Shown here: positions 1 through 64,000 of the stretch, in pieces
Position numbering within the stretch: position 1 is the stretch's first letter
How the letters are laid out: each line of letters begins with the position of its first letter
Assembly: GCA_050948785.1 (NCBI GenBank)
Contig: JBMNEM010000002.1
Location: 193,721-257,720, forward strand
Length of the DNA: 64,000 bases
Source of the DNA: Dethiobacteria bacterium
Lineage (GTDB): Bacteria; Bacillota; Dethiobacteria; DTU022; UBA8154
Direction of reading: 5' to 3'
Made by a program: the position numbers and the translations under genes
Notes under the pieces: model-generated
Database searches by the model: none
What the model was told of the DNA's origin: nothing
What the model saw: only the letters and a program-made list of their open reading frames with translations

Positions 1-1437
1 ATCTTGAAATGGCCGTCCAGCCCCTTGGTCGGCTCATCGAGCAGCAGGATTTGCGGCTCCCGCAGCAGCACCTTGGCCAGGGCGGCACGCTGCTGCTCCC
101 CGCCGCTCAAATCATACGGGTGCATTTTTAGCAGCCCGTCAAGCTCAGTCAGCGCACAAACATCCTGCACCTTTTGCCTTTTTTCCTCTTGGGAAAGCCG
201 TGTGCCCGCCAATATCTCGTATAAATCAAGCTCCACCGTTTTTTTAACAAAGAGGAGCTGCGGATTCTGGGGCAGCATGGCGATCCTGTTTAACACCTGT
301 TCCCGCGCATTCGCCGCGCTTGCTTTTAAAATATCCTGGCCGAGGATACGCACCCGCCCGCGGTAAGGCCTCAGGATACCGCCGATAATGGAAAGGGCGG
401 TGGTTTTTCCGGTTCCGTTGCCGCCGACAATGCCGTAAAATTGTCCCGCAGCCACTTCCAGCGACAAATCCTTCACCGCGTCGGGCAGGTCCCGGTCATA
501 TTTGAACCAGATCTCCTGCAACTGGATGTCGGGCGGCCGCTTGGTGTTTGGCCGCGGAGCAGGCTCCTGGCAGCACTGAGCAGCGGGCGCTTCGTGGGCC
601 CTTGCGTTGATAGGCAAAGCGTTGAGCCATTGACGCCCGTCCTGCACGGTAATCGGGCAGGGCAGATCACTATTCACGCCTGCATAGATCTGGACAGGCG
701 AGGGCATGGCGAGAAACAGATCATGTCTCATCTCCTTTAATCGCTCCCCAGCCCGCCGGGGCGTATCATCAATGATGATCTCACCCTCGTCCATTACCAC
801 CACACGGTCGGACATGGGCAGGACTTCCTCCAGCCGGTGCTCGGTCATGATGATCGTCGTGCCCAGTTCACGGTTGATCTTTTTGACTGTTCCCAGAAAA
901 TCCGCCGCGGCGATGGGGTCGAGCTGGCCTGTCGGCTCGTCGAGCACCAGGACGGAGGGTTGCATGGCCATGATGGACGCCAGGTTTAAGAGCTGTTTCT
1001 GCCCGCCGGAGAGCTCCGCAACATTCTTTCTAAACCAGGTCTGGATGCCGAAAAAACTAGCCATTTCAGCCACGCGCAAGCGGATGGTTTTATTGTCCAT
1101 CCCTAAGGATTCAAGCCCAAAGGCCAGCTCATGCCACACCTTATCGGTAACAATCTGATTGTCCGGATTTTGCAGAACAAAGCCTATACTCGCGGCCTGC
1201 GTGCGCCGGTCGCTTTCGGCCAGTGGCCTGCCCTGAAAAAATATCTCACCCTGAGTTTTCCCATGGGGTGTCAGCACTGTTTTGAGATGACGCAAAAGTG
1301 TGCTCTTACCACTGCCCGACTTCCCGCAGACGGTGATAAATTCGCCCTGCTTCACAGTAAGATTGATCTTCTTGAGCGCCGGCTTTTCCCGCAGCGGATA
1401 GGTAAAGCTTAAAGCCCTGATCTGATATGCTTCCATT
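1..1437 (-). CDS. ABC transporter ATP-binding protein with two tandem ATPase domains (fused ECF EcfA1-EcfA2 / CbiO-like); C-terminus runs off the window edge
   Basis: Minus-strand reading frame open from 1437 (ATG, MEAYQIRALSFTYP...) to position 1. It shows two Walker A motifs (GKSGSGKST and GGNGTGKTT), LSGGQ signatures and Walker B DEPT. It is not in the ORF track because it runs off the edge. Its start overlaps the EcfT stop. Confidence 0.8.
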
Positions 1438-2299
1438 TGAGCTCCTCCGCTAGATCGATAATAACCGGCATCAGACATAGGGCGAGATAGGCGCAGTATA
1501 CGCCGAAACTAAAGGCATCTGGCGGCGGCAGCTTAAGAGACGGGAAAAAACGCATCGTGTTGTATCCCGCTGCCGCGCCCGCGAGTATGATCACCACAAG
1601 CAGCAGCATTGCCCCAAAGACAGTTTGGTCCCGCCGGTCAAACCGGAAAATGGAAAAACTGGTGCGCCCCGGCAACCCGTAGCCCCTCGATTTCATGGAG
1701 TCGGCCGTCTCTATGGCGTTTTCCAGCGCCCAGGTCGTCATTATGGAAAGAATTTGCAAGCCGTTTCTCGCCCGCTCGAAAATATTCCCGTTTGTTACGT
1801 TCCTGCCGATGCCCTGCTGGGCAGTGGAGATGACCTGAATCTGCGCCCTGTACCTGGGAACAAAGCGCAGCACCATGGACAAAACCAGCGACAGCGCGGG
1901 GATAATCCTGCCAAACAAATAAACGAATTTATCCGCAGTCATGACGGCGTTGTAGCAGGAAAACCACAAAATGACGGCCATGAACATAGCGGCCGCCGCC
2001 AGGCCGTAAAGGATGGATTCAAGGGTAACGGGATTGCCGTTTTTCAGGTAAAACAAGATGGTCACGCCAGCGTGGTTAAAAGCGGGATTGATGACTGCCA
2101 TGAGCAGCATGCAGGGCAGCAGGTATAAAAGGTTGAACCTGATAATTTTTTTCCCCTTGAGCAGGGTAGAATACAAAAAAGAACAGGTGAGGGAAACACC
2201 CAAAAATACCGGGTGCATGAAGAACATGGAAAACAGCAGCACCGCGGTGAAATATGTGAAATTTACAACAGGGTGAAAGGTGGAAAATGCATCTTTCAT
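1409..2299 (-). CDS. ecfT: Energy-coupling factor transporter transmembrane component EcfT (CbiQ family)
   Basis: 296 aa polytopic membrane protein with the conserved EcfT C-terminal region (ARxxRG-like ...SRGYGLPGRTSF). It sits immediately upstream of the fused EcfA-A' gene. Confidence 0.8.
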   Translation of the reverse strand: MKDAFSTFHPVVNFTYFTAVLLFSMFFMHPVFLGVSLTCSFLYSTLLKGKKIIRFNLLYLLPCMLLMAVINPAFNHAGVTILFYLKNGNPVTLESILYGLAAAAMFMAVILWFSCYNAVMTADKFVYLFGRIIPALSLVLSMVLRFVPRYRAQIQVISTAQQGIGRNVTNGNIFERARNGLQILSIMTTWALENAIETADSMKSRGYGLPGRTSFSIFRFDRRDQTVFGAMLLLVVIILAGAAAGYNTMRFFPSLKLPPPDAFSFGVYCAYLALCLMPVIIDLAEELKWKHIRSGL

Positions 2300-2301
2300 C
2301 G

Positions 2302-3144
2302 TCAGCTTCCTCCCAGCCCTTCTGCATCCAGATCGCAGCTATACACCCACTCGACCATATCGCCGTCCTGCAGCAGGTAGCAGCTGCAGCCGTAGTTGGG
2401 AGACCAACCGTTCACCTTGTACGTCCAGCCCGACAGCTCCCCGCAATCAAATTCATAGATATTGTTGATGCCCTCAATGTAATGGGAGCTGTGGAGAGGC
2501 GTCAAGACAAATTCCAGATGTATTTTATGCTTTTTCATCTCCCGCTGCAGCACATTAAAAACCGATTCGCCCTCATAAAAAACAACGTTTTGGCAGGGGT
2601 AGATTACACCATCCGGCGGCAGCACCTCCAGCTTATCCTGGTTAAAGCGGTCCATATGAGCAAAGATATCATCACAGCGGACCGTTAAGCTGCAGGTCAG
2701 CTGGGATGCGGTGTCTACGGTCACCTCCTGCCAGGCGGCCGGCGCTGGTTTCCCTTCAGGCGCCGGGTTACTTTGCTGTTGGCTCCCCTCTGTCTTTGGG
2801 GTTGCATCTGCATGATTTACGGCGTTTTTTGCAGCCTCCCTTTCCGTTGTTTCACTTTTGGAGCTGCCGCCGTTAAAAACACCAGGTTCGCCCTGCATCC
2901 CGGTTTCCCTTCCAGCCGGCTGTTCCCCTGTTTCTGCGTCGGGATCCGTACCCGGGGGATACATTTCATTAGTAACAGGGGGCAAGTCTTCCCCGGGCTT
3001 TGTAATCCCTGTTCCGGCAGGCGGGTTCTGCCCCGGTTCAGCAGCTTTTTCGCAATAGTTACCCCCATAAAACCAGGCCGCGGCGAGAACACAAACGACT
3101 ACGGCTGCCACGATTATTTTATTTTTTGAAAGCTTTATCTTCAA
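2302..3144 (-). CDS. DUF4430-domain protein (transcobalamin beta-domain-like, putative cobalamin-binding), N-terminal membrane anchor, low-complexity Pro/Glu/Thr linker
   Basis: C-terminal GWTYKVNGWSPNYGCSCYLLQDGDMVEWVY motif typical of DUF4430. N-terminal hydrophobic segment. It lies between the SLH protein and ecfT in a riboswitch-controlled operon. Confidence 0.65.
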   Translation of the reverse strand: MKIKLSKNKIIVAAVVVCVLAAAWFYGGNYCEKAAEPGQNPPAGTGITKPGEDLPPVTNEMYPPGTDPDAETGEQPAGRETGMQGEPGVFNGGSSKSETTEREAAKNAVNHADATPKTEGSQQQSNPAPEGKPAPAAWQEVTVDTASQLTCSLTVRCDDIFAHMDRFNQDKLEVLPPDGVIYPCQNVVFYEGESVFNVLQREMKKHKIHLEFVLTPLHSSHYIEGINNIYEFDCGELSGWTYKVNGWSPNYGCSCYLLQDGDMVEWVYSCDLDAEGLGGS

Positions 3145-3174
3145 TGCACATCCCGTCCTTCATAATGCAAGACA

Positions 3175-4818
3175 CTAGCCGAGCGCCGCTTTTTGCAGCA
3201 TTCGATAAACCATGGCGGCGATCTCCGCGCGGGTGATAGCTTCCTGCGGTTTAATTTGCAAAACCTCTGCAGAAAGTATCGCCTGCTGATAGCAAAAGGC
3301 CAAGGGCTCTCCGGCCCAGGCGGAACAAGAAGTATAATCGGGAAACTGCGCCAGCAGATCGCGAATTTCTGTGGCAGTGGGGGCCGTATGCAGGCCGCAA
3401 AGCCTTGCCGCCTGGGCAACCATTACCGCCGCCTGTTCACGGGTAATGGTGCCCCCCGGTGTAAAAGTAGTCTCCGAGGTGCCGTGCACGATCCCATAAG
3501 CATGGGCCGTTGCGACAGCATCTGCATACCAGCTCGTTGCAGCCACATCGGCAAAAACAGCACCCCCTGCCGGAGCAAGCCCCAGTGCCCGCACGACGAG
3601 TGCAGCAAACTCTGCCCGCGTCATGGTGCGTCCGGGCTCAAAGAAAAGGTCGCTGACCCCGCTGATTATACCGCGGGCCGCCAGCGCTTCAATAGCCGCC
3701 TGCTCTTTTAGCCCCTTGATATCTGCAAAGGTTTTACCGGGATTGCAAACCGGGCGGGCTGTCACTGCAGGATCCTTCCCGGGCAGCCCTGCTGCAGCTG
3801 CATTTTGTTCCACAGCAGAAACCTGCACATCGCTCATCTCATAAAAGCCGGTCTTCCCTTTGAGAAAACGATCATAAGCAACCAGGCCGCAAAAAGCCTG
3901 TTCCGTAGCCATAGCGTCCGGCTCCGACTGGGTCAGGATATGTTTGAAACCTCCCCCCGGCACAAAATAGTGCAGCAAATGATCGACAACAGTGTTGCCG
4001 TTCTTAATAAAACGGGCGTCGGCAACAGGATCAATGCCCAGTGCAGTCAGGGCAATAAGCACCTGCGTAACACCTTCCACATTGGCCGCCTCCCAGTAGC
4101 TGGTATAACTGCCATCGCTATTTTGAAGCCTGGAAAGGCAGGTAAGCGCCCGCTCGATCACCTTTTTAATTTCAGCCCGTTCCTGATAGGGTGCCAGTGC
4201 CTGCAGCGCCATCGCCGTAACATCCGCATCACCTGTCCTGCCGCCCAGCGAAAACCCCCCGTCAGCAAGCTGTAGTTCAGTAATAGCCCCGAGCAGCCGC
4301 TCACGCACAACCTGTATCTGCTCACCGGCATGGTCCGGAAAAACATGATGCCACGCATCGAAGGCCAACAGGGCAAAAAGGGGGCCGTTAATACCCTGCA
4401 GGAAGACGTTATCAAAGTCGCCCAGCCTGGCCAGCAGATCATATCCTCCCACATCCGCAGGATTTTTGCCGATAGCAGTCAGAGCTAAGATAGCGCGAGA
4501 GTATTCCGTATATTTATTACCAGGCAGAACGCCCTGATTTTTTACAATTTCATCTTCCAGGGACTGATAATACGCCGTATACCAGCCCGCCGGCACCTTA
4601 AGCCCGGACCGTGCCAGACCGATTAGCGCCCATTCACCGCCAACAGAACCAACCCGGGGACTTTGCACTTTTTTTAACAGATAAGCGCCGGTATCCTTTA
4701 GAGCCTTTTCCAGCGTAACCGGAGCCGCAGCAGCCGGTGCTGCCAAAACGGGAAAACTACTGCTAAGAAAGAGGCAAAGCGTCAGCAGAACTACCAAAAT
4801 ATTTTTAGCCCTGTTCAT
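3175..4818 (-). CDS. S-layer-homology (SLH) surface protein with prenyltransferase/squalene-cyclase-like alpha/alpha-barrel repeats
   Basis: Signal peptide (MNRAKNILVVLLTLCLFLSSSFPVLAAPA), repeated QxxDGGF/QNSDGSY-type alpha-barrel motifs, and C-terminal SLH repeats (FADIKG...AAIEALAARGIISG; FADVAATSWYADAV). Confidence 0.75.
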   Translation of the reverse strand: MNRAKNILVVLLTLCLFLSSSFPVLAAPAAAAPVTLEKALKDTGAYLLKKVQSPRVGSVGGEWALIGLARSGLKVPAGWYTAYYQSLEDEIVKNQGVLPGNKYTEYSRAILALTAIGKNPADVGGYDLLARLGDFDNVFLQGINGPLFALLAFDAWHHVFPDHAGEQIQVVRERLLGAITELQLADGGFSLGGRTGDADVTAMALQALAPYQERAEIKKVIERALTCLSRLQNSDGSYTSYWEAANVEGVTQVLIALTALGIDPVADARFIKNGNTVVDHLLHYFVPGGGFKHILTQSEPDAMATEQAFCGLVAYDRFLKGKTGFYEMSDVQVSAVEQNAAAAGLPGKDPAVTARPVCNPGKTFADIKGLKEQAAIEALAARGIISGVSDLFFEPGRTMTRAEFAALVVRALGLAPAGGAVFADVAATSWYADAVATAHAYGIVHGTSETTFTPGGTITREQAAVMVAQAARLCGLHTAPTATEIRDLLAQFPDYTSCSAWAGEPLAFCYQQAILSAEVLQIKPQEAITRAEIAAMVYRMLQKAALG

Positions 4819-4879
4819 TTAACCACCCTTTCAGAACATCCGACTTGTCATTTTCTTTTTTGAATCAACGTTCTCGCGC

Positions 4880-5032
4880 CTAGAGCTTGATCGACTGCGT
4901 CACCTTTTCCACCCTGACCGGCTGCCCTTCCTGCACCATGATTTTCAGCCTGCCAAAATCGGTGCTGCGTATAATTTCAATGACCTTTTTTTCCTTTGAG
5001 CTTAACCCCGTACCCGTTATCTGTTCATCCAT
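4880..5032 (-). CDS. Small DUF2292/YezD-like protein (50 aa), not in the ORF track
   Basis: Minus-strand ATG at 5032 preceded by GGAGGGAGG. It translates to MDEQITGTGLSSKEKKVIEIIRSTDFGRLKIMVQEGQPVRVEKVTQSIKL. It is a paralogue of the 5560-5716 product (shared ...GQPVRVE...SIKL) and lies between riboswitch 1 and the SLH gene. Confidence 0.55.
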   Translation of the reverse strand: MDEQITGTGLSSKEKKVIEIIRSTDFGRLKIMVQEGQPVRVEKVTQSIKL

Positions 5033-5167
5033 GGCCTCCCTCCTCACACCGTCTTTATTTCACAGACCGGGCCGGCCTGCAGTCCACAAAAGTTTTACCT
5101 CCCATGATCTGTTTGTGTAGGTGTAACATCATTAATATCATTGTTCTATCGACAAATAACAACATAT

Positions 5168-5212
5168 AAAAAACCCCGGCTTTTCCATGCAAAGCGGGGC
5201 TTTTTGCTGTAA
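5168..5212 (-). terminator. Intrinsic terminator/attenuator hairpin of riboswitch 1 expression platform (also terminator-like on the plus strand)
   Basis: On the minus strand: GCCCCGCTTTGCATGGAAAAGCCGGGG followed by TTTTTTATATG. The homologous element at 9820-9862 follows riboswitch 2. Confidence 0.45.
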
Positions 5213-5244
5213 AAGAAATCACTTTCTTAAACAGACAATATCCA

Positions 5245-5435
5245 ATTCACATACACCTTTGCACGGAAGGCTTGTGGAAAACATTTACCGGGCAGGTCTC
5301 CTGGCTTGCAGCTCATCACTTGCTTTCACCTTCCCGAAGAGGCTCTCCAGTGGCATATAATGAAAGTAAATTCCCTGCTTACAGTGGCCGGACCACCCGG
5401 GATTTTCACCCGGTTCCCTTTCAACCCGATTTGGC
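5245..5435 (-). promoter_or_regulatory. Cobalamin (AdoCbl) riboswitch 1
   Basis: The reverse complement contains AAAGGGAACCGGGTGAAAATCCCGG ... GCCACTGTAAGC ... ATGCCACTGGAGAG ... GGGAAGGTGA ... AGCCAGGAGACCTGCC, i.e. the GGTGAAAATCC core plus the B12 box GCCACTG. It is upstream of DUF2292 gene 1 and the SLH/DUF4430/ECF operon. Confidence 0.8.
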
Positions 5436-5559
5436 ATCGGATCTACCCTGATAAAACCTTTATTCAATTTTTTAAATTAAACTTCAACCTTATTTAAAAA
5501 ACGGAAACACTATTCCAGTTTAAAATTGGAATAGCGCCTCCGTTGTTCGGTCAGCACCT

Positions 5560-5716
5560 TTAAAGCTTAATTGACTTTTTGATTTCTTCAACCCGTACAG
5601 GCTGCCGATCTTCTACCGCAATAACCATTTCACCATAACTGATTCCGCGCAGAATCCGGATAAACTTTCTTTCCCTGGGGGTTAATTCATCATTAAAGCC
5701 GTTATTCACTGTTTTG
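5560..5716 (-). CDS. Small DUF2292/YezD-like protein (about 52 aa; TTG start after AGAGAGGTG). The longer 5560-5811 ORF overlaps the riboswitch and is probably over-extended.
   Basis: C-terminal region ...FIRILRGISYGEMVIAVEDRQPVRVEEIKKSIKL is paralogous to the 4880-5032 product. Riboswitch 3 lies directly upstream. Confidence 0.5.
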
Positions 5717-5724
5717 CTTACAGC

Positions 5725-5905
5725 CAAGTTAAACACCTCTCTATTTCCCGTAGAGTTTCTGGTGCAAAAAACAGGCAGGCTTTCTGGCTTCGGGTCATCG
5801 CTCTCCCCCACCTTCCCGGTTTCCCAGTGGCATTCCGGGGGAAACTTCCCCTTTTACAGCGGCGGAACCGCGCGGGATTTTCACCCGCTTTCCTTTTACC
5901 GGCAT
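5725..5905 (-). promoter_or_regulatory. Cobalamin riboswitch 3
   Basis: The reverse complement contains GGTGAAAATCCCGCGCGGTTCCGCCGCTGTAAAAGGGGAAG...AATGCCACTGGGAAACCGGGAAGGTGG...AAGCCAGAAAGCCTGCC. No separate terminator is present, so control probably acts at translation. Confidence 0.75.
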
Positions 5906-6093
5906 GGACTATATTCCAGTGCATACTCCTGACCGGCACCTGTTTATGAAATAATCTTCAATTAAGAACATAATATCCCAACAGCCCCCTCTTGTCAATA
6001 ACCGGTTCTCCCCCATCTAAAAGCCTTTGGGGCTGCCCTTGTATTAAAGAGCAGCCCTTTAGCTGTGTCAGCATATCTGTATAGGCGGAAAAA

Positions 6094-9000
6094 CTACTCC
6101 AAGGGGGAAAGCCGGTAAAGCATCACCGCCGCCTGGGCACGGTTGGCATTTTGCAAGGGGGCAAAAGTGCCATCTCCCATGCCGGTTATAATCCCCTGAA
6201 TTGTGCAAAGGCCAACACCGTCTTTTGCCCACACTGCAATCTCATCCCTATCGCTGAAAATCCCCAGTTCCTGTGCAGCAGCTCCCTCAGATCCTTCCGG
6301 GCGGAGAACCCTGCCGATAATCGCAGCCATCTCCTGCCGGGTGATTGAACTTTCCGGATCGAATACCGTTGCGCTTCTGCCGCTGAGGATGCCATGATGG
6401 TATGCCCGGGCCACAGCTTCGTAATACCAGCTATTTACATGAACATCGGTAAAAGGCAGCTCCATCCCCGTATCATTGTAACCCAGCAAACGGGTAACCA
6501 AGGCGGCGAATTCTGCACGGGTAATCCGGGCACCGGGCTCAAAAACCCCTTCCCCCCGGCCGCTGATAATCCCCGCGGCGGAAAGTACCCCGATGGCCTC
6601 CCTGGCCCATTCATAGCCCTGCAAGTCGGTAAAAGGTATTTTAGTTTCTTTTTCCTGAGACTGCATGACAGTATAGAAGCTTAGGTGGTCTGTGAAGAAA
6701 GCAAATGTCTGCGTTTCCGGATCGTACTCCCCGCCCAGGCCGATAGGCACCAGAAGGCCCTCACCGTCATTTTCCAGTCGCACTCCTGTTAACCAGGCGC
6801 TTTGTTCCGGAGACAGCTTACCTAAGTGGGAAAAGTCTATAGTTATTTTTATCGGTTTGCTATATTTATCAAGTTCTTTTCCAGTGTTCCGCTCCTCCTG
6901 GGCGGTGTCAACCACCGTCAGGGTTATCTCATAAATCCCGCTTCCAACACCGACAAACCCGGCAGTTCCCTCCGGCACGTCTTTGGAAAGGATCTCCTGC
7001 TGTTTGTTGGCAGCGAGTTCCTGGACAAACACCTCTATCTGCGAATTATCGGCGGCGGTTAGCCGGGCAAATTCCTCGGTTAACAAAGCACCGCCGGCCA
7101 GTTCAACCTTAATACCCTTGTTTTCTAGCACGATCGCATGTTCTTCATTAACATTTTTAAGAAAATCCGGTGAAAAAAGCACTTTCCCGTCGGCCTTTTC
7201 CTCAAGGCTGAGCTTGGCTACGCCTGTTTGCTGCAGGTTTTCCTGCAAGGCCCGGTCATCAGCTGAAGAAGGTTGGAAGGTTTCCTTTGTTGCCCCCCCA
7301 CCGCCTCCTCCGCTACTACTCCATCCTTCCGAACCTTCCTCTTTTGTAAAATCATCAGTATAATAAAAAACCACGGCATCGCCTTGTTTCAACAAATATT
7401 CGTTTAGAGCCAGCGTAGTATGTTTACCATTGACCTTGTACATCCAACCACTAAGGGGGCCTTTGTCAAGTTCGTTAAGCCATTCCCCACTGGGCGCTTT
7501 GATGCCACTGACATAGCTGTCGTAAGACGCCCTGTATTCCATGCCTTTTTCAGATAGCACTTTGTCAAACATATCAAAGACCGTAGCCCCCTGCGGCATC
7601 TCCACACTGGTAGTTGGTATCCAGGTCTGCCCGCTATCACCGGTGAGTTTGAAGGTGACGGTAATATTACTTTCCTCGCTAGAGCCACCTGTACCTTCAT
7701 AGGTTACCGCTACGGTTGTATCTGCAGTTATGGTGAAGGTATATTTGTTATCCTCCAGGTCTGCTTTCTTGTCTTCACCGTTGACGGTAAAGGTGGCTAC
7801 CTGCTTGCCTGCCGGAGCTGTTACCGTTATCGTTACTGCAGTGTTCTCTTCAATTTCTCCAGCATCAGAAGTTGATGTTAATCCTTCGCCTGTTAAGGTT
7901 AAAGTGTAAGTAGCCGGTTCCGCTGTTTCGATCTTTAGTATAAACTCTTCGCTGGCAGCATCCCCCCCCAGGGCAGCAGCCCCGGCCTGGATGCTGATCT
8001 CGCCAACTGCAGCGGTACCTGTAAAAGCGACGGTCACCTTTTGAGCAGCGTCTTTGGTGATTTCCTCAACAGAAAGCCCGGTTTCTCCGGTATCAATTGT
8101 CCAGTTGTCCAGATCTTTTGTTTCTGCCGGATCTGCATATTCATCACCAACCAGGTTTATTTCAACCCGGGGATCTACCTCGCCGACGTCAATAACCGCT
8201 TCGCTAGAAAGTACAGGCCACCTGCTGTAGTAGAAGAACACCTCATCATTTTCTTGAACAATATAGTCGGCAGCACCAACGTCAGGGGAAACCCCGTTTA
8301 CTGTGTACGTCCAACCGTCCCAGCCGCCAAAAGCACCATTTTCCTCACCTGCAATAGAGTTGACCAAAATACCCCAATCAAAATACTGCAATTCATAGGG
8401 AATCCCCTTGGCATCCAAGCCCTGCTCCAGAACATCAAGGGCCGTCGGCTGATCGCCGGTGGTCAGCACTTCAACTTCTGCAGTAGGAAAAATTGTTTCC
8501 GTCTTTCCTTCCACCGTTAACTTCACAACTACCTTTTGGGGCTCGGCAAACTGTATCTGGCCCATTCTATGCCTTGTGGATTCACCATGTTTTAAATCTG
8601 CCAGGGCCAAAAGGGCCTGCACGGTGCTCATTTTTACCCCACCGGCAGTACCCTCTTTATACCAAAAACTGCCGTCCTCCTGCTGGTATTTTAGCAGGAC
8701 GTCAAGCACTGTTTGGCCATCTTTTACCCATCGCCCTTCCGGGTTCAGCACATCTTCTCCCACAGCAACTAATCCGGAGATAACTGCAGCGTTGGAATTA
8801 CAGTTTTCCTCTCCCCACATGCCCTCCAAAGCAAAACCGGCGTTGTCCTGCTGCTTACTATGCAGGAAGTCAATGGCTTTTCCAATTGCTTCCTGTGCAT
8901 TGGATTTTTTCTGGTGGTTGGATAAAGCCGTCAGCGCCCAGCCCGTATAGTCCAACTGGCTGAAGGCTCCAAAGCTGCCATCATCGTTTTGCTGGTTGAT

Positions 9001-9564
9001 CAGGTGCGTTATAGCCATCAGCTGACATTGAGTATTACCCCAGCCATCCACAACACCAAGTTCTTCGCCCACATCCAAAAGTACTATGGCCCAGATATGC
9101 TTTCCCAGGTCGCCAAATGCGCCGTCTGGTGGAATCTGGGGAGGACGCCGCTGCTGATCCGCCAGTTCTGCAAAAAGGTTCCTGCCGTTCCATATGTCGG
9201 CAGGGTTTTTCCCCACTGCCAGCAGCTTGAAAATGTAATAAATGTGCTCGTTTCCTGTTGTATTCGCTGCAAACCCGGGATCGTTCTCCCGCCACCCCTG
9301 GCCAGTCCCCCACGGTGCTTCATTTAAATCCTCACCAACGCCCCAAAGCGCCGGCAAACCTTCCCAGGAGTCGGGTGAAGGGTGGTTCGTTTGATACCAA
9401 GCGACTGCATTTGCTATCGATGCCTCCAAATCTGCTCCTGTTTCAACACCGCCACTGCCGGCCATAACAGGCAATGGACCTATTATAGAAAAGATCATGA
9501 ACAGGCTTAAAAAATATACCGGCCATTTTTTCAACACGCTTCGCTTTAATAACAACCTTAACAA
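6094..9564 (-). CDS. Large S-layer-anchored surface protein: signal peptide, prenyltransferase-like alpha-barrel domain, two DUF4430 domains, Ig-like/Thr-rich repeats, three C-terminal SLH domains
   Basis: 1156 aa. DUF4430 motifs GWTYTVNGVSPDVGAADYIVQENDEVFFYY and SGWMYKVNGKHTTLALNEYLLKQGDAVVFYY. SLH repeats at the C-terminus (FTDLQGYEWAREAIGVLSAAGIISG etc.). Preceded by riboswitch 2. Confidence 0.8.
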   Translation of the reverse strand: MLRLLLKRSVLKKWPVYFLSLFMIFSIIGPLPVMAGSGGVETGADLEASIANAVAWYQTNHPSPDSWEGLPALWGVGEDLNEAPWGTGQGWRENDPGFAANTTGNEHIYYIFKLLAVGKNPADIWNGRNLFAELADQQRRPPQIPPDGAFGDLGKHIWAIVLLDVGEELGVVDGWGNTQCQLMAITHLINQQNDDGSFGAFSQLDYTGWALTALSNHQKKSNAQEAIGKAIDFLHSKQQDNAGFALEGMWGEENCNSNAAVISGLVAVGEDVLNPEGRWVKDGQTVLDVLLKYQQEDGSFWYKEGTAGGVKMSTVQALLALADLKHGESTRHRMGQIQFAEPQKVVVKLTVEGKTETIFPTAEVEVLTTGDQPTALDVLEQGLDAKGIPYELQYFDWGILVNSIAGEENGAFGGWDGWTYTVNGVSPDVGAADYIVQENDEVFFYYSRWPVLSSEAVIDVGEVDPRVEINLVGDEYADPAETKDLDNWTIDTGETGLSVEEITKDAAQKVTVAFTGTAAVGEISIQAGAAALGGDAASEEFILKIETAEPATYTLTLTGEGLTSTSDAGEIEENTAVTITVTAPAGKQVATFTVNGEDKKADLEDNKYTFTITADTTVAVTYEGTGGSSEESNITVTFKLTGDSGQTWIPTTSVEMPQGATVFDMFDKVLSEKGMEYRASYDSYVSGIKAPSGEWLNELDKGPLSGWMYKVNGKHTTLALNEYLLKQGDAVVFYYTDDFTKEEGSEGWSSSGGGGGGATKETFQPSSADDRALQENLQQTGVAKLSLEEKADGKVLFSPDFLKNVNEEHAIVLENKGIKVELAGGALLTEEFARLTAADNSQIEVFVQELAANKQQEILSKDVPEGTAGFVGVGSGIYEITLTVVDTAQEERNTGKELDKYSKPIKITIDFSHLGKLSPEQSAWLTGVRLENDGEGLLVPIGLGGEYDPETQTFAFFTDHLSFYTVMQSQEKETKIPFTDLQGYEWAREAIGVLSAAGIISGRGEGVFEPGARITRAEFAALVTRLLGYNDTGMELPFTDVHVNSWYYEAVARAYHHGILSGRSATVFDPESSITRQEMAAIIGRVLRPEGSEGAAAQELGIFSDRDEIAVWAKDGVGLCTIQGIITGMGDGTFAPLQNANRAQAAVMLYRLSPLE

Positions 9565-9904
9565 GAAAATCTCCTCCCTTTGGTTTCTGCTTTCCTGTTT
9601 TCAAAACGTTTCCTTAAAATACTTTTTATAAGGCTGAAAATTTACTGGGTTACATCTCCCCTTCCCCTTTGTTTGATCGTTAGCCGGCCTCCCCTCAACC
9701 GCCTACTACCCACCTTTTGGCGTTATGATTAGGACGGTTTTTCTACAGCACAAACCTTAATTTTTGTTGTTTGTAATCAACCCCCTGGCCATCACTTATG
9801 ACAGCTCTAAAAGACGCTACAAAGCCCCGGCTTCCATGCACAGCCGGGGCTTTTATGCTGCAATAAAAGAATTGGCCTTTTAAACAGGCATTTTTCCAGC
9901 TCAC

Positions 9905-10080
9905 CCAGACCTTTGCACGGAAGGCTTGTGAAGTATCGTCAAGGCAGGTTTCCTGGCTTGTGGCTCATCGTAGCTTTCACCTTCCCGGATAGCTCCAGTG
10001 GTATGCTGAAAGCTGCTCCCCACTTACAGTGGCCGGACCACCCGGGATTTGCACCCGGTTCCCTCTTCCACCCGCTCCTG
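9905..10080 (-). promoter_or_regulatory. Cobalamin riboswitch 2 (paralogue of riboswitch 1, about 85% identical)
   Basis: Same aptamer sequence as 5245-5435 (GGTGCAAATCCCGG ... GCCACTGTAAG ... GCCACTGGAGCTATCCGGGAAGGTGAAAGC). A terminator-like hairpin at 9820-9862 follows it on the minus strand. Confidence 0.8.
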
Positions 10081-10149
10081 TCAGCGGATCACCTTGACAA
10101 TGTTGTTTTAAATATTAATTTTAGAAGATACTTTTCAATTTTTCCATAA

Positions 10150-10200
10150 AAAAAGGCACTATCCTGGATAGTGCCTCCGTTGTTCGGTCAGCATAACAAA
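10150..10200 (-). terminator. Intrinsic terminator (GGCACTATCCAGGATAGTGCC + T7) downstream of the 10421-11185 gene. A homologous module (CTGACCGAACAACGGAGG + hairpin) sits at 5500-5555.
   Basis: Perfect 9-bp stem with a T-run on the minus strand. The shared flanking sequence shows the leader modules were duplicated as units. Confidence 0.45.
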
Positions 10201-10420
10201 CAGCAACTTTTTGCCGTTTTTTTTCCGTAAAAGTTTTATATGAACATTTATTTCACCAAAATGGTGTTGTTTGTTAATTATATATTTAACACCTATTGTT
10301 GCTAAATTTATTATTCTACATTCCCCGGAACATTTCCTGTCAGGTTATAATTTTATTTAACTACTGTTAGAAAATCTTTTTCGGAATTCGTTAACCCCTT
10401 TTTCCACCAGGCAAACAGGT

Positions 10421-11185
10421 TCACATGTCTTTGAAAAAATCTAAAAAAGCCTTCGCTTCAGCTGTAAAGCCGTAAGCTTCGCTGACCAGGGCAATTTCCG
10501 GGTTGCCCTGCAGCAGGCGCAGCCCGGAAAAATCGATCTCCCCACGGCCCGGGGGAAGGTGTTCATCATCTATCCCGCAATTATCATGAATATGCAGGTG
10601 TGCCAGATGCTCCCCCAGCAACCGGATCCACGCTCCCAGGGTAAGCCTGGAAGAGAGATGGGCATGTCCCGTATCAAGGCAGGCCCGGAAAAGAGAATCA
10701 TCAAAAATTTCCAGCAACCGGCTAATCAATTCCGGGTTTGGATCCCAGACATTTTCCAGAACAATCTTGATCCTTTCCCGCTGGCAGAGGGGCAGAAATC
10801 CTTCCCAAAAACGGGTGGCGTTCTCCAGCCAGTTATCGGCATACTCCGGATACTTAAAAAGCGGATTATAACAGGAATGCACGACCATTACCCGGCAGCC
10901 CAGTTCTTTGCCCAATTGAAGCGCTTGGGCAAAGCGCCGGTGGGCCAGTTGCTGTACCTGGCGATCCATGCTGCTGGGAAAGAGCTCTTTAAAAGGACCG
11001 TGCAGGGAAAGGGTCCCCCGGAAGTCCTTCAGCAATGCCTGATACTGCCTGACAATTTCACCCGCATAGTAATCCAGGTTAGCGGGAAGAGCAAAATCCT
11101 GGATCTCCAAATGGTCAAAATGGGTCAGGTAAAATGACGGTTCCTTTTTCAATAAATCGAGAAAAATGCCGCAACCCAGCTTCAT
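10421..11185 (-). CDS. Sugar phosphate isomerase/epimerase (xylose-isomerase-like TIM barrel)
   Basis: 254 aa with a TIM-barrel pattern including ...VVHSCYNP..., ...IVLENV..., ...GHAHL.... Family assignment is by overall resemblance. Confidence 0.6.
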   Translation of the reverse strand: MKLGCGIFLDLLKKEPSFYLTHFDHLEIQDFALPANLDYYAGEIVRQYQALLKDFRGTLSLHGPFKELFPSSMDRQVQQLAHRRFAQALQLGKELGCRVMVVHSCYNPLFKYPEYADNWLENATRFWEGFLPLCQRERIKIVLENVWDPNPELISRLLEIFDDSLFRACLDTGHAHLSSRLTLGAWIRLLGEHLAHLHIHDNCGIDDEHLPPGRGEIDFSGLRLLQGNPEIALVSEAYGFTAEAKAFLDFFKDM

Positions 11186-11319
11186 GCAAAACTCCTTTTA
11201 ACTCTTTTGTAAAACAGAATTGGAAACACTTAAAAAAAGTCTTAAAAAAAGCTGCCAAGGCACCGAACGTAAAAATTTTTCTAGAAGAATAAGTTTCCCT
11301 ATAAAAATCATACTGGAAA

Positions 11320-11470
11320 GAGCCATATTCATTCTTTTTTAGCTGTACAAAGACCGACGTCGTCTTTTGCCCACACGGTGATCTCTCCCTGTCGCTGAAA
11401 ATTTTCAGTTCTTGTGCGGAAGCTACATCAGGCCCCTCCGGCCGGGAAATCCTGCCAATGATCGTAGGCA
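11320..11470 (-). pseudogene. Remnant of an SLH-domain surface protein gene (3' fragment only)
   Basis: The product ...IIGRISRPEGPDVASAQELKIFSDRERSP... matches ...IIGRVLRPEGSEGAAAQELGIFSDRDEIAVW... near the C-terminus of the 6094-9564 protein. Nucleotide homology to 6230-6340 is also evident. Confidence 0.5.
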
Positions 11471-14400
11471 TTACCTTTTATATTTTCAACAGCGATGATG
11501 ATCTCACTCCGCAAGTCTTTTATTCGTTGCTCAATACGCTCTAAATAATCATCGCCCAAAAATCGCCGAAGGGTTTCCAACTCGGCACGGAAACGTTTCA
11601 TTCCCCTTTTGGAAACTTTTCCATCCATTTCTTCTATCGTCAGCCGGCGTAAGGTATACTTTGGTAAGGTCTGGTACTCCTTTAAATCGCGCAGCAGGGT
11701 TTGAATAAAGGGCAGGTATTCTTCCAAATCGGCAGCATGCTTTTCCCAGGCACTGCGTAGGTTGTTTTCGGCCTTGACAAGCAAAGATTGTTCACTGGGG
11801 CGCATGTGTATTTGCTCACGGTAGTTCTTGATTGCCTCGTAAGCGGGCCAAAATAAAGGACTTAGGGTCTCGCGGGGCGTTTCTGGCCAGCAGTGAACAC
11901 ACGGCAGCGCTTTTTCAAGAATTAGGGGACGTACCACTGGCTTTTTGCTTGCCGTATCAGGTACGGTGTGGATAAAAAGCTGCAAACCTTTCCGGCGGAA
12001 GACCAGCAGTTCATTTTGTTTGGCTATTTTCGCCGTTTTCACCCTTGCGGGAAAATCAGCCAGCCCGGAGATCAAGTCCGGGTATTGCGCCTGCATTGCA
12101 AAAAATTCCCGCCGGAGCGTCGTCAGCAGGCTTTCCTCTTCGCCTTCCTCCGGATTACGGTTGATGCGTCTGAAAAGTTCGGCGGGGGAAGGGGTTTCAT
12201 CCGGAGCAAAAATTTTCGCATCTTCACCCAGGGTATTGTGGATCAAGAACATCTTCTGTGCTGCTATTTCACGGCTTTTAACCACTTCAGCGCCCTGTTC
12301 CGTTGGAAAAAAGTTATAGATATACAATGTCCGGAAGACCTTGCGCCCAATACGGTTGATGCGTCCCAGCCGCTGAATGACACGCGTAGGGTTCCAGGGA
12401 ATATCATAGTTAACCACCGCACCGGCCCGGTTCAGGTTTATCCCTTCAGAAAGTTTATCAGTAGCCACGAGGATATCGAAATCATCACGCTGCCTTTCTG
12501 CCGCATGGCCGGCATCGAAATTGGCATTCAGATCATCGAAAAAACCCTTGCCCAGCGAACCTTCAGCTACCAGCACACGTTCAGGAAAGGCGGCCTGCAA
12601 AACGGGGGCAATGTGTTTCACTGTATCCTGATATTCGCTGAAAATAACAACCTTGCGGCGCGGTTCACCGCTACCGGGTTGGGCTTCTATAATCTCCCGC
12701 ACAGCTTCCACAAGGCGTTTGCTTTTCGGATCGTTCACTGCCAGTTCCAAAGCCTCCACCCGATCGGCAATTTGTTGGAACAGCTCCAGATCTGAGCGGA
12801 TATCCGCAAGGAACTGTTCCGGTTCATCAAAATCTTTAATAACATAAACGTGATCCTGGTGCGGCCTCAGGTTTTTTTCTGCCGCCAGGCGCGCCGCGAA
12901 TTGCCGCAGCTCCTCCTCGATGGTTTCTTCGTCTTCTTCCCAGATTTTTTCTATTAAATTTCGGTCCAGAATATATTGGCCTGTTTTTTGGATGAAAGCC
13001 AAAATAATAGAATGAACGCTCCTAAAATTAGCCATGCTTTTGACAAAAGCGCCAAAGGAACTTTCGAAACGTTTGACCAACAGCCGGCGCATAAATTCGT
13101 ACAGGTTGCGCTGCTGCAGGTAGGCAAAATTACCCTTTTCATCCAGCTGTTCTAATTCACTGCTGTGTTCGTAAGCAAAGGGCTGGTAAATGGCACCCCG
13201 GAATTGTCCTTCCTCGCCGAAATATTCATTAATTACCTGGTTGTAGAAAGCCGATTGTGCGGTAGTTAGTTCGTAAAACAGCTCAACGGGATCGGCAACC
13301 CCGGAGAGCTTGGCAATTTCCTGGGCATACACCGGATCGCGTTTCAGGTCGAGCCGGTTACGGCGGATGATAACAGGTTCTATAACCGCACGGATTTCAT
13401 CTGCCAGCTGCCTTACCCGTTGCTGGGTGCGAATTACATTGATAGGCGGCGGGGTTTCAAAAATATCGGTATAGAATCTTTCAGCCCGGGCTTGTTTTTC
13501 ACCACCGGCGCTGTGGTAACGGAGGATGTATGAAAGCTTGCGGAATTCACTATTGTACCGGGCAAAGCGGGCAGCCAGCCCTTCATCAAGGGTCAGCGTT
13601 GATTTGCCCGGCGGGATAAAAAGTTTGAGCAGGGCAAAAATATCTGCCGGCGCATTGTTGAAAGGAGTTGCCGTCAACAGGATAACACCCCGGTTGGCAC
13701 AGATCTGGCTTAGGCGTTCATAAGCCGCCGTGTCTTCATTGCGGAAGCGGTGTGCCTCATCCACCACAATAGTAGTGACCTCCTCGCCGTACATTTCAAG
13801 ATATTCCTGTACCTTGTCCAAAGCCCCCAGGGAATAGACTTCCCAGTCATATAGTTCAAAGTCGTTCAGGTATTTATACCAGCCGGTAGCTTTGGTTTGT
13901 CGATCACCGATCAAAGCCGGGGGGCAGATCACAAGCCCGCGGCCACCTCGTTCCCGCGCCAGCCAACTGGCGATCACCGATTTCCCCAGCCCAACCACGT
14001 CGGCCAAGATCACGCCGCCATATTCCTCCAGCACGGTGAGCGCCTGCTGCACGGCCTCTTCCTGGTAACGATACACCCTGTAGCCCCGTTCTTCCATTAA
14101 ATGTTTAATCTGCGGGCGAAGCACTTTTTGTTCCATCAAATCCAGGTAGGTTTTAAGCACCAGGGCGTAAGCCTCAAAAGGCGAAATTCCCGCCACCTGG
14201 GTTTGCCGATTGATGATACGGACAATCTGCTCCTTGCGTTCATCAAGTTCGCTAAGCGGGATAGCTGTCGACCACAGATCGTCAAAATATGCTTCCGCAT
14301 CTCCCCAACCATAATCGCTGATTTCCACGTTGAATTCATGCTGCCCCAACAAACCGGCGCGGGTCAGATTGCTGGAACCGGTAATAAAGCGCCCGGGCGC

Positions 14401-14857
14401 ATCGATGAGTGATTGCCCGGCCTCATCCAGGCGGAACAGGTAAAGTTTGGCGTGGTTGGGATCCAATGTTTTGCGGATATGCAGACGGCCCTCTTCCAGA
14501 AGATGCAAAAAGAAAGAAACCTGTCCATAAAATTCTTGCGTATCCAAGGCTTCATCTTGCAGCGCAGTGCGCAAAGAGGCAAAGAAGCGCCCCACAAGTT
14601 CCTGCTGGGTGCTGCCGGCTGCCTCTGGATCGGCCACCTCCAACACCCGGCCCAAACGCAGATCGGTATCCATCCCCACCAGAATTTTGAAGATGCAGGT
14701 CATCGCTGCGCCCCTTTAGCGCCTCATAAAGCTCCCGCCAGCCGGAAAAATAGAAGAAACCCACCAAAAATTTCAGTTCCCGGCTATGCTGGATGAGCGT
14801 ATGAATGCGGCCTTTAAGACTGCGTTGCCTGGCGTTGGTGATGAAATTTTTAGCCAT
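11428..14857 (-). CDS. PLD-family nuclease (HKD) fused to an SNF2/DEAD-like helicase; one apparent frameshift near 14700
   Basis: The N-terminal piece MAKNFITNARQ...LKFLVGFFYFSGWRELYEAL (14857-14700) continues in another frame as ...HAKLYLFRLD...GSSNLTRAGL (HKD motif). Helicase motifs I (DVVGLGKS), II (DEAH) and later motifs follow. The total is about 1140 aa. Confidence 0.7.
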
Positions 14858-17800
14858 TACGCCTCACGCTCCTTGCTTTGCTGATGCGCTCCCAGACTAA
14901 CTGGCAGACGGCCCGGTAAACTTCCTTCCGCTCCTCTTCAGTCAAGTCCAAAGCATCGAAGACAAGATCGTCCAGCGCCTTGCGATCGGGCAATGGATTG
15001 GGTTCCTGTTCGGCAATGGGGATCTTAGACTGAGGATCGATGCCGCATTCGGTAAAAATAGAAACAACTGGCCTTTGTTTTAATCGTAAAAGTATATCCT
15101 TAACCTGGTTTCCCCAATTAACTGCCAAGTTAGGTGACAAAACTAGTTGTTGCTTTACTTCGTAGACCATAAGACTCCTCGGCCCCCCACCTCCGCCATA
15201 CTGTCTTGCTTTTATTTCGTCAGCAAGAATTGAAACAACAGAATTTAATATAAGTTGAACAGACTGTGTTACAGTTGCCGCATATAGTCTGCAATCAGCC
15301 AACAAGGGTTTTGTTGAAGTGAAAACAGCGATCCTTTCCCTAAGTTCCTTTCCCCAAAAAACGTTTCCCATTTCATTAGGGACAGACCACCACCGTGGAC
15401 GGGAATTGCAAGTTGGTCGCTTAGAATACCCTTGTTTTTCTCCCCATTTAATATACGCCAAGGCCTTTGTACCCTTTAAATCTTTTTTGCTTTTATGGCA
15501 CATAAAGATACGGTATTTAAAATCATCCTGTTTGATCACGACACTGCGGCATTCGCGCGGGCTCTTGATAACCGGCTTTAAAAACTCTTCCTCGATTTCC
15601 CCTTCCCAGCCGGCACCGTTGCACACCCGCAACAGGCCCGGTTGTGAACCGGGGCCCAGCGGCTCCAGGTAGAAAAAGTCGTTTGCGCCGGTTTTTATAC
15701 CGAAACGCACTTCTGCAATCTCCCCCAAACGCACCAGCTTGTCCTTGCCCTTTTCCAGGATGGTGAAAAAGATATCCGGTGCACGCAGGTATTTGCCGCC
15801 CCATTTATCGCCTTTGTATTGGCCGGGGTCCTGGAGCCGGGATGAAACCTGGCCTGCATCGGAACCCTCCCGCAGCAGCTCGCCTGCTGTAACCGGCAAG
15901 ACGCGAAAACTTTCATCCCGTAATGCAGCCCCGGCCTCTTCAATGGCCAACAGGTTTTCGGAGAGCACCGCTTCCTCAAAAGGCTGTTTGAAAGCCACAA
16001 AGCGTGTCAGCTGGTTTTCATTTACCTTTGCAGGCGCACCGGCAACGGTGATAATCGTATTGATATCGGCACGGGTGAAGGAACGGCGGGCGTGATTGTC
16101 GATCACCAGGTGAAGCGGTGCCCGCCGCAGAAAAAACTCCTGCAGCCAGGAACCATAACCGACATCCAACCAGGAATTGGAACAGATGAAAACATGCACC
16201 CCCCCGGAATTAAGCAGACGCAGGGAGCGGATATAAAAATAAGTATAAAGATCGGAGCGGCCGCTTGGTTTGCGCCCCTTTCCGAACCGATCAGGTCGCG
16301 TTTGTGACAAAGCAAAATATTCGGGAAAATCAAGACGTACCATCTCCAGCAGGGCATCCTTATATTCCTTGGGGGTTAACAGCTCTTTGGGGTCGGTAAT
16401 ATTTTCCTGGCGCACATAAGGCGGGTTGCCGATGATGATGTCAAAACCTTCAGAGATCGAAGAAGATCTCGGCAAATTCGATGCTCCAGATGAAGGGACG
16501 CTTACTTTTCAGGCTTCTTTTCTGGGCCTGCAGTTCGGCAATTTCAGCTTCCAAAACGGCACACCGGACCGCTGCCTTTTTTGTAAGAACCGGTTCAGCT
16601 TGTTCCGGCCTTGTTTCTTTCATGCCAAGTTGTTTGGGCTTCAGACTTTGTATTTGCTTCCGGCGTGTATCAATTTCCGCCTCCAGGATATCCCGGAAAA
16701 CAGCCAGTTCTGCGTGCTCGATAAGGTGCGTAATCGTCGCTTTTGTTGTGGAAAATAATCACGCTTTCTTTGTTTAAGCCGGGTGACCCTGCGCTTGATT
16801 GCCGGCGGCAAATTGTCGTGGCCCTGCACGGGAAAGGTTTTGCCGCCAACGCGCTGCACCAGTGAATCGCCGGTGCGCACCTTGAAGGTTAAATTGGGCA
16901 GCAACGGCTCTTAACGAGCTTCGGTCTTCTTCAGGCATGTCCACAAAAAGGGTTAACCACAGGCGCAGTTGGTTAATCCACACCGCCCAGCGTTTGGTTT
17001 CCACACCGTAAAGGGAATGGGCGATGATGTCTTTTTTTCGCTTGAAGGGGGTAGGTTTCGCAGCCTTTAAATCCCCGGGGGTATTGTTGCGGGAATAGAG
17101 GTTTTCCAGCACCTGTTCCAGTACCTGCAGCATACCCACTTCAAAAGCCCCGGAGCCGGCCGCCGGGTCGCACACAGTGACCCCTTCCAGCTGTTCGATC
17201 AATGTTCGAATTTCAGCGGGGGAAAAGTCGCCCTGCTTCTGGTATTCGTCATAGGCCTCACCGGTGCCGGCTTCGCGGAAGAAAAGGCGGTAGTAGGTCT
17301 CTCTTTTCCGATTTCGGTAGTTTGCTCCAGCCATTTGACCAAGGCCAGGCGGCACATCAAATCCACTTCCACCCGCGGTGTATAGACTGCCCCCTGATCC
17401 ATATTTGTGATACGCTCGAAAATAATACCTAAAAATTCGGGATTTAGTTCTAATTCCTCATCATAGAGCTCATTTTCTTCCACTGTAAAGTTGTACTGGA
17501 AGAGGAAATCAAAAAAATCGTCGATGAGGTCATCGGGAACAAAGAGCCCCCGATCATCTACTGCCGGGCTTACGTTTAAACAGCTCCCCGTTCAGGTAAG
17601 GGCGCCATCCTGGAGCGCTTCTCGGGTCTCTGTAGAGAACGGTGCATTTCCATAAGCCACCTTACGCCCATATGGCGAACTAAGTGCCTCAAAAAAAAGG
17701 GGTTCCAACCATTCCCGGTAGAAAGTGCCGGCAGGGCCGGCCTGCCGGTACTCCTCCCAAAAGTCCTGCAGGAATTTAGTGTTGTCTGCCAGCCAGCCCT

Positions 17801-18458
17801 TCTTTTGTACAAAGCCCAGAAAAATAATGCGGATAACAAAAAGCAGGGCAAAATCCAGTTTTAGATCCGTGTCGTCAGTACCTTGCACAGCACCGGCGAT
17901 GGCATCAAACCTGGGCTTAAAATCCTTGTAAAATTCATCTGAAACGGCTTCAAGTGAGAAGGTTCCCAGGATCCCGGCGAGCGTTGAAAAATCGGCACGC
18001 TGCATCTGCTGCAAAAAAGTCTTGTTGGGGAGTTCCGGATCAACGAAAAACGTATAGCGCCGGAAGGTGCTAAATTGCCGCTTCGTGCCATGGTATGTGA
18101 CCGTTATTAATGAAAACCGAAAACACCCGGCATTATCATAAAAGGCAAAAATACCGGCATTGTGATTGCCGGACTTGAGGATACGTTTGGCCAGATCGTA
18201 CTGTTTGCGTTTACCTGTACGGGCGGTAAGCTCCTTTTGAACATACACGGTGCCTATAATAAGGGTTTTACCATCTGAAAATTCAACCACGCCGATCTGT
18301 TCCGCCCTGCCAAAGGAACCATCTTCCTGGGGGGATTTTTTAATAGGAGTCCGCACCGGCCTGAAAGAAGGCGCTACATGACGTAAAAGGTTAACCAGTA
18401 GTTCATTTGCAAACCCTTTACAAAGTTTTTTCCATTTCACTAACATCGCACCATCCAT
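14850..18458 (-). pseudogene. Large gamma-class N6-adenine DNA methyltransferase (type IIG/IIL or PglX/DrmMI-like), broken into at least five reading-frame fragments
   Basis: Fragments in order on the minus strand: an N-terminal domain (18458-17592); ...GAVYTPRVEVDLMCRL... (17483-17199); motif I DPAAGSGAFEVGML (17355-16774); RTGDSLVQ (16904-16641); and an intact 541-aa C-terminal ORF with IIGNPPYVRQE (motif IV) and a TRD-like tail (16475-14850). Its stop overlaps the helicase start. Confidence 0.65.
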
Positions 18459-18792
18459 TTCTTTGCGTAAATTAAAGTTTGACTATTCGGTATAATCTCG
18501 CAAGAAAATCACCTTTCTCGCAGGCTGCATGAACTATACGGTTTTTTCTCCCCTGTGGTAAAACGCGGCGGATCTGGGTTTAATGTATCGCTAACATACC
18601 TCACCAATATTTCAGCAAGCAGATCTTTTTGGCAACCGGTAGTCAATAGCTTCTTTTGGGGGGTTGGCCTGCGGGGTTCTAAACCAATATTATCTATTAA
18701 TGCCCATTATTGTCAAGCCTTCCCTTGTTTAAAACTGTGAACTGTAAAATTGTGCAGTTTAGCCGAAAACTAGGATAAAGGGTTTTAAGGCG

Positions 18793-20148
18793 GTGAATGG
18801 CATGGCTGAAGGCATCAACAACCTTCCATTATTTTTACGGGGTAATGTGGAATGTGCCCCTGTATTAAGGATCAAAACCGGTCAGATCTTGTCCGGCCTA
18901 GTTTTGGAAGTACACGCTGATAAAGCTGTCCTCCTTTTGCAGGGTGTTAATGTGGTGGCAGAACTGGAAACCGGGATAGTGCCCGGGGAAAGAGTTGTGC
19001 TGCAAGTTGAAGAGTTGACACCAGATAGGAAGATTTTACTAAAAAAAATGGACTCGGCGGGAAGCAGACAAAATATTGAGCAGCAGGAACTGGAAGCCAT
19101 TCTGCAACATTTTGGTCTACAGTATGGAAAGCTTGAAAAAGCCATTGTGGCACAGTTGCTCCGCAACAAACTGCCGTTTTCTCGGCAGCACCTTCATCAC
19201 CTGACGGGCTTCGCCGCCGCAAACAACCTTTCCCCTGAAGAGGCGCCTGCACTTGTCTGGTTATGGTCCAACAACCTGCCGCTAACCCGGGAAACTGTAA
19301 CTGCCATCCACAATTTAATGGAAAACGGGCCGGATAAGTCTTCCCTACAGGCCTTTTTTGATGCCTTATCCGGGAATTTGGAAACCGAAAATATAAATTA
19401 CCGTCAACTTTTAAAAACTATCGAAAACCTGCTGGTTAAAGGCAACGCTGCCCCGGAAACAATAGCCGATCAGTTAAGCACCTTGGGCGAAAACCTGGGG
19501 TTAAATTATGAACATGCCTCCCTGCAACTTGAAGCTTTGAGGGAAAAACATGGCTTGGAGAATGCGGCAACAACCCTGGCGGAAAAAGAAAAAATCGAAA
19601 ACTCTTTAAAATATCGCCTGTTAAAACTTGGGCAGTCTTCGGAAACCAAAACAGCGGCCGGCCGGGGGGAGCCTGTTTTGAAAATGCTGGAGGAAATCAC
19701 CGGTTTGCAGCTGCTTAATATCGCCGGACAGCAGGAATCAGTAGCAAGCACCAGTTATTTTTTGGCAAACTGGGCTGCCTTTCCGGACGAAAAACTGTTG
19801 CCCCTGTTCCTTAAAATTAAAAAACACCACCGGCACCAGGATGACCAGGAAAACATCCTTTATCAGATTTTTTTCTTGCTCAACACCCGGCACCTAGGCC
19901 AGGTAATTTGCCGCTTGGCCCTAAAGAAGGAATGCCTAACCTGCGGTTTTACCGTTGAATATAAGGAAGGAAAAAAATTAATGGATGCTTATTTAGGGTT
20001 TTTAAAACAAAGGTTGGAGCATCTGCCGTGGAAGATCGTGATCTATCCCACCAGGGTAAATTCGTCCGAGGACATCAGGCGTGCATGGCGGGAAGAATTT
20101 TTTGCAGGCGGCCCCGGCAGAGTAAGAATATTGGACGCACGGGTCTAA
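18793..20148 (+). CDS. Hypothetical protein, possibly a FliK-like hook-length control protein
   Basis: 451 aa with no strong motifs. Clostridial genomes often place a FliK-like gene directly upstream of a FlhB C-terminal domain-like gene. This is a context-based guess. Confidence 0.3.
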   Translation: MNGMAEGINNLPLFLRGNVECAPVLRIKTGQILSGLVLEVHADKAVLLLQGVNVVAELETGIVPGERVVLQVEELTPDRKILLKKMDSAGSRQNIEQQELEAILQHFGLQYGKLEKAIVAQLLRNKLPFSRQHLHHLTGFAAANNLSPEEAPALVWLWSNNLPLTRETVTAIHNLMENGPDKSSLQAFFDALSGNLETENINYRQLLKTIENLLVKGNAAPETIADQLSTLGENLGLNYEHASLQLEALREKHGLENAATTLAEKEKIENSLKYRLLKLGQSSETKTAAGRGEPVLKMLEEITGLQLLNIAGQQESVASTSYFLANWAAFPDEKLLPLFLKIKKHHRHQDDQENILYQIFFLLNTRHLGQVICRLALKKECLTCGFTVEYKEGKKLMDAYLGFLKQRLEHLPWKIVIYPTRVNSSEDIRRAWREEFFAGGPGRVRILDARV

Positions 20149-20163
20149 AAAGGAGTGAGGTAA

Positions 20164-20485
20164 ATGGATAAAAAAGGAAAGATGCCGGGAATTAAATACG
20201 CTGCAGCCCTTAAATATAAAGAAGAGGAAAATAATGCACCCCGTATTGTGGCTTTCGGCAAGGGTGCACTGGCGGAGAAAATTATACAGGTGGCCCGGCA
20301 AAACAATATTCCTTTCCACGAGGATCCCGAACTCGCCTGTGCTTTAAGCAGCTCTGGAGATCGGGCAGGAAATACCCTTCGAACTTTACCAGGCCATCGC
20401 CGAAGTGCTGGCCTTTGTCCTGTATTTGGGACAAAAGCCCTCCGGTAAAATATTGTTTTTAATCAGGAAGGAGATTATTCCATAA
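20164..20485 (+). CDS. FlhB C-terminal domain-like protein (EscU/YscU/HrcU family, YlqH-like), apparent frameshift near 20345
   Basis: N-terminal part ...APRIVAFGKGALAEKIIQVARQNNIPFHEDPELA.... The conserved C-terminal LEIGQEIPFELYQAIAEVLAFVLYL is only recovered in the +1 frame. Confidence 0.55.
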
Positions 20486-20620
20486 TCAAGAAATAATAAA
20501 GAATACCAAAAAGTGCTTCATGCCATCATGACAGCACCGGCAGGACGAATGCAAATACCGGCCTGCATATGCGCCGCGCGCCGCGTATTCTGCGACGGCC
20601 AACGGAAAGGATTCCTGAAA

Positions 20621-23600
20621 ATGATTACCGGACAAAAAATCATCTCTCTGTTAAAGAAAATGCTGCAAAGCCCCGTCCTTCGCTCTGCCGCACCATATCT
20701 TGGTTTCTTCCTGATGACCGCTTTCTTTTTGTGCATCTTCGCCCGTATCGGCGGGCAAAGTCACTTGGGACCGGAACCTGGAAGCTCAGGCAGTTCTCCT
20801 CCTTTGACCGGGGCAGCGGAAAGCAACCTGAAAAACGATTATTTTCTGAGCGTGCTGCTTTTAACCCCGAAGGGACAAAATACCCAGAGCGCTGCACAGC
20901 ATCTGCAGCAAGCACTGCTCCCCAATGTAGAAATCGAAATGAAAACATTAAATGAAATGCCGGAACTTACGCCGGGCAGTTATGATTTCATCTACCTGGA
21001 AGCCGGGCTCTCCAACGACCAACTGTTCACTGCAGCAAAAGAACGCCTCAGTGCTTATGTGCAAGCAGGGGGCGTGCTTTTTTTAACGCAGGAGTATATT
21101 GACCATTTCCCCCGGGAATTCCTGGGCATCAGCAGGGTGGAGCGCATAAAATCCCCGCAAATGAATTTTTCCTACCCTTCCGTGCGGGGCAACCTGGCCG
21201 GGCTACAGGAAGTCTGGCGCTCCTTTGCCGAGCTTTATGGACATTATGAAGGCCTGGAACCCGCCTATTATACCGCCTGTGATCTCAGGGCCGCAGCCGG
21301 CACCGCTGTTCCCTTGGTGGAGCAGGAGGGCCTGGCCTGTCTGCTGGCCCATGATCTCGGGGAGGGTCTGGTTCTCTGGTCCAACGGCTTTTTACCCGGC
21401 GAGTATTTTGTGACCAGGTTTGATTTTGTTCCCACGGGAGAGCAGCCGTATTTTCATTTCGGCTCTGCCAGCGCCAACTACCTTTTTCGTCAGGAGTTAT
21501 TAAACCTGGTTTCCAAAGAAAAATACGGCTTCAGTTTAAAGAAAAGTTATGGCCCTTACGGCCGGCCGGGCCTGGCCTGGCAGAATCATTATGAGGAGAT
21601 CTCTTCTTTTCCCTCCCGCGATATGATCAAATGGATCGATCTTTTGGCCGCTCATGATCAGATCCCCACCTTTTCCCTCATCCGGGGAAGTTTTCAGTGG
21701 GGACAGTGGCAGAGCAGTTTAAGCATCCATCTAAACGAAGGCACAGACAGTGAGCCTGTTTTCCGGGGGACAACGGATAATTGCTTCTATTCAGCCGGGG
21801 AAAGGCTGGCCGGCGCGGACAAATACCTTCTTTTCTCCACATACCCCCTCTACAAAACGCTGCTCTCAGAAATTGAGCAGCCCTGCCGGCCCTATCCGCA
21901 GCTTCGTCGACTGGAACGGCAGCGGCCAAAAAGACTTGCTTGTGGGCACGGCGGAGGGAACGCTCCATCTGCTGAAAAATACAGGCACAGCAGAACGGCC
22001 CCGTTTCCAGGCGGCCCAGCCCCTGACCACCGCGGCAGGAAGTATTTTGGCCGTAGAGAGCCACGCCGCGCCGCTGGTTTATGATTATAATGGCAACGGG
22101 CTCCTTGACCTGCTCGTCGGTGACGGTGCAGGCAGAATCACCCTCTTTTTAAATACTGGCAGTGCTGGCCAGCCCCGTTTCGCCCCGGCCGGCTTTCTTC
22201 AAGCCGGGGGCAAGGTTTTAAAAACAGCCGGTGCCGCGGCGCCGTTGATTGTTGATTGGGACGGGGATGGCCAGCCTGATTTACTCGTCGGGGAAAGCAG
22301 CGGCAAGGTTATTTTCTTTCCGGGGTCGCCACTCAACGGGAAACTCAATTTTAAAGCGGGGCAACCGCTGCGCCATGCGGCCGGAGAGGTGCAGGTAAAC
22401 TCCTTTGCCGCCCCTTTGGCCGTCGACTGGAACAACAACGGCCGGTTGGATCTGCTTGTCGGCAGCGGAAAAGGGGAGATCAATCTTTACCTCCACCAGG
22501 AGACAGGCGAACTGTTGGATACAGGCAGCATTACCGCCCGCTCCCCCAACTTTTTCGGCAGCAGCACGCTCAAACTGGGACATAACGCCGTCCCCCTCGT
22601 CCTGGACTGGAACAATGACGGCAAAAAAGATTTGCTGACCGGACAGCTGGAATACGGCATTCCTTGCCCGATCGACAGCCCTTCCTTCCCCTACCCCCGG
22701 GAACTCCGCGAGAACCTGCGCTATGCCCGGGAGCGCCAGATCCCCATCATCCCCCACCTTTTCCTGCACGAGTTTTTAAGTACAGAGCAGGAAAAAAGGG
22801 AAGTCGCGCTGCATAAAAAAGCTTTTCAAGCCGTGGGCCTTCCCTGGGAGGACGACACCGGCGCCAATCACCATACCTGGCGCATCTCCAGGGATAATCC
22901 CCTGGGGACTTTCCACAATTTAAAACAGGCCGGTATCTGGTGGGATTTCGGCTTCAGCCCTCCGGGCAGAGTGGGCGCCCCCCGGGACGGAAAGAATTTT
23001 TTAATGGTCATTCCTTTTGCCCTGCCCGGGGAAAATTCCGATGCGCCTTTTCTCCTCTTCTCGCCGGCACCGGATTTGCTGAACTTTCCTTATGCCTGGG
23101 ATGTTCTTGCCCGCTTTGATCTGCCTGCCACATACTTTGAGCACATTGAACATTGCCTCGATCCTGACGGAACAATCTATCCTACATTGTTGCAGAAGAT
23201 CGCGCTGCTGAACAAATTTAAAGATCAATATGAATACAATTTTATGACGGAGGAACAGATGGCCCGCGCCTTCTTAAACACCTTTTTTGCCGGTGTAAGC
23301 GTGGAGATCACCAACGGGAAACAGCTGCGGCTTATACCGGATTTTGCCCCGGTACCTGCCCAGGCAAAAGAATACCGCGGCACGCTCGGCCTGAAGATCG
23401 AACTGGGGGAAGCCCTGCAGGGAAAAGAGCTGGATACTTCCGGCTTCTTCTACCATCAAGCGGCGGAGGGGGATTACTATCTCGGTCTGGAACAGCCCCT
23501 GGACATTCATTTTGTCGAGCAGTCCAGCCGGCAGAAAAAATGGCACATCGTCCGCACCAACGGCCCGGTGGAGATCGAGGCAACGGGGGATAACACTTTT

Positions 23601-23765
23601 ACCCTGACTTTAAAAGCCCACGGCTTGCAGGAAATCAAATTCTTTGCCCCGGCCCCCTTAAAGATCAGCGGAAAAGACTTAAAAATAGCCAACGAGGGTT
23701 CCTATTACACCGTCACACATTTTGGCGCTCCGGTCACAATCAAACTCACCGCCGTAGAAAAGTAA
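20621..23765 (+). CDS. Large membrane-anchored FG-GAP/VCBS-repeat protein (integrin-alpha-like beta-propeller repeats); apparent frameshift near 21890
   Basis: ATG at 20621 follows GGAAAGGA. It has an N-terminal TM segment. ORFs 20513-22084 and 21750-23765 overlap in different frames. It carries repeats of DWNGSGQKDLLVG, DYNGNGLLDLLVGD, DWDGDGQPDLLVGE, DWNNNGRLDLLVGS and DWNNDGKKDLLTG. Confidence 0.6.
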
Positions 23766-24027
23766 CCGCCACTCCAAATACGTATATTAATTTTCCATTT
23801 TTATCTGCAACCATCCTTTCTTTTCCTACGTCTTATATCATAGGAATGCTTTTTTGGCATGAACCATTGGATTTAGTTTCAGTAGTGTGTGCTGGCCAAT
23901 TGTGAACGTGTCTATCAGTCTAAATAGGCAAAAAATAGGCGCAAACCAGCGCTATTTATTATCCATATTTTACCGGCAGCACAAGAAGGCCCAACAGCTT
24001 GAAAATTCAGGGGAGAGCAAAAAGACT

Positions 24028-24700
24028 ATGCAACCAATCATCCAGGTAAACAACCTGATTAAAAAATACCGTATGGGCAATGAGGTGGTTTCCGTTTTAA
24101 ACGGCATCGATTTGCAAATTTATCCCGGGGAGATCCTCTCCATTCTGGGAACCTCCGGCAGCGGTAAAACCACTTTTTTAAATCTTGTTTCCGGCCTCGA
24201 GCGGCCCACCAAGGGAAAAATCATGATCGACGGCCATAACCTGAACAAAATCAGAGAAAAAAGATATGTCCGCCTTCCGGCGCCGCTACATCGGCTTCGT
24301 TTTTCAGCTCTACAATCTGCTTCCTGCTCTCACATGCCCTGGAAAACGCCGTGCTTCCCCTGATCCTGGAAGGGGTTACTCCCCGCGAAAGGGAAAAAAA
24401 GGGGCGTGCCCTGCTGCAGCAGGTGGGCCTGGCTGAGCGCCTGCGGCACAAGCCCTCCGAACTCAGCGGCGGCCAGCGCCAGCGCGTCTCCATTGCCCGG
24501 GCGCTGATCAACAACCCCCGGATTATCTTTGCTGATGAGCCCACCGGTAACCTGGATTCCAAAACAGCGGCGGAAATTTTGGAACTGCTGACCTCCACTG
24601 TCCGGGCACAAGGCCAAACCATGCTCATGGTTACCCACGACGCCACGGGTAGCCGGTCACGCCGATCGCATCATCGAAATGGTCGACGGGCACAATCATG
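24028..24700 (+). pseudogene. ABC transporter ATP-binding protein (MacB/LolD-like), at least three apparent frameshifts
   Basis: Walker A GTSGSGKTT, then the frame is lost at the GAAAAAAG run near 24255. ...SAFRRRYIGFVFQLYNLLPALT is in another frame. LSGGQRQRVSIARAL and the Walker B FADEPTGNLD are in the 24351-24701 ORF. The tail VAGHADRIIEMVDGHNHEL is in a further frame. Confidence 0.65.
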
Positions 24701-24742
24701 AATTACGAGACAAAAGAATATTTGAGGAGAGGAGAACAGACC

Positions 24743-26850
24743 GGTGAAAAAAGTATCCAGCAATATTTTTTTTGTTTTTGTTCGGCATTTATCTTTGCTT
24801 TATCCAGCGTTGTGCTGGCAAATCAGGCCGAAGCATCAGGGGGTGATCCTGCCGCGATCAAACCGCCCCTGCTGAATGTCATTGCCGTGCGCCTGACTCC
24901 GGAAAAACCCGGTTCCCAGGAAGTATTCGAAGCCAGTTTTACGATCAGGCAATTATCGGCCACGAGGACGCCAGAAACGTTGCTCGTCGAATTTAACGGC
25001 CTGGGCAATTTTCAGGTGGCCGAGGGCTTCACCAACCGCAAGAATCGGCTACCGCTTTACCACGGATGACAGCAACTGGGTTCACTACAAGTTAAAAAGC
25101 ATTAAAGGACGCAAGGGAAACGAAATCAGCCTGAACTTTACATATGACTATACGAAGATTCTGGCGGATTTAAACAAGATTGGCACCTGCCTCCCAGCAG
25201 CTGAACTGTAACCCTGCCCCTGCCGGAAGTCGACTCCGATCTTTTCCCGCCCAATATCTCCGTCAGGGATGTCTCCCTGGAAACGACTCTCCCCGGGGAG
25301 GAGGGTGCTTTTAACGCAGTCATTTACCTGGACAACTTTAGCGGCACCGCTGCCCGCCAGGTCTCCATTGTAGTTGACGGCCAGGATAATTTTGAGGTCG
25401 CCGAGGTCTCCAATCAGAAATACCTGCCAAACATCGCTCCGGGACGCCAATAACTTTTGTCACCTTTAAATTAAGAGCGAAAGAGGAGCGCACCAATAAC
25501 AGCCTCAAGCTAAACCTCGCCTACTACTACGGGGAGGAATCCAAGGAAGGGCAGCAAAACCTGCTGGTCAATCTTCCCCTGGAGAAAGCTGAACCGGGCA
25601 GCAAACCACAGCTGAAAGTGCAAAACTTCACCCTGTCCCAGGGAGCCAACACCGGTGAGCATCTACTGCATCTGACCCTGGCAAACCTTGGACAGGGAGC
25701 GGCCCGGGATATTTCCCTCACCTTGGACGGGGGCCAGAGCGTCTACGTGACACGCGGTTCAAATGTCAGCTACCTGCCGGAAATCAAAGGAAACGAAAAA
25801 GCGAAAATAGAATATTTTCTGGGCGTCAATGCCGGTGAGGGCATCAATTTTTATCCTCTGAATCTGAGCTATGGAATATCAGGACCGCTGGGGAAACAAA
25901 TTCAGTCCTCCCAGGAAACAGTCGGCATCAACGTCGCCGAGCTGTATGGTTCCGGCAGCGGGGCAAGCCGAAGGTGATGATCAGCAAATATTCCCTTTCA
26001 GAAGAAAAAATTCTGGCCGGCAATGTGGTCACCCTCTCCCTGTTTATTGAAAATACACATGCCCGCCCGGTGCAAAACATCAAGGTGGCCTTCGGCGTGA
26101 TCCAGGTGGAAGGAGAGAGTGGGACAAGTTCAGGGGGCACTGTTTTTTCGCCGGTGAACAGCAGCAACAGCTTTTTTATTGAACAAATCCCTGCCCGCAC
26201 AACTTTTGAAAAAAATATCGACTTGTATGTCGACCCCAACGCCACAGCTAAAACTTACATTGTCCCCATCACCATCGAATACGAAGACCAGCAGGCCAAC
26301 TCTTACTCCGCCAGCGAAATGGTCAATATCCCGGTGACCCAGGAGTGCAAGCTTCAAATACTTTCCCTGGAAGTGCCCCCCACGGCATTTGCGGGGCAGC
26401 CCGCCTTCATCGGCGCCGAATTCGTCAACGTGGGGAAAGTCGCCCTGAATAATTTTATCGTCATGCTGGAAGGCGACTTCCATAAAGAGCAGGCCTCTTA
26501 TTACGTGGGCAACCTGCAGATCGGAGACAGTGATTTTTACCAGGGCACCATTTTCCCGGAAAGTGAAGGAAAGCTTAACGGCAAGCTGGTTTTCTCCTAT
26601 ATTGATAATAATAATAAGGAAGTGCAACTTGAAGAAGCCTTTGAACTTGATGTGCAGGCGATGGCTCCCCCCATGGATTTTCCCGGCGAAGAACATCCCG
26701 CGGATGCCGGGGCATCCGGGCGGCTTTGCCGGCCGGATGAAAAGAGCGCTGTTTTGGCTCGTCCCGCTGATTGCCGTCGGGGTGGGAACAGGTATCTACC
26801 TGTGGAGAAGAAAAATCAAAAAGAAAAATGAGGAGTTTTTGGATGCGTAA
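24743..26850 (+). pseudogene. Secreted and C-terminally membrane-anchored surface protein with CARDB/COG1361-like (DUF11) repeats, spread over at least four frames
   Basis: Signal-peptide-like start around a T8 homopolymer. Repeat-type segments such as LTLANLGQGAARDISLTLDGG and LSLFIENTHARPVQNIKVAF. The C-terminal TM anchor FWLVPLIAVGVGTGIYLWRRKIKKK appears only in the 26530-26850 frame. It sits between the ABC ATPase and the FtsX permease. Confidence 0.45.
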
Positions 26851-28252
26851 ACAGGATCTTCTGGCCATGGCTCATAAAAATCTCTGGCGCCGTAAAGCCC
26901 GGACCATCCTGACCTGCCTGGGAGTGATCATCGGCACTGCCGCCATTGTGGTCATGCTTTCCCTGGGCATCGGCCTGAAGTTAAGCATGGAAAAAAGCAT
27001 GGCCCAGTGGGGCAGCCTGAACATCATCCGCGTTCATTCCGGAGCAGCTTATGATGAACAGGGAAACCCCCGCGGGGAAGCACGGCGTCTTAATCTGGAC
27101 ACAGTGGAAGAACTGAAAGGCTTTCCCGGCGTTGTCGCCGTCTCACCGGCCTATGAAGTCCATGGGGATGCCCGCCTGGGACGTAAACAGGGCTGGCTCC
27201 ATCTTGTGGGCCTCGATCCCGCTGCCCTGGAAGAGCTGGAGTTTTCCGCAGCGCACGGCCACCTGCCTTCCCCCGACGAGCGCTTTACGATCATCGCCGG
27301 TTCGCAGGTTATCAATAACTTCTGGGACGAGCGTGCTTCCCGGATGGGCCCATATGATCCTCATCAACCGCCTCCCCAGCCGGATCCTGCCGAATTGCTC
27401 AATCAAAGGATCTCGCTGACGATTATGAACCAGCATAACCCGGAAAAAAAGAAAAATTATAATCTTATGGTCGTTGGCATACTGGAAGAAACAGATATGG
27501 AACATGCCTGGCAGGTTTACGGTTCGCTGGACGATATCAAGCGCATGCGTGATTTTATGCTCCAGGGCACAAAAACCGGCAGTGAACGGGAATCTACCGT
27601 GTTTATGGAAGGGCCGGGCATGCGCTCCGCCGTGATTATGGAAAGTTCAAGTACACGGAATACCCGGAAAAAAGAAGATACCAGCAATGATTACAATTAT
27701 ATTTTGGTGCGGGTCAAGGATCTGGCCCAGACCAAGAAACTCTCCGCCGAGCTGCGTGAACAGGGGTTTAATGCCTACTCCATGGCCGATAATCTGAAAG
27801 AAATCGAGAAAATCTCCAAAGTAGTCCAGGCCGTACTGGGGGGCATCGGGGGAATCACGCTCTTCGTCGCCGCCCTGGGGATTGCCAACAGCATGGTCAT
27901 GTCCATCTATGAACGTACCCGGGAAATCGGGATCATCAAAGTCATCGGCGCTTCTTTTGCCGACGTGCGCGCCCTTTTCCTCACCGAAGCCGCGCTAATC
28001 GGCTTTATTGGAGGCCTGCTTGGCCTGGCCTTGAGCTACCTGGCCTCCCTGCTGATCAATACATTCGCCGCAAGCTATATCCAACGGGGCATGATGGTCG
28101 GCGGCGAAGCCGCCGGCAAGATCTCGGTCATCCCCCTCTGGCTGGCCCTTTTTGCCGTCGGCTTTGCCATTTTCATCGGCCTGGTCGCCGGATTTTTCCC
28201 GGCCAACCGGGCGGTCAAGTTGAGTCCCATTGTGGCCATCAGGAATGAGTAA
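26843..28252 (+). CDS. ABC transporter permease, FtsX/MacB family
   Basis: N-terminal TM helix, large periplasmic domain, three C-terminal TM helices and the FtsX signature region ...GIANSMVMSIYERTREIGIIKVIGAS.... The ATG at 26843 is preceded by AGGAG. Confidence 0.8.
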   Translation: MRKQDLLAMAHKNLWRRKARTILTCLGVIIGTAAIVVMLSLGIGLKLSMEKSMAQWGSLNIIRVHSGAAYDEQGNPRGEARRLNLDTVEELKGFPGVVAVSPAYEVHGDARLGRKQGWLHLVGLDPAALEELEFSAAHGHLPSPDERFTIIAGSQVINNFWDERASRMGPYDPHQPPPQPDPAELLNQRISLTIMNQHNPEKKKNYNLMVVGILEETDMEHAWQVYGSLDDIKRMRDFMLQGTKTGSERESTVFMEGPGMRSAVIMESSSTRNTRKKEDTSNDYNYILVRVKDLAQTKKLSAELREQGFNAYSMADNLKEIEKISKVVQAVLGGIGGITLFVAALGIANSMVMSIYERTREIGIIKVIGASFADVRALFLTEAALIGFIGGLLGLALSYLASLLINTFAASYIQRGMMVGGEAAGKISVIPLWLALFAVGFAIFIGLVAGFFPANRAVKLSPIVAIRNE

Positions 28253-28365
28253 GCATCAAATTCCGGAATCCAATTGGGCTATAAAGTATCACCATCGACT
28301 CCAAAGTGCAGATCCTGCACTACTGTTTCAAGTAAAAGAAAACAAAAGGGAATTTAGGGAGGACT

Positions 28366-29925
28366 GTGTTGTTTAAAAACCGGTACTTTTTCAGAACGCT
28401 GCTCATCATGCTTGCCCTCCTCCTGATCGGCAGCGGGGCCTGGTACTATTATTACAGCCATGCCTTTATGGCCCTGCCTTACAACGACGCCATGGATTAC
28501 GCCAGCATGGCCCGCAATATCAGCCTGGGAAGGGGCTTTACTTCCCGCTATCTAACCCCTTTAAGCCTGATGCATCACGGGGAACCTTACCCCAACCTCT
28601 GGCGGGGGCCCCTGTGGCCCCTTTTTTTGGCCGGCTGCTTCAAACTCTTTGGCGCTGCGGATCCGGTTGTCGCTGCCGCCAGCGGTTTTTTTTATTTGGC
28701 GGCGATTCCACCCCTTTTCTTGCTGGGCAGAAAAATAGTGAGTGAAACAGCCTCTTCTTTAGGTTGTCTCCTTTACCTTTTCAGCCCCCTGGCTCTTTTT
28801 TACAGTATCTCGGGGATGACAGAGTCCATGGCTCTTTTTTTAATGGCCTGCTGGCTTTACCTGCTTTTTAAGGCCCCGGGCCGGGGTTCTCTTTTTTTCC
28901 TGCTTACCGGAGGAATCGCCGGGCTTTTTTATCTCGTGCGCTACAACGCCCTCGTTTTTTTACCCCTCTCCCTTGTCTACCTGTGGCTTTCTGACCGTGA
29001 GAAAGGCAGGATCCCCAAACTGATAATTTATCTGGGAGGATGGCTGCTTGTTGTTTCCCCCTGGCTGTGGCGCAACTTCCAACTCCTGGGCAACCCCTTT
29101 TTCTCGCTGCAATCCTATGAGCTGGCCATGTTTACCCCTTCCTATCCCGACTACACCCTTTATATGCTCCCACAGCTTATTGATGTGCAAGCCTTCATGC
29201 TGCAGCACCTCGACGAGCTCCTGGTAAAAATCGGAACGGGATTAAATGCTTTCCTAAAAAATATGCCCGACCCCGCTTTCACGGGCACAACTCCACTGAT
29301 CGCCGGCCTATTTTTTGCCGGCATCTTTTTCCCCCGCGAAAGAAAAAAGAAGCTTTTCATCATCTGCTGTTTCCTGGGACAGCTGGCCGCACTTTTGGTG
29401 ATCCACTTCATCCCGCGCTTGTTTTTCATCTTTCTTCCTTTTTACATCCTTGTCGCCCTCTCCACCGTGGAATACCTGCTCGACTTCCTCCAAAGACCCT
29501 CCTGGAAGTATCTTCTGCTCAGTGCGTTTATAGCCCTGGCCCTTATTACTAACCTTCCCCCGTGGCACAAGGGCAACAGCTGGCATCACTGGCCGCAGGA
29601 TTACGCCCCGGCGATCACGGACGTCGCCGCTCAGATCCCGCCACAGGGTGTTGTTCTCTCCAATGACGGCCATATTCTCAGCTGGTATGCCGATCGCCTC
29701 ACCCTGAAGATACCGGTAAAATGGGCACAGGTAAGCGAACTGGAAAAAAGGGCCCCCATAGAAGGAATTTGGCTCAGCAACCGGCTCCGCTGGGGAAACA
29801 CACCGGAAGCGGAGGAAAAATGGCTGGAAATTATGCGTGAAAAACCGCCGCTATTGGGCAATTACCGCCTCTTTGCCGCTTACGAGGACGGTTCCCTGCT
29901 CTACATCAAAAATAATAAAAAGTGA
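28366..29925 (+). CDS. GT-C superfamily membrane glycosyltransferase (ArnT/PMT, GT39/GT83-like)
   Basis: 519 aa with about 12 TM segments, an N-terminal-loop acidic motif (PYNDAMDYASMA) and a C-terminal soluble domain. The general layout is that of PMT/ArnT-family enzymes. Confidence 0.55.
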   Translation: MLFKNRYFFRTLLIMLALLLIGSGAWYYYYSHAFMALPYNDAMDYASMARNISLGRGFTSRYLTPLSLMHHGEPYPNLWRGPLWPLFLAGCFKLFGAADPVVAAASGFFYLAAIPPLFLLGRKIVSETASSLGCLLYLFSPLALFYSISGMTESMALFLMACWLYLLFKAPGRGSLFFLLTGGIAGLFYLVRYNALVFLPLSLVYLWLSDREKGRIPKLIIYLGGWLLVVSPWLWRNFQLLGNPFFSLQSYELAMFTPSYPDYTLYMLPQLIDVQAFMLQHLDELLVKIGTGLNAFLKNMPDPAFTGTTPLIAGLFFAGIFFPRERKKKLFIICCFLGQLAALLVIHFIPRLFFIFLPFYILVALSTVEYLLDFLQRPSWKYLLLSAFIALALITNLPPWHKGNSWHHWPQDYAPAITDVAAQIPPQGVVLSNDGHILSWYADRLTLKIPVKWAQVSELEKRAPIEGIWLSNRLRWGNTPEAEEKWLEIMREKPPLLGNYRLFAAYEDGSLLYIKNNKK

Positions 29926-30193
29926 TCAAAAGCTGAAACAGGATAAATTAAGGAAAGGATGGATAAAAACCCAAATCAGTTCCCTTTACAAACCGCAACA
30001 CTAATTGCTTCCATTGAAAATTTTTAGAAAGAGAGCCTCATGGACAAAATAGACATCATTCTCAAGCCGATCAAGAATAAATGGGCACTTTTGATCGTAA
30101 ATAATAGGTAAGCTACCTCCACACTAAAAGCTGTCCAACCTTTCTAATTCTCAAATAGGCTTACTTATGTAAAAAAAGGAGGCTCGAAATGAT

Positions 30194-31033
30194 GTGGGAG
30201 CAGGGGATCCGACCATCGGTAACGTCCTTTTAGTCTGTTTTTTAACCGCGGTAATCCATCTGGTGGAAACTCTCTCCTATGGAGCCCGCATTGCCGGAGT
30301 AAAAACGAAGCGCTTATACCTGGCCGCCTGCATCTTCAGCCTGGTTGCCCTGATCGCACGCACGGCCAACCTCTTGCAGGCGCCGCTTCTGGGTTATTAT
30401 GTGGACAGCATTATCCTCATGAATAACATTCCTGTCCTGCAAAAATCTTTTCGCCTGATTATTCTTTCAGCCTCAGTGGGCAGTCTTGCTGCCATGCTTA
30501 TCCTGCCCACTTTTATCCATATTTTTATTTACCTGATTGGCTCCCTGGAAAAAAGCGGCTCCCTGGGAAGAATGCTCCTCAACATGCTCAATGCCGACCG
30601 CCTGCTGCAAAGAATGTTCGTCCGGCTGGGGAAAAGCCTCCGGCGCCCGGGATTTTATCTTTCCTTCCCTTTCCAGGGGAAAAAAATCGCCAAACACATC
30701 CTGCTGCTCTACATCATCGTCGCCTCCATCAACACCGTCGGCGTCCTCTCCGCCATTTATGCCGGCGCGCTGCTGCCGGACTACCGCCTCACTGCCAGCC
30801 AGATGTCCGGGATTATTAACGGTTTCAGTACAATCGTCCTCACCTTTTTTATCGATCCCTACGCTTCCCTGATTACCGACCATACTTTGGTGGGTAAACG
30901 CGGTTTTTCCGACCTGCAAGCCCTGGTTTCCAATTTGATTATTGGGAAAATTATCGGTACACTGTTAGGACAGCTTACCTTTCTTCCCTGTGTGCACTTT
31001 GTGGTTTTCACGACAACACTTTTAAAAAATTAA
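30194..31033 (+). CDS. amj: Lipid II flippase Amj family protein (DUF2837)
   Basis: 279 aa polytopic membrane protein. Its N-terminus (...TAVIHLVETLSYGARIAGVKTKRL...ARTANLLQAP...) resembles Bacillus Amj/YdaH. GTG start after AAAGGAGG. Confidence 0.5.
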   Translation: MGAGDPTIGNVLLVCFLTAVIHLVETLSYGARIAGVKTKRLYLAACIFSLVALIARTANLLQAPLLGYYVDSIILMNNIPVLQKSFRLIILSASVGSLAAMLILPTFIHIFIYLIGSLEKSGSLGRMLLNMLNADRLLQRMFVRLGKSLRRPGFYLSFPFQGKKIAKHILLLYIIVASINTVGVLSAIYAGALLPDYRLTASQMSGIINGFSTIVLTFFIDPYASLITDHTLVGKRGFSDLQALVSNLIIGKIIGTLLGQLTFLPCVHFVVFTTTLLKN

Positions 31034-31044
31034 CCGGGGGAAAC

Positions 31045-32913
31045 ATGGCCATGACCATTTTACTGAGGGTAAATCTGACCACCGGAAAAATCGAGAAGGA
31101 AGATCTGACCGCCTGGCAGCACCGGTATATCGGGGGCCTCGGGGTAAATACAAAACTGGCCCTGACACTAATCCCCCCCGGCTGCTCTCCATTTGCTGCC
31201 GAAAACGTCCTTTTGGCCGGCCCCGGTTCACTGAGCGGGACGTTTCTCCCCACCGCCTGCCGCACCGATATGACTGCCAAATCACCCCTGAGCGGCAGAT
31301 TCGGCAGCGCCAACTCCGGCCATAAATGGGGCCTGAAGCTGCGCCGGGCAGGGTACGCTTACCTGGCCATTGAGGGAAAAGCAGAGCGGCCGCTGGTCCT
31401 CTATATTGATCACGGAAAAATTTTTCTGGAAGAGGCCACCCATCTCTGGGGAAAAGATACCTGGTTTACTGTGGACTGGATCAAAAAACACAAGGGAAAA
31501 GACTTTGAGGTGGCATGCATCGGGCCCGCCGGGGAAAACCTTGTCGCCTTTGCCTGCATACAAAATAATTATCATGCCTCCTGGGGCCGTACCGGCCTGG
31601 GAGCGGTCATGGGCAGTAAAAATTTAAAAGCCATTGCCGTCCGGGGAAAGGAAAAAATCAAAATTGCCAGGCCCGCTGAATTTCCCCGCATAAAAAAAGA
31701 AGCCTTCCAAAAAATCAGGCAGGAGGCAAGTTTCGGCATGACCAAAAAATATGGGAGTATGGTCGCCTCCTCCCCTTTTAACAAAATAGGGGCCCTCCCC
31801 GGACGGAACTATACCCTGGGCTCCCTGCCCGGCTGGGAGGAAACGAGGGGCAGGAAATTTTTTGCCGAGCATTACAAACAAAAAGACCAGGCCTGTTTTT
31901 CCTGTCCCATCGCCTGCAAACACAGATCCAGGGTAGAAGAAGGCCCCTGGCAGGGCTACACAGCCGCAGGCCCCGAAGTCACCCACATCCTGGAATTTGG
32001 AGCCCGGCTGGATCTGCAATCCATCCCGGAAATATTAAAATGCGTCGAGATTTGCAACCGCTTGGGCCTGGATGTCGTCTCCGGCGCCGCGGCCATTGCT
32101 TTTCTGATCGAATGCGGCGAAAAACAACTGCTTCTTTCTACAGAGATAGGCTTTCTTCCCCGGTGGGGCGACTTTGAAAGCATCTGCAAGATGCTGCATC
32201 TGATTGCCTGGAAGGAAGGCGGCGGTGCGCTTTTGGCCGGGGGAGTAAAACGTGCCTCTGAACAAATCCCCGGCAGCGAACAATTTTCCCTGCAGATCAA
32301 GGGAGTAGAGCTTTCCTGCCGCGACCCGCGGGCCAAATGCGATACCTGGGCTTTGGGCTATTTAACCAACACCAGAGGGGGCGACTATCTGCGCGCTCGT
32401 TCACCCGTGGAACTGCTGTCCGCAGATTTGCTTAGTGATGAAGCGGAAGAACTGGGGGTCACCCCCGCGCATATCGATCACTTGGACATGCCTTCCGATT
32501 TAAAAGAAAAGATTTTCGGTTCTCCTCCCGACCATGTTTATATCCCCCAGATGCTCAAATACGCTGAAGATTTGATCACAATTATCAATTCTACAGGCTT
32601 TTGTATCCGGCCTCCGGTGCTCCGCTCCCTGGGACCGGACTTTTTTGCCCGGGCCCTGAACGTGGTGACCGGAAGCGATTTTACAGCGGATTCTCTGCTG
32701 GAGAGCGCCGCACAGATCTGGGAAATGCAGCACCGGTTTAACCGGCGGGAAGGGGAAACAAAGGATGAATACAGGTTCCCGGCAAGATTTTACCACGAAC
32801 CGCTATCCAGGCCCGGGGGCGAACCCCACCCGCCTCTCTCCCCGGAAAAAGTGCAAAAGATCCTGCAAGCTTATTTCCAGATCAGAAACTGGGAAATGGA
32901 AGAAAAAGTTTAA
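31045..32913 (+). CDS. aor: Tungsten-containing aldehyde:ferredoxin oxidoreductase (AOR family)
   Basis: 622 aa. N-terminal AOR domain (...NRYIGGLGVN...AGPGSLSG...SPLSGR...), a [4Fe-4S] Cys cluster (CFSCPIACKH) and a C-terminal alpha domain. Confidence 0.8.
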   Translation: MAMTILLRVNLTTGKIEKEDLTAWQHRYIGGLGVNTKLALTLIPPGCSPFAAENVLLAGPGSLSGTFLPTACRTDMTAKSPLSGRFGSANSGHKWGLKLRRAGYAYLAIEGKAERPLVLYIDHGKIFLEEATHLWGKDTWFTVDWIKKHKGKDFEVACIGPAGENLVAFACIQNNYHASWGRTGLGAVMGSKNLKAIAVRGKEKIKIARPAEFPRIKKEAFQKIRQEASFGMTKKYGSMVASSPFNKIGALPGRNYTLGSLPGWEETRGRKFFAEHYKQKDQACFSCPIACKHRSRVEEGPWQGYTAAGPEVTHILEFGARLDLQSIPEILKCVEICNRLGLDVVSGAAAIAFLIECGEKQLLLSTEIGFLPRWGDFESICKMLHLIAWKEGGGALLAGGVKRASEQIPGSEQFSLQIKGVELSCRDPRAKCDTWALGYLTNTRGGDYLRARSPVELLSADLLSDEAEELGVTPAHIDHLDMPSDLKEKIFGSPPDHVYIPQMLKYAEDLITIINSTGFCIRPPVLRSLGPDFFARALNVVTGSDFTADSLLESAAQIWEMQHRFNRREGETKDEYRFPARFYHEPLSRPGGEPHPPLSPEKVQKILQAYFQIRNWEMEEKV

Positions 32914-34301
32914 GGAAGCCTGGTCACAAAAAGAATAAACACAGCTGTCAACCCCCAAAAAACAACGGCAAAAGCTGAATTCCAGCGGACACCCAATTTG
33001 TAAGGTGATTTTCCCGTGATAGATGAAAGGATCAGGACGAGAATGGAAAAAGGTGAGAGAATAAAAGACATGGACATGCCGCCCATCAAGGCCAGAGCCA
33101 AGCCTAGCGCATTAAATTCGAGAGGGGAAGCAAGCAGAGTCTTGGCGATAATGATGCCGGAAGCAAAAGGGTGCAACCCGATAAAGGCCAGCAGCATAAT
33201 GATTAACGGTACAGCAGCCAGGATAAAAACAATATCCACCCTGCCGGCAACCAACTCCATTAAATTACCCACTAATTTTAATGCTCCGCTGGCCTCCATG
33301 GCATAGGTAAAAAACCCCGCTGCAATAAAAAGCGTGGTCTGATCGGCCATTTTGATAATACCCTGGCTAAAAAAAGAAAAACTGCGCGTCATCAGTGGAG
33401 ACAATTGGTTGCTGACCACTCCCCAGATAAAGGTGGCAAACAGGCACCCCAGCGCGATACTATTTAATGAAGGAAAACGCCAAACGTTCCCTAAAAGCAG
33501 AGTGCTGCCGACCACACCGATGAATAAAACCAGGAAACTGGCCAAACGGCGGGAAGATATTTGGGGGAGGTCCAGTCCCTCCCCCACCTGGTTTTGTATT
33601 TGTCCATTTTTTCCCGCCAGCCGGCTTGCCTCCATGAAGAAAGCTGCCGCCAGACCGGCCAGGCTTAAAAGAAAAACCGGCCCCACCAGTTGAGGCCAGG
33701 AAAGTCCGGAATATTTAACGGCTATACCCACAGTAGCTGCAACAGGACTGACAATCAAAGCCATGGCATAGCCGCGCGCCACACTCGTCGTCTCCAAACG
33801 GCTGTTTTTTTCCAACCCCAATTTCCGCAGGTTTTCTTTAACCAGATAGTAAGAAGGTGCAACAGCACCTGCCAGGGATAACAAAGTAAGCACATAAGAA
33901 ATTAACAGTGAAATTACATAAGGTTGGGAAGGCCCTTTAGCCCTGGCATAAAAACGTTGAAAAAGCTCCGCATACCGTCCCAGTTCCAACGGTATCCCCA
34001 GAATATTTACCGCTGCCATCACCGCCACAAGGGGAGCCATCTCCGTAAATCCCCCGATTAACTCCGCAGGAGGTACCGGCGTTTGGAATAAAAAAAACGC
34101 CAGCAAGCTGCTGCCGCAAAGGGCAAAGGCTATGGCTTTGGAATAAAAAGATATCAGGGGAAACAAAAAAACAAAAGCAAACAGGACAATTGCTCCCCCG
34201 GTAAAAACAAGTGCAAAGCTTTTTTCGAATAAAAATTCCAAAAGACCGATGATCACAACAGCTGTACAAAACCATGGCCTGAGACGGTTGAGACACATCA
34301 T
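32910..34301 (-). CDS. Polytopic integral membrane protein, putative transporter of unknown family
   Basis: 463 aa with about 12 predicted TM helices. No diagnostic motif was recognised. Confidence 0.35.
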   Translation of the reverse strand: MMCLNRLRPWFCTAVVIIGLLEFLFEKSFALVFTGGAIVLFAFVFLFPLISFYSKAIAFALCGSSLLAFFLFQTPVPPAELIGGFTEMAPLVAVMAAVNILGIPLELGRYAELFQRFYARAKGPSQPYVISLLISYVLTLLSLAGAVAPSYYLVKENLRKLGLEKNSRLETTSVARGYAMALIVSPVAATVGIAVKYSGLSWPQLVGPVFLLSLAGLAAAFFMEASRLAGKNGQIQNQVGEGLDLPQISSRRLASFLVLFIGVVGSTLLLGNVWRFPSLNSIALGCLFATFIWGVVSNQLSPLMTRSFSFFSQGIIKMADQTTLFIAAGFFTYAMEASGALKLVGNLMELVAGRVDIVFILAAVPLIIMLLAFIGLHPFASGIIIAKTLLASPLEFNALGLALALMGGMSMSFILSPFSILVLILSSITGKSPYKLGVRWNSAFAVVFWGLTAVFILFVTRLP

Positions 34302-34448
34302 TTTTTATCTAATCCCTACCAAGTTTAATTCCTCGAAAACTTTTTTAACATTTGAGTTTCATCATCTTCATGAGATTTAATTACCGCTTGGTACCAGCGT
34401 AACTATATTTTCTGGAACCATGTGCTCTTTTCCTGCTCAAGATACCTT

Positions 34449-35402
34449 TCATCTAAAATCCATCTTTTTTCCATCTTTTTCCCGCCAATCATTGTTTTGT
34501 TGCAGGCTTTCCAGCTTGCCGGGTTCCAAAAGCCATATTTCTGTACTTTCCGGTAATAAATCCTTACTTAAAGATACCGGTTTTGCGCCTTTTTCTTTTA
34601 TTTTTTCTTCCCCTTCCAGAAAGGGCTTCAGATCGGCAAGCGGCCAATTTCTGGTAACCTTTGTCTGGTAGTGCATCGGTATGGCTACAGCCGGAGAAAG
34701 CTGTGCGATCACCTGTTTGGCTTCCCGGGCATTGATCGTATAGTGCCCACCAACAGGGATCAAAAGTATATCCACAGGAGTTAGTTTTTCAATCTCGCCT
34801 TCGTTTAAAAGATGTCCCAGGTCCCCAAGGTGAACGATGCGCAAGTTTCCAAGATTAAAAATAAAGGCGGCATTACGGCCTCTTTGTTTCCCTGCAGCCC
34901 CGTCATGGTAGGTGGGCATGCTGGTAATATGGATCTCCCCCTGGGTAAACGAGACATCATCCCACCCGAGGCCATCAATCGTCAATCCTCTCAGAATTTT
35001 GGCCCTGGGGGAAGCAGCTGTATAGTTGTGGTCCATATGCTCATGGCTGACTGTCATTATTTGTGTTTCCAGGTTTAGTGTTTCATAACCCACATCGGGG
35101 GAATAAGGATCCATGAGGATACGCAGGCCATTTGCTTCCAGTAAAAAGCAAGAATGCCCCAGGTGCTGCAGCATGACCTCCTCCAACTGAACATCACCCT
35201 TTTCTACCCGCAGCTCTGCCCTATTCCTTTCCTGCTCCTGGTTTCCGGCATTTTCATTCTCTTCTCCTGCAGCAGTCCTCTCCCTTAATCCCGGGTCGCC
35301 GCTGCGCTTTTTCGCCATAAAGTGGTAACCTGAAAAACTGACCAGCAAAAACAAAACGACCAGCATCCATAAAAATGTTTTTCTACCCATAGGTCCCTTC
35401 AT
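34449..35402 (-). CDS. MBL-fold metallo-hydrolase with N-terminal membrane anchor
   Basis: HxHxDH-type motif (SHEHMDHN), a later HLGD motif, an N-terminal TM helix and an acidic linker. Confidence 0.65.
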   Translation of the reverse strand: MKGPMGRKTFLWMLVVLFLLVSFSGYHFMAKKRSGDPGLRERTAAGEENENAGNQEQERNRAELRVEKGDVQLEEVMLQHLGHSCFLLEANGLRILMDPYSPDVGYETLNLETQIMTVSHEHMDHNYTAASPRAKILRGLTIDGLGWDDVSFTQGEIHITSMPTYHDGAAGKQRGRNAAFIFNLGNLRIVHLGDLGHLLNEGEIEKLTPVDILLIPVGGHYTINAREAKQVIAQLSPAVAIPMHYQTKVTRNWPLADLKPFLEGEEKIKEKGAKPVSLSKDLLPESTEIWLLEPGKLESLQQNNDWREKDGKKMDFR

Positions 35403-35502
35403 CCCTTCTCCCCGGAATTGCGCCTTTAAAATATTTTAGGTGGCCGGGCGCAAACCAGTACCTAATTCATTTTATGAAGGAAATGAAGCAACCATGTCAC
35501 CT

Positions 35503-37416
35503 TTATTTTTCACGGAAACCTACTTTTACCAAGTAAACCCCGGAGCTAAATGTTTTTTTCATATCAAAACCCACTTTTTCAATGACTCGCATGATCCTGA
35601 CATTGTTTGGCAGGACCTCCGCTATAAATCCCAGCACACCCTGTTTCTTGGCCAGATAGGCCAGATAGGACATAATTTCCGTACCGACACCTATGCTTTG
35701 GTAATCATCCTTGACTACTAAAGCAACTTCGGCTGTGCGGCTGCCCTCATTTATCGCATACTGCCCCACGCCAATCACTATCTCCCTGTCTCCCTCTTGC
35801 AGTAAAGCGAGAATTACCATCTCCTTTGTGTAATCGATAACCACAAAAAGATCCTGCAGGATCTCGTGCGGCATATCTTTACGCCGTGTGATAAACCTTT
35901 TATACATAGATTCTTCGGAAAGAGAATAAATAAATTTTTTCAAGAGGGATTCATCGCTTATTTTTACAGGGCGCAATAGAAATTTAACGCCATTTTTAGC
36001 CGTCCGGTACGTCTCCAACTCACCGGGATATTCACCGCCTTTACCGGGTATAAAAGCCTGGTCCGGATAGATAAGAGACAGCTCTTTGGCGGCAGCGATC
36101 AACCCGGGGCGAAAATCGGGATGCGCAATGGCAATCAAGGACATGGCCCGCTCCCGAATATTTTTCCCGAAAAGATAGGCTATTCCATATTCGGTGATGA
36201 CATAATGAATATCACCGCGTGTCAGGGTTACACCGGCACCTTCCTGCAGTAGAGGCACAATCCTGGACACCTGGCCCTCTTTTGCCGTGGACGGCAGCGC
36301 GAGAATCGTTTTACCGCCCTGGGCCAAAACTGCTCCCCGCATGAAGTCTGCCTGGCCCCCAATCCCGGACATAAATTTTTTCCCTATCGACTCCGCAGAA
36401 GCCTGCCCGGTAAGATCTATCTCCAGGGCACTGTTGATGGCTACCATGTTTTTATTCCTGGCTATAATAGTGGGATTGTTGGTATAATCAATCGTCCGAA
36501 ACTCTATACTGGGATTGTCATGGAGAAATTCATAAGTTATCCTTTTGCCCATACAAAAAGTAGCTACAGTCTTACCGCGATCAATATTCTTACGGGAATT
36601 GTCAATAACACCTTTTTTAATCAACTCCACAACCCCGTCGCTTAGCAGTTCAGTATGCACACCAAGATGCTTTTTACTGTCAAGGCTTTTTAAAATGGCA
36701 TTAGGAATATTTCCATAACCAACCTGAATTGTGTCCCCGTCTTCAATTAACTGCGCGACATGATTTCCGATTTTCCAGGCAACCTCATCTTCAGCCTGCG
36801 TTTCATACTCTAACAGCGGCTCATCATGATGAATAAGAAAGTTTACATCCTGGACATGGATAAAGGTATCCCCATGCACCCGCGGCATATGGGCATTGAC
36901 TTGGGCAATGACCAGTGCGGCATTTTCAACTGCAGCTTTAACAATATCGACACTGATACCCAGGCTGAGATAACCATGCTCATCCGGCAGGGAGGTCTGT
37001 ATCAGCGCCACATCAACCGGAACCAGCTTGCGGTATAACAATTCGGGTACATCGGAAGCAAATACAGGCGTATAGTCAGCCATCCCCCGGTTGACTGCTT
37101 CCCTGGCATTTTTTTCGATAAAGAAGGCGTTCAGCCTGAAATTACGTTTAAACTTGAGGCTGGCGTAGGGCGCAACACCAAACGTCCAAACCTGTAAAAT
37201 TTCGGCATCCAAAAAAGCTTTGGGATCGGATTCCACATAACGGATCAGAGCACGGACCAGATACTGCGGTTCACCACAACCCGAACCAATAAAAATCCTG
37301 TCCCCCGCATGGATATTTTTAAATATATCTTTCTCCGGGACAAATTTTTGCGGATACTGGACTCTAATCTCCTCTAATTTATCTTTCTTCCCTCCAGCAT
37401 TTATTTGTCTATCCAT
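35503..37416 (-). CDS. Acetyl-CoA hydrolase/transferase family protein fused to a C-terminal GNAT N-acetyltransferase domain
   Basis: N-terminal and C-terminal CoA-transferase domains (...GSGCGEP..., ...SGIGGQADFMRGA...), followed by a GNAT fold (...VALVVKDDYQSIGVGTEIM...). Confidence 0.7.
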   Translation of the reverse strand: MDRQINAGGKKDKLEEIRVQYPQKFVPEKDIFKNIHAGDRIFIGSGCGEPQYLVRALIRYVESDPKAFLDAEILQVWTFGVAPYASLKFKRNFRLNAFFIEKNAREAVNRGMADYTPVFASDVPELLYRKLVPVDVALIQTSLPDEHGYLSLGISVDIVKAAVENAALVIAQVNAHMPRVHGDTFIHVQDVNFLIHHDEPLLEYETQAEDEVAWKIGNHVAQLIEDGDTIQVGYGNIPNAILKSLDSKKHLGVHTELLSDGVVELIKKGVIDNSRKNIDRGKTVATFCMGKRITYEFLHDNPSIEFRTIDYTNNPTIIARNKNMVAINSALEIDLTGQASAESIGKKFMSGIGGQADFMRGAVLAQGGKTILALPSTAKEGQVSRIVPLLQEGAGVTLTRGDIHYVITEYGIAYLFGKNIRERAMSLIAIAHPDFRPGLIAAAKELSLIYPDQAFIPGKGGEYPGELETYRTAKNGVKFLLRPVKISDESLLKKFIYSLSEESMYKRFITRRKDMPHEILQDLFVVIDYTKEMVILALLQEGDREIVIGVGQYAINEGSRTAEVALVVKDDYQSIGVGTEIMSYLAYLAKKQGVLGFIAEVLPNNVRIMRVIEKVGFDMKKTFSSGVYLVKVGFREK

Positions 37417-37588
37417 GGCAACCCTCTCTTTTTAATTTTATTTTCCTGATCAGGATATATCCCTTTTTTAGCGTGCCACACATTGATTAAAACGGTAAAC
37501 TTTGTTAAGATACATGATGTGGCGGTATGTTCGCTACTTCAAGGGAGTCCTTTTTCAATGATTATCGGAAAAAACGAGGCGTATTAAA

Positions 37589-38338
37589 ATGCACCCTTTT
37601 CTCGCCGCTTTGGCCTTTTTGACCAAAATACCTGTTCCCGGGCAAAACAGAATTACACTGGACAACCTGGTGAGAAGTTCTGCTTATTTCCCCCTGGTAG
37701 GAGCAATACTGGGAGGAATTTTATGGCTTTTCTCCCAATTTTTAAATTACCTTTTTGGAGGTGCGGCCCTTCCTGCTGCAGCCCTACTCCTTACTTTATG
37801 GATATTTTTTACCGGGGCGCTGCACTTGGACGGTTTGGCGGATACCTTTGACGGCATGGCCGGGGGGACTACCAAGGAAGACCGCCTACGGATCATGAAA
37901 GACAGCTCCACGGGCTCCTTTGGCCTTGTTGCCGTGGTTTTAGTGTTACTGTTGAAATTCAGCTTTCTACAGCACCTACAGGGAGAGCGCCTTACTGCCG
38001 CTCTTCTTTATAGCCCTCTTTTGAGCCGTTGGTCGATGGTTCTCTTAATGTATTTTACCCCTTATGCCAAGAAAACAGCAAGCTTGGGGAAACCTTTTGT
38101 AGAACAAATAGGCAAAAAACAGCTGGCCATGGCCAGCGCCTTGACCATCGCCGCCGGCTTCCTTTACCCCATGACTTTTTTTCTAACCCTTTTGCTGCCC
38201 ATTCTTTTGCTTGTAGCCCTTTTCCGGCGATTTTTTCTGCAAAAAATTGACGGGATTACCGGAGACTGCTTAGGTGCGACCAATGAATTGCTGGAACTCG
38301 CCGTGCTTTTTCTCCTTCTGCTGCCCCATTCATACTAA
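37589..38338 (+). CDS. cobS: Adenosylcobinamide-GDP ribazoletransferase (cobalamin synthase)
   Basis: Signature motifs ...LTKIPVP... and ...GALHLDGLADTFDG.... 249 aa membrane protein. Confidence 0.85.
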   Translation: MHPFLAALAFLTKIPVPGQNRITLDNLVRSSAYFPLVGAILGGILWLFSQFLNYLFGGAALPAAALLLTLWIFFTGALHLDGLADTFDGMAGGTTKEDRLRIMKDSSTGSFGLVAVVLVLLLKFSFLQHLQGERLTAALLYSPLLSRWSMVLLMYFTPYAKKTASLGKPFVEQIGKKQLAMASALTIAAGFLYPMTFFLTLLLPILLLVALFRRFFLQKIDGITGDCLGATNELLELAVLFLLLLPHSY

Positions 38339-38404
38339 TTATACTAAAAATGGTCAAAATAATAACAAGCAAACGAACGAAAAAAGTCAGGGGGAAAGAT
38401 CTTC

Positions 38405-39241
38405 TTGAATACCTTTCAGCTACTCTGGATTATCATCATCATCTCTGCTTTTTTACCCCTTTTAAAACAGTACCGCTTAAACATGATCCGCTTAAAAGTA
38501 CTCCGTTCTTTACAAAAAAAAAGAAAATCGCAGATAATTACATTGATCCACCGCCAGGAATTCTTTAGCTTTCTCGGTATTCCGTTTTCACGTTTTATCA
38601 ACATCGAAGACTCCGAACAGATCTTACGGGCGATCCGCCTTACACCAGGCCATGTCCCCATTGATCTTGTCCTGCACACACCCGGCGGGCTGGTCCTCGC
38701 TGCCGAGCAAATTGCGGCCGCGCTACAAAAACATGCCGCTCGCGTCACAGTTTTTGTACCTCATTATGCCATGTCCGGGGGCACGATGATTGCACTGGCC
38801 GCGGATGAGATTGTCATGGATGAAAATGCCGTTCTAGGACCTGTTGACCCCCAAATAGGAAGTTACCCGGCTGTATCCATTTTAAAAGCCGTGGAAATAA
38901 AAAACAAAAACCGCCTGGAGGACCAGACCCTCATCCTGGCGGATATTGCCCGCAAAGCGGTTCAACAGGTGGAGGCCACCATTTTCAGGCTTTTGCTTAA
39001 ACATATGGAACTGGAAAAAGCCCGCCAAACAGCCCAAATAATGAGCCAGGGACGCTGGACCCATGATTTTCCCCTGACCAGCGAGGCCCTGAAAGAGCTG
39101 GGCCTGCATATCTCCACGGAAGTTCCCTGGGAAATTTACAGCCTGATGGGCCTTTATCCCCAGCCACAGCAGCGGAGACCCTCTGTGCAATATGTGCCCC
39201 TGCCAGGCGAAGCAGAAAATGATCGCTGGAGAGGAAATTAG
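38405..39241 (+). CDS. SDH-family Clp-fold serine protease (DUF114/SppA-NfeD-like), membrane-anchored
   Basis: ...LVLHTPGGLV...HYAMSGGTMIALAADEIVM... is a ClpP/SppA-like Ser-containing core. It has an N-terminal TM segment. Confidence 0.55.
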   Translation: MNTFQLLWIIIIISAFLPLLKQYRLNMIRLKVLRSLQKKRKSQIITLIHRQEFFSFLGIPFSRFINIEDSEQILRAIRLTPGHVPIDLVLHTPGGLVLAAEQIAAALQKHAARVTVFVPHYAMSGGTMIALAADEIVMDENAVLGPVDPQIGSYPAVSILKAVEIKNKNRLEDQTLILADIARKAVQQVEATIFRLLLKHMELEKARQTAQIMSQGRWTHDFPLTSEALKELGLHISTEVPWEIYSLMGLYPQPQQRRPSVQYVPLPGEAENDRWRGN

Positions 39242-39261
39242 CGGAGACAATGCTCGACCGC

Positions 39262-39670
39262 CTGCCACAAACACCCGCCACAAGGACCGTCCGAGACCAC
39301 TGAAAAACTATGTTTTTTTTATTTATCATTTTAAAACGAAATTGAGGAGTCTGATGTTTTCAATGGTTTAGGGATCCTTCGCTATTGCTCAGGATGACAA
39401 AAGGGACTTTTTCAGTGGTCTCGGACCGTCCCCGCGGTTGGTGCCCGCGGCTGGGTGCCCTTGGCTGGCCCACCACCGCCCCTTGACCGAATCGCCTGTC
39501 CTAATGCCGGGTAATGCCGCACCCGGCTGCGCCTCAGCCAATTAATGCCTGACCGCTCCTTGGGCTACCCAGTCTACCATGGGAATCCGCGGGATCACGG
39601 GAACCGTCCCTCCGGTTGCCGCGGCTACACCTGCCACAAGCACCGTCCCCGCGGTTGGCCCAAGCCCAAT
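39262..39670. repeat. Cluster of GC-rich 25-mer repeats (CCACAAGGACCGTCCCCGCGGTTGG and variants), including a 24-bp inverted repeat (39283-39306 against 39405-39430) that encloses an AT-rich ~100-nt loop
   Basis: GGACCGTCCGAGACCACTGAAAAA ... TTTTTCAGTGGTCTCGGACCGTCC. The same 25-mer family occurs at 42720-43000, 43780-43850, 44250-44330 and, in reverse orientation, at 58405-58505. Confidence 0.7.
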
Positions 39671-39785
39671 CAAAACCCCTCAGGGCAAAATGCCCACATT
39701 TTCCCTGCCTTTTTCCTCTCTCTTTTGTGTTATAATGATTTTGTAGTTTACATAAAAAGAGAGACCTGAGAACGCGGAGGTAATA

Positions 39786-40733
39786 ATGGATCCCTTTACC
39801 CATGCAATTGTCGGCATAGGTGTAGGAGCACTTTCCGGACAACCTTTCTCCCCTTATAACCCCATCTATTGCGCGTCTGTGATGGGCGCAGTCATTCCGG
39901 ATCTTGACGTAATCACCATGCTGAAAGGTGAATTTTTTTTAATCAAGCACCACCGGGGAGCCTCACATTCCCTTGGGGGCTTTCTACTGCTCTCCGCGGC
40001 GGTTGCCGGAATAATATACCTGGATTTTGGCCTCTATCCCTGGCCCTATTTTTTCTGGGCCCTTGGCGGAGCTCTTTCCCATGGGGTGCTCGATTTTTTT
40101 AATTCCTACGGTACACAAATATGGTGGCCTTTCTGTAAAAAACGCCGCGCCGGAAACCTGCTCATGTTTTTTGACCCGCTCCTCTTTCTATTTTTCATCC
40201 CAATCCTTATTAATTATCAAAACCCCTTAAAAACAGCGCTTATGGCCTTTTCAGGGGCCGCTCTCCACCTGTTTTTGCGCTGGAAAATGCGTTTAAAAGC
40301 GGAACACTTATTAAAAAAGGAGTACGGGCCTCAGATAGAAAAGGAAGACCGATTGGCAGTTTTGCCGGCTTTAAAAAGCTTTGTCCACTGGGACTTTTTA
40401 ATCGAAAGGCCACGCGAGGTTATCGTCGGCACACTTAATTTTCTTGATCAAAAGGTCAGCAGCTGCCAGCGCATGGACAAAAATGCATTTTCCCCTTTAA
40501 TCCATAAAGCCCTGCAGACTGCTCCCGGACGCCTTTTCTGTCAGTTTACCTCTTATTATTTTATTACACAGTGGGAGGAAAAAGGTAAATACTTTGTCAA
40601 ACTGGCCGACCTCCGCTTTAAACACCAATCAGACTTTTTGTATAAACTGACCCTGATTTTTAATGAACAGCATCTTCTGGAGGAAGCCTATTTCTGCCAC
40701 CAAAATGATTTTATACCTATAGATATCATTTAA
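39786..40733 (+). CDS. Membrane-bound metal-dependent hydrolase (DUF457/YdjM-like)
   Basis: N-terminal MDPFTHAIVG...HRGASHSL... His-rich motifs within TM helices, then a C-terminal soluble extension. Confidence 0.5.
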   Translation: MDPFTHAIVGIGVGALSGQPFSPYNPIYCASVMGAVIPDLDVITMLKGEFFLIKHHRGASHSLGGFLLLSAAVAGIIYLDFGLYPWPYFFWALGGALSHGVLDFFNSYGTQIWWPFCKKRRAGNLLMFFDPLLFLFFIPILINYQNPLKTALMAFSGAALHLFLRWKMRLKAEHLLKKEYGPQIEKEDRLAVLPALKSFVHWDFLIERPREVIVGTLNFLDQKVSSCQRMDKNAFSPLIHKALQTAPGRLFCQFTSYYFITQWEEKGKYFVKLADLRFKHQSDFLYKLTLIFNEQHLLEEAYFCHQNDFIPIDII

Positions 40734-40932
40734 CACCCCTGTAAAAAACCAACACGGCGATAATCGCCACACCCAAGTAAAACAAAGGAGAAAGAAGCAC
40801 TACCGGTGCGAAAACAAAAGCAATAAAGAAAAGCCCCAAACCTAAAATAAGAAGCATAAAAAACCGGGCTTGGCCCTTTTTAGGCCAAAACAAAATCATG
40901 AGAACCAGCAAAAGCGTAATGGCCAGATCCAT
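40726..40932 (-). CDS. Small hydrophobic protein of unknown function (2 TM)
   Basis: 68-aa ORF made almost entirely of hydrophobic residues. It may not be real. Confidence 0.25.
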   Translation of the reverse strand: MDLAITLLLVLMILFWPKKGQARFFMLLILGLGLFFIAFVFAPVVLLSPLFYLGVAIIAVLVFYRGVK

Positions 40933-41078
40933 AAACAGTTATCTTCCCCTCTTCCGGTCTAGATACAGTATATAAAAAAGCGGGCCAAAAATCCATCCCC
41001 GGCAGAGCGAAGCGGCCAATTTTTTAGTTCATAAGCTGTACTGAATTTTTCCGGCCGAAAATTTTATACCCTGTCAGG

Positions 41079-41351
41079 CTATGCTGTAAGGTGCTGCAGA
41101 ATTAAAAGTAAAATCACCCCCGGCACCCCCATCATGCCTACAATTAAAGCCGTGACCACATTTAAGCCAATCTGTACCCCCCAAAAAGCTCCGAAAACAT
41201 TAAAGAGCGCCAGTAAAATGCCCCCGACCAGTGTATTGAGGAGGAAACGTAGAAATATTCGCAGGGGGAAATACAACAATCGTGCCAGAATATAAATGAC
41301 TAATACTCCGAAAAAAAAGGCAATGATAAAATTTATATCCAGATTGAGCAT
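41079..41351 (-). CDS. bofA: Pro-sigma-K processing inhibitor BofA
   Basis: 90 aa with two TM helices; ...LNTLVGGILLALFNVFG...TALIVGMMGVPGVILLLIL... is BofA-like. It is adjacent to a yaaL-like gene, as in Bacillus. Confidence 0.55.
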   Translation of the reverse strand: MLNLDINFIIAFFFGVLVIYILARLLYFPLRIFLRFLLNTLVGGILLALFNVFGAFWGVQIGLNVVTALIVGMMGVPGVILLLILQHLTA

Positions 41352-41387
41352 GGCAGGTTTTTAAAAGTCCTCCTTTCCGGTAAAATT

Positions 41388-41648
41388 TCATCCCGATTCA
41401 TTTCTTTCCCGCGCTTCCTTGAGCAAAAAAACATAGCGGCGTTCGGCGGCATTGAGATTATAAATAGCGTGATCAATGAGGTCCTCTTCACAAACATTAT
41501 TGAAAAGTGCTATAGCCGCCAGCCAATCCTGCCGGGCCTTTTCCAGCAGGGATAAGTTGTGTTCATAACTCTCCTCTATTGTAACTTCGTGTTTTTCCCC
41601 CAGCAGCTTTTGCGAAATTTCAATCAGAAAATTACTCAAGTCCTTCAT
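41388..41648 (-). CDS. yaaL: YaaL-family protein (DUF2508)
   Basis: 86 aa. The yaaL-bofA synteny is conserved in sporulating Firmicutes. Confidence 0.5.
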   Translation of the reverse strand: MKDLSNFLIEISQKLLGEKHEVTIEESYEHNLSLLEKARQDWLAAIALFNNVCEEDLIDHAIYNLNAAERRYVFLLKEARERNESG

Positions 41649-41773
41649 AAATAGTCCACTCCCACTTTTTCGTTATATTATAATATTCATCTTCCTTTAA
41701 AATAATGTATTTCTGATGGGGTATAATTTATCGTGGAAGGGACAATTTATTTTGTTTCAGGGTGGGAAAATAT

Positions 41774-42712
41774 ATGTCAAAGATTGCTATAGTCGGGGCC
41801 GGACTTGTCGGTTCAACAACAGCCTTTGCCTTGATGCTCGGAGGAACTGCGGAAGAAATTGTGCTTATCGATAAAATTAAGGAAAAAGCCCGGGGTGAAG
41901 CCCTGGATCTGAACCACGGCACCTCATTCATCCAACCTGTGACGATCTATGCCGGGGATTATCCGGACTGCCGCGGGGCCGATATTGTAATTATCACCGC
42001 CGGCATTCCCCAGAAGCCCGGCCAGTCACGCCTCGAACTGGTAGAGGCCAACAAGCGTATTATCCGGCAAGTTGTGGAAAGTATTCTAAATTACAACACG
42101 GAAGCTATTTTAATCCTCACCACTAACCCTGTTGATATCATGTCTTACGTTGCCTGGGAAGCTTCGGAGCTGCCAGCCTCCCGGGTGCTCGGTTCCGGGA
42201 CAGTTTTGGATACTTCCCGCTTCCGCTACCTTTTAGGCAGCCGCTGCAACCTGGACCCACGCAATATCCATGCTTATGTTATCGGCGAACACGGTGATTC
42301 AGAGGTACTCCTCTGGAGCACGGTAAATATCGCCGGAATACCAATGGAAAAATTTTGTGATACCTGTGAGCAAACATGCTCCCCGGAAGGTAAGGATGAT
42401 ATTTCACAACAAGTACGCCAGGCGGCTTATGAAGTTATTGAAGGAAAAGGAGCTACCTACTACGCTGTAGCATTGGCCCTGCGTAGGATTACGGAAAGTA
42501 TCCTGCGCAATGAACATTCCATTTTAACCGTTTCGACAATGATCGAAGAATTTCAGGGGGTAAAAGATGTTTACCTGAGCCTCCCCTGCATTTTAGGTGA
42601 AAACGGCGTGGAAAAAATAGTTTCCCTTGAAATGAGCAATGCAGAAAAAGAAAAGTTTTTAAAATCCGCCGAAATCGTAAAAAACTACACACACAACCAG
42701 CAACCAGTATAG
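41774..42712 (+). CDS. ldh: L-lactate dehydrogenase (NAD-dependent; an LDH-like MDH is not excluded)
   Basis: IAIVGAGLVGSTTAF Rossmann motif, active-site loop ...DLNHG..., catalytic VIGEHGDSEV. About 312 aa. Confidence 0.8.
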   Translation: MSKIAIVGAGLVGSTTAFALMLGGTAEEIVLIDKIKEKARGEALDLNHGTSFIQPVTIYAGDYPDCRGADIVIITAGIPQKPGQSRLELVEANKRIIRQVVESILNYNTEAILILTTNPVDIMSYVAWEASELPASRVLGSGTVLDTSRFRYLLGSRCNLDPRNIHAYVIGEHGDSEVLLWSTVNIAGIPMEKFCDTCEQTCSPEGKDDISQQVRQAAYEVIEGKGATYYAVALALRRITESILRNEHSILTVSTMIEEFQGVKDVYLSLPCILGENGVEKIVSLEMSNAEKEKFLKSAEIVKNYTHNQQPV

Positions 42713-42790
42713 CACCCCCGGAGCCCCGCGGTTGGTACCCGCGGCTGGTTCCCTCCGAGACCGTAGGATTTCCCCAAGATAAAAAAATAA

Positions 42791-42995
42791 CGGCAATGGT
42801 TTTAGCCATACCGTTAACCTATCCCATAAATTATTCCTAATGAGAGCCACCATTTCCGGCTCTCTTTTTCCTTCCACTATATACAGCAAGTTCAGCTTTC
42901 CCGTTTACCAGCCACAAGGTACGTCCCCGCGGTTGGTACACCACAAACACCCGCCACAAGGTACGTCCCCGCGGTTGGCCTGCCCGCGGTTGGCC
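42791..42995 (+). repeat. Composite repeat unit A (CCATACCGTTAA box, terminator-like hairpin GAGCC...GGCTCTC + T-run, then 2-3 GC-rich 25-mers)
   Basis: Unit shared with 43690-43850 and 44171-44330. Confidence 0.6.
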
Positions 42996-43214
42996 TTCGA
43001 ATCGCCCGTTACCCCCTTCCCTTTAAAGTTGACTGGTTGCCTATCTCCACATCTCGTAGAGATAGGCGGGAGAATGCCGCCGCGGCACACGGTTGATGCG
43101 GCAGCGCCGACAGGTTGGTCCAGGCCGGGATAGTATCTTTTTGAATTTTCATAACACTCAAGGAACGGGGAACAGATTGTGTTTTCTCTACCAGTGTGGT
43201 AAGATACCTTTGAG

Positions 43215-43420
43215 TTGCTGAATGCACAGCAACGAAATTGAATAGTGAAACGATGTGAGTGAATGGAAAGTGGGTGAAAGTCCCACACAGTCGCCGCTGC
43301 TGTAAGCATTACACGCGCTTATCATTATGCCACTGGAGAAATATTTACTCTGGGAAGGCGGTAAGTGTTAGATGCGAGTCAGAAGGCCGGCTCTCATCGG
43401 TTTGTCAGACCTTTCGGTGC
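43215..43420 (+). promoter_or_regulatory. Cobalamin riboswitch 4 (plus strand), orphan: no ORF downstream
   Basis: AATGGAAAGTGGGTGAAAGTCCCACACAGTCGCCGCTGCTGTAAGC ... TCATTATGCCACTGGAGAAATATTTACTCTGGGAAGGCGGTAAGTG...AGTCAGAAGGCCGGC parallels riboswitches 1-3 (GGTGAAA.TCC core, GCCACTGGAG...GGGAAGG). ORF 43259-43552 merely overlaps it. Confidence 0.65.
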
Positions 43421-43689
43421 AAAAGGACTGTCAGGATCAAGGTGTTCCCGTTTACCGGGAAGAGGCTTTTCGTAGCTACCAGGCGGAGGCTACAGGATAA
43501 TAACAATCCTGCTTTCTTTAAGCAAAAGAAGGTAGGATTTTTTTATCACTGATTTTCAGGAAAAGAAAGTTCGTATGGATGGCATACAGGAACTTTGATG
43601 AACAAGGCAGAGAATAATACGGTGTTAATGAAAATGGCAGCGGAGTATTGATAGAACATAGGATGACAAAAAGGAATAACAACATAATT

Positions 43690-43850
43690 TGACCATACCG
43701 TTAAACCCATATGGGAGCCACCTTACTGGCTCTCCTTTTTTTCCTGCCACTGTATACATGGCAGGTTCAGCACACACCAGCCACAAGGACCGTCCCCGCG
43801 GTTGGGACCGGAACCAGCCACAAGGACCGTCCGGGACCAGTGAAAAAGTC
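43690..43850 (+). repeat. Composite repeat unit B (best-preserved copy: GGGAGCCACCTTACTGGCTCTCC-T7 hairpin, CTGCCACTGTATACATGGCAGG hairpin, two 25-mers)
   Basis: See units A and C. Confidence 0.6.
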
Positions 43851-43949
43851 CCTATTAAATCACGTTAACACGTTAACACGTTAATAAGGGCAACCCCAAT
43901 CCAAAACCAAAAAAGGCTTTCCAAGCATTGTTTTTGTAGGTTTTTCAAC

Positions 43950-44012
43950 AAAAAACCCCCATAAATGGTATAATAGGTACGACCAAATACCGACCATTAG
44001 GGGGTTTTTTCA
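43950..44012. terminator. Bidirectional intrinsic terminator-like hairpin (A6-CCCCCATAAATGG...CCATTAGGGGG-T6)
   Basis: G/C-rich stem flanked by an A-run and a T-run. It lies between the plus-strand riboswitch region and the 3' end of the minus-strand V-ATPase operon. Confidence 0.4.
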
Positions 44013-44170
44013 TGCTTCGACTAGAGCCAAAGCAATTAAGTTTTCACTCATCATTATACAATAAAATTCCGGAAAATCATATACTAAAAAAGGTGGAATC
44101 AGTAGTGGACTTTAGTTTTATCAATGGTTTGTTAAAAAGATACCTATTGTAAAGAATTTGGGCGACCTGC

Positions 44171-44330
44171 ATAGCCCTGGCTATACCGTTAATTGCTTAT
44201 GAAACTACCATTTCCAGCTCTCTTTTTTCTGCCATTGCACCAACCACAAGCACCAGCCACAAGGACCGTCCCCGCGGTTGGGCACCAACCACAAGCACCA
44301 GCCACAAGCACCGTCCCCGCGGTTGAGGGG
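44171..44330 (+). repeat. Composite repeat unit C (degenerate hairpin, two 25-mers)
   Basis: CTATACCGTTAATTGC...CCATTTCCAGCTCTCTTTTTTCTGCC...AGCCACAAGGACCGTCCCCGCGGTTGGG...AGCCACAAGCACCGTCCCCGCGGTTGAG. Confidence 0.6.
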
Positions 44331-44359
44331 CGACTGCCACTGCACAGGTACATTTCCGC

Positions 44360-45004
44360 CTAAACTTTGGCCCGCACAATGTCTTTAATTTTCATCAACC
44401 TGGTCAGGGCAGCGCGCTCGCTTTCATCCAGTTTCATCGTAATATAGCGGACGGTCTCCTGCATTTTGGGAATCATAACATGCTCCAAGGCATTGACACG
44501 CCGGCGTGTCTTTTCAATTTCATCTGCCAAAAGCTGGACGGCCTTTTCCAGTTCGGCCAGCTCCATTAATTTCGGCATAATTCCCGCAAGGGTTTCAATG
44601 GAAGCATCTAAATCAGCAGAAGTGCCTACAAACCCGTAGGGGTAGATGTTGCTCTCCTCCCCCCGGGTACTCGCCTCCTGTTTCCAGGATAAACGCGGGG
44701 CATAAACACTCATAATGTTCTGCCTCTCTACCGTCAGAGAGATACGTGCCGTCGGGTACATCAGCGCTTCCTCCAGCACCTCTGTAGACATGACAGCGCG
44801 TGCCAGCAAAAACTTGGCCATGGCCGCTGTCAACTCTGTTTCAATTTGTTCACGCAGTTCCTTGTTTTTTCTCACCCGCTCTAAAAACTGGCGAACAAGT
44901 TCGTCGCGTTTATCCTTGAGTAGCTTATGTCCCCGCAGAGCCATATCCAGCCGTTTCTTGAGTTGGTTAAGTTCCATCCGCGTGGGGTTTACCCTGATTT
45001 CCAT
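44360..45004 (-). CDS. atpD: V-type ATP synthase subunit D
   Basis: 214 aa. MEIRVNPTRMELNQLKKRL...KLLKDKRDEL is the canonical V/A-ATPase D N-terminus. Confidence 0.85.
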   Translation of the reverse strand: MEIRVNPTRMELNQLKKRLDMALRGHKLLKDKRDELVRQFLERVRKNKELREQIETELTAAMAKFLLARAVMSTEVLEEALMYPTARISLTVERQNIMSVYAPRLSWKQEASTRGEESNIYPYGFVGTSADLDASIETLAGIMPKLMELAELEKAVQLLADEIEKTRRRVNALEHVMIPKMQETVRYITMKLDESERAALTRLMKIKDIVRAKV

Positions 45005-45008
45005 CCCT

Positions 45009-46412
45009 TTATTCCTCCTCCTGGGATGGCAGGTACTTGTCGAGGTACTCGTCCCGGATCCGTTTCAGTTCAGCGCGTGGCAGAAATGTAAACAGTTCCC
45101 ATCCGAGGTTGAGAGTTTCCTCGATCGTCCGGTCCTGCTCTTCCCCCTGTGCCACATAGCGAAACTCAAACTCGTCGGCAAACTGGGAAAATCTCTTGTC
45201 TATTTCAGTTAAGGCTGCCTCCCCAAGAATTGCAGCCAGCTCCTTGGCCTCTTTTCCACGTGCATAGGCTGCATAGAGCTGGTTCATCGTATCGGCGTGA
45301 TCTTCCCTGGTTTTATCGGCACCAATGCCCTTGTCTTTCAACCTGGAAAGCGAGGGAAGGACGTCGATCGGGGGGTAAATACCTTTGCGGTGCAGGTCAC
45401 GGCTGATAATGATCTGCCCTTCGGTAATATAACCGGTAAGGTCCGGAATGGGGTGTGTCTTGTCATCCTCGGGCATGGTCAGGATCGGCAGCTGGGTAAT
45501 CGAGCCTTTTCTCCCTTTGATCCGGCCGGCCCTTTCATAAATACTGGAAAGGTCCGTATAGAGGTAACCGGGATATCCTCTCCGCCCCGGCACTTCTTTC
45601 CGTGCTGCGGAGATTTCACGCAGGGCCTCGGCATAATTTGTTAAGTCTGTAAGGATTACCAAAACATGCATATCCTGTTCAAAAGCCAGGTACTCGGCCG
45701 CTGTAAGAGCCATCCGGGGGGTAGCGATCCGTTCAATCGCCGGGTCATCGGCCAGGTTGATAAAGATCACCGCCCGTTCAATGGCGCCGGTCCGGCGGAA
45801 ATCGCTGATAAAATATTCGGATTCCTCGAAAGTAATGCCCATAGCGGCGAAAACAACAGCAAACTTCTCTTCCGTGCCCAAAACTTTAGCCTGCCGGGCA
45901 ATTTGTGCCGCGAGCCGGGAATGAGGAAGTCCTGAACCGGAGAAAATCGGCAGCTTTTGCCCTCGAACCATGGTATTCATCCCGTCAATGGCCGAGACCC
46001 CCGTCTGGATAAACTCAGAAGGATAATCCCGGGCATAGGGGTTAATCGGATAACCGTTAATATCGAGTCTCTTATCCGGAATAATCTTGGGTCCTTTGTC
46101 CCGGGGACGCCCCATGCCGTCAAAAACCCGGCCGAGGATATCCATGGATACAGGCAGCTCAATTCCCTTGCCCAGAAAGCGGATTTTGGCATCACGGATA
46201 TTGATACCGCTGGTGCCTTCAAAAACCTGAACCAGGGCAGTATCTCCGCTTACTTCCAGGACCTGGCCGCGGCGTATCTCTCCACCGGGCAGCTCGATCT
46301 CCGTTAATTCCTGGTAAGTTATTCCTTCCACATTTTCCACCAGCATCAAAGGGCCGGCTACTTCGACAACAGTTTTATACTCTTTAAGCAACCGCTTCCC
46401 CTCCCTCGCCAC
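45009..46412 (-). CDS. atpB: V-type ATP synthase subunit B
   Basis: 467 aa non-catalytic alpha/beta-fold subunit (...[21 protein letters not shown]...). Confidence 0.9.
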
Positions 46413-48207
46413 TTAATTGCCCCACCTGTTTTTTAATCTCCTCGTCAATATTATCCAGCCCCGCAAGATCTTCTTCCGCCACATATTTGGCGCGGGCGAT
46501 ACGCTCGCGAACCGGCAGAGTAAAGAGTGCATCCAGGTCCAGATCGAGTTCTCCTTTTTCGACTACTTTCAGTGCCTCATGGTGGAAATTCAAAATCAGC
46601 TCCATCATCCGGAACTGTTTCTCAATGGAAGTATAGGTGTCCACCTCATGGAAGGAGTTTTGGTGGAGGAAGTCTTCGCGAATGGATTTGGCTGTTTCCA
46701 GCGTCAGCTTTTCCCTGGGGGAGAGGGCATCAATCCCGACCAGCCGTACAATCTCCTCCAGCTCTGCTTCTTCCTGCAAAATCCGCATCGCTTCACGTCG
46801 CATCTCGATCCACTTCTCACCCAGCAGTTCGCGGAAATAAGGATCTACGTTTTCCTGGTAGAGAGAATAGCTTAAAAGCCAGTTAATCGCCGGGAAGTGG
46901 CGACGGTAAGCCAGCGTGGCATCCAGACTCCAGAAAACCTTCACAACCCGCAGCGTGGCCTGCGTCACCGGTTCGGAGAGGTCGCCGCCGGGGGGTGAAA
47001 CCGCCCCTACAACCGTCAGGGCGCCATCACGCTCATCACTGCCCAGGCAGATTGTCCGCCCCGCCCTTTCATAAAACTCCGCCACACGGGAACCGAGATA
47101 AGCAGGATAGCCTTCTTCCCCGGGCATCTCCTCCAGGCGGCCGGACATCTCTCTTAAAGCTTCGGCCCAGCGTGAGGTGGAATCAGCCATCAACGCTACA
47201 CTGTAACCCATATCCCGGAAGTACTCCGCAATGGTAATTCCTGTATAAATGGAAGCTTCCCGGGCCGCCACCGGCATGTTGGAAGTATTGGCAATCAAAA
47301 CCGTCCTTTTCATCAGGGGTTCATTGCTTTTCGGGTCCAACAGCTCCGGGAACTCCATGAGCACGTCGGTCATCTCATTACCACGCTCACCGCAGCCGAT
47401 GTAAACAACAATTTCAGCATCAGCCCACTTGGCCAGCTGGTGCTGCGTTACCGTTTTGCCGCTGCCGAAGGGGCCGGGAATACAGGCGGTCCCGCCCTTG
47501 GCCACCGGGAAAAGTGTATCAAGAATGCGCTGCCCGGTAATCAAAGGAACGTAGGGCCCCAGTTTTTCTTTGTACGGGCGCCCCTTTCTCACCGGCCATT
47601 TTTGCATCATGTTAAGCTCTATAATGCCGCCTTCGGTTTCCAGACGGGCGATCGTATCGGTCACCGTGGCCTCTCCTTTGAAAATCTCCACCACTTTACC
47701 GGAGACAACATGGGGAGGAACCATAATACGGTGCTCTACCAAAGTAGTTTCCTGCACCGTTCCTAAAATATCCCCGGTGTGCACTGTGTCTCCCTTTTTT
47801 ACACGGGGCACAAATTCCCACTTGCGTTCCCGATCCAGGGCTACGGCCTCCACCCCTCTGGTGATATAGTCACCGACCTTCTTCCAGACAACATCCAAAG
47901 GACGCTGGACCCCATCGAAGATCGCTTCAATAAGGCCCGGGCCCAGCTCCACGCTTAAAGGCATACCCGTATTGTGTACCGGTTCACCCGGCCCCAGGCC
48001 GGCTGTCTCCTCATATACCTGGATGGAGGCCTGATCTCCGCGCATCTCGATGATCTCACCCAGCAGCCCGGCTTCGCTGACCTTGACCATATCGTACATC
48101 CGGGCCTCACTCATGTTTTCAGCTATAACCAGCGGGCCGGAAACTTTGATTATTCGACCAACTTCCAAGTTATCAACCCTCTTTCCTGAATAAGATATCC
48201 GCACCAA
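46384..48207 (-). CDS. atpA: V-type ATP synthase catalytic subunit A
   Basis: 607 aa. Walker A GPFGSGKT and the non-homologous-region insertion typical of A subunits. Confidence 0.9.
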
Positions 48208-48502
48208 TTGCTTTTTCTACGCTTTCCTTAACCTTGTTCATACCAATACCCAGTGTGCCTTTATTATTGGGAATGGGGACAACAACCGGCAGGAAACGTT
48301 TATTCAGCTCTGCAATGGGATCCCCAAGGTGCTGAGCAAGTTCTTCCGTAATAAAAAGCACAGCATAATTCTCTTTGGACACCTGCTTTAATACCGAAAG
48401 CGCAGCTTGAGCATCAACCACAGGAAAAGTTGTTACCCCCAGGGTCTTAAACCCTAAGATGGAGTCTTTATCACCGAGCACACCGATCTTAAACGTAGAC
48501 AT
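48173..48502 (-). CDS. atpF: V-type ATP synthase subunit F (start probably at the internal Met, [14 protein letters not shown])
   Basis: About 109 aa. [14 protein letters not shown]...VLFITEELA matches the F-subunit family. The longer 48173-48607 ORF overlaps atpC. Confidence 0.75.
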
Positions 48503-49496
48503 TACGTAATCTCTCCCTGATCGCTTCAATGGGTAATCCGTTAATTTTTCCCACCAAAATCGCCCTGATATTTTTAATTTCAATCTCCTTGGCATGTAAA
48601 TAACCAACTAAAGGATCCAGGCTAAAAGGTTTGCGTTTACCCTGCTGCAGGTAAGCAGTCAGAAGATCATCCGCCAGTTTTTCAAAATTGGTAATGTTCC
48701 CTTTTTCCTGCCATTCACGCACTCCCTCACTGACTACAGCAGCATAATCGCTCATGGCCAGGCGATCGGCCAAAAATTCCAGCGGCTCATCCAGGAGATT
48801 GATAAACAGGTCCGCGGGAAGGCGGCCATAAGGGAGAAACGCCTTTTTCAAAAATTCCTTATCACGGCCCATACGTTTTACACGCAAAAAGGTCTTGATA
48901 TTCGTCAGATCCGCTTCCCGCACAAATAAACCTTCCAAAACAGTGGAACGTAGCTCCCGGGCAGCGCTGATGAGCATCGCATAAAGGGTCCGATCCAGGG
49001 AAAGATCTATTATCTGAGGATCGCCCGAAACGACAAACTCTTCCATAATCTGCTCCACAGCAGCACGCAGAGCTGCGGGTAACTCCTGAAAATTCTCCTC
49101 GGCGACGATGGCCCGTAATTTATCAAGGGGGATTGTGCCCACGGGAAATAAGAGCGTATCGCCGTCCTCATTCAGGTATTTGGCCTTCAGCAGCACCTTC
49201 AGATTGTGAAGATCATATTTTAAAGAAATCAAATCCGTAAGATGGGCTTCGGGATTTATTTTCTGTACCAATTGATAAGTGCGCCGTATTTCTTCCTGTA
49301 AAATTTTCTCAAACTCATAAACACTGTCCAACTCTGCCACCATATTGGCATAATCAGTTTCGGCCAGCACTTTGAGTGCCTCATCCACTGTAGGGGCTTC
49401 CACCATTCTTTCCAGTTTACTTTTATCTAAAAGGCGTGTTTCCAAAACCCTGATCCGCCCTACAGCATAGGCATAGACTGTCTCACTCACAGGCAT
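48489..49496 (-). CDS. atpC: V-type ATP synthase subunit C (d-subunit homologue)
   Basis: 335 aa. Position and length fit the conserved operon order. Confidence 0.8.
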   Translation of the reverse strand: MPVSETVYAYAVGRIRVLETRLLDKSKLERMVEAPTVDEALKVLAETDYANMVAELDSVYEFEKILQEEIRRTYQLVQKINPEAHLTDLISLKYDLHNLKVLLKAKYLNEDGDTLLFPVGTIPLDKLRAIVAEENFQELPAALRAAVEQIMEEFVVSGDPQIIDLSLDRTLYAMLISAARELRSTVLEGLFVREADLTNIKTFLRVKRMGRDKEFLKKAFLPYGRLPADLFINLLDEPLEFLADRLAMSDYAAVVSEGVREWQEKGNITNFEKLADDLLTAYLQQGKRKPFSLDPLVGYLHAKEIEIKNIRAILVGKINGLPIEAIRERLRNVYV

Positions 49497-49531
49497 TTAT
49501 CTTGCCTCCTTCCCTCCCCGCGCCTTAAAGA

Positions 49532-50149
49532 TTACCCCTCTTTAAAGAGTAATGCAGCCACTTCCGGTTCCAGTTCATCCCTCTGCATTTCCAAAAGCGC
49601 ATGGAAAGAGTTATTGATTTCCACCCCTTCGGATTGCAGAATAAAACCGCCCCCTATTTCCGAGGCTTCCTGCCCTAGGGAAACCTTTCCCGTCCGGCCC
49701 GTGGCCGCGAGCTCCTGACCAAGATCTTTCCAGAATTTAGCTGGAATTCCGGCCTTATCCCGTGGGGAAAGAATGATCACTTCTTCACCTGTCTTCATCG
49801 AAGCCAGAAGCATTTGACGCAAATAATCCAAATATGCGGCCTCTTCAAGGTTTACAAGCCTGGCGACGGCTTGTTCAAAAGTCTCCTCAATCAATTCTTG
49901 TTTGGCTGCCAGTATCTCTTTGCGTGCATCCAGTTGGGCAATGCCCAAAATGCGTCGTTTTTGCTCCTCCGCCTCTTTTTGCGCACGTTCCAGGATCTGC
50001 TCTTTTCTTTTACCAGCCTCTTTTTCCGCCTCGGCAAGAATAGCGCTGGCCTTTCCGGCAGCTTCTGCAACGATCTTCTCAGCTTGAGCCCGGGCATCAT
50101 CAAGTATGCGCCGGCTGATCCTTTCCGCTCCCGCTTGCATACCGAACAC
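49532..50149 (-). CDS. atpE: V-type ATP synthase subunit E
   Basis: 205 aa. N-terminal coiled coil rich in Glu, Ala and Lys (AEAEKEAGKRKEQILERAQKEAEEQ), with a C-terminal globular part. Confidence 0.8.
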   Translation of the reverse strand: MFGMQAGAERISRRILDDARAQAEKIVAEAAGKASAILAEAEKEAGKRKEQILERAQKEAEEQKRRILGIAQLDARKEILAAKQELIEETFEQAVARLVNLEEAAYLDYLRQMLLASMKTGEEVIILSPRDKAGIPAKFWKDLGQELAATGRTGKVSLGQEASEIGGGFILQSEGVEINNSFHALLEMQRDELEPEVAALLFKEG

Positions 50150-50167
50150 TCCCTTCTAACGCTTCGC

Positions 50168-52578
<2,411 letters not shown>

Positions 52579-52592
<14 letters not shown>

Positions 52593-52917
52593 GAATACTC
52601 ACAACCTTCCCGGCAATCATGGCTACAGCCTCCGGCAGCCGGGCTCCGGCCTCAGATTTGATGCTCTCAATTTCCTTTTGATAAGCTTCTGCAAGGGCGG
52701 CCGCTTCCTGCCGGGCTTCTGTTTCAGCTTTGGCCAATAATTCCCCGGACTGCTCTTCGGCAGCAGCGATACCCTCCTTCAACAGCTGCGCCGCCTGCTC
52801 CTCGGCCTCCCTGATGATCTGCCGTGCCTTTTGCTGGGCTTCCCGGATCAGATCATCTGCCTGCCGCTCTGTTTCTCTGATAGATTCCACCAGCTTTACC
52901 GTCAAACGCCTCACCAC
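52579..52917 (-). CDS. V-type ATP synthase subunit G/H (small peripheral-stalk subunit)
   Basis: 112 aa fully helical, Ala/Glu/Gln-rich protein. It is the first gene of the operon, as in ntpF/G-I-K-E-C-F-A-B-D. Confidence 0.65.
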
Positions 52918-53287
52918 CCTCTTGATAGTCTCCTGCTAACAATCCTAGGAAACAAAAAATACGTCACTCAAAGATACATCTTGTGAAAACAGCAAACAAT
53001 CTGTTCCTTTAAATTCTTTAATATCTTCATTGTATTAAGAAATGTTATTATAGTAAGAAATGTTTAACTATATTCACCTCCTCTTTTTTTACTACAACAT
53101 AAGCGTTTCATGCTGCCCCCGCCTTTTATATATTAATAACCAATCAATGAACAAGCCCTCGAACAAGCCTTCAACTCTTTTTTAAACAGCATGTTTTTTG
53201 TTCTCCAGCCTATCCTATTATACAATTTCTATTCTAGATTTATTCTACATTCTTTCATAAATTCCTTTTCCCTGTGGATAAAAATTA

Positions 53288-54352
53288 TCAAGGAAAAACT
53301 TTACGGGGTTTTAGTTTCCCCAGAGCAATCAGCCCCCCGGATAAAAGCAAAGTATAATATGTCAGTAAGCGCCAAACAACCACAAAAATTCCTAAAATAG
53401 AAGGAGATACAAAAAACGCGAATAAACTGGCCAGGCCCAACTCTGCAACCCCGCTGCCTCCCGGCAAGGGTACATAAACAATGATCATCTGGATCACAAA
53501 TTGCCAGATTAAGGCCTGCAGGTAAGGCACCGGCTGCCCCAACCCTAGTAATATAATGGGGGCAATACTAAAAAAACAAAGCCAAAAAGCAACACTCAAC
53601 AGGATGATCAGAAACATGTTCCCCACTTTAAAACGGTTTAAAGAGCGCGCCGTATGCAGAAAGGCACGGAATTCCTGATTTAAAAAAAAGTAGGCTTTTT
53701 TCCCTGCCGGGCTTCCTTCCAACCAGCGTTTTACCCTGCCCAGGGAGCATATTTTCTGCAGCAGCCCATCAAGGATGTGTGTCTTCCAAAGGAGAAAAAA
53801 CAAAAACAGCGCTGTAAAAATAGAAACATAGACAGCATAAATATATATCCTGTTAAAAAAAGTAGGCACAAGTTTCCCCCGAAAAACCACCAAAAGAGAA
53901 ACAGCCGTAAGCGTAAAGATTAGCCTGGTGATTAAAGCACGTGTGGCCGTCACGGCAGACGATTCCCCCACCGAAAGGCCATGCCTGTTCAGGGCATAAA
54001 TATGCGCGGGCCATTCACCCGAAGAGAACGGCGTGACTGAGGCAAAAAAAAAGGTCAATAAAAAAACCTGGATCGTATCCCAAAGTGCCAGGCGTTTCCC
54101 ACTGTTGAGCGTATACACCAGCAGCTTGATCCGCAAACCCTCCAACACCCATAACACTAAAACCAGGCCGCAGGCAGCTAAAAGATACTCCACCTTGACC
54201 CTTAGCAAGCTCCCCCAAGTATTTTCATCAAAACTTCGTAAAAAAACAAAAAGTGCTGCAGCAACACTTAAAGTTAAAGAAACACCCAGCCCCTTTTTCC
54301 AGGCGGGAAGAGGTTTTGCCACGGCAAAAGCCCCCTTGTAAAATCCTTGCAT
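53288..54352 (-). CDS. UPF0104 (lysylphosphatidylglycerol-synthase TM-region-like, flippase-like) membrane protein
   Basis: 354 aa with 8 TM segments and the conserved ...VPLPGGSGVAELGL... motif. Confidence 0.6.
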   Translation of the reverse strand: MQGFYKGAFAVAKPLPAWKKGLGVSLTLSVAAALFVFLRSFDENTWGSLLRVKVEYLLAACGLVLVLWVLEGLRIKLLVYTLNSGKRLALWDTIQVFLLTFFFASVTPFSSGEWPAHIYALNRHGLSVGESSAVTATRALITRLIFTLTAVSLLVVFRGKLVPTFFNRIYIYAVYVSIFTALFLFFLLWKTHILDGLLQKICSLGRVKRWLEGSPAGKKAYFFLNQEFRAFLHTARSLNRFKVGNMFLIILLSVAFWLCFFSIAPIILLGLGQPVPYLQALIWQFVIQMIIVYVPLPGGSGVAELGLASLFAFFVSPSILGIFVVVWRLLTYYTLLLSGGLIALGKLKPRKVFP

Positions 54353-54374
54353 AAATTAAAATCCTTACCATTAA

Positions 54375-54815
54375 CTAACCGTCCCGCGACAGATGCCGGA
54401 CCTCAATCCCCGGTGTCAGCGCAAACCAGTCAAAATCTGTGGGATAATCCCGGGCAAAAACAACACGGCTGATTCCACAGTTGATAATACATTTCGCACA
54501 TTCGGCGCAAGGCCTGTCAGTAACATAAATTGTAGCCCCTTTTCTCTCACCGGGCTCGCATTCCAGCAAAGCATTGATTTCGGCATGTATTGTTCTGATA
54601 CAGTGGTTGTTGACCATCAGGCACCCTTCATCAAGACAATGGGCCAGACCGCTAGGACTGCCGTTATACCCTGTCCCTTTGATTCTTTTGTCTTTCACGA
54701 TGACTGCCCCGACACGCCTGCGGGGGCAAGTGCTGCGTTCAGCCACCTGAAAGGCAATATCAATAAAATAATTATCCCAATCTTTGCGCATCAGCATTCC
54801 CCACCTGCCCCTCAT
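54375..54815 (-). CDS. dCMP/cytidine deaminase-family protein (ComEB-like); start probably an internal Met (MLMRKDWDNYF)
   Basis: Zinc-binding motifs HAEINAL and PCAECAKCI. Confidence 0.8.
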   Translation of the reverse strand: MRGRWGMLMRKDWDNYFIDIAFQVAERSTCPRRRVGAVIVKDKRIKGTGYNGSPSGLAHCLDEGCLMVNNHCIRTIHAEINALLECEPGERKGATIYVTDRPCAECAKCIINCGISRVVFARDYPTDFDWFALTPGIEVRHLSRDG

Positions 54816-54840
54816 TTATATAGACCATCTCACCACCCTG

Positions 54841-56097
54841 CTAGTAAAGAGGAAAAGCCGCACACAGCTCCTGCACCTTACGCCTGACCTGCACCAACGC
54901 CAGAGAATTTTGCCGTTCCTCTACCGTCCGGTTGATCAGCGCAGCAATCGCCTCCATCTCCGCTTTCTTCATTCCGCGGGAAGTGACCGCCGGGGTTCCC
55001 AACCGGATCCCGCTGGTGACCACCGGGCTCTCCGGGTCACGGGGAATAGCATTTTTATTGGCAGTAATCCCCACTTCACCCAGTAAATTTTCCATATCCC
55101 GGCCATTAATATTTTTACTGCGTAAATCAATCAACAGCAGATGGTTATCCGTTCCACCGGAAACAAGATCAAAACCCTGCTCTAAAAGACTGCCGGCCAG
55201 TGCCTGGGCATTTTTAAGAACCTGTTCCTGGTAAAGAATAAACTCCTCCCCCTGGGCCTCTTTAAAAGCAACCGCCTTGGCTGCGATCGCATGCATGAGG
55301 GGTCCTCCCTGAATCCCCGGAAAAACGGCCCGATCAATGTCCCGGGCAAATTCTTCGCGGCAGAGAATAAGCCCTCCCCGCGCACCCCGCAAGGTTTTGT
55401 GGGTAGTGCTCGACACAAATTCAGCATGGGGAACCGGATTGGGATGCAGCCCGGCTGCAACCAGGCCCGCAATATGCGCCATATCGACCAGAAAGTAAGC
55501 GTCCACCTCCCGGGCAATGGCGGCAAAAGCGGCAAAGTCAATTTTGCGGGGATAAGCGCTGGCACCGGCGATAATCAGACGCGGCCTGAACTTTTGGGCC
55601 AACGATCTGACCTCTTCCATATCAATATAACCGGTTTCAGGATCTACACCATAACTTTGAAAGTCATAATACTGGCCGGAAAAATTGACCGGGCTGCCAT
55701 GCGTAAGATGTCCACCATGGGCCAGGCTCATCCCCAGGATAAGATCCCCCGGCTCCAAACAAGCAAAGTAGACAGCCATATTGGCCGTAGCCCCCGCATG
55801 AGGTTGGACATTGGCGTGCTCCGCCCCAAAAAGTTCCTTGGCCCGCTCGATGGCCAGCTGTTCCACGACATCAACAAATTCACATCCACCATAATAGCGC
55901 TTTCCAGGATAACCCTCTGCATACTTGTTGGTCAAAACCGAGCCCTGGGCTGCTAGCACCCCCTTGCTGGCATAATTTTCCGAGGCAATCAAGACAATTC
56001 TTTCCTGCTGCCGCCGGGTTTCTTCCTCTATAGCCCGCGCTACTTGAGGATCTATTCTCGCTAAAAAATTTTTACCGTTGCTTTCTTCCACGGGCAT
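54841..56097 (-). CDS. glyA: Serine hydroxymethyltransferase
   Basis: ...[40 protein letters not shown]... with a PLP-lysine region (...[13 protein letters not shown]...). The listed ORF extends to 56130; the probable start is MPVEE. Confidence 0.9.
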
Positions 56098-56149
56098 GGC
56101 CAGGCCTGATTTATCTTCTAAACCAGGCACACCCCCCTTTCACTGTGAA

Positions 56150-56638
56150 TTAATCGCTGCTTCCTTCCTGGCTGGCAGAGCATCCGTCAATCTCCCGGGC
56201 CCGCTCTTCTAGCTCCTTGATTTTTTCTACCCTTACTTGGTGTCTTCCTCCCTCAAAAGGGGTTTCCAAAAAAACTCCGACGATCTCCCGGGCCAGTTCT
56301 TTTTGTAAAACCCTGGAGCCCAACGTCAGGATATTGGCATCATTATGCGCCCGGGCATAGCGGGCAGAAAATAAATCGTTGCATAACGCTGCCCGAATCC
56401 CCGGCAGCTTATTGGCAACAATCGCCACACCGATGCCCGTTCCACAAACAAGAATTCCCCGGGCAAAATTTCCTTGCTGCACAGCACGGGCAGCCTTAAA
56501 AGCCAAATCGGGATAATCCACGGACTCCTCATCAAAAGTACCAAAATCTTCGTAGACAATCCCCTTTTCAGCCAGGTAGCCCTTGATGAATTCCTTTAAG
56601 GAAAAACCGGCATGATCCGCAGCCAGAACAATCTTCAA
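56150..56638 (-). CDS. rpiB: Ribose-5-phosphate isomerase B
   Basis: MKIVLAADHAGFSLKE...ILVCGTGIGVAIVANK is the RpiB/LacAB fold signature. Confidence 0.85.
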   Translation of the reverse strand: MKIVLAADHAGFSLKEFIKGYLAEKGIVYEDFGTFDEESVDYPDLAFKAARAVQQGNFARGILVCGTGIGVAIVANKLPGIRAALCNDLFSARYARAHNDANILTLGSRVLQKELAREIVGVFLETPFEGGRHQVRVEKIKELEERAREIDGCSASQEGSSD

Positions 56639-56719
56639 TGGTTAATTCCCCTTTGTTTCAAGTGGATTCTTCTTCGCTTTAAATGGTTCGCTCCCCTAAC
56701 AATTTTCTCCTGCGGCAAT

Positions 56720-57232
56720 TTAACTTTCTTCCACTTTTCCCCGGCCTTTTTCCTCTTTTTCCGGGGAACCGCTCCATCTGGCAGCAATCTTTTTTAAAGC
56801 TTCCCTGATCTCAGCGGCAGCCAGGCGGTATACTTCTATTCCCCGACCGAAGGGATCGGAGATCTCCTCGCCGTTACCGCCGGCGTATTCCGTTAAAAGC
56901 CATACTTTCTCCTGGGCTTCAGGGTAGCTGTTTAAAAGATAGTTCTTCTGCCCGTGAGTCATCGTAAAAATATAATGGGCTTGCTCCACCAGTTCCGGAG
57001 TTACCTGGCCAGAACGGTGCTCACGAAAATCTATCCCGTAACTGTGCAGCACTTCGAGGGCTTCTCTGCTCGCTGCAAGCCCTTCTACCGAAGCCACCCC
57101 GGCGGAAAAAACTTTTACATGTATATTTTCTCCGGGAATCTCTTTCAGGATTCCCTCCAATAAAGCTTGTGCCAGAACGCTGCGACATGTATTACCGGTG
57201 CAAACAAAAAGAACATTTAAAGTACGGCCCAT
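56720..57232 (-). CDS. Low-molecular-weight protein tyrosine/arginine phosphatase (YwlE-like)
   Basis: CTGNTCRS P-loop (CX5R). Confidence 0.8.
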   Translation of the reverse strand: MGRTLNVLFVCTGNTCRSVLAQALLEGILKEIPGENIHVKVFSAGVASVEGLAASREALEVLHSYGIDFREHRSGQVTPELVEQAHYIFTMTHGQKNYLLNSYPEAQEKVWLLTEYAGGNGEEISDPFGRGIEVYRLAAAEIREALKKIAARWSGSPEKEEKGRGKVEES

Positions 57233-57252
57233 TGTTCCACCTGCCTTTTTTG

Positions 57253-58353
57253 TTACTCTGCCTGGATAATTTTTGCCGCGGCTTTCCGCAAGCGGTTCAT
57301 GACAGCCTTGCCCATCCCTTTGTCATCAAAACCCTCCACCACAATAACATCCACATCCCGGACATCCATCTCACGCAAAACACCAAAAAGCCGTTCCGCT
57401 GCACCATGAGGATCCTTCCGGGAACTCAACACCTTGACCACCGGGGCGGGGAAAAGCCCCTGCGATTCCGCAAAAAGAATTAAGCCAATCTTGTACCCCT
57501 GCCCGGCCAAACCTGCGCATAAAGCGATCAACTGCCGCCTCTGCGCCGGCTCTTCCCCCTCCACAAGATAAAGGGGGGCCCGGGGAGCATAATGCCTATA
57601 TTTCATTCCCGGTGAAAGCGGAGCTCCCGACGGCAAATCTTTCTCCCCAGAGCTCAGGTCCCGGATCTCTTTCCCGGAAACCTCTTCCAACATTTCCAAA
57701 GTAACCCCTCCCGGACGTAACAAAGCCGGGGGAGAAGAAAGAAAGCTCAGGACCGTCGATTCCACCCCAATCGTACAGGGCCCTCCGTCAAGCACCGCCT
57801 CAATACAGCCGGCAAGGTCCTCCAACACATGCTCTGCCGTGGTGGGACTGGGGCGCCCGGAGAGATTGGCACTGGGAGCAGCCAGCGGGATCCCCACCGT
57901 CCGGAGCAGCTTTAAAGCCAAAGCATGCGCCGGAACGCGTACAGCCACAGAAGAAAGACCCGCTGTAATGATCTCCGGAACAAGTTCTTTTTTAGGTAAA
58001 ACCAGGGTTAGTGGACCGGGCCAGAAATGCTCTGCCAACCGGGCCGCTTCCGGGGGAATATTTTTCACCAGCTCCCCAACCTGCTCCAAACCTGTAACAT
58101 GGACAATAAGGGGGTTATCCGCAGGTCTCCTTTTGACCCTGAAAATACCCTTGACCGCCTCCGGATCCAACGCGTTGGCCCCCAAACCGTAAACCGTTTC
58201 CGTGGGAAAGGCAACGAGTCCCCCTTTTTGCAGAATCTCCGCAGCAACATGCAGAGCTTTTTCCTCTTCCCGGGAATGCCCTGCCCGGAGTAAAATTGTT
58301 CCTTTAACCCGTGGCCATGTTAAATACAAAACTACACCTCCGGGAAAATGCAT
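57253..58353 (-). CDS. tsaC: L-threonylcarbamoyladenylate synthase (TsaC/Sua5/YwlC) with Sua5 C-terminal domain
   Basis: YrdC domain (...GGLVAFPTETVYGLGANAL...) plus a C-terminal Sua5 domain. The ywlC-ywlE-rpiB-glyA order matches Bacillus. Confidence 0.8.
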   Translation of the reverse strand: MHFPGGVVLYLTWPRVKGTILLRAGHSREEEKALHVAAEILQKGGLVAFPTETVYGLGANALDPEAVKGIFRVKRRPADNPLIVHVTGLEQVGELVKNIPPEAARLAEHFWPGPLTLVLPKKELVPEIITAGLSSVAVRVPAHALALKLLRTVGIPLAAPSANLSGRPSPTTAEHVLEDLAGCIEAVLDGGPCTIGVESTVLSFLSSPPALLRPGGVTLEMLEEVSGKEIRDLSSGEKDLPSGAPLSPGMKYRHYAPRAPLYLVEGEEPAQRRQLIALCAGLAGQGYKIGLILFAESQGLFPAPVVKVLSSRKDPHGAAERLFGVLREMDVRDVDVIVVEGFDDKGMGKAVMNRLRKAAAKIIQAE

Positions 58354-58404
58354 CCACTAAAAATATTACCATAAAGTCATTTTTTTTGATATAATTTTTG
58401 TTAA

Positions 58405-58505
58405 ATAACAATTTTTGCATCCCCGCGGGTGCAACCGCGGGGACGGTCCTTGTGGTTGGTCCTTGAGCCAGCCGGGCCAGCCGCGGGGACGGTCCTTGTG
58501 GTTGG
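58405..58505 (-). repeat. Two copies of the GC-rich 25-mer repeat in reverse orientation (CCAACCACAAGGACCGTCCCCGCGG...), intergenic between tsaC and larC
   Basis: Reverse complement of CCACAAGGACCGTCCCCGCGGTTG, present twice. Confidence 0.7.
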
Positions 58506-58742
58506 TCCTTGCGACTGATCAGGCCTCAAGCATAATTTTTGTTGGATATAAACAGCCTTAGCCGGCGTTCATTATCATAACCTGTGCGGGCCTGCTCTAA
58601 ACTTGCCGGAATCCCAGAAAATTTTCAGGCCCCCAAACATTCATTACAAGAGTGGCAAATCAACAATATTATGTTAACTATCAAATCTGGTGTTTTTAGC
58701 AGCTGTTTGATTACGACTATATTGTACTAGGTGGGAATACAC

Positions 58743-59960
58743 ATGAACGTATTGTATTTGGAATGCCCGGCCGGTGCTGCCGGGGATATGCTGCTGGCCG
58801 CCCTGCTGGATTGCGGCCTTTCCGTGGAAGAACTGCAGGAAAAACTTTCCCTTCTCCCCCTGGAAGGTTATACTCTGCAAACCAGCCGTACACACAAAAA
58901 AGGGCTCCACGCACTGCAGGTCAAAGTTGACGTCCGGCAAAAACAACCCTTTCGCCATCTACCCGCGATTAGAGAAATAATCGAAAAATCCGCCCTGTCA
59001 ACCACGGTCAAAGAAAAAAGCCTCGCTGTTTTTCAAGCTCTGGCCCAAGCAGAAGCCAGAGTCCATGGGCTTCCTCTTGAAAAAGTCCATTTCCATGAAA
59101 TCGGTGCGATAGATGCAATTATCGATATTGTCGGCAGCATGCTCGCCCTGGAAATGCTCGGGGTGGAAAAGATCTGGGCCTCCCCCCTGCCCCTGGGACG
59201 TGGCTGGATCAACATCAGCCACGGCTGGATCCCCCTGCCGGCTCCGGCCACCATGGAGATAATCAAAAAATACCGTATTCCCTGTTACGGTTTACCCTTT
59301 AAAGGAGAAACAGTAACCCCTACGGGAGCAGCAATCCTCAGCATCATCTGTTCCCGTTTCGCGCCGCTGCCCCCGATGGTTATTCAAAGCATCGGCTACG
59401 GTGCCGGCCAGAAGGATTTTCGTTTCCCCAATATTCTCAGAGCCTTCAAAGGCCGGCTCTCCGGCACCGGCACACAAAAAGAGGGAGGCCCTGCGGTGGG
59501 TACCACGCCAAAAGGCGCCCTGCTCGCCGCGCCCCTGGAGATTCTTGAGGCCAATATTGACGACCTCAACCCGGAAATTTATGCTTACGTCCTGGAACGC
59601 CTTTTTTCCTCCGGGGCCCTCGATGTCTACCTGACCCCTATACAAATGAAAAAAAACAGGCCAGCTGTTAAAATTTCCGTCCTGGCAAATCCACAGCAAG
59701 CAAAAAAACTGGGTGAAATACTGCTGCAGGAAACTACCACCCTGGGTTATAGAAGGCTAAGCGCCGAAAAAATAATGTTACCCCGCCGGCAAACGTTGTT
59801 GAAAACTCCCTGGGGAAAAGTAAGGATAAAAATTGCCGGGACAGCTCCGGATTATCAAAATATCTCTCCCGAATATGCTGATTGCCTCCGTATTGCCCGC
59901 ACCAAGGGAATCCCCTTGAAAAAGGTCTACCGGCAAATCTGGAAGCTCCTTCGGCCCTGA
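58743..59960 (+). CDS. larC: Nickel-pincer cofactor biosynthesis protein LarC (CTP-dependent nickel insertase; DUF111/UPF0272)
   Basis: MNVLYLECPAGAAGDMLLAALLD... at the N-terminus and the conserved ...HFHEIGAIDAIIDIVG... His-rich motif. About 405 aa. Confidence 0.75.
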   Translation: MNVLYLECPAGAAGDMLLAALLDCGLSVEELQEKLSLLPLEGYTLQTSRTHKKGLHALQVKVDVRQKQPFRHLPAIREIIEKSALSTTVKEKSLAVFQALAQAEARVHGLPLEKVHFHEIGAIDAIIDIVGSMLALEMLGVEKIWASPLPLGRGWINISHGWIPLPAPATMEIIKKYRIPCYGLPFKGETVTPTGAAILSIICSRFAPLPPMVIQSIGYGAGQKDFRFPNILRAFKGRLSGTGTQKEGGPAVGTTPKGALLAAPLEILEANIDDLNPEIYAYVLERLFSSGALDVYLTPIQMKKNRPAVKISVLANPQQAKKLGEILLQETTTLGYRRLSAEKIMLPRRQTLLKTPWGKVRIKIAGTAPDYQNISPEYADCLRIARTKGIPLKKVYRQIWKLLRP

Positions 59961-60003
59961 ATAACTCCGGGAAAAAACTGCCGGCTGCAGACGGACACCC
60001 TCG

Positions 60004-61596
60004 TTAAAATTCACCGGTGATCATCTGTGCCAGGTTAACGGCGTGATCACCGACTCTTTCCAGATTACTCAATATATCCAGGTAGACAACCCCCGCCCGC
60101 GGAAGACATTCCCGGCGATTGACCCGGTCAATATGATTCCTTCTTAAAATACGTTCGCGCTCATCAACAACATTATCCCGCTTGATAACCCCCCGGGCAA
60201 CCCGGATATTTTCCCCCATCAGCGCCATAATCGCTTCCCCCAGCATGCCATCCACTTCTTCAAAGAAGCTGAATATTTCCTCCTTCGCCTTGGGGGTAAC
60301 CGGTAATTTGTCTTCGATAACCATCTCGGAAAGATAGGCTATATTGCAGGCGTGATCACTGATCCGCTCCAGATCATTTGCCGCACTCATCACGCCGGAG
60401 ATAATCTTAGACTGCTGGTGGTTTAAAGAATGCTGCGACAGCTCCCGTAAATAAACATTGATCTCTTTTTCCAGGCCATCTACCAGCTCTTCCATCTGTA
60501 AAACCTGGGGTATTTTTTTAAGATTACTGTGATAAAAAACATCCATTGAATCCTTGACCATTTCGCGGGACATATTGGCCATACGGATCAGCTCCATCCT
60601 GCTGGCTTCAATCGCAGCAGAGGGAGCCTTCAACATCCTTTTATCCAGATATTTGGGCCCCAGGTCCAGCGCAGGCTCCTCCCCGGGAACAGCCCACTGC
60701 ACAAAGGAAACAAAATATTTAAAAAAGGGAAACATAATCACCGTATTTAAAACGTTGAAAAGCGTATGGGCATTGGCTACCTGCCGGACAACAACAGAGG
60801 AAGTACCCAAAACAAGGGCTGTAAAAGGCTTCAGAAAAATCAGCGCGAGGACAACACCCAAAAGGTTAAAAAGGACATGCGAAAAGGCAGCCCTTTTTGC
60901 AGATAAAGAAGTCCCCATACAGGCCAAAATTGCCGTAATGCAGGTCCCCACATTTGTTCCGAGGATTAAAGGGATGGCCGATTCAAGGGTAAGCAAATTT
61001 TGTAAAGTAAGAGCCACTACTATACCCGTTACGGCACTGCTGCTTTGAATCAAGGCTGTAAAAAGTGCCGCAAACAAAATTCCCAACAAAGGCCGTTTAC
61101 CGAACCTCACCAGCATATTCAAAAAGAAAGCATTCTCCCTCAGAGGAAGCATCGCCTCGGACATAATCTGCATCCCCAAAAATAAAAGACCCAGGCCCAG
61201 GATCGTTTGGCCTAAATAACGGTACACTTTGCGCCGGCCAAAAAAATTTAAAAACCCCCCGATACCGATACAGGGCAAAATTAACAACCCAAACTCAAAA
61301 GATACTACCTGAGCAGTAATGGTTGTCCCAATGTTAGCTCCCATAATCGCACTGACTGCCTGGGCAAGGCTCATCAAACCGGCATTAACAAAACCAACCA
61401 GCATGACTGTGGTTGTGCTGCTGCTTTGTACCAGAACGGTAACAGCTATACCTGTAAGCACGCCGATAATCGGCTTTCCTGTTAATACCTCCAGGATACG
61501 CCTCAAATTATCCCCGGCAACTTTCTGCATTCCCGAAGCCATCATCTGGATACTATAAAGAAATAATCCAAGGCCACCAAACAAACCGGCAAACAC
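60004..61596 (-). CDS. Na+/phosphate cotransporter family protein (NptA-like) with C-terminal PhoU-like domains
   Basis: Two Na/Pi cotransporter repeats (...VLVQSSSTTTVMLVGF... and ...LIQSSSAVTGIVVAL...) and a PhoU-like helical C-terminal domain. Confidence 0.8.
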   Translation of the reverse strand: MFAGLFGGLGLFLYSIQMMASGMQKVAGDNLRRILEVLTGKPIIGVLTGIAVTVLVQSSSTTTVMLVGFVNAGLMSLAQAVSAIMGANIGTTITAQVVSFEFGLLILPCIGIGGFLNFFGRRKVYRYLGQTILGLGLLFLGMQIMSEAMLPLRENAFFLNMLVRFGKRPLLGILFAALFTALIQSSSAVTGIVVALTLQNLLTLESAIPLILGTNVGTCITAILACMGTSLSAKRAAFSHVLFNLLGVVLALIFLKPFTALVLGTSSVVVRQVANAHTLFNVLNTVIMFPFFKYFVSFVQWAVPGEEPALDLGPKYLDKRMLKAPSAAIEASRMELIRMANMSREMVKDSMDVFYHSNLKKIPQVLQMEELVDGLEKEINVYLRELSQHSLNHQQSKIISGVMSAANDLERISDHACNIAYLSEMVIEDKLPVTPKAKEEIFSFFEEVDGMLGEAIMALMGENIRVARGVIKRDNVVDERERILRRNHIDRVNRRECLPRAGVVYLDILSNLERVGDHAVNLAQMITGEF

Positions 61597-61902
61597 AAAC
61601 CATGTTTTCAGGGTAATCCCCCCATATCATAAATCAATTTAAACTAAAGTTCGCATTAATTAACCCTTTTTAATTAACTCTTTAAAAAAAGAATTCTCGA
61701 TCCCCTGTTTCATTTCCTTTATTAAAACAGATCGAGAGTTAAAAAATAAACAATTTTGTAATCTTGGGAACTGTAAGGAAGTTAAAACCGTAACGAGCCT
61801 TAATGCCAAACTCTATTCCATTGTAACCACTCCGGCCAAGAGATTGTGGCCCAAGTCATTGAGCAGGAACCGGTTTGTTCGTCTTTCCGGCAGCCTCTCC
61901 GT

Positions 61903-62667
61903 TCAGCGCTTTTTTCCCAAAAATACCTCCCATAGCCAGAAACGCCATTTACGTTGCGAACCTTCTTGCTCGCCGGCAGCACTCCCGCTCTCACACCCTT
62001 TTTCGTTTTCCCTTCCCTCAGCCACTCCGGCCTTATCTGCAGCGTTTCCTCCCATCTGCTCATCCTCCGGCAAGTTTTCACCCGCATCGTCTGCAGCTAA
62101 AGGGGGCAGCAGATTAAAACATAATGGGGGAAAAAGAACACACCACCAGTTTTCCCCACGGCCCTCTCCAATAACCATGTACAGAGCGGCGTACTCCCCC
62201 GGCGGATAAAGCTTCCCCTCATAAAAACGAGCCGGAAAAACATCGCGGACCAAGGAAACATCGACATCATAGGCAAAACCGCATTCCTGCAGGATCTCCC
62301 GGGCCACACTTTCCAGCACCGGGCTGTTTTCCGCGAGAAGAAGGCCCAGTTCGGCGCTGCTCCGGCAGCGGCTCCATTCCGGTTGAAAGCGGGTAAGTAC
62401 TCTCCGGGCAACATAATTTTTAACTTCCTGATCCTCCGGGCTGTTACTATGCGCCTTGACATGAAAACGAAGCAGATCATCATGCACCTGCACCGCTTCC
62501 GGCTTTGCCTGCCCGCCTGAGAGCGGCGTTAAAAACCCGGACTGCCCCGGCAGCAAACAGAGGGCGGCGAGAAAAAGAGCGAAACCCAAAATAAACACAC
62601 ACCTGTTTTTTCCCCTGAAAACAGACCGGCATATTTTTTTAACCGGCAGTTTATTGAAAAATAGCAT
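61903..62667 (-). CDS. spoIIR: Stage II sporulation protein R
   Basis: ...LRFHVKAHSNSPEDQEVKNYVARRVL... and ...GEGRGENWWCVLFPPLCF... are SpoIIR hallmarks. N-terminal signal/anchor. Confidence 0.8.
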   Translation of the reverse strand: MLFFNKLPVKKICRSVFRGKNRCVFILGFALFLAALCLLPGQSGFLTPLSGGQAKPEAVQVHDDLLRFHVKAHSNSPEDQEVKNYVARRVLTRFQPEWSRCRSSAELGLLLAENSPVLESVAREILQECGFAYDVDVSLVRDVFPARFYEGKLYPPGEYAALYMVIGEGRGENWWCVLFPPLCFNLLPPLAADDAGENLPEDEQMGGNAADKAGVAEGRENEKGCESGSAAGEQEGSQRKWRFWLWEVFLGKKR

Positions 62668-62674
62668 CTTTTTT

Positions 62675-63535
62675 CTAGCCCTCCTCTACCCGGGGATTTT
62701 TACTTTTGGGGCGGTTTTTCTTTTGTTCAACCTGCCCTTGATAATACCTGCGGATAAAGAGCAGGGCCGCCTTCTCAATCCTGGATATCTGAGCCTGGGA
62801 AATACCCACCTTCCTGGCTACCTCCGTCTGGGTCTTTCCCTCAAAAAAACGCGCCATCAGGATATACCTCTCCCGGGGCTCCAGCTTGCCCAAGGCTTCC
62901 TTCAAGGCGATCTTCTCCAGCCAGCGCTCATCCTCGTTTTGATCATCCGGCAGAAGATCAATAATTTGCAGGGGATCCGTACTGTCATTAAAAACCGGTT
63001 CAAAAAAAGATACCGGTTCCGCATTGGCATTATAGGCGAAAACGATCTCTTCCGGAGTTAAATCCGTCTCGGCTGCCAGCTCCGTCAAGGTTGGCTCCTT
63101 TTGATTTTTTTGCAGAAAACTGTCCCGGGCAATCTGAATTTTTTGGGCCGTGGTTTTTAAGGAACGGCTGATATGGATATAATTGTTATCCCGGAGATAG
63201 CGTTTAACCTCTCCGAGAATCATGGGCACAGCGTATGTAGAAAAATTCACGCCATGTTCCAGGGAAAAGTTGTCGATTGCTTTCATTAAACCGATACAAC
63301 CGATCTGGAAAAGATCGTCCATATTTTCGCCGCGATTAGTAAAATTTTTCAGCACGCTTAACACCAGTTTTAAATTGCCCTTAATCAATTCTTCCCTGAT
63401 CTCTACCTCACCGCCCGCCAAACGTTGAAAAAGATTTCTCATCTGTTCCCAGGGTATGGTCGGCAATTCATAGGTATTGACACCGCTGATCTCCACTTTT
63501 TTAAACCTGCGCATAAATTCCTGCCCCCCGGACAA
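62675..63535 (-). CDS. sigG: Sporulation sigma factor SigG (forespore late sigma; SigF is the less likely alternative)
   Basis: Near-identity to Bacillus SigG blocks: GNLKLVLSVLKNFTNRGENMDDLFQIGCIGLMKAIDNF; FSTYAVPMILGEVKRYLRDNN; region 4 GKTQTEVARKVGISQAQISRIEKAAL. The start may be the second Met. Confidence 0.75.
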   Translation of the reverse strand: MSGGQEFMRRFKKVEISGVNTYELPTIPWEQMRNLFQRLAGGEVEIREELIKGNLKLVLSVLKNFTNRGENMDDLFQIGCIGLMKAIDNFSLEHGVNFSTYAVPMILGEVKRYLRDNNYIHISRSLKTTAQKIQIARDSFLQKNQKEPTLTELAAETDLTPEEIVFAYNANAEPVSFFEPVFNDSTDPLQIIDLLPDDQNEDERWLEKIALKEALGKLEPRERYILMARFFEGKTQTEVARKVGISQAQISRIEKAALLFIRRYYQGQVEQKKNRPKSKNPRVEEG

Positions 63536-63686
63536 AAGTACTTTCTACTTTTAGTATGCGCTAAATTTCCATTTTTTAGACATTGCGGGGTATGTTATAA
63601 TAAATTAAAGGTGCAGAGGTAGGGCTTAATTTGGAACGAGAGTATAACGAGGGTATAATCTTGAGGAAAAGAATGGGAGGCTGAAA

Positions 63687-64000
63687 ATGACCGAACTTGT
63701 CCGCTTTGGTGTTTCCATCAGCGCAGGTCTGCTGGAATCATTTGACAAGGTAATTATGAAAAAAGGTTACAATAACCGCTCGGAAGCAATCCGCGATTTG
63801 ATTCGCAACCAGCTTGTGGAGATGGAATGGGAGCAAGGAGATGAAGAGGTAGCCGGAACGATCACGCTAATCTATGACCACCACGTGCGGGGATTAAGCA
63901 ACCTGCTTTTAGAGGTCCAACACGACTATCATAATTTAATCCTATCCACAATGCACCTGCATCTTGACCATCACAACTGCCTGGAAGTGCTTGCTGTCCA
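63687..64000 (+). CDS. nikR: Nickel-responsive transcriptional regulator NikR (5' part; continues past the window end)
   Basis: RHH N-terminus ...[18 protein letters not shown].... His-rich metal-binding region ...HHVRGL...HLHLDHHNC.... GGGAGG RBS 7 nt upstream of the ATG. Confidence 0.75.

Follow-up and report, generated by a model that had tools for sequence, protein, structure and literature searches.

What a protein of some 50 residues might contribute to the handling or control of vitamin B12 acquisition is the question raised by a locus in a Dethiobacteria bacterium, where two tiny genes, ORF1 and ORF2, stand in tandem among cobalamin riboswitches (Table 1). All coordinates refer to the window, that is, the whole 64,000-nucleotide stretch of DNA that was analyzed. 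The original prediction assigned both genes to the DUF2292/YezD family, described each as the first cistron behind a cobalamin riboswitch, and offered two roles, corrinoid handling or control of the downstream operon. The reading favored here, with a probability of roughly 45%, is a form of the second: the DUF2292/YezD small proteins may be RNA-binding antiterminators, arranged like HutP or like the BglG CAT-RAT pair and placed under riboswitch control.

Table 1. Coordinates of the features discussed, within the 64,000-nucleotide window
Feature	Positions	Strand	Remarks
Intrinsic terminator overlapping orphan motif	10145-10178	minus	-16.5 kcal/mol
Orphan motif copy	10170-10195	minus	No small ORF ahead; about 60 nt before riboswitch 3; 27.8 bits, E 1.5e-5
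Cobalamin riboswitch 3	9926-10111	minus	RF00174, 119.7 bits
Unit of riboswitch 3 and 1156-aa SLH/DUF4430 gene	6094-10111	minus	Belongs to the B12 island as well
1156-aa SLH/DUF4430 surface protein gene	6094-9564	minus	Behind riboswitch 3
Promoter-like site TTGACA-17-TATTAT (11/12)	5970-5998	minus	Upstream of riboswitch 2
Cobalamin riboswitch 2	5757-5958	minus	RF00174, 98.5 bits; directly 5' of ORF2
ORF2	5560-5727	minus	55 aa, TTG start; basic, pI 9.7; DUF2292-like protein
Motif copy 1	5533-5558	minus	AACAA loop; begins 4 nt past ORF2 stop; -10.9 kcal/mol alone; 27.8 bits, E 1.5e-5
ORF2 intrinsic terminator	5494-5544	minus	18-bp stem and U run; -26 kcal/mol, z -5.6
Cobalamin riboswitch 1	5274-5465	minus	RF00174, 114 bits; directly 5' of ORF1; about 30 nt after ORF2 terminator
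Riboswitch 1 terminator-type expression platform	5168-5205	minus	GCCCCGC..GCCGGGG and U run
ORF1	4880-5032	minus	50 aa, ATG start; basic, pI 9.3; DUF2292 protein
Downstream operon	1409-4818	minus	Three genes 3' of ORF1
547-aa SLH and alpha/alpha-toroid surface protein	3175-4818	minus	
280-aa DUF4430 protein	2302-3144	minus	
296-aa protein	1409-2299	minus	Groups with a 296/297-aa gene of L001 and L004 that immediately precedes the ECF ATPase
Further RF00174 match	43240-43409		

ORF1 and ORF2 are selected coding genes rather than chance open reading frames, because the tandem order riboswitch-ORF2-riboswitch-ORF1 is kept in two further genomes (L001 and L004) and dN/dS ratios (Nei-Gojobori) are low, at 0.16-0.24 for ORF1 and 0.06-0.21 for ORF2; such values reflect purifying selection and not the behavior of noncoding sequence. 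ORF1 proved to lie where it had been placed, with the strong ribosome-binding site ascribed to it (GGAGGGAGG, 5035-5043) located 2 nt ahead of the ATG. For ORF2, the predicted end at 5560 stands, and the predicted TTG start at 5716 does not: the resulting 157 nt are out of frame and contain seven stops, and the in-frame TTG is found at 5727, with a ribosome-binding site, GAGGTG, 6 nt 5' of it. A GTG at 5709 offers an alternative start. As had been proposed, the two proteins are paralogues (46% identity across 41 aa, E 9e-13) with a common QPVRVE..SIKL C-terminus. Both are devoid of Cys and His, and neither carries a transmembrane segment or a signal peptide.

The family assignment was likewise upheld by profile search. 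ORF1 matches PF10055 (DUF2292) at 26.8 bits (E 3.9e-6; gathering cut-off 22 bits); ORF2 alone scores 15.4 bits (E 0.014), under that cut-off, and reaches 76 bits against the subfamily profile, with 62 of 73 subfamily members matching PF10055 at E<=0.01. An exhaustive profile search returned 482 representative clusters at E<=1e-3, whose members range from 42 to 136 aa and always carry the domain at the C-terminus; ORF1 and ORF2 fit the stand-alone format of about 45-60 aa. The family consensus reads LTEKEKKLIelIRxlxYGEirIvVQDGqPVRVEEIKKSIKL, and databases name these proteins "DUF2292 domain-containing" or "YezD family". In size and architecture, the riboswitch-linked subfamily resembles PF10055 and the NCBI "YezD family protein", but it ends in ..PVRVEEIKKSIKL and is tied to cobalamin riboswitches, whereas the canonical YezD type ends in ..VQDGRVIQIEKNEKIRL and is found in sulfur operons. 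A word-indexed search, whose more than 4,000 proteins are 90%-identity cluster representatives, yielded 4,169 proteins of the canonical type, with PF10055 present in all of the 120 listed.

The AlphaFold model predicts a helix (residues 12-23) followed by a beta-hairpin (28-44) with moderate confidence (pLDDT 75), some 45 structured residues in all. Foldseek searches with the ORF1 model and with a natural two-domain fusion recovered no solved fold, RNA-binding or other, at E values that all exceeded 0.1; weak AbrB/MazE/SpoVT rows (E>5) were discarded as noise. Sequence searches of the PDB (with ORF1) and of NCBIfam gave zero matches, tblastn against a plasmid collection gave none, and in Pfam DUF2292 was the sole significant match, so that homology to a known antiterminator was not found by Pfam, PDB sequence search, or Foldseek. 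The existence of two-domain fusions of the family in nature (P0034 and P0146) suggests a dimer as the working unit. A literature search on DUF2292, YezD, and PF10055 found no paper with an assigned function or a functional description, in keeping with the original prediction.

Riboswitch control of both genes was examined with the RF00174 covariance model (cut-off 31.5 bits). ORF1 and ORF2 each have a match above the gathering score, upstream and on the same strand, and an independent nhmmer model agrees with the RF00174 matches; their position as first cistrons behind cobalamin riboswitches is thereby borne out. In the leader of ORF2, a predicted hairpin, CACC..CUCUA/UAGAG..GGUG, would mask the ribosome-binding site, in a leader fold that is not significant (z -0.14). 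A promoter scan between the ORF2 terminator and riboswitch 1 found none. The stretch from 10.2 kb to the window start is a B12-scavenging island, given the clustering there of riboswitches and surface proteins and, in relatives, of an ECF ATPase and S component; where ORF1 is 78% identical in one such relative, the operon runs on into both of the latter.

The original prediction also proposed a survey of DUF2292 genes behind RF00174 matches in other genomes. A pattern scan with one genome per species gave 55 loci, all of the "SIKL" subfamily by virtue of the C-terminal peptide pattern that defined the scan; 53 come from Clostridia-type records, the exceptions being one Armatimonadota-labelled MAG and one Lutibacter-labelled record. 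RF00174 lies on the same strand within 500 nt upstream of the small ORF in 33 of the 55, at 600-1000 nt in five, and at 2-3 kb in four; in one it occurs on the opposite strand only, and in 12 none was found, two of these 12 having sub-threshold matches of the AdoCbl-variant type. In several of the more distant cases, CbiZ, CbiM, an ECF ATPase, or NrdDG intervenes between riboswitch and small ORF. No other riboswitch class was found by Rfam in the 55 loci. With 33 of 55 genomes carrying the riboswitch directly upstream, riboswitch control is a family-level trait of the SIKL subfamily. The genes 3' of the small ORF encode mostly large surface proteins with DUF4430, SLH, Flg_new, or cohesin domains, and also ExbB-like/DUF2149 pairs and ECF modules; CbiZ and NrdDG are among the neighbors.

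A conserved RNA hairpin of 26-28 nt lies downstream of most of the small genes, composed of a P1 stem, a GA/A internal loop, a P2 stem, and an A-rich loop, with the consensus nnnC-UGA-CCRG-AAAA-CYGG-AG-Gnnn, a variant CCG-AACAA-CGG, and a strong hairpin with a U run next to it; the 26-nt motif RNA is GGUGCUGACCGAACAACGGAGGCGCU. In 43 of 56 loci it lies 0-42 nt past the stop codon of the small ORF, a count that rises to 45 when the limit is set at 134 nt. Of 63 small ORFs, 42 are followed by a hairpin with a U run whose energy is -12 kcal/mol or better. A strong intrinsic terminator shares sequence with the motif, whose 3' half serves as its 5' arm. Since the 3' strand of P1 and the ensuing "AG" form the first bases of that arm, motif and terminator are mutually exclusive, which is the overlap characteristic of protein-dependent antitermination of the HutP or BglG-CAT/RAT type. 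Folding energies are -8 to -11 kcal/mol for the motif by itself, as against -16 to -26 for the terminators, and because the motif is the weaker structure, termination would be the default unless the motif is stabilized. At loci such as L018 and L024, the next gene begins only 83-88 nt past the small ORF, which leaves read-through of the terminator as the sole route to its transcription. A covariance model found exactly two copies of the motif in the 64-kb window, both inside the B12 island. ORF1 and its orthologues have neither motif nor terminator after the gene.

Covariation supports the pairing. In an alignment parsed at fixed offsets, which leaves the P1 columns unbiased (MAFFT mis-registered 11-nt against 12-nt hairpins), 84% of cells are paired as against 67.5% in shuffles, cells with double changes number 78 as against 32, and the covariation score is 0.467 compared with 0.212 for shuffled alignments (0 of 500 shuffles) and 0.05-0.10 for slid controls. 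Rfam contains no family that matches the motif, and a literature search on its sequence found no description. Several known elements were considered and set aside. A K-turn does not fit the strand polarity of the GA pairs; a functional Shine-Dalgarno sequence would require a GGAGG that is not conserved as such (GGAAG, CGAAGG, and GCAGG occur); and Rfam scores for a PyrR site, an L10 leader, or a Na+ riboswitch fall far under threshold. A part of the cobalamin riboswitch was rejected as well, the riboswitch being present at only 11 of 120 motif loci among the matches listed.

A short ORF between a riboswitch and a terminator also recalls translational attenuation in cis, in which ribosomes that enter the small ORF once the riboswitch is open would themselves block the terminator, the ORF being a long leader peptide or uORF. 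The small ORF is usually the first cistron behind the riboswitch, its stop codon is often 0-15 nt from the motif, and Mycobacterium tuberculosis has a B12 riboswitch that works by way of uORF translation (PMC11260477); there it is translation itself that counts, and the peptide belongs to no conserved family. The locus described here shares with that uORF a short ORF behind a cobalamin riboswitch that relays the decision downstream (PMC11260477), but conservation of its protein extends across phyla, and the protein is also encoded where riboswitches are absent. Neither the dispensable peptide nor the stop within a ribosome footprint that would identify a leader peptide or uORF was found: the whole peptide is conserved across classes and phyla, with dN/dS of 0.06-0.24 and a predicted fold, and the stop-to-motif distance extends from 0 to 56 nt and beyond, with a whole gene in between at three loci (L183, L179, and L052). 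Orphan motifs lack any ORF, and ORF1-type genes lack a terminator after them. Attenuation in cis is accordingly an improbable account of the locus.

Approaching the association from the RNA side, a metagenome scan for an exact 19-mer of the motif identified at least 120 loci and at least 121 instances. Among the matches listed, a terminator starting at GGAGG is present in 98 of 121 instances; about 20 of the 121 were set aside as coding or chance matches without a terminator (e.g., LTGKPEE). A DUF2292-family ORF lies just upstream in 40 of the 98 listed motif-plus-terminator instances, a count obtained with an iterated profile, as the first subfamily HMM had missed canonical YezD ORFs; the loci scored with the canonical-type profile had also supplied the sequences for building it. 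The canonical type (..VQDGRVIQVEKNEKIRL..) accounts for many of these upstream ORFs. Among the matches listed in this independent metagenome set, pairing is kept at the free flanking pair in 86 of 89 cases (GC 63, AU 13, GU/UG 8), and A-C never occurs at the R/Y pair.

The canonical genes lead into a second regulon. Their contexts include Rrf2-Sbp-DUF2292-NifH-like, cysPTWA-DUF2292-NifH-like, and PALP-DUF2292-NifH-like, and other genes downstream of the motif or of canonical DUF2292 genes encode MetK, an AprA-like protein, and an anion porin; sulfur operons that contain canonical YezD genes and the motif lack B12 riboswitches. In three canonical lineages found from the protein side, a motif-terminator match occurs in the same operon, either immediately behind the small gene or one gene further on. 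Two of these matches are strong (23.9-26.7 bits), and the third, in Geotalea, is weak (15.1 bits, E 0.06, a UCA variant); in Geotalea, as in L183, the motif follows the next gene (NifH-like) and not the small ORF itself. The association of protein and motif is thus reciprocal, being seen from the protein and from the motif alike.

These sulfur operons bear directly on the corrinoid-handling role that had been suggested at the outset, in which the small protein would assist the surface DUF4430 binders or serve the ECF transporter as an escort or adaptor in the cytoplasm. Riboswitch control of the small gene and its co-transcription with DUF4430/SLH surface proteins, ECF modules, and CbiZ would suit such an accessory. 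Against it weigh the occurrence of the wider family and the same RNA element in sulfate/cysteine operons without B12 riboswitches, the lack of Cys and His in a protein with only about 45 structured residues, the organization of ORF2 as a one-gene unit with its own terminator, and the presence of the gene after nrdDG at locus L039. We regard this role as quite unlikely. The other role in the original prediction, control of the downstream operon, is the one favored by the hairpin that overlaps a terminator after most of the genes.

That hairpin and terminator may nevertheless be read by another factor, either a small ligand, which would make the element a tiny terminator-embedded riboswitch, or a different protein, with the small protein performing another role under nutrient limitation and merely sharing the transcript. 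Of the 98 motif-plus-terminator instances listed, 58 lack a DUF2292 gene inside 700 nt; many of these are 5' leaders behind promoter-like sequences, the genes 3' of such orphan copies are diverse, and the invariant GA/A internal loop is of the size used by small aptamers. Placement in 5' leaders also fits a trans-acting factor, as the antiterminator reading would have it. A riboswitch acts on the genes downstream of it, which gives no reason for a 50-aa family immediately upstream, and the linkage holds in 43 of 56 protein-first and 40 of 98 listed motif-first loci, spanning two subfamilies as well as the B12 and sulfur regulons, which are unrelated. On balance, we consider another reader somewhat unlikely. 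Antitermination by the small protein is preferred to it because the layout, a regulator gene followed by its target terminator, is that of HutP and BglG, and because the small protein is the sole partner common to the B12 and sulfur contexts; the tie between family and motif hints that these proteins permit transcription to read on when nutrients are scarce.

Under the antiterminator reading, ORF1 and ORF2 would be made only under B12 scarcity, with no ligand on the cobalamin riboswitch of each, at the head of an island for B12 scavenging that encodes an ECF transporter and DUF4430/toroid surface proteins anchored in the S-layer. Probably acting as a dimer, the small protein would bind the 26-28 nt hairpin directly 3' of its own gene; the bound hairpin would stay closed, the terminator would be blocked, and RNA polymerase would pass into the next unit, which at the ORF2 terminator comprises riboswitch 1, ORF1, the surface proteins, and the ECF transporter. 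Orphan copies, such as the one ahead of riboswitch 3, may be acted upon too. The outcome would be a cascade in two steps, from riboswitch to antiterminator protein, by which the cell would invest in costly surface proteins only when the shortage persists. Both the binding of protein to RNA and the sign of its effect, antitermination as opposed to another, are what we infer from the arrangement of gene, hairpin, and terminator. Points in its favor include the basic character of the proteins and the confinement of both motif copies in the window to the B12 island; against it count the failure of the AlphaFold model to match any solved fold, the 58 listed instances that lack a nearby DUF2292 gene, the missing motif behind ORF1 and its orthologues, and the position of the motif one gene further on in Geotalea and L183.

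The arrangement has precedents in working, and the likeness to HutP- or BglG-type antitermination is one of analogy and not of membership. In the hut operon of Bacillus subtilis, hutP heads the transcript and is followed closely by the RNA target of its product and by an intrinsic terminator, and only read-through allows expression of the structural genes; HutP itself, 148 aa long, works as a histidine-dependent hexamer on UAG repeats. The small DUF2292 gene similarly comes first, with motif and terminator next, but its product is without sequence or fold similarity to HutP, and the signal enters through a riboswitch before the regulator gene. In the BglG/SacY/LicT family, a dimeric CAT domain of about 55 aa, an all-beta fold with attached PTS regulation domains, suffices for antitermination, and the RAT is an imperfect hairpin of about 29 nt with internal loops whose 3' part lies over the 5' arm of the terminator. 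The motif shares this RAT geometry, whereas its sequence is unrelated to RAT and matches nothing in Rfam, and the helix and beta-hairpin of the DUF2292 model are not detectably related to CAT. A B12 riboswitch connected to antitermination is itself known: in Enterococcus and Listeria, an sRNA with an AdoCbl riboswitch sequesters the ANTAR antiterminator EutV. Both systems would impose two-tier control by wiring a B12 riboswitch to a protein antiterminator, here a proposed one; there, however, the riboswitch governs a decoy RNA and not the synthesis of the antiterminator, and ANTAR targets are paired hexaloop hairpins. The antitermination principle is thus a known one, and the protein family, the RNA, and the wiring of riboswitch and antiterminator in series appear to be new.

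A broader proposal can be put forward, a shade more tentatively. DUF2292/YezD proteins and the P1-GA/A-P2 hairpin on a terminator may constitute an unrecognized, widespread, and minimal class of protein-dependent antitermination, operating as a second tier under primary sensors and with the orphan copies as a regulon in trans. In Clostridia the primary sensors would be cobalamin riboswitches, and in Geobacter their place would be taken by Rrf2-type or sulfur regulation; the class would span at least Clostridia and Geobacteraceae.

Annotation would gain if the hypothesis is correct, since genes shorter than 60 aa, ORF1 among them, are routinely overlooked. For RNA biology, it is a motif absent from Rfam whose pairing covaries in two independent sequence sets. 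DUF2292/YezD, a large family of tiny proteins with almost no literature, now has a hypothesis testable at the bench, in the form of a 26-nt RNA partner and a terminator. If this hypothesis is true, synthetic biology would gain a compact switch made of two parts, riboswitches can act in series with a minimal protein antiterminator, and such serial control would account for the gating of long, costly operons for B12 scavenging and sulfur starvation.

The B12-scavenging island encodes S-layer-anchored proteins in which a prenyltransferase-like alpha/alpha toroid is joined to DUF4430, the same domain pair that makes up the eukaryotic transcobalamin and intrinsic factor. Genes for an ECF transporter come next in two relatives, L001 and L004. 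The hairpin-terminator element also occurs as an orphan upstream of riboswitch 3, the cobalamin riboswitch that precedes the 1156-aa SLH/DUF4430 gene, with the riboswitch approximately 60 nt downstream of the element and approximately 35 nt from its U run. The same order recurs in L001 (element at 14120, riboswitch at 14184) and in a further locus, L146, where the element is at 12172 and the riboswitch follows 117 nt further on.

Location of the island, the orphan element and the fourth cobalamin riboswitch in the window
Feature	Coordinates	Strand	Remarks
B12-scavenging island	1409-10111	minus	three cobalamin riboswitches
Orphan hairpin-terminator element	10145-10195	minus	small ORF absent before element
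Cobalamin riboswitch no. 4	43240-43409	plus	82 bits

The reverse order, a cobalamin riboswitch directly ahead of the element, was observed in L110 and L149, where the riboswitch starts 285 nt and lies 350 nt upstream of the motif, respectively. No recognisable small ORF intervenes between riboswitch and element in either locus, and their elements are candidate trans targets. Elsewhere, a Desulfitobacteriaceae MAG (L006, 3324-7367) harbors six cobalamin riboswitches in approximately 4 kb, including the closely spaced pairs 3324-3513/3661-3846 and 6879-7065/7183-7367.

Downstream of the fourth riboswitch of the window, the plus strand lacks any plausible coding gene. The first ORF reached in that direction (44012-44152) appears to be a transposase fragment, and the genes past it run on the strand opposite to the riboswitch. 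The gene once regulated may have been lost, or the riboswitch could be part of an antisense arrangement.

Canonical DUF2292 genes reside within the sulfur-assimilation operons of L179 (Geotalea daltonii FRC-32), L183, and L185, which variously encode an Rrf2 regulator, a sulfate-binding protein or CysPTWA, or a cysteine-synthase-like PALP protein. A NifH-like gene directly follows each of them, and Geotalea has two such DUF2292/NifH-like pairs. In two family members, P0034 (115 aa; pTM 0.60 in a single-sequence AlphaFold model) and P0146 (73 aa), a pair of DUF2292 domains is naturally fused into one protein, as would be expected if the protein functions as a dimer.

DUF4430 proteins also adjoin gene pairs made up of a MotA/ExbB-like and a DUF2149 gene, present in L041 (5456-6404), L019, L042, L044, L055, and L057, in apparently Gram-positive operons, and riboswitch-linked in L019, L041, and L042. 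These pairs suggest an energised uptake step.

Follow-up and report, generated by a model that had tools for sequence, protein, structure and literature searches.

Why does one bacterial locus carry three vitamin B12 riboswitches within 5 kb, and what is the short structured module that precedes two of them? The locus lies in a 64,000-nt stretch of a Dethiobacteria bacterium contig (JBMNEM010000002.1), here called the window. A sequence-only reading of this DNA had proposed that a complete promoter-riboswitch-attenuator cassette was duplicated recently, that the same hairpin terminator module precedes riboswitches 1 and 2, and that each surface gene thereby came under independent B12 control. 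We examined these proposals by covariance-model searches, RNA folding and comparison with related loci. Six independent metagenome contigs carry the locus at 99.5-99.98% identity, so it is not an assembly artefact.

Results

Three cobalamin riboswitches lie in a gene cluster for B12 uptake

We found that all three elements match the cobalamin riboswitch model of Rfam along its full length (Table 1), with scores well above the RF00174 gathering score of 31.5 bits. The B12 box and conserved core (GGGAA..GGUG..AAUCC, GCCACUG, AGCCAGGAGACCUGCC) are visible in the cmscan alignments of riboswitches 1-3 and are invariant when the three are aligned with each other. The claim of three paralogous cobalamin riboswitches is thus borne out. 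Riboswitch 3, which had been placed at 5725-5905, is real, but those coordinates were shifted, so that about 50 nt of the 5' side of the aptamer were missed and the expression platform was included. The aptamers of riboswitches 1 and 2 had been described as about 85% identical, but we obtained 79% over aligned bases. Since a global identity that counts aligned bases alone comes out too high (67-77% even for unrelated flanks), we also calculated identity over the full alignment length with gaps, which is 73.5%. The window holds a fourth riboswitch, an orphan copy on the opposite strand, which the sequence-only reading had overlooked.

Table 1. Positions of the riboswitches, modules, promoter-like sites and genes in the window.
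Feature	Position	Strand	Evidence and description
Riboswitch 1 aptamer	9926..10111	-	RF00174, 119.7 bits, E=1.9e-29, full model 1-189
Riboswitch 1 expression platform	9809..9925	-	Hairpin, spacer, terminator (folding)
Riboswitch 2 aptamer	5274..5465	-	RF00174, 114 bits, E=8.3e-28, full model 1-189
Riboswitch 2 expression platform	5167..5273	-	Hairpin 5271..5255, spacer, terminator 5204..5168 with U6
Riboswitch 3 aptamer	5757..5958	-	RF00174, 98.5 bits, E=2.3e-23, full model 1-189
Riboswitch 3 platform	5728..5756	-	Hairpin CUCUA-CGGGAAA-UAGAG (5755..5739), no terminator
Fourth riboswitch, orphan copy	43240-43409	+	RF00174, 82.1 bits
Module copy A	10146..10195	-	UGCUGACC-GAACAAC-GGAGGCACUAUCC, hairpin, U7; model R1, 56.1 bits, E=8e-12
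Module copy B	5496..5558	-	UGCUGACC-GAACAAC-GGAGGCGCUAUUCCA, 18-bp hairpin, U6; model R1, 60.6 bits, E=6e-13
Candidate riboswitch 1 promoter	10118..10146	-	TGGAAA, 17 nt, TAAAAT, 9/12; promoter scan
Promoter-like site of riboswitch 3, strong	5970..5998	-	TTGACA, 17 nt, TATTAT, 11/12
1156-aa surface protein	6094..9564	-	Alpha/alpha-toroid-like N-terminal region, 2x DUF4430, 3x SLH (Pfam)
small3, 55-aa DUF2292-family protein	5560..5727	-	UUG start; BLASTP against small2 E=9e-13, 46% identity
small2, 50-aa DUF2292 protein	4880..5032	-	Pfam PF10055, 26.8 bits (cut-off 22)
547-aa secreted alpha/alpha-toroid protein, 3 SLH domains	3175..4818	-	Pfam SQHop_cyclase_C, 29.2 bits (cut-off 26.1), and SLH
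280-aa DUF4430 protein	2302..3144	-	Pfam, 53.6 bits
296-aa membrane protein, ECF T-component-like	1409..2299	-	L132/L133 orthologue matches PF02361 CbiQ

The genes downstream of the riboswitches encode DUF4430 and toroid proteins together with ECF T, A and S components, in keeping with the association of RF00174 members with genes of B12 transport or biosynthesis or for B12-independent isozymes. The operon runs past the low end of the window, where fused ECF ATPases and an S component follow; the A/A' and S components were identified in L001, the S component through weak family matches. Transcobalamin-type binders carry DUF4430 as their C-terminal domain (PMC4350170). Its assignments here are clear (96 and 54 bits in Pfam), and the literature on DUF4430 together with cobalamin amounts to two papers. 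The Pfam matches to the toroid are weak, above the cut-off for the 547-aa protein and below it for the 1156-aa protein; the toroid regions of these two proteins are 29% identical. Searching PDB sequences with the 1156-aa protein gave matches confined to its SLH region and none outside it. A scan of genome contigs with the 547-aa protein returned only one relative, and neither DUF2292 nor the DUF4430 protein nor the T component has a family in NCBIfam. We predict that the 1156-aa protein is a corrinoid-capture protein under the control of riboswitch 1. More broadly, the sequence predicts that three genuine vitamin B12 riboswitches control a cluster of genes for B12 capture and import.

The expression platforms predict attenuation by riboswitches 1 and 2 and translational control by riboswitch 3

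A hairpin with a T-run had been reported after riboswitches 1 and 2, and both hairpins do fold, with U6 in riboswitch 2 and UUU in riboswitch 1. The platform of riboswitch 1 consists of the hairpin GCCUUCCGUGCAAAGGU (9925..9909) and the terminator AAAGCCCCGGCU/AGCCGGGGCUUU (9853..9821), whose U-tract is weak and interrupted, with just UUU directly after the stem and then GUAGCGUCUUUU. One 22-mer in this platform is identical to that of riboswitch 2. The shared architecture recurs in 29 non-redundant relatives, with the hairpin complementary to the terminator loop. The mean energy of this hairpin/terminator-loop duplex was -9.5 kcal/mol for cognate partners, compared with -8.3 for swapped and -5.2 kcal/mol for shuffled partners. 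None of 20,000 partner-swap permutations reached the observed mean, although sequence relatedness inflates both the swap and the shuffle statistics. Riboswitches 1 and 2 would accordingly be read as transcription attenuators in which bound B12 holds the GCCUUCCGUGCAAAGGU hairpin closed and the downstream terminator forms. When B12 is absent, the 5' arm and loop of the hairpin (CUUCCGUGCA) would pair with the loop and 3' arm of the terminator (UGCAUGGAAG), and transcription would continue.

Riboswitch 3 had been thought to act on translation, and our results agree. It has no terminator, the small gene adjoins it, and a hairpin lies over the Shine-Dalgarno sequence, which together suggest translational control. 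The 3' arm of this hairpin overlaps the Shine-Dalgarno sequence AGAGGUG (5740..5734), and its loop CGGGA is complementary to the aptamer loop L5 (UUCCG). This L5-L13 complementarity amounts to 5 bp in riboswitch 3 and about 3 bp in riboswitches 1 and 2. Both the hairpin and the Shine-Dalgarno sequence are conserved in L040, L127 and L130, but the corresponding loop of L130 (CGAAAGA) does not match L5. The hairpin, its loop able to kiss L5, would bury the Shine-Dalgarno sequence of the 55-aa DUF2292 gene. We infer these switching mechanisms of riboswitches 1-3 from the sequences and their folds.

Riboswitches 3 and 2 probably act in series

The notion of a complete promoter-riboswitch-attenuator cassette was not supported, as riboswitch 1 alone has a plausible promoter of its own (Table 1). 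This candidate is conserved in L064, and no other module-bearing cassette reaches a promoter match of 9/12. The best promoter score at riboswitch 2 is 7/12, compared with at least 9/12 at a fixed position in all 15 of the 15 module-less relatives. L127 and L130 both retain the strong promoter-like site of riboswitch 3, and module B, a strong hairpin with U6, lies between riboswitches 3 and 2. Riboswitch 2 probably has no credible promoter and is reached by read-through from riboswitch 3, and the two would probably stand in series on one transcript that leads to DUF2292, the SLH/toroid protein, the DUF4430 protein and the ECF transporter. Independent B12 control of each surface gene is not what this wiring predicts, as riboswitch 3 controls a DUF2292 small protein. 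We propose two units. Unit 1 would comprise module A, its own promoter, riboswitch 1 and the 1156-aa surface binder, and unit 2 the strong promoter, riboswitch 3, DUF2292, module B, riboswitch 2, DUF2292 and the SLH/toroid, DUF4430 and ECF transporter genes. Another site (TTAGCA, 17 nt, TATAAT; 10305..10277) was considered as a promoter driving transcription through module A and was rejected, as it is not conserved in the strain variant L064.

The shared cassette is an old duplication

We found that riboswitches 1 and 2 share a cassette of 375-390 nt with sharp edges (blastn, 10193..9818 against 5556..5167, 74% identity including gaps), so the earlier observation that they share flanking modules stands. 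The sequences CTGACCGAACAACGGAGG and CACAAGCCTTCCGTGCAAAGGT each have two exact occurrences in the 64 kb, where about none would be expected by chance. Identity between the cassettes is higher in the flanks than in the aptamers, reaching 92% in the module and 85% in the segment from hairpin to terminator. The proposed recency of the duplication did not survive comparison with other genomes. In an identity matrix the two window cassettes are 70% identical and cross-species copies 65-79%, and L130, from another species, has the same layout of three riboswitches and two modules. The two cassettes of L007, a related MAG, are 92% identical.

Judged by these identities, the duplication in the window is old. 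The unit from module to terminator would have been copied long ago, before the species diverged, and selection would have kept both copies. The leader cassette was propagated separately from the coding genes, as the proteins downstream of the cassettes are only 29-38% identical to each other. Two other ideas about the cassette were rejected. Boundaries of an integron attC-like or mobile element did not fit the core-site consensus on inspection. The 250-nt leader of riboswitch 1 resembled a decayed DUF2292 gene to the eye, but tblastn gave no match in 9564-9820 and the alignment was poor.

Covariation supports the 5' module as a conserved RNA element

The 5' module had been taken for a hairpin terminator module, but it is a conserved, structured element in distant genera. 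It consists of GCUGA, a co-varying hairpin of 3-4 bp with an A-rich loop (AAAA, ACAA or AACAA), AGGCACUA opening a stable hairpin, and a U-run. The arms of the small hairpin, which is only 3 bp long in the clade of the window, vary as CCGG/CCGG, CCAG/CUGG, CUAG/CUAG and CUGG/CCAG. In alignment 89.7% of cells were paired, compared with 31-53% in slid registers, and compensatory changes occurred in 8 of the 13 pairs, which was matched by 1 of 500 shuffles. A sequence search and the covariance model R1 both found exactly two copies in the window. Module A (fold -17.6 kcal/mol) carries an exact 18-mer at 10174-10191 and has no DUF2292 gene upstream; it is 100% conserved in the strain variant L064, in which the 90 nt upstream are scrambled. 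Module B (fold -29.4 kcal/mol) begins 3 nt past the small3 stop codon.

Outside the window the module is conserved in L069, L127-L133, L040, L134-L140 and L057, and its carriers include Tissierella, Clostridiisalibacter, Maledivibacter, Marinisporobacter, a Peptoniphilaceae-like contig and Peptococcaceae MAGs. In distant genera it is conserved with covariation where no riboswitch comes next. When about 0.9 Mb were searched with R1, matches fell only in B12/DUF2292 loci, with the next-best at 28 bits, and two L040 instances from outside the training set were recovered (51.8 and 54.8 bits). Permissive scans of window positions 4700-10500 and of L139 2840-3300 with the 4227 covariance models of Rfam 15 returned only noise (mir-290 and SL2, all far below their gathering scores). 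By these results the module is a two-hairpin RNA element, conserved and apparently undescribed, which is found with genes for DUF2292 small proteins in the B12-uptake operons of many Firmicutes.

The module follows 11 of the 12 first-or-only DUF2292 genes that we sampled across distant genera. Its distance from the stop codon ranges from 2 to 20 nt, and its native site would be just past that codon within B12-uptake operons. In L134, L139 and L137 it lies 14-20 nt upstream of the start of the next gene, which leaves no room for a promoter. Its second hairpin has the form of an intrinsic terminator, being stable and having a U-run directly after it, in the window and similarly in most other copies. 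L138, L139 and L140 have an interrupted or displaced U-run, so this hairpin may not always terminate. An RNAduplex search for an intramolecular partner of the invariant 12-mer in the rest of each cassette did no better than shuffled controls, and no alternative (antiterminator) pairing was found for the module.

The sampled DUF2292 genes lie in B12-uptake operons

DUF2292/YezD (PF10055) has at least 841 relatives. The small3 protein belongs to the DUF2292 profile family and has no Pfam match at E<0.01. In all 11 of the sampled contexts the DUF2292 gene lies within a B12-uptake operon, mostly under a B12 riboswitch; in 10 of them a DUF4430 or toroid/SLH gene comes immediately after it, and in L138 such a gene is one gene away. 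An AlphaFold2 model of DUF2292 shows a helix and a beta-hairpin (pLDDT 71). Foldseek returned nothing below E=3 against the PDB, and sequence and profile searches of the PDB gave nothing significant, so the fold neither supports nor opposes RNA binding. Literature on DUF2292/YezD is essentially limited to a genome announcement, and the operon context described here is a first functional lead for the family.

Discussion

The likely explanation of the locus as a whole, to judge from these comparisons, is the regulatory region of a corrinoid-scavenging locus in a Pelotomaculum-like Firmicute of anaerobic digesters, with three riboswitches and two copies of a conserved conditional-terminator module, the two copies deriving from an old duplication. 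The riboswitches themselves are ordinary, and the associated module is the interesting part. Most likely it would act as a conditional terminator that gates the downstream genes; alternatively, its effect might be on the stability, processing or translation of the RNA. Being compact and highly conserved, with covariation support and no match in Rfam, the module is a candidate new RNA element in the B12-uptake operons of several Firmicutes classes. Its conservation, and its position in series with B12 riboswitches, suggest a second regulatory input to corrinoid scavenging.

The comparative data largely refute a recent duplication of the whole cassette with a passenger terminator, which we now regard as very unlikely. 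The sharp homology edges, the position of module B next to the small3 stop codon with its resemblance to a terminator, and the 92% identity of the L007 cassettes would all suit such an event. However, the window copies are no closer to each other than copies from different species, the layout of L130 is the same, and the module is conserved and co-varying in distant genera with no riboswitch after it. The gene upstream of the L069 module is divergent and leaves nothing for it to terminate, and in L134, L139 and L137 the next gene starts almost immediately after the module. The module could also be an intrinsic terminator that acts constitutively, or a 3' hairpin that stabilises the RNA; in either case it would sense no signal and set a high ratio of DUF2292 to downstream expression. 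Partial terminators are common within operons, and most copies do have a stable hairpin and a U-run. A plain terminator, however, has no need of an invariant single-stranded GCUGA or of a mini-hairpin whose arms co-vary around a conserved A-rich loop. The arms AGGCACUA/UAGUGCC are moreover conserved in sequence across different Firmicutes classes, and the module also opens leaders with no upstream gene (L069 and a third instance in L040), which leaves this explanation unlikely.

Small ligand-binding riboswitches, for a corrinoid precursor, a lower ligand or a metal for example, could form a two-input gate with the B12 riboswitch. About 25 highly conserved nucleotides with a terminator built in, placed in series with B12 riboswitches that each have their own terminator, do resemble known tandem riboswitch arrangements. 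We consider this quite improbable, as the module is very small and has a simple structure, shows no evident alternative pairing and matches no Rfam class, and as strict co-occurrence with the DUF2292 family is more typical of a protein-RNA pair. Ribosome-mediated attenuation, in which translation of a leader peptide (MLTEQRR...) coupled to that of DUF2292 melts the terminator, is hardly credible. An AUG or GUG does precede CUGACC in 6 of the 8 copies from the clade of the window, and the tiny ORF starts 3-7 nt past the DUF2292 stop codon and enters the hairpin. However, L064 (ACG), L069 (GGG), L137 and L057 lack a start codon, Tissierella has another reading frame relative to GGAGG, the ORF has no Shine-Dalgarno sequence before it, its "codons" show no synonymous changes, and the distance from stop codon to module varies. 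We rejected the tiny ORF on these grounds.

A more specific form of the conditional-terminator reading is that the module is a new class of cis-regulatory RNA whose invariant GCUGA, mini-hairpin and AGGCACUA form a putative binding site for DUF2292/YezD. We offer this tentatively and regard it as doubtful. Were it true, a B12 riboswitch would set the synthesis of DUF2292, and DUF2292 would open or close the module terminators before corrinoid-capture and transport genes, including those before further B12 riboswitches. The result would be a cascade from riboswitch to protein to attenuator, and a function for a widespread domain of unknown function.

Comparison with known systems

Several B12 riboswitches per corrinoid-uptake locus are already normal for Peptococcaceae-type anaerobes, to which the riboswitches described here add little. 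In Dehalobacter restrictus five cobalamin riboswitches each precede a corrinoid operon, with repression by cyanocobalamin (PMC4285132), and Desulfitobacterium hafniense is given as a further multi-copy case (Choudhary et al. 2013, as cited in PMC4285132). Like the RF00174 riboswitches of the Peptococcaceae, those of the window have full-length aptamers with a B12 box, platforms with a terminator or a sequestered Shine-Dalgarno sequence, several copies per genome and corrinoid transport or salvage genes under their control, and the aptamers are not essentially different. What is specific to this locus is that three copies lie within 5 kb, two of them sharing an extended cassette, and that the targets are SLH-anchored toroid/DUF4430 proteins and DUF2292 small proteins.

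In tandem arrangements two complete riboswitches with their own terminators occupy one leader, as do the SAM-I and AdoCbl riboswitches of Bacillus clausii metE. Riboswitch 3, the module with its terminator, and riboswitch 2 with its terminator would similarly give sequential checkpoints on one transcript. Unlike the metE tandem, a translated DUF2292 gene lies between the elements and the middle element is no known riboswitch; co-transcription is also something that we infer here. Firmicutes have protein-dependent attenuators such as the RAT sites of LicT-SacY, the ANTAR targets of EutV, and the PyrR and TRAP sites. The module is like these in that a short conserved sequence with a small hairpin directly precedes or overlaps an intrinsic terminator in an operon leader or intergenic region, but its sequence and structure fit none of them, and it has no RAT consensus, GAG/UAG repeats or Rfam match. 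An ANTAR target consists of two tandem hairpins with hexanucleotide loops that have a conserved A1 and G4, the second overlapping the terminator. The module differs in having one small 4-bp hairpin with a loop of AAAA, ACAA or AACAA, the next hairpin being the terminator itself.

In transcobalamin-like binders B12 sits between an alpha/alpha-toroid domain and a DUF4430 beta domain. The SLH-anchored proteins with both transcobalamin domain types may represent a Gram-positive cell-surface system for B12 capture, which would bear on corrinoid competition in syntrophic and digester communities. As with ECF-CbrT importers and transcobalamin binders, the operon combines ECF T, A/A' and S components with DUF4430 and the alpha/alpha-toroid. 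Unlike transcobalamin, these predicted B12 binders would be anchored by SLH domains at the surface of a Gram-positive anaerobe.

Three cobalamin riboswitches lie in a predicted corrinoid-capture locus

We scanned the whole window with Rfam 15 and found three cobalamin riboswitches on the minus strand, as the sequence-only reading had claimed. Since their full-model matches to RF00174 (98.5 to 119.7 bits) far exceed the gathering score of 31.5 bits, riboswitches 1 to 3 are real. Riboswitch 3 had been placed at 5725-5905, which is off by about 50 nt and takes in the expression platform. The locus with all three recurs in six independent biogas/digester metagenome contigs at 99.5-99.98% identity. 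These are new members of a known family and are ordinary as riboswitches; in related Peptococcaceae it is well documented that one genome holds several B12 riboswitches, which repress operons for corrinoid transport and salvage (PMC4285132; Choudhary et al. 2013, cited there).

Cobalamin riboswitches and order of features at the B12 locus, listed 5' to 3' on the minus strand, with the fourth riboswitch last
Feature	Position	Strand	Details
SNF2/PLD helicase gene, xylose-isomerase-like TIM-barrel gene		-	upstream-most genes listed
5' module, copy A		-	
Riboswitch 1	10111..9926	-	RF00174, 119.7 bits, full model
Terminator of riboswitch 1, then leader		-	leader of 250 nt
1156-aa protein		-	alpha/alpha-toroid-like N-terminal region, 2x DUF4430, 3x SLH
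Promoter-like site, strong		-	TTGACA, 17 nt, TATTAT
Riboswitch 3	5958..5757	-	RF00174, 98.5 bits, full model
small3		-	55-aa ORF
5' module, copy B		-	
Riboswitch 2	5465..5274	-	RF00174, 114 bits, full model
Terminator of riboswitch 2		-	
small2		-	50-aa ORF, DUF2292
547-aa protein		-	toroid + SLH
280-aa protein		-	DUF4430
296-aa protein		-	membrane protein
Fourth riboswitch	43240..43409	+	RF00174, 82.1 bits, full model

Longer contigs from this organism show the operon to continue with fused ECF ATPases (TIGR04520/04521) and an ECF S component. Since transcobalamin-type B12 binders have DUF4430 as their C-terminal domain (PMC4350170), the locus reads as a predicted cell-surface system for corrinoid capture that feeds an ECF importer. 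The two small ORFs are paralogues (46% identity, E=9e-13). Among named genomes, the MAG Pelotomaculum sp. UBA10960 comes closest (62% identity for the 547-aa protein, 84-90% for the ECF components).

Upstream of the B12 locus, 11428-16475 (-) encodes a 1091-aa SNF2-helicase/PLD-domain protein and a 541-aa Eco57I-type methylase, which look like a defence or restriction-modification pair unconnected with the locus. The fourth riboswitch is accompanied by a P13-like hairpin, CCUUUCGGUGCAAAAGG, as well as by a weak hairpin with a U-run, and no ORF lies downstream of it. Around it (42850-44350) we observed direct repeats of about 44 nt (42892-42977, 43761-43832 and 44237-44325) and a transposase N-terminal fragment (44012-44152). 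It resembles a leader left orphaned after rearrangement removed its gene.

The leader cassette was duplicated long ago

Using blastn, the leaders of riboswitches 1 and 2 (10193..9818 and 5556..5167) align at 74% identity including gaps, with no alignment beyond those edges. An 18-mer, CTGACCGAACAACGGAGG, and a 22-mer, CACAAGCCTTCCGTGCAAAGGT, each occur exactly twice in the 64 kb, against about zero expected. The flanks are thus shared as proposed, but the identity of about 85% given for the two riboswitches was too high: the aptamers are 79% identical over aligned bases, or 73.5% counting gaps. Flank identity exceeds this, at 92% for the 5' module, a two-hairpin RNA element, and 85% for the hairpin-to-terminator segment.

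The duplication had been called recent. A whole-cassette identity matrix shows that window copies A and B (those of riboswitches 1 and 2) are 70% identical to each other, whereas copy A reaches 78% with the B copies of two comparison loci, L127 and L130, and 73% with the A copy of L130. The L130 locus belongs to another species, whose DUF2292 protein is 67% identical, and has the same layout: module and riboswitch, large surface protein, riboswitch-3-type element, DUF2292, module, riboswitch, DUF2292 and SLH protein. Because copies within a genome are not the closest pairs, both recent duplication and gene conversion are argued against. This indicates that the duplication is real but old. The surface proteins downstream of riboswitches 1 and 2 are only 29-38% identical; the cassette therefore spread without the coding genes.

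In contrast, the Pelotomaculum sp. UBA10960 locus (L007), in which neither a DUF2292 gene nor the module is present, has two cassettes (6290-6790 and 9100-9700) that are 92% identical, a similarity that takes in about 170 nt past the terminator. One of the two is broken by a run of N, and the 546-aa gene is preceded by an SLH-domain pseudogene fragment. The pair reflects either recent duplication or a collapsed assembly. In L133 (4617-4800) the module is followed by a riboswitch that has lost the 5' part of its aptamer and gives no Rfam match; hairpin, terminator and DUF2292 gene are still present, and it appears to be a decaying copy.

Riboswitch 3 and riboswitches 1 and 2 have different expression platforms

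Riboswitch 3 is without a terminator. Its hairpin, CUCUA-CGGGAAA-UAGAG, overlaps the Shine-Dalgarno sequence AGAGGUG, 7 nt before a UUG start codon, and the hairpin loop shows complementarity to aptamer loop L5 (UUCCG). L040, L127 and L130 retain the promoter, the hairpin and the DUF2292 gene, but in L130 the match between the loop and L5 is lost. Translational control, as had been suggested, is the best reading of this arrangement.

Directly 3' of riboswitches 1 and 2 lies an identical hairpin, GCCUUCCGUGCAAAGGU, with a strong GC hairpin about 60 nt beyond. The following U-tract is U6 in riboswitch 2 and only UUU then GUAGCGUCUUUU in riboswitch 1. A metagenome pattern scan retrieved dozens of riboswitches sharing this platform, in which the 5' arm and loop of the first hairpin are complementary to the terminator loop and the start of its 3' arm; in the window, CUUCCGUGCA is complementary to UGCAUGGAAG. 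Among 29 non-redundant members the cognate duplex averaged -9.5 kcal/mol, compared with -8.3 for swapped and -5.2 for shuffled partners. None of 20,000 partner-swap permutations reached the cognate mean; because sequence relatedness inflates these statistics, they are supportive, not proof, of a putative antiterminator pairing.

The poor U-tract of the riboswitch 1 terminator (9809-9821, -) reads UUUGUAGCGUCUUUU. Since a single C-to-U change in the strain variant L064 lengthens it to GUAGCGUUUUUU, terminator strength may differ between strains. A conserved, anti-Shine-Dalgarno-like pyrimidine tract, CAUnUUAUCUCCUUCUUCC, directly follows the terminator U-run in module-less metagenome relatives of the riboswitch 1/2 subclass (L023, L024, L055, L074, L088, L092, L125 and others) and is absent from the window. 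In L078 (4381-4953) and L116 (3607-4145) a gene homologous to that of the 1156-aa surface protein is preceded by two full cobalamin riboswitches in direct tandem, 155-178 nt apart, of which the first carries a hairpin and a terminator of its own.

The 5' module is a conserved RNA element that accompanies DUF2292

A profile search found at least 841 relatives of DUF2292, also called YezD. In all 11 genomic contexts sampled (L127-L140, distant genera) the gene lies within a B12-uptake operon: in 10 of them a DUF4430 or toroid/SLH gene follows immediately, and in L138 it is one gene away; in most, a cobalamin riboswitch is found no more than about 1.2 kb upstream. These data provide a strong gene-neighbourhood link between DUF2292 and B12 uptake. 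The module starts 2-20 nt past the stop codon in 11 of 12 first-or-only DUF2292 genes and one gene further downstream in the twelfth (L040). Carriers include Tissierella sp., Clostridiisalibacter paucivorans, Maledivibacter halophilus, Marinisporobacter, a Peptoniphilaceae-like contig and Peptococcaceae MAGs.

The consensus is (A)UGCUGA, a small hairpin (C-N-N-G, AAAA or ACAA, C-N-N-G), AGGCACUAYC opening a second hairpin closed by GRUAGUGCC, and a U-run. The small hairpin co-varies (CCGG/CCGG, CCAG/CUGG, CUAG/CUAG, CUGG/CCAG) and is shortened to CCG-AACAA-CGG in the window's clade. In a 15-sequence alignment, pairing holds in 89.7% of cells, compared with 31-53% in slid registers, and 8 of 13 pairs show compensatory changes, a level reached by 1 of 500 shuffles. 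A covariance model made from this alignment matched the window at exactly two places (60.6 and 56.1 bits) and, across about 0.9 Mb of other loci, matched only in B12/DUF2292 operons (next-best anywhere, 28 bits); two L040 instances outside the training set scored 54.8 and 51.8 bits. Rfam scans gave no family resembling it. In the 94% identical strain variant L064, conservation is 100% from the module's first base onward and the 90 nt directly upstream are scrambled. Thus the module is not a passenger but a conserved, co-varying RNA element across distant genera. Overall, the sequence-only reading stands as an observation and in part as an interpretation.

The module is probably a conditional terminator

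Hairpin 2 and its U-run look like an intrinsic terminator. In L069, from a different organism, the module recurs 50 nt upstream of a riboswitch of the same subclass as 1 and 2, and it cannot terminate an upstream gene because the neighbouring gene is divergent. There, and at a third L040 instance, the module is preceded at about 35-40 nt by a promoter-like site, with no gene between. In L134, L139 and L137 the Shine-Dalgarno sequence and start codon of the next gene come within 14-20 nt of the module, and read-through is thus the only way in which the downstream genes can be expressed. Module-less relatives of the subclass have a promoter match of at least 9/12 at a fixed position in 15 of 15 cases (typically TGGACA, 17 nt, TAGGAT), whereas module-bearing cassettes score 7-9/12 (Mann-Whitney p=0.001, small numbers). 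Of the latter only the window's riboswitch 1 reaches 9/12 (TGGAAA, 17 nt, TAAAAT); riboswitch 2 scores 7/12. A plausible promoter is thus present in copy A alone, copy B is without a credible one, and the proposed duplication of a complete promoter-riboswitch-attenuator cassette is not supported.

The most economical reading of these arrangements is that the module is a conditional terminator embedded in B12-uptake operons and leaders. The riboswitch 3 promoter would then drive small3, module B and riboswitch 2 on one transcript. An alternative pairing for the module was looked for and none was found. Because DUF2292 strictly co-occurs with the module it is the obvious candidate partner controlling read-through, a hypothesis that we consider possible but rather unlikely. 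A model of DUF2292 (helix and beta-hairpin, pLDDT 71) gave no informative structural neighbour. Leader-peptide control of read-through was rejected.

The riboswitch part of the locus is ordinary; the module, together with its link to DUF2292, is a concrete, testable lead. Tandem riboswitch architectures offer a precedent for control elements in series that each have a terminator of their own. The module matches none of the protein-dependent attenuators in sequence or structure, but its layout is like theirs.

Follow-up and report, generated by a model that had tools for sequence, protein, structure and literature searches.

A two-gene module of an HKD-SNF2 helicase and a gamma-class adenine methyltransferase at a surface-protein scar in a Dethiobacteria genome is likely a restriction-modification system with artefactual frameshifts

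Two long genes on the minus strand of the window (the whole stretch of 64,000 nucleotides of Dethiobacteria DNA analysed here) are broken by frameshifts, which raises the question whether they are the relics of a decaying defence locus or an intact gene pair whose reading frames are misrepresented in the assembly. The initial annotation took the former view and described a decayed defence island inserted into a gene for an SLH surface protein. Our analysis makes it likely that the region from about 11.47 to 18.72 kb (minus strand, about 7.2 kb) is a horizontally acquired, self-contained two-gene system of the restriction-modification (RM) type with its own promoter, that it was acquired at an SLH gene and that the frameshifts are artefactual. 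The module comprises the following features.

11428-14857, minus strand: R, a fusion of an HKD (PLD) nuclease and an SNF2 ATPase, 1141 aa when intact.
14850-18458, minus strand: M, a gamma-class N6-adenine DNA methyltransferase with a fused target-recognition domain (TRD), 1199 aa when intact.
18677-18718, minus strand: promoter-like element, TTGACA-16 nt-GATAAT at 18716-18689, with 11 of 12 consensus matches.

The open reading frame at 11428-14703 (minus strand) encodes 1091 aa of R with matches to PLDc_2, SNF2-rel_dom and Helicase_C, in agreement with the earlier description of a PLD-nuclease/SNF2-helicase fusion of at least this length, while the N-terminus (MAKNFITNA...KFLVGFFYFSGW) sits out of frame in the ORF 14552-14857. 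Residues H134, K136 and G159-S-S-N162 of the HKD motif (codons of H and K at 14454-14446) are invariant among 15 homologues, as are the helicase motifs GLGKS, DEAH, TATP and QRxGRxxR (motifs I, II, III and VI). R is predicted to be an HKD nuclease on account of the conserved HxK...GSxN catalytic residues; the D that HxK(x)4D would canonically have at the standard spacing, +7, is not conserved in the 15 sequences. The ResIII Pfam model covers just 50 aa around motif II (27 bits), and the PADLOC HmaA model only the C-terminal helicase lobe (80 bits); the best PADLOC match is C3a139 (E 1e-34). AlphaFold gives a poor model of full-length R (mean pLDDT 67), in which the HKD region scores low.

The span of M is 3609 nt, and the copy in the window is split into five ORFs of 288, 94, 193, 87 and 541 aa. 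Its Pfam matches are Eco57I and MmeI_Mtase, and its top PADLOC model is REase_MTase_IIG (142 bits). Motif I (DPAAGSGAF) is located at 17169-17143, GDSL within the ORF 16641-16904 and NPPY at 16427-16416, in agreement with the large gamma methyltransferase of about 1200 aa with these motifs and a TRD-like tail, as first annotated. Motif I (aa 429-437) and NPPY (aa 675-678) are invariant in 38 full-length homologues, and motif I precedes motif IV, which is the order of the gamma class. The protein consists of an N-terminal alpha/beta and helical domain (1-283), the methyltransferase core, the TRD (831-1130) and a tail of 70 aa. The TRD is hypervariable and the C-terminal tail conserved: between L001 and L002, two haplotypes in which the gene is intact, identity is 63% in the TRD, 95% in the core and 96% in the tail. 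In L095, a co-existing haplotype, the N-terminus of M is identical and the TRD different (dS 0.51, dN 0.28). As far as these comparisons reach, the evolution of M follows an RM-like pattern of a hypervariable TRD with a conserved core and tail.

The order of the genes is M then R, and the ATG of R overlaps the stop of M by 8 nt (ATGGCTAA), an overlap that had already been noticed in the first reading of the locus. The promoter-like element lies about 230 nt upstream of the start of M. These 42 bp are 86% conserved with L013, whose locus is otherwise unrelated, which suggests that the promoter travels with the module.

Relatives are encoded in at least 516 species genomes of more than 15 phyla, and helicase identity between phyla ranges from 50 to 93%; judged by its sequences, the family is very widespread and highly conserved. 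Pairing was counted in the 30 genome loci whose upstream sequence extends for 8 kb or more. All 30 have a homologous methyltransferase, in 28 of them upstream on the same strand, and on the evidence of these loci the M-R pairing is obligate. There is no conserved third gene, since no other cluster occurs in more than 9 of 82 loci. The domain families of the two proteins suggest that members of the family may function in defence, a role that also fits the kinds of gene inserted between M and R in relatives.

At its right-hand end the module adjoins the remains of a surface-protein gene.

11344-11471 (128 bp), minus strand: scar of an SLH surface-protein paralogue with an internal frameshift, detected by tblastn and equivalent to aa 1079-1121 of the protein encoded at 6094-9564.
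11469-11480, no strand: right-hand boundary of the mobile module, where DNA homology stops against 8 module copies.

The remnant of an SLH gene described earlier is real, although its extent of 11320-11470 was slightly off. Searching with the 6094-9564 protein gives matches at 11471-11385 (aa 1079-1107) and 11400-11344 (aa 1103-1121), which lie in different frames at 65-68% identity and score 43.5 and 30.8 bits (joint E 5e-12), as compared with a top score of 23.1 bits in 200 control windows. The last 14 codons of R run into the scar in another frame. All 8 compared copies, which reside in unrelated genomic contexts, lose homology at 11469-11480, and the scar sits exactly at this end of the module. 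Copies of the module are also present on Thermaceae plasmids, and in L023, another Dethiobacteria MAG, the module occupies a different context in which the scar is absent. The scar and its frameshift are common to L001, L002, L010, L095 and L096. That an SLH paralogue was the site at which, or into which, the module came, leaving a 128-bp scar, is therefore a fair inference. The proposal that it landed in the gene is borne out as far as the position of the scar goes; upstream of the module no 5' portion of the SLH gene was found, and insertion into the gene and insertion beside an older remnant therefore both fit. The flanking genes are FliK-like, Bac_export_2 (flagellar-type), FG-GAP, ABC, AP_endonuc_2 (TIM-barrel) and B12-regulated SLH/DUF4430 genes. 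Other defence genes were not found flanking the pair, and the term island does not apply.

The frame breaks of both genes, placed by the initial annotation near 14700 in the helicase and in at least four places in the methyltransferase, are indeed present in the window. They were mapped by aligning the window to the intact reference L001.

14693-14714, no strand: indel patch 1, four 1-nt insertions within 22 bp, net +4, breaking the frame of R.
16455; 16727-16756; 16908; 17294/17303; 17568; 17603/17607, no strand: indel patches 2-6 in M, 10 inserted columns and 1 deleted column, net +9 nt.

Related strains had been pointed to as the place to look for an intact copy, and the locus is intact in L001, L095 and L096, which come from one JGI sample, and in L002, a 93-96% strain from a biogas metagenome. 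M measures 1199, 1192, 1199 and 1189 aa in L001, L095, L096 and L002, respectively, and R is intact with 1141 aa in P0001, P0002, P0244 and P0245. The four indels of patch 1 are identical when the window is compared with L095, L096 and L002, and all frame-breaking indels are private to this MAG against the four haplotypes. Of 39 indel columns, 35 are insertions, and they form tight patches, mostly outside homopolymers, across 14.7-26.7 kb. The adjoining non-defence DNA at 20353-26701 (FlhB-like, FG-GAP and ABC genes) holds 23 of the 39; one more is a 1-base change in an intergenic A-run at 11250, which is the single indel in the remaining approximately 49 kb compared. Within the patches indels outnumber substitutions, with 11 indels and about 5 mismatches at 24263-24827, for example. 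The FG-GAP gene is broken from 1071 aa into 523 and 671 aa, and the ABC ATPase gene is reduced from 230 to 158 aa; 11 indels fall within 565 bp of an ABC ATPase gene. Once the indels are stripped, the window alleles of M and R have dN/dS values of 0.18 and 0.22, respectively, relative to L001. Among family loci elsewhere, only 4 of 80 have any frame split.

Because the indels are private, dominated by insertions, clustered and shared with neighbouring genes, we read them as consensus error and not as selective decay. Most likely, these frameshifts are local consensus errors of the MAG assembly in a strain-heterogeneous stretch, and both M and R are probably intact in the organism. The description of the locus as decayed is thus not upheld, and at the level of assembled sequences this corresponds to the refuting outcome that the initial annotation itself had named. 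The zone of indels is regional rather than genome-wide and calls for a cause, for which strain heterogeneity or long-read gap filling may be considered.

An alternative is that many small insertions in a very recent burst have truly inactivated M, R and several neighbours in this strain. Inactivation, loss or switching off is common for RM genes, the frameshifts stand in the deposited record, where PGAP annotated the pieces as the proteins MGI6307547.1 and MGI6307548.1, and the window carries a distinct haplotype of mosaic make-up, which at 17-18 kb is nearer to L096 than to L001. However, bacterial pseudogenes are deletion-biased, as opposed to the excess of insertions seen here, and true decay fits poorly with indels that equal or exceed substitutions in the patches, with the similar lesions in the ABC ATPase, flagellar-type and FG-GAP genes next to a nearly indel-free remainder, with dN/dS near 0.2 and with intact genes in all other haplotypes. 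Genuine pseudogenisation is for these reasons unlikely. Far less credible still is a programmed and reversible switching of RM expression by the frameshifts. RM methyltransferases are classic phase-variable genes, and methylases with the Eco57I domain are enriched among targets of programmed inversion (PMC9881135), but the indels are outside simple-sequence tracts, fall in at least 7 separate patches and affect unrelated neighbour genes, and inverted repeats, spare TRD cassettes or a recombinase were not found at the locus.

A further question is to which known system the pair belongs. The initial annotation left the classification open, noting a resemblance to BREX and DISARM together with the lack of DUF1998/DrmB, PglZ and BrxC; none of these is adjacent to the pair, and the analysis leads to an RM-like pair without these core genes. 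Comparison with the PglX, DrmMI and DrmD models, which had been proposed as a check, returns only sub-threshold scores. The BREX PglX models NF033452, NF033455 and NF033451, whose cut-offs are 500, 900 and 400 bits, give scores of 26, 28 and 21 bits, and PglZ and BrxC genes are absent among the genes flanking the module. Class 1 DISARM (DrmA, DrmB, DrmC, DrmD, DrmMI) likewise combines an SNF2 helicase (DrmD), a PLD nuclease (DrmC) and an N6-adenine methyltransferase (DrmMI), and partial HMM matches to DrmD (135 bits) and DrmMI (65 bits) are obtained. However, the cut-off of the DrmD model NF038317 is 610 bits, the DISARM class 1 model NF038318 yields 92 bits against 950, PLD and SNF2 are fused in R, and DrmA and DrmB (DUF1998) are absent at the window locus, with no conserved cluster of either in 82 loci. 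The family also falls below the curated Dpd thresholds.

There is a close likeness to Hma and Type-2 BR, in which an N-terminal HKD-Swi2/Snf2 helicase accompanies an N6-methyltransferase (Rakesh & Krishnan, NAR 2026, PMC12839542); R and M together have just this combination, with the HKD domain N-terminal and fused to the Swi2/Snf2 core. The closest solved relative of R by fold is RapA (a weak match), as reported for BR helicases (PMC12839542). An RM-like logic, with the methyltransferase marking self and HKD-Snf2 restricting, has been proposed for Hma/BR (PMC12839542). Type-2 BR loci carry a DUF3780 gene in 98% of cases and are defined by a DUF499 AAA+ ATPase (PMC12839542), and in these two components the module differs: DUF499 is absent beside the pair and from the 25 most frequent of 39 Pfam families in 83 intervening or upstream-adjacent proteins, DUF3780 was not found at the locus nor among the families listed for these proteins, and no cluster of genes of about 1000 aa is conserved near the pair in 82 loci. 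It is therefore improbable that the pair is one piece of BREX, class 1 DISARM or Hma/Type-2 BR, or accessory to such a system, whose remaining components have been lost or lie elsewhere, despite the partial PADLOC and NCBIfam matches to DrmD, DrmMI, BrxHI/II, HmaA and PglX and the Type-2 BR pairing: PglZ, BrxC, DrmA and DrmB, too, were not found at the locus or among the families listed for the 83 proteins, and the 82 loci have no third conserved gene cluster.

M has the gamma methyltransferase and C-terminal TRD of Type IIG enzymes in one polypeptide, and its first 140 aa are predicted to form an alpha/beta unit (helix-helix-3 strands-helix-3 strands, pLDDT 88) at the place where such enzymes carry a PD-(D/E)xK nuclease. 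It could thus be a bifunctional enzyme on its own, with R acting separately in a Type IV-like or repair role, and REase_MTase_IIG models are the best in PADLOC. However, a D...(D/E)xK triad is not conserved across the 38 full-length homologues, in which the conserved polar residues of the N-terminus are R80, K83, Q86, D108, R114, S116, R134 and T136, and Foldseek of the N-terminal model against the PDB gives no meaningful match (TM 0.22 or less); an N-terminal PD-(D/E)xK domain in M is accordingly not supported. The strict co-occurrence and the 8-nt overlap also argue for one system, and separate enzymes are, if anything, slightly less probable than a fragment of a larger system.

A single M-R system resembles Type III and Type ISP enzymes in its two-gene operon of mod then res order with a stop/start overlap, the TRD on the methyltransferase and an SF2 ATPase-nuclease partner that is predicted to be an ATP-dependent motor-nuclease; by analogy, cleavage would be expected to depend on collision or dimerization. 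It differs from Type III, which has a beta-class Mod and a Res-type ATPase with a C-terminal PD-(D/E)xK nuclease, in that M is gamma-class and R has an SNF2 core and an N-terminal HKD nuclease, and a Type III assignment proper was rejected. Type ISP functions reside in a single polypeptide and those of the module in two. SauUSI, the R and N proteins of NgoAVII/CglI, and C3a139 also couple a PLD-fold nuclease to an ATP-dependent motor, but SauUSI is methylation-dependent with no cognate methyltransferase, and CglI/NgoAVII divide nuclease and helicase between two proteins and have a C5 methyltransferase. C3a139 ('HKD+Snf2') is type III CRISPR-associated (Shah et al. 2018, PMC6546367) and defined by CRISPR adjacency, whereas CRISPR is absent at the window locus. 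The same two-gene architecture has been mentioned in passing for complete genomes, where a Cj0031-like 'Type II RM CDS' adjoins a PLD (cd09178) and SNF helicase CDS (Milman et al., NAR 2023, PMC9881135); there the TRDs undergo programmed inversion, unlike the window locus, which is without inversion cassettes. The comparisons support a classification of the pair apart from BREX, from DISARM and from RM types that are well characterised. The reading that fits the module best is a minimal RM system, ATP-dependent and akin to Type III, which adds a member to a kind already known.

The domain families allow a mechanism to be proposed. M would read an asymmetric site through its TRD and methylate an adenine as the mark of self. 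R, which has one N-terminal HKD motif, a dsDNA-translocase core of the SNF2 type and a C-terminal domain that is conserved, would be translationally coupled to M through the overlap; at unmethylated sites M may recruit or license it, probably through the conserved tail, and R would then translocate on dsDNA with ATP. Because each R has a single HKD motif, cleavage would need two copies to meet, as in the collision of Type III and Type ISP enzymes and in the dimeric HKD nucleases BfiI and SauUSI.

The apparent decayed island is probably a product of MAG consensus errors, a cautionary lesson given that the fragments are already protein records. Current defence-system classifiers would tag the family only as 'Type IIG' or 'other DNA-modification'. 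As a compact two-protein candidate for communication between a PglX/IIG methyltransferase and an Snf2 motor-nuclease, the pair bears on the mechanisms of BREX, DISARM and Hma. More tentatively, the HKD-SNF2/Type IIG-like pair might be an unnamed and mechanistically distinct minimal ATP-dependent RM class, with a dead or repurposed N-terminus of M, a tail-mediated hand-over to R and a junction that docks Abi or toxin-antitoxin cargo, which would make it the simplest link of Type IIG, BREX, DISARM and Hma. The genes inserted between M and R in relatives are AbiEii, DarT/Macro, Schlafen-AlbA_2, Fic, TIR and KAP NTPase, and the pair may be useful for studying how accessory Abi and toxin-antitoxin genes are nested in RM operons.

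The large adenine methyltransferase gene (M) and the HKD-SNF2 helicase gene (R) are both interrupted in the window, as the initial annotation had recognized; M is spread over five ORFs and the N-terminus of R is out of frame with its main ORF. The features of the pair are listed below.

Features of the M-R pair in the window
11428-14703, minus strand: main ORF of R, 1091 aa, with PLDc_2, SNF2-rel_dom and Helicase_C domains
14552-14857, minus strand: ORF containing the true N-terminus of R (MAKNFITNA...KFLVGFFYFSGW), in a frame different from that of the 11428-14703 ORF
14850-18458, minus strand: M, an Eco57I/MmeI_Mtase-type enzyme, in five ORFs of 288, 94, 193, 87 and 541 aa
17169-17143, minus strand: motif I of M, DPAAGSGAF
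16641-16904, minus strand: ORF containing the GDSL of M
16427-16416, minus strand: NPPY of M

The fusion of an HKD nuclease to an SNF2 helicase and all three methyltransferase motifs named in the initial annotation are thus present. The two genes are translationally coupled, with the stop of M overlapping the start of R as described earlier (overlap sequence ATGGCTAA). The 1091-aa and 541-aa fragments have been deposited as proteins MGI6307547.1 and MGI6307548.1, respectively. The pair is flanked by FliK-like, FlhB-like, FG-GAP, ABC, TIM-barrel AP_endonuc_2 and SLH/DUF4430 genes, and the surroundings do not constitute the defence island that had been proposed.

The breaks had been read as decay of both genes, and comparison with related strains argues against this reading. 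The JGI contig Ga0534105_00182 (L001), which is syntenic with and 99.2% identical to the window across positions 1427-24882, encodes an intact M of 1199 aa and an intact R of 1141 aa. The locus is likewise intact in two other haplotype contigs of the same JGI sample, L095 and L096 (M of 1192 and 1199 aa, R of 1141 aa), and in a 93-96% identical strain from biogas metagenomes (L002-L005; M of 1189 aa, R of 1141 aa). Base-by-base comparison of the window with the JGI contig reveals 39 indel columns, 35 of which are insertions in the window.

Indels of the window relative to the JGI contig
11250: 1 indel, a change in the length of an A-run
14693-14714: 4 indels
16455-16908: 6 indels
17294-17607: 5 indels
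20353-20542: 4 indels
21902: 1 indel
24263-24827: 11 indels
25551-26701: 7 indels

Most of these indels are outside homopolymers, and inside the patches they equal or exceed substitutions in number. Identical indels are found against all four haplotypes and are therefore private to the MAG of the window. Past the M-R pair, 23 of the 39 are located at 20353-26701, in the FlhB-like (Bac_export_2)/FG-GAP/ABC neighbourhood and downstream genes, where the FG-GAP gene of 1071 aa in L001 is represented by 523 and 671 aa in the window and the ABC ATPase gene is 158 aa long versus 230 aa in L001. Outside 14.7-26.7 kb, the alignment to the JGI contig covers about 49 kb, with the indel at 11250 as the sole one. 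Natural pseudogenisation of both genes is not supported by this distribution, since it does not give an insertion-dominated, patchy pattern that spares 49 kb, whereas local consensus error does; equal damage to housekeeping-type neighbours is also unexpected if the genes had decayed naturally. After deletion of the inserted columns, dN/dS between the window and L001 is 0.18 for the methyltransferase and 0.22 for the helicase, as against 0.13-0.50 among intact alleles, and a frame split of any kind is present in only 4 of the 80 family loci from other genomes. The strain heterogeneity of the stretch is shown by three haplotigs that co-exist in the one sample and of which the window is a mosaic. 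Judged from these sequence comparisons, the frameshifts of the window are very likely errors of the local consensus, in a stretch with strain heterogeneity, and not biological decay. Given the insertion-rich indel zone, gene calls anywhere in 14.7-26.7 kb of the window are to be distrusted. Methylation-motif-driven basecalling error was considered as well and rejected, as an informal inspection by eye found no common motif in the contexts of the inserted bases. The most striking part of the locus, its apparent decay, is most probably an artefact, and its residual value is in the compact and widespread RM-like family to which the pair belongs.

Frame splits were also seen elsewhere. At L059 (Caldicoprobacterales MAG SBF912LR0HQ0068, 12909-12913), one of the four frame-split family loci, the reading frame of the helicase homologue shifts at aa 971 beside an A-run; the name SBF912LR suggests a long-read MAG, a hint that frameshift errors occur in long-read MAGs of this type. 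The Dethiobacteria MAG SBF912SR8HQ0008 (L023), which shares the SBF912 prefix, has the module too. In a long JGI contig (L090, 19750-20765), an ABC-ATPase gene is split into 63 and 508 aa versus 565 aa in another sample (L091, 12711-13726), so the JGI reference assembly is not error-free.

Intact protein sequences from L001 were used for domain analysis. M (1199 aa) consists of five parts: an N-terminal alpha/beta and helical domain (residues 1-283; AlphaFold2 model pLDDT 88), a gamma-class methyltransferase core in which DPAxGSGAF and NPPY are invariant, a coiled insert of low conservation between these two motifs, a hypervariable target-recognition domain (TRD, residues 831-1130) and a strongly conserved C-terminal tail of 70 aa, which shows 75-96% identity wherever helicase identity is 66% or more. 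Three parts make up R (1141 aa): a single HKD motif, whose residues H134, K136 and G159-S-S-N162 are invariant, an SNF2 core in which GLGKS, DEAH, TATP and QRxGRxxR are also invariant, and a conserved C-terminal region. A PDB sequence search gave zero matches for M and matched R to SNF2 cores only. The full-length model of R (mean pLDDT 67, pTM 0.39) retrieved only generic SNF2 ATPases with Foldseek, RapA being the top match; the model is consistent with an SNF2/RapA-like fold, and nothing further is drawn from it.

Membership of named systems was rejected because the scores with curated models are below their cut-offs: 135 bits for DrmD (cut-off 610), 28 bits or less for PglX (400-900), 103 bits for DpdE (500) and 114 bits for the phospholipase-D anti-phage protein (1100). 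The initial annotation was therefore right to leave the classification open. The HMM annotation it had proposed gave as top PADLOC matches C3a139 "HKD+Snf2" for R, a family originally defined by its proximity to type III CRISPR (PMC6546367), and REase_MTase_IIG for M. Among described systems the Hma / "Type-2 BR" class comes closest; it comprises a DUF499 ATPase and DUF3780 together with an N6-MTase and an HKD-Swi2/Snf2 helicase (PMC12839542). The M-R pair shares with it the N6-MTase and the HKD-Swi2/Snf2 helicase but is without both of its defining genes, DUF499 and DUF3780; these two are absent from the 25 most frequent of the 39 Pfam families in 83 intervening or upstream-adjacent proteins. 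The bare pair was mentioned in passing as "Type II RM CDS plus PLD(cd09178)/SNF CDS" by Milman et al. 2023 (PMC9881135), and no experimental characterisation of the family was found in the literature searched. In view of this kinship and the earlier mention, we file the locus as a predicted ATP-dependent, Type III-like / BREX-related RM module of an unnamed family.

A scan with one genome per species found a relative in at least 516 species. We retrieved 80 loci, whose hosts include Bacillota, Chloroflexota, Bacteroidota, WOR-3, Thermotogota, Planctomycetota, Proteobacteria, Elusimicrobia and CPR, and called and clustered the ORFs of the family loci. The helicase cluster is present in 82 loci and the methyltransferase cluster in 56, while every other cluster occurs in at most 9 of the 82 loci, leaving no third conserved gene. 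Pairing is obligate: the methyltransferase is present in all 30 loci whose upstream sequence extends for 8 kb or more, and in 28 of them it is upstream and on the same strand. Copies of the module reside on Thermaceae plasmids, and tblastn against 50,697 phage records gave zero matches. Homologues of 250-940 aa had given the impression that split members are common in the family, and this was rejected as full-length genes of 1040-1250 aa are the rule in the 80 loci. The short homologues seem to reflect a length-ratio effect in the protein homologue search, whose matches did not exceed about 1.7 times the query length (at most 940 aa for a 541-aa query and 450 aa for a 283-aa query) and which missed the 1200-aa methyltransferases.

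By analogy with Type III, Type ISP and HKD restriction enzymes, M would methylate an asymmetric site, and unmethylated sites would license R, probably by way of the conserved tail of M. R, as a putative ATPase, would then translocate on dsDNA until two single-HKD molecules meet, and cleavage would occur at the one active site that they form together. What the sequences show is the architecture, the conserved catalytic residues, the obligate pairing, the translational coupling and the hypervariability of the TRD; methylation, ATPase activity, M-R interaction and cleavage are predictions.

Between M and R, about half the loci carry 0.2-8.6 kb of variable genes, including Schlafen/AlbA_2 with HATPase_c_4 (8 loci), AbiEii (6), DarT with Macro (4), DUF4268 (3), Fic (3), and resolvase, TIR and KAP NTPase. 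Such nesting of Abi/toxin-antitoxin cargo within RM operons is familiar. Insertion of accessory defence or toxin-antitoxin genes at the M-R junction recurs in the family and also involves AbiEii/AbiEi, DarT-DarG(Macro), IrrE-peptidase/DUF4411 and Fic/ORF6N; loci with accessory genes between or just upstream of M/R are L015, L020, L024, L025, L030, L037, L038, L043, L044, L058, L062, L064, L065, L072, L075, L078, L085 and L087. The TRD varies even within JGI sample 3300053716, where M of L095 and L001 is identical over the first 400 aa and different in the TRD (aa 831-1130; dS 0.51, dN 0.28), which looks like strain-level specificity switching by recombination. A programmed inversion or shufflon was rejected, since the search of 11-19 kb found neither significant inverted repeats nor spare TRD cassettes. 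In a few relatives the TRD and conserved tail (from about aa 901) form a separate ORF (L024, 4522-9408, with a Schlafen-like gene in between; L084, 13362-17112; L097, A. silvanus plasmid pMESIL02, 3526-7164), which would be an S-subunit-like split at the core/TRD boundary.

The 3' end of R abuts a remnant of an SLH surface-protein gene. The 6094-9564 protein, which has three SLH repeats and DUF4430, matches window positions 11471-11385 and 11400-11344 in different frames at 65-68% identity (joint E 5e-12), with 43.5 and 30.8 bits versus a maximum of 23.1 bits in 200 control windows. The remnant noted initially is thus real, though its extent is 11344-11471 and not 11320-11470. It is also old, since the scar with its internal frameshift is common to L001, L002, L010, L095 and L096. 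DNA homology of the module to eight copies in unrelated contexts always ends at window 11469-11480, coinciding with the scar start (11471), and the R ORF of the window extends into the scar by a further 14 codons, out of frame with the SLH sequence. Upstream of M, the window and the family locus L013 share a conserved 42-bp block (18677-18718) that coincides with a near-consensus promoter, TTGACA-16-GATAAT. In L023, whose helicase is 88% identical, the module is located elsewhere and has no scar. The simplest reading is that the module landed in an SLH gene and partly deleted it, as first proposed. The junction at the scar is confirmed, but disruption of the gene is not proven because only aa 1079-1121 of the paralogue survive and its 5' part is absent upstream of the module. 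All contigs recovered by exact match to the neighbouring AP_endonuc_2 protein encode the helicase too, and an uninterrupted SLH gene, for which the initial annotation had suggested comparing related strains, was not found. As for the borders, the window contains no tRNA, and no recombinase gene adjoins the M-R pair.

Upstream of the SLH/DUF4430 surface-protein genes are three minus-strand cobalamin riboswitches at 9926-10111, 5757-5958 and 5274-5465, which match Rfam RF00174 with 98-120 bits. They precede these genes, which therefore form a B12-regulated cluster that probably serves B12 capture. A DNA repeat detected by blastn (5170-5454 / 9821-10100) corresponds to two of the three riboswitches.

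Follow-up and report, generated by a model that had tools for sequence, protein, structure and literature searches.

An intergenic island beside ldh in a Dethiobacteria-like bacterium, read as a patchwork of REP-type repeats, terminator modules, an orphan cobalamin riboswitch and an IS1182-family remnant

TnpA-REP acts on REP hairpins that are single-stranded and contain mismatches, and strand transfer can build tandem BIMEs (PMC3333891). REPs are also known targets of insertion sequences, including IS1397 and ISKpn1 (IS3), IS621, ISPpu9 and ISPa11 (IS110) and others of the IS4, IS5 and IS256 families (PMC1525189), while a class of CGTC-tagged REPs has been described outside Firmicutes and with no transposase associated (PMC3733652). 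In the literature searched, REP/RAYT systems are described mainly in Proteobacteria, with Cyanobacteria and Clostridia mentioned in passing; in the text covered by term searches of the REP/RAYT literature there is no mention of Firmicutes, and only one paper notes Group 1 RAYTs in Clostridia (PMC5581495).

The locus considered here lies in a stretch of 64 kb of DNA, analysed as a whole (the window), and occupies the spacer of about 1.65 kb between the stop of the lactate dehydrogenase gene, ldh (42712), and that of V-ATPase D (44360, minus strand). None of the internal ORFs of this spacer matches a Pfam family and they are spurious, which bears out the preliminary description of a noncoding island with no credible ORF; the three composite units, A, B and C, that this description had singled out could also be reproduced, each of them running from a box through a terminator-like hairpin with a T-run to GC-rich repeats. 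Together, the units make up only about one third of the island; a cobalamin riboswitch with its own terminator and the left end of an IS1182-family element carrying a transposase pseudogene had escaped the first reading. The island as a whole is, in our judgement, likely to be an old, rearrangement-prone patchwork of REP repeats, three terminator modules, an orphan riboswitch and an IS stump lodged in a REP. Its parts, among which the GC-rich 25-mers are listed as REP units and scored with the covariance model R1, are the following:

42724-42751, minus strand: two tandem REP arms (CCCGCGGYTGG) with a 13-bp period, just past the ldh stop
42778-42905, plus strand: box+terminator module of unit A (profile 90.5 bits; fold -27.8 kcal/mol, z -3.0), with the box CCATACCGTTAA at 42806-42817, the hairpin GAGAGCC/GGCTCTC at 42842-42864 and T5 at 42865-42869
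42906-42938, minus strand: REP unit with the variant apex GGGGACGTACC (R1 36.6 bits, E 2e-8; this unit was in the set from which R1 was built)
42948-42996, minus strand: REP unit (42948-42980; R1 33.4 bits) plus an extra 15-bp arm copy
43240-43409, plus strand: cobalamin riboswitch aptamer (Rfam RF00174), no gene downstream
43505-43546, plus strand: intrinsic terminator (15-bp stem and T-run) past the riboswitch
43668-43774, plus strand: box+terminator module of unit B (profile 82.9 bits), with the box at 43693-43704, the terminator at 43713-43744 and a second hairpin, CCTGCCA..TGGCAGG, at 43743-43765
43775-43807, minus strand: REP unit (R1 40.3 bits, E 2e-9)
43813-43832, minus strand: left REP half-unit (ACCAGCCACAAGGACCGTCC), interrupted by the IS end at its apex
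43833-44171, plus strand: IS1182-family remnant (tblastn to annotated IS1182-family transposases)
43833-43852: left inverted repeat GGGACCAGTGAAAAAGTCCC of the remnant
43925-44010: promoter-like site and leader hairpin in the remnant
from 44012: N-terminal transposase pseudogene, frameshifted, ending after the GRPA codons
44172-44246, plus strand: degenerate module copy of unit C, box CTATACCGTTAA, stem unpaired (profile 68.5 bits, z +0.16)
44251-44328, minus strand: two REP units forming a 45-bp tandem repeat (repeat score 171; fold of the minus strand -49.7 kcal/mol, z -2.5), immediately 3' of V-ATPase D and on its sense strand

The 25-mers are represented in the window by eight complete and two interrupted copies, located at six intergenic sites and never within a gene, to be compared with a REP norm of typically more than 100 per genome. 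Their 16-mer core occurs 10 times in the 64 kb (0.11 expected) and the repeat motif 10-13 times (0.1-3.2 expected), again over six intergenic sites; outside the island they are found at the following positions:

39277-39441, minus strand: REP unit split by a 130-bp MITE and followed by tandem arm copies to 39468
39293-39422: the 130-bp MITE, with 15-bp TIRs (GAGACCACTGAAAAA) and a 9-bp target duplication (GGACCGTCC) at 39284-39292 and 39423-39431
39628-39660, minus strand: REP unit (R1 37.2 bits), with a degenerate copy at about 39596-39625
58429-58507, plus strand: divergent intergenic region holding two REP units of opposite orientation (R1 41.0 and 41.7 bits)

The eventuality, raised beforehand, that the unit is unique to this locus is realised, within the about 430 kb of DNA covered, for the box+terminator module and not for the GC-rich 25-mers, which also occur at 39277-39660 and 58429-58507. 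Within each cluster of the window all units share one orientation, head-to-tail, and no inverted doublets of the REPIN or BIME type occur among the window REPs; such doublets are present in relatives, namely in locus L037 (6810/6858 and 8300/8335) and in locus L042 (6053/6103 and 7228/7280). A scan of the genome collection, in which the source species is apparently absent or fragmented, returned the 25-mer from two MAG contigs only (L007 and L008, one intergenic copy each), and viral contigs returned none.

The strand complementary to GCCACAAGG folds into a 13-bp, G·U-rich hairpin, CCAACCGCGGGGA-CGG-TCCTTGTGGCTGG, which, with its CGG loop and covarying outer pairs, is an imperfect palindrome of the short kind, 20-40 bp, that defines REP elements. 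Over 25 units from seven sources, partly picked by stem length and not independent within a genome, 83.7% of the pair cells are paired, against 71.2% in shuffles (none of 500 reaches the observed value) and 44-53% with slid partners; the outer stem pairs vary among CG, GC and AU, and the inner ones stay G·U. With RNA parameters the hairpin strand folds at -16.2, -13.1 and -10.0 kcal/mol, versus -12.1, -5.7 and -2.4 kcal/mol for its complement, the z values of -2.3 to -3.4 applying to one strand; with DNA parameters, the folding of a single unit is no better than that of shuffles. Related versions from Bacillota carry the same apex, GGGGACGGTYC, conserved across distant hosts, on outer stems that covary; conservation does not extend, in relatives, to the CCGCGG part, the covariation of the arms preserving pairing and not sequence. 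Neither a terminal GTAG nor a CGTC tag stands beside the stem, CGTC being invariant but located in the apex.

In three related loci (L042, L044 and L045) a Y1/HUH transposase gene is flanked by same-apex repeats, which lie 5-250 bp past the stop of the RAYT-like gene; L044 has no further units in 20 kb beyond these two, and in L045 the adjacent unit is one of only two. The protein of L042 (258 aa) matches PF01797 with 50 bits and NF047646, "REP-associated tyrosine transposase", with 76.9 bits, just below the cutoff of 80; its sole PDB match is E. coli TnpA-REP (4ER8), with which the HUH and Tyr motifs align, and the source records of some of its homologs name them RayT or REP-associated tyrosine transposase. 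It is because same-apex relatives adjoin, in these three loci, a Y1/HUH transposase best matching RAYT that the GC-rich 25-mers are read, from sequence, as REP-type elements. Searches by tblastn of the window and of the co-specific contigs found neither a RAYT nor a Mg-chelatase/ComM-like gene, and plasmids contain only RAYT homologs at no more than 35% identity; RAYT activity in the source genome is presumed from the related loci.

The pattern CATACCGTTAA, with at most one mismatch, is found three times in the 64 kb and always in the island (0.65 expected; 0 of 100 shuffles reach three), and over about 430 kb the module profile matches only the three island copies. Of the terminator-type hairpins claimed for every unit, those of units A and B are present as putative terminators; that of unit C is degenerate, and its fold does not differ from shuffles (z = +0.16). 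The terminator of unit B passes the terminator scan; the hairpin of unit A (7-bp stem, 9-nt loop, T5) is not among the sites which that scan reported and, to judge from its sequence, is plausibly the ldh terminator. What had appeared as an unusual run of terminators dissolves into a riboswitch platform, an IS 5' leader, one degenerate hairpin and one hairpin plausibly belonging to ldh. Other origins proposed for the units did not hold: decayed IS fragments upstream in units A and B give local alignments no better than shuffles; decayed transposase codons (PELMCKLL) find no support as the source of the box, the sequence following GRPA having no significant similarity to the intact copies of L042 and L043 or to L037; and a CRISPR-like array is rejected, the spacing being wrong and spacers lacking.

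The riboswitch aptamer scores 82.1 bits against the RF00174 gathering score of 31.5 and covers the full model (1-189). No credible ORF stands behind it, and the terminator at 43505-43546 is read, by its position, as its expression platform; the riboswitch is unsuitable here for inferring a B12-regulated gene. The Rfam check suggested for the island, run as an E-value scan, recovered the riboswitch and, for the units, only terminator-driven noise of at most 27 bits, and a known RNA family behind the units was discarded on this result. The earlier idea of stacked decayed genes survives in part, in the form of a riboswitch that lost its gene and of a truncated transposase.

This transposase belongs to the IS1182 family: its homologs P0001-P0009 carry PF05598 (DUF772), while the 46-aa ORF of the remnant, taken alone, has no Pfam match. 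The left end of the element reads GRGAYCASTGAAAAAGTCCC; the remnant comprises this end and about 53 codons, the right end being absent, and across loci only N-terminal stumps, and no full-length copy, were recovered. The microsatellite CACGTTAA x3 (43861-43884) and the "bidirectional terminator" assigned to the interval between units B and C are indeed present, but both lie inside this fragment. The REP/IS junction of unit B also occurs in L037, L042 and L043; the identical junction, ..ACCGTCC joined to GRGAYCWSTGAAAAAGTC, is found twice in the window and in L037, L042, L043 and L009, the last a viral contig with a real related IS end at its edge, IS-end matches in viral contigs being otherwise at chance number. 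At 39.3 kb, removal of the MITE together with one copy of the duplication restores a consensus REP. The IS1182-family element inserts exactly at the apex of the REP hairpin, and this accounts both for the interrupted 25-mer in unit B and for the stump of transposase found at 43833-44171.

Five JGI metagenome contigs, independent of one another and of the same species, carry the island at 99-100% identity; it is absent from the relatives L047 and L048, whose V-ATPase D is 91% identical. Over the 1.85 kb compared among these five contigs, indels are limited to one 45-bp REP unit (44265-44309, missing in strains L003-L006) and one 15-bp arm copy (42968-42982, missing in strains L003 and L005); the repeats vary in length between strains of the species. 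An origin of the tandem units as an artefact of assembly or duplication, which the preliminary description had asked to be checked, is virtually inconceivable: the region is repetitive, which is all that speaks for it, and the five independent assemblies share the island and differ only by whole-repeat indels, while the units are themselves 25-35% diverged from one another.

A wider reading takes the whole composite of about 150 bp (box, terminator, second hairpin and REP array) as a mobile or RAYT-mobilised BIME-like cassette. The internal order is kept in three copies, every one of which is placed where a terminator would be useful, E. coli BIMEs are mosaics of REPs and other motifs (PMC2817692), and a weak box-like match of 14 nt (p ~0.02) lies near the V-ATPase D stop of the relative L041; the reading is nonetheless unlikely, given that a metagenome scan for the box+terminator pattern gave 24 matches, all by chance (in a collection apparently lacking the source species), that the REP arrays elsewhere (39.3-39.7 kb, 58.4 kb, L007, L008, L037 and L042) go without the module, and that module copies 25-35% diverged stand beside REPs that are nearly identical. 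Moreover, the units are bounded by no TIRs or target duplications, and neither the rest of the window nor co-specific DNA nor the related loci, about 430 kb in all, contain a further box+terminator. The label of miniature mobile element, proposed earlier, does not fit the whole composite; it suits the 25-mers, which are dispersed, intergenic, form covarying hairpins and adjoin RAYT-like genes in related loci. It is distinctly unlikely that the REP/RAYT machinery copies the composite to gene ends as a BIME-like "portable terminator"; were this true, a REP system of Bacillota would spread functional terminators and the island copies would be successive landings, not local duplications. The triplication of the module is instead probably a local duplication, as its absence elsewhere in a small genome sample suggests.

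The 25-mers might also be primarily RNA elements, i.e., stabilisers or terminators of 3' ends, their adjacency to RAYT being incidental. This appears rather unlikely. The strand asymmetry obtained with RNA parameters (-16.2 versus -12.1 kcal/mol), the conserved G·U pairs, the sense orientation of the units past V-ATPase D both here and in L037, and the V-ATPase operon being here without the plain terminator found in the relative L047 are consistent with it; against it, the units at 39.3-39.7 kb run antisense to the genes on either side, the REPs of units A and B are antisense to ldh, a divergent promoter region harbours the units at 58.4 kb, and an apex kept across distant hosts, together with the RAYT adjacency in L044 and L045, fits recognition by a protein better. 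A protein could also bind the repeats as double-stranded DNA, with a regulator or nucleoid protein sitting at the CCGCGG or GGACCGTCC palindromes of an array; binding of IHF, gyrase and Pol I to REPs is known from E. coli, and the tandem arrangement, the regular spacing of 37-45 bp and the palindromic cores would suit such a role. We hold this to be very improbable, the CCGCGG part being unconserved in relatives, the covarying arms keeping their pairing and no candidate binding protein being linked to the repeats.

According to the patchwork reading, a RAYT-type Y1/HUH transposase would act on the folded single strand and copy REPs, and is predicted to bind and cleave only the GGGGACGG strand; the head-to-tail arrays and duplicated arms may have arisen by strand transfer, slippage or unequal exchange. 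The near-palindromic apex, GGACSGTCC, would be the preferred insertion site of the IS1182-family element, with a 9-bp target duplication, one insertion having presumably produced the truncated IS in unit B and a derived MITE having split the REP at 39.3 kb. The cobalamin riboswitch and its terminator would have lost their gene, and the module of about 90 bp, present three times with a REP array after each copy, would most likely have been multiplied locally by segmental duplication, for which exchange between REP arrays may have been the route; copy A would probably serve as ldh terminator, and copy C would have decayed. The sense-oriented REPs beside V-ATPase D would furnish the operon mRNA with a pair of strong hairpins at its 3' end, which they may define or protect.

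The island supplies a concrete REP family for an uncultured, Dethiobacteria-like lineage and directs attention to a RAYT clade of which many named homologs are found in Bacillaceae. A single hairpin apex is conserved among the repeats cognate to this clade, so that these RAYTs may recognise the apex and not a terminal GTAG. To the insertion sequences known to home on REPs the IS1182 family can be added, its 9-bp cut being precise and symmetric about the apex, and in these MAGs the REP repeats may contribute to assembly breaks.

As far as known systems are concerned, the 25-mers resemble integron attC sites in being strand-specific imperfect palindromes in direct orientation; an attC array was rejected, with no cassettes between copies (37-45 bp spacing), no integrase nearby, scattered copies and an R'/R'' consensus that is not matched. 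With the CGTC-tagged REPs (PMC3733652) they share an invariant CGTC and a small hairpin, the CGTC being, however, in the apex and not at the terminus, and the stems being longer here. Like the REP-targeting insertion sequences, the IS1182-family element enters the REP at a fixed position, the same in several independent hosts; unlike those listed in PMC1525189, where its family does not appear, it cuts symmetrically around the apex with a 9-bp duplication (GGACCGTCC), has given rise to a 130-bp MITE and is known from stumps only. The differences from the E. coli REP/BIME-TnpA-REP and Pseudomonas REPIN-RAYT systems are that the conserved part is the apex, GGGGACGGTYC, and not a terminal GTAG; that the units are head-to-tail and not alternating or in inverted pairs; that the transposase clade of the relatives is longer (about 258 aa), with a C-terminal helix-turn-helix, its gene directly following a Mg-chelatase/ComM-like gene in L044 and L045 and having a decayed version of that gene upstream in L042; and that the host belongs to Bacillota, with the RAYT link known from related loci. 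In common with both systems, the 25-mers are short, GC-rich imperfect palindromes, extragenic, dispersed and clustered, whose hairpin is strand-specific and contains non-Watson-Crick positions, whose copies flank a single-copy Y1/HUH gene in relatives (L042, L044 and L045), and which vary in copy number between strains and serve as targets of insertion sequences.

The island at 42720-44345 is mosaic in make-up: it combines REP-type repeats, the stump of an IS1182-family insertion sequence (IS) that had targeted one of them, an orphan cobalamin riboswitch and a probably local triplication of a terminator module. It forms the spacer separating two convergent transcription units, ldh and the V-ATPase operon, and none of its internal ORFs matches a Pfam family; the host is an uncultured Bacillota, whose V-ATPase D (44360-45004, minus strand) is identical to an NCBI protein labelled 'MAG: Dethiobacteria bacterium' and is also carried by several JGI metagenome contigs. 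The three units A, B and C of the preliminary description, with their common order of box, terminator-like hairpin and GC-rich 25-mers, are borne out by alignment: with at most one mismatch, the box CATACCGTTAA has three matches in 64 kb, always inside the island, against 0.65 expected, the GC-rich repeat core occurs ten times against 0.11, and the CACGTTAA x3 microsatellite is reported by Tandem Repeats Finder, together with a 45-bp doublet in unit C and 13-15-bp arm repeats. The terminator-like hairpin assigned to every unit stands for A and B (good hairpin, T-run) but not for C (fold z = +0.16), and the supposed bidirectional terminator between B and C is an A-run/T-run hairpin belonging to the IS left end. 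An assembly artefact, the alternative raised at the time, is excluded, because five independent same-species assemblies reproduce the island at 99-100% identity. The observation was thus sound and its interpretation partly right; the units cover about one third of the island, and two large features, the riboswitch and the IS stump, had been overlooked.

Features of the island and of related repeats (window coordinates unless a contig is named)
42712, plus strand: stop of ldh, left border of the island
43240-43409, plus strand: cobalamin riboswitch (Rfam, 82 bits; gathering score 31.5)
43505-43545 (to 43546), plus strand: terminator with a 15-bp stem, 3' of the riboswitch
From 43833: IS left end, with inverted repeat GGGACCAGTGAAAAAGTCCC, then microsatellite, promoter-like TCAACA-18-TATAAT, hairpin and ORF
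Start 44012: transposase ORF of the stump, peptide MLRLEPKQLSFHSSLYNKIPENH...
44360, minus strand: stop of the last gene of the V-ATPase operon, right border of the island
39293-39422: 130-bp MITE inside a REP apex; inverted repeats perfect over 15 bp (GAGACCACTGAAAAA), flanking duplication of 9 bp (GGACCGTCC)
44265-44309: first strain indel, a whole 45-bp REP unit
42968-42982: second strain indel, a 15-bp arm copy
42724-42751, 42968-42996, 39431-39468, 44237-44267; L042 3733-3760; L037 6740-6800: tandemly duplicated REP arms (L042 and L037, related loci)

The 25-mers make up a family of dispersed hairpins, found outside the island at 39277-39660, in inverted orientation at 58429-58507, and as one intergenic copy in each of two MAG contigs (L007, L008). 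The hairpin strand is the complement of GCCACAAGG, in which CCAACCGCGGGGA pairs with TCCTTGTGGCTGG, several of the pairs being G·U, and CGG forms the loop. In the related loci L037/L038, whose V-ATPase D is 86% identical to that of the window, TACACAGAAGAACCGTCCCCGTGTGCTC lies directly 3' of the V-ATPase D stop, inverted doublets included; L042 has the version GAAGCAGCAGAACCGTCCCCATGCTTC, and further variants occur in each of L043, L044 and L045. Across these loci, GGGACG sites fall cleanly into two classes by stem extension, background sites having stems of 0-6 pairs and repeat units mostly 7-16, with a few decayed units shorter. Seven sources supplied 25 units for an alignment; stem length partly guided their choice, and units of the same genome are not independent. 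In this alignment 83.7% of the cells of the 13-pair hairpin are paired, against 71.2% after shuffling (a value as high as the observed one in 0/500 shuffles) and 44-53% with partners slid; four outer pairs vary among CG, GC and AU, the inner pairs are constant G·U, and there is hardly any variation in the apex GGGGACGG. Single units folded with DNA energy parameters do no better than shuffles. The covariance model derived from this alignment recovers eight complete units in the window, seven of which had been used to build it and the eighth of which duplicates one of them, with no other match above the E = 0.5 cut; the window has two more units, both interrupted. The string GAATCGCCYGT follows REP arm repeats at two loci (43003-43013 and 39487-39497), either by chance or because the tail shared by copies of the element extends that far.

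The identity of the family is suggested by L042. This locus, reached by way of a transposase-stump homolog, encodes a 258-aa protein resembling REP-associated tyrosine transposases (RAYTs). This protein scores 50 bits against PF01797 and 76.9 bits (cutoff 80) against NCBIfam NF047646, 'REP-associated tyrosine transposase'; its sole PDB match is E. coli TnpA-REP (4ER8), with which the HUH (NHIHLL) and tyrosine (RYIHQNP) motifs align, and some of its homologs bear the source-record names RayT or REP-associated tyrosine transposase. Since same-apex units lie 5-250 bp past the stop of the RAYT-like gene in L042, L044 and L045 (both of the two units in the 20.8 kb of L044, one of two in L045), the 25-mers are classed here as REP elements, part of a system of the REP/RAYT type. 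Neither the window nor the co-specific contigs yielded a RAYT gene; by analogy, and in view of the adjacency in relatives, a RAYT would act on the folded REP single strand. At three unrelated loci the RAYT-like gene is directly downstream of a partly duplicated or decayed Mg-chelatase/ComM-like gene (L044 8537-10777, L045 6418-10792, L042 4554-6033), a neighbourhood suggesting that this RAYT clade holds a conserved chromosomal position.

The repeats are themselves targets of insertion. In unit B, the second 25-mer stops at GGACCGTCC (43832), where the IS end directly abuts it, and the same junction recurs in L037 (CACAGAGAAACCATCC|AAAACCTCTGAAAAAGTCCCC), in L042 (GAACCGTCC|GAGACTGGTGAAAAAGTCAC), in L043 from Alkaliphilus peptidifermentans (AAAACGTCC|GGGATCAGTGAAAAAGTCCCC, with an intact local REP 250 bp off) and in L009. 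The ends of the MITE match the IS1182-type left end at 43833, and its excision in silico restores a consensus REP; since the 9 bp duplicated are those of the hairpin apex, the cuts are symmetric about the loop. The stump peptide matches annotated IS1182-family transposases and PF05598-bearing homologs; its ORF is frameshifted, and transposase homology stops past the GRPA codons, at 44171. A stump beside V-ATPase D, with 74% nucleotide identity and the same flank order, is common to the window and L037, so that insertion and truncation are probably older than the divergence between these two lineages. All homologs found of the transposase N-terminus (P0001-P0009; L042 4001-4252) are short (57-83 aa), ending between codons ~45 and 70, and in L042 the break is joined directly to the REP half GGACGGTTCTCCTGCTTC; left-end stumps may arise recurrently, and some could be mere contig ends.

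Over 1.85 kb, just two indels occur among the five co-specific contigs, both within REP sequence. Single REP arms are tandemly duplicated in three species with 10-15-bp periods (in L042, for instance, GGGGAAGCAT x3), one copy being polymorphic between strains, in agreement with the finding that strand transfer by TnpA-REP can build tandem BIME copies (PMC3333891). A sixth co-specific contig, L002, is identical from 43993 rightwards and wholly divergent leftwards: there (L002 10900-20645) it has AT-rich DNA, IS21 (istA/istB) and genes for a ResIII helicase and a methylase of type III restriction-modification. Either the contig is chimeric, or the strain has undergone a rearrangement whose breakpoint falls inside the IS stump. 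The island is absent from relatives with 91% V-ATPase D identity, one of which has a plain bidirectional terminator in its place.

The least explained part of the island is the box+terminator module. Homology among its copies is clear, with divergence of 25-35% and profile scores of 90 (A), 83 (B) and 68 (C) bits; the second hairpin is intact in B alone and decayed in A and C. As the source of these copies, local segmental duplication, possibly via exchange between the flanking REP arrays, is most likely; a mobile composite is improbable, for neither terminal inverted repeats nor target duplications bound the module, and it has no copies at other REP sites or elsewhere in 430 kb of window, co-specific and related DNA. 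Derivation from the transposase was not demonstrable. The second hairpin of unit B (43743-43765), an inverted repeat TGCCA-N9-TGGCA with the palindrome TGTATACA at its centre, looks like an operator. In the related locus L041 (V-ATPase D 87% identical; 4463-4553) the contig ends 90 bp past the stop, and this stretch has GCTATACGGTTAAT, a 13/14 match to the unit C box (p ~0.02, shuffling).

The island riboswitch and its terminator, read by position as the expression platform, have no gene downstream, and the riboswitch is therefore an orphan; read-through from 43240-43546 would enter the 3' end of the V-ATPase operon as an antisense transcript. Three further cobalamin riboswitches lie on the minus strand (5274-5465, 5757-5958 and 9926-10111; 98-120 bits), the first two ~290 nt apart upstream of ORF 3175-4818, in what may be a tandem arrangement. 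As to the repeats, the two REPs 3' of V-ATPase D are in sense orientation, as are those of L037, and it is plausible from the predicted fold (-49.7 kcal/mol over 101 nt, z = -2.5) that the V-ATPase D mRNA gains two strong hairpins; a role in RNA cannot account for the whole family, because the orientation of the 39.3-39.7 kb units is antisense to the two flanking genes.

REP-targeting insertion sequences are well known from the IS3, IS110, IS4, IS5 and IS256 families (PMC1525189), a list from which IS1182 is absent; homing of IS1182-family elements to REPs is modestly new, as is an apex-conserved REP class tied to a RAYT clade that has numerous homologs in Bacillota.
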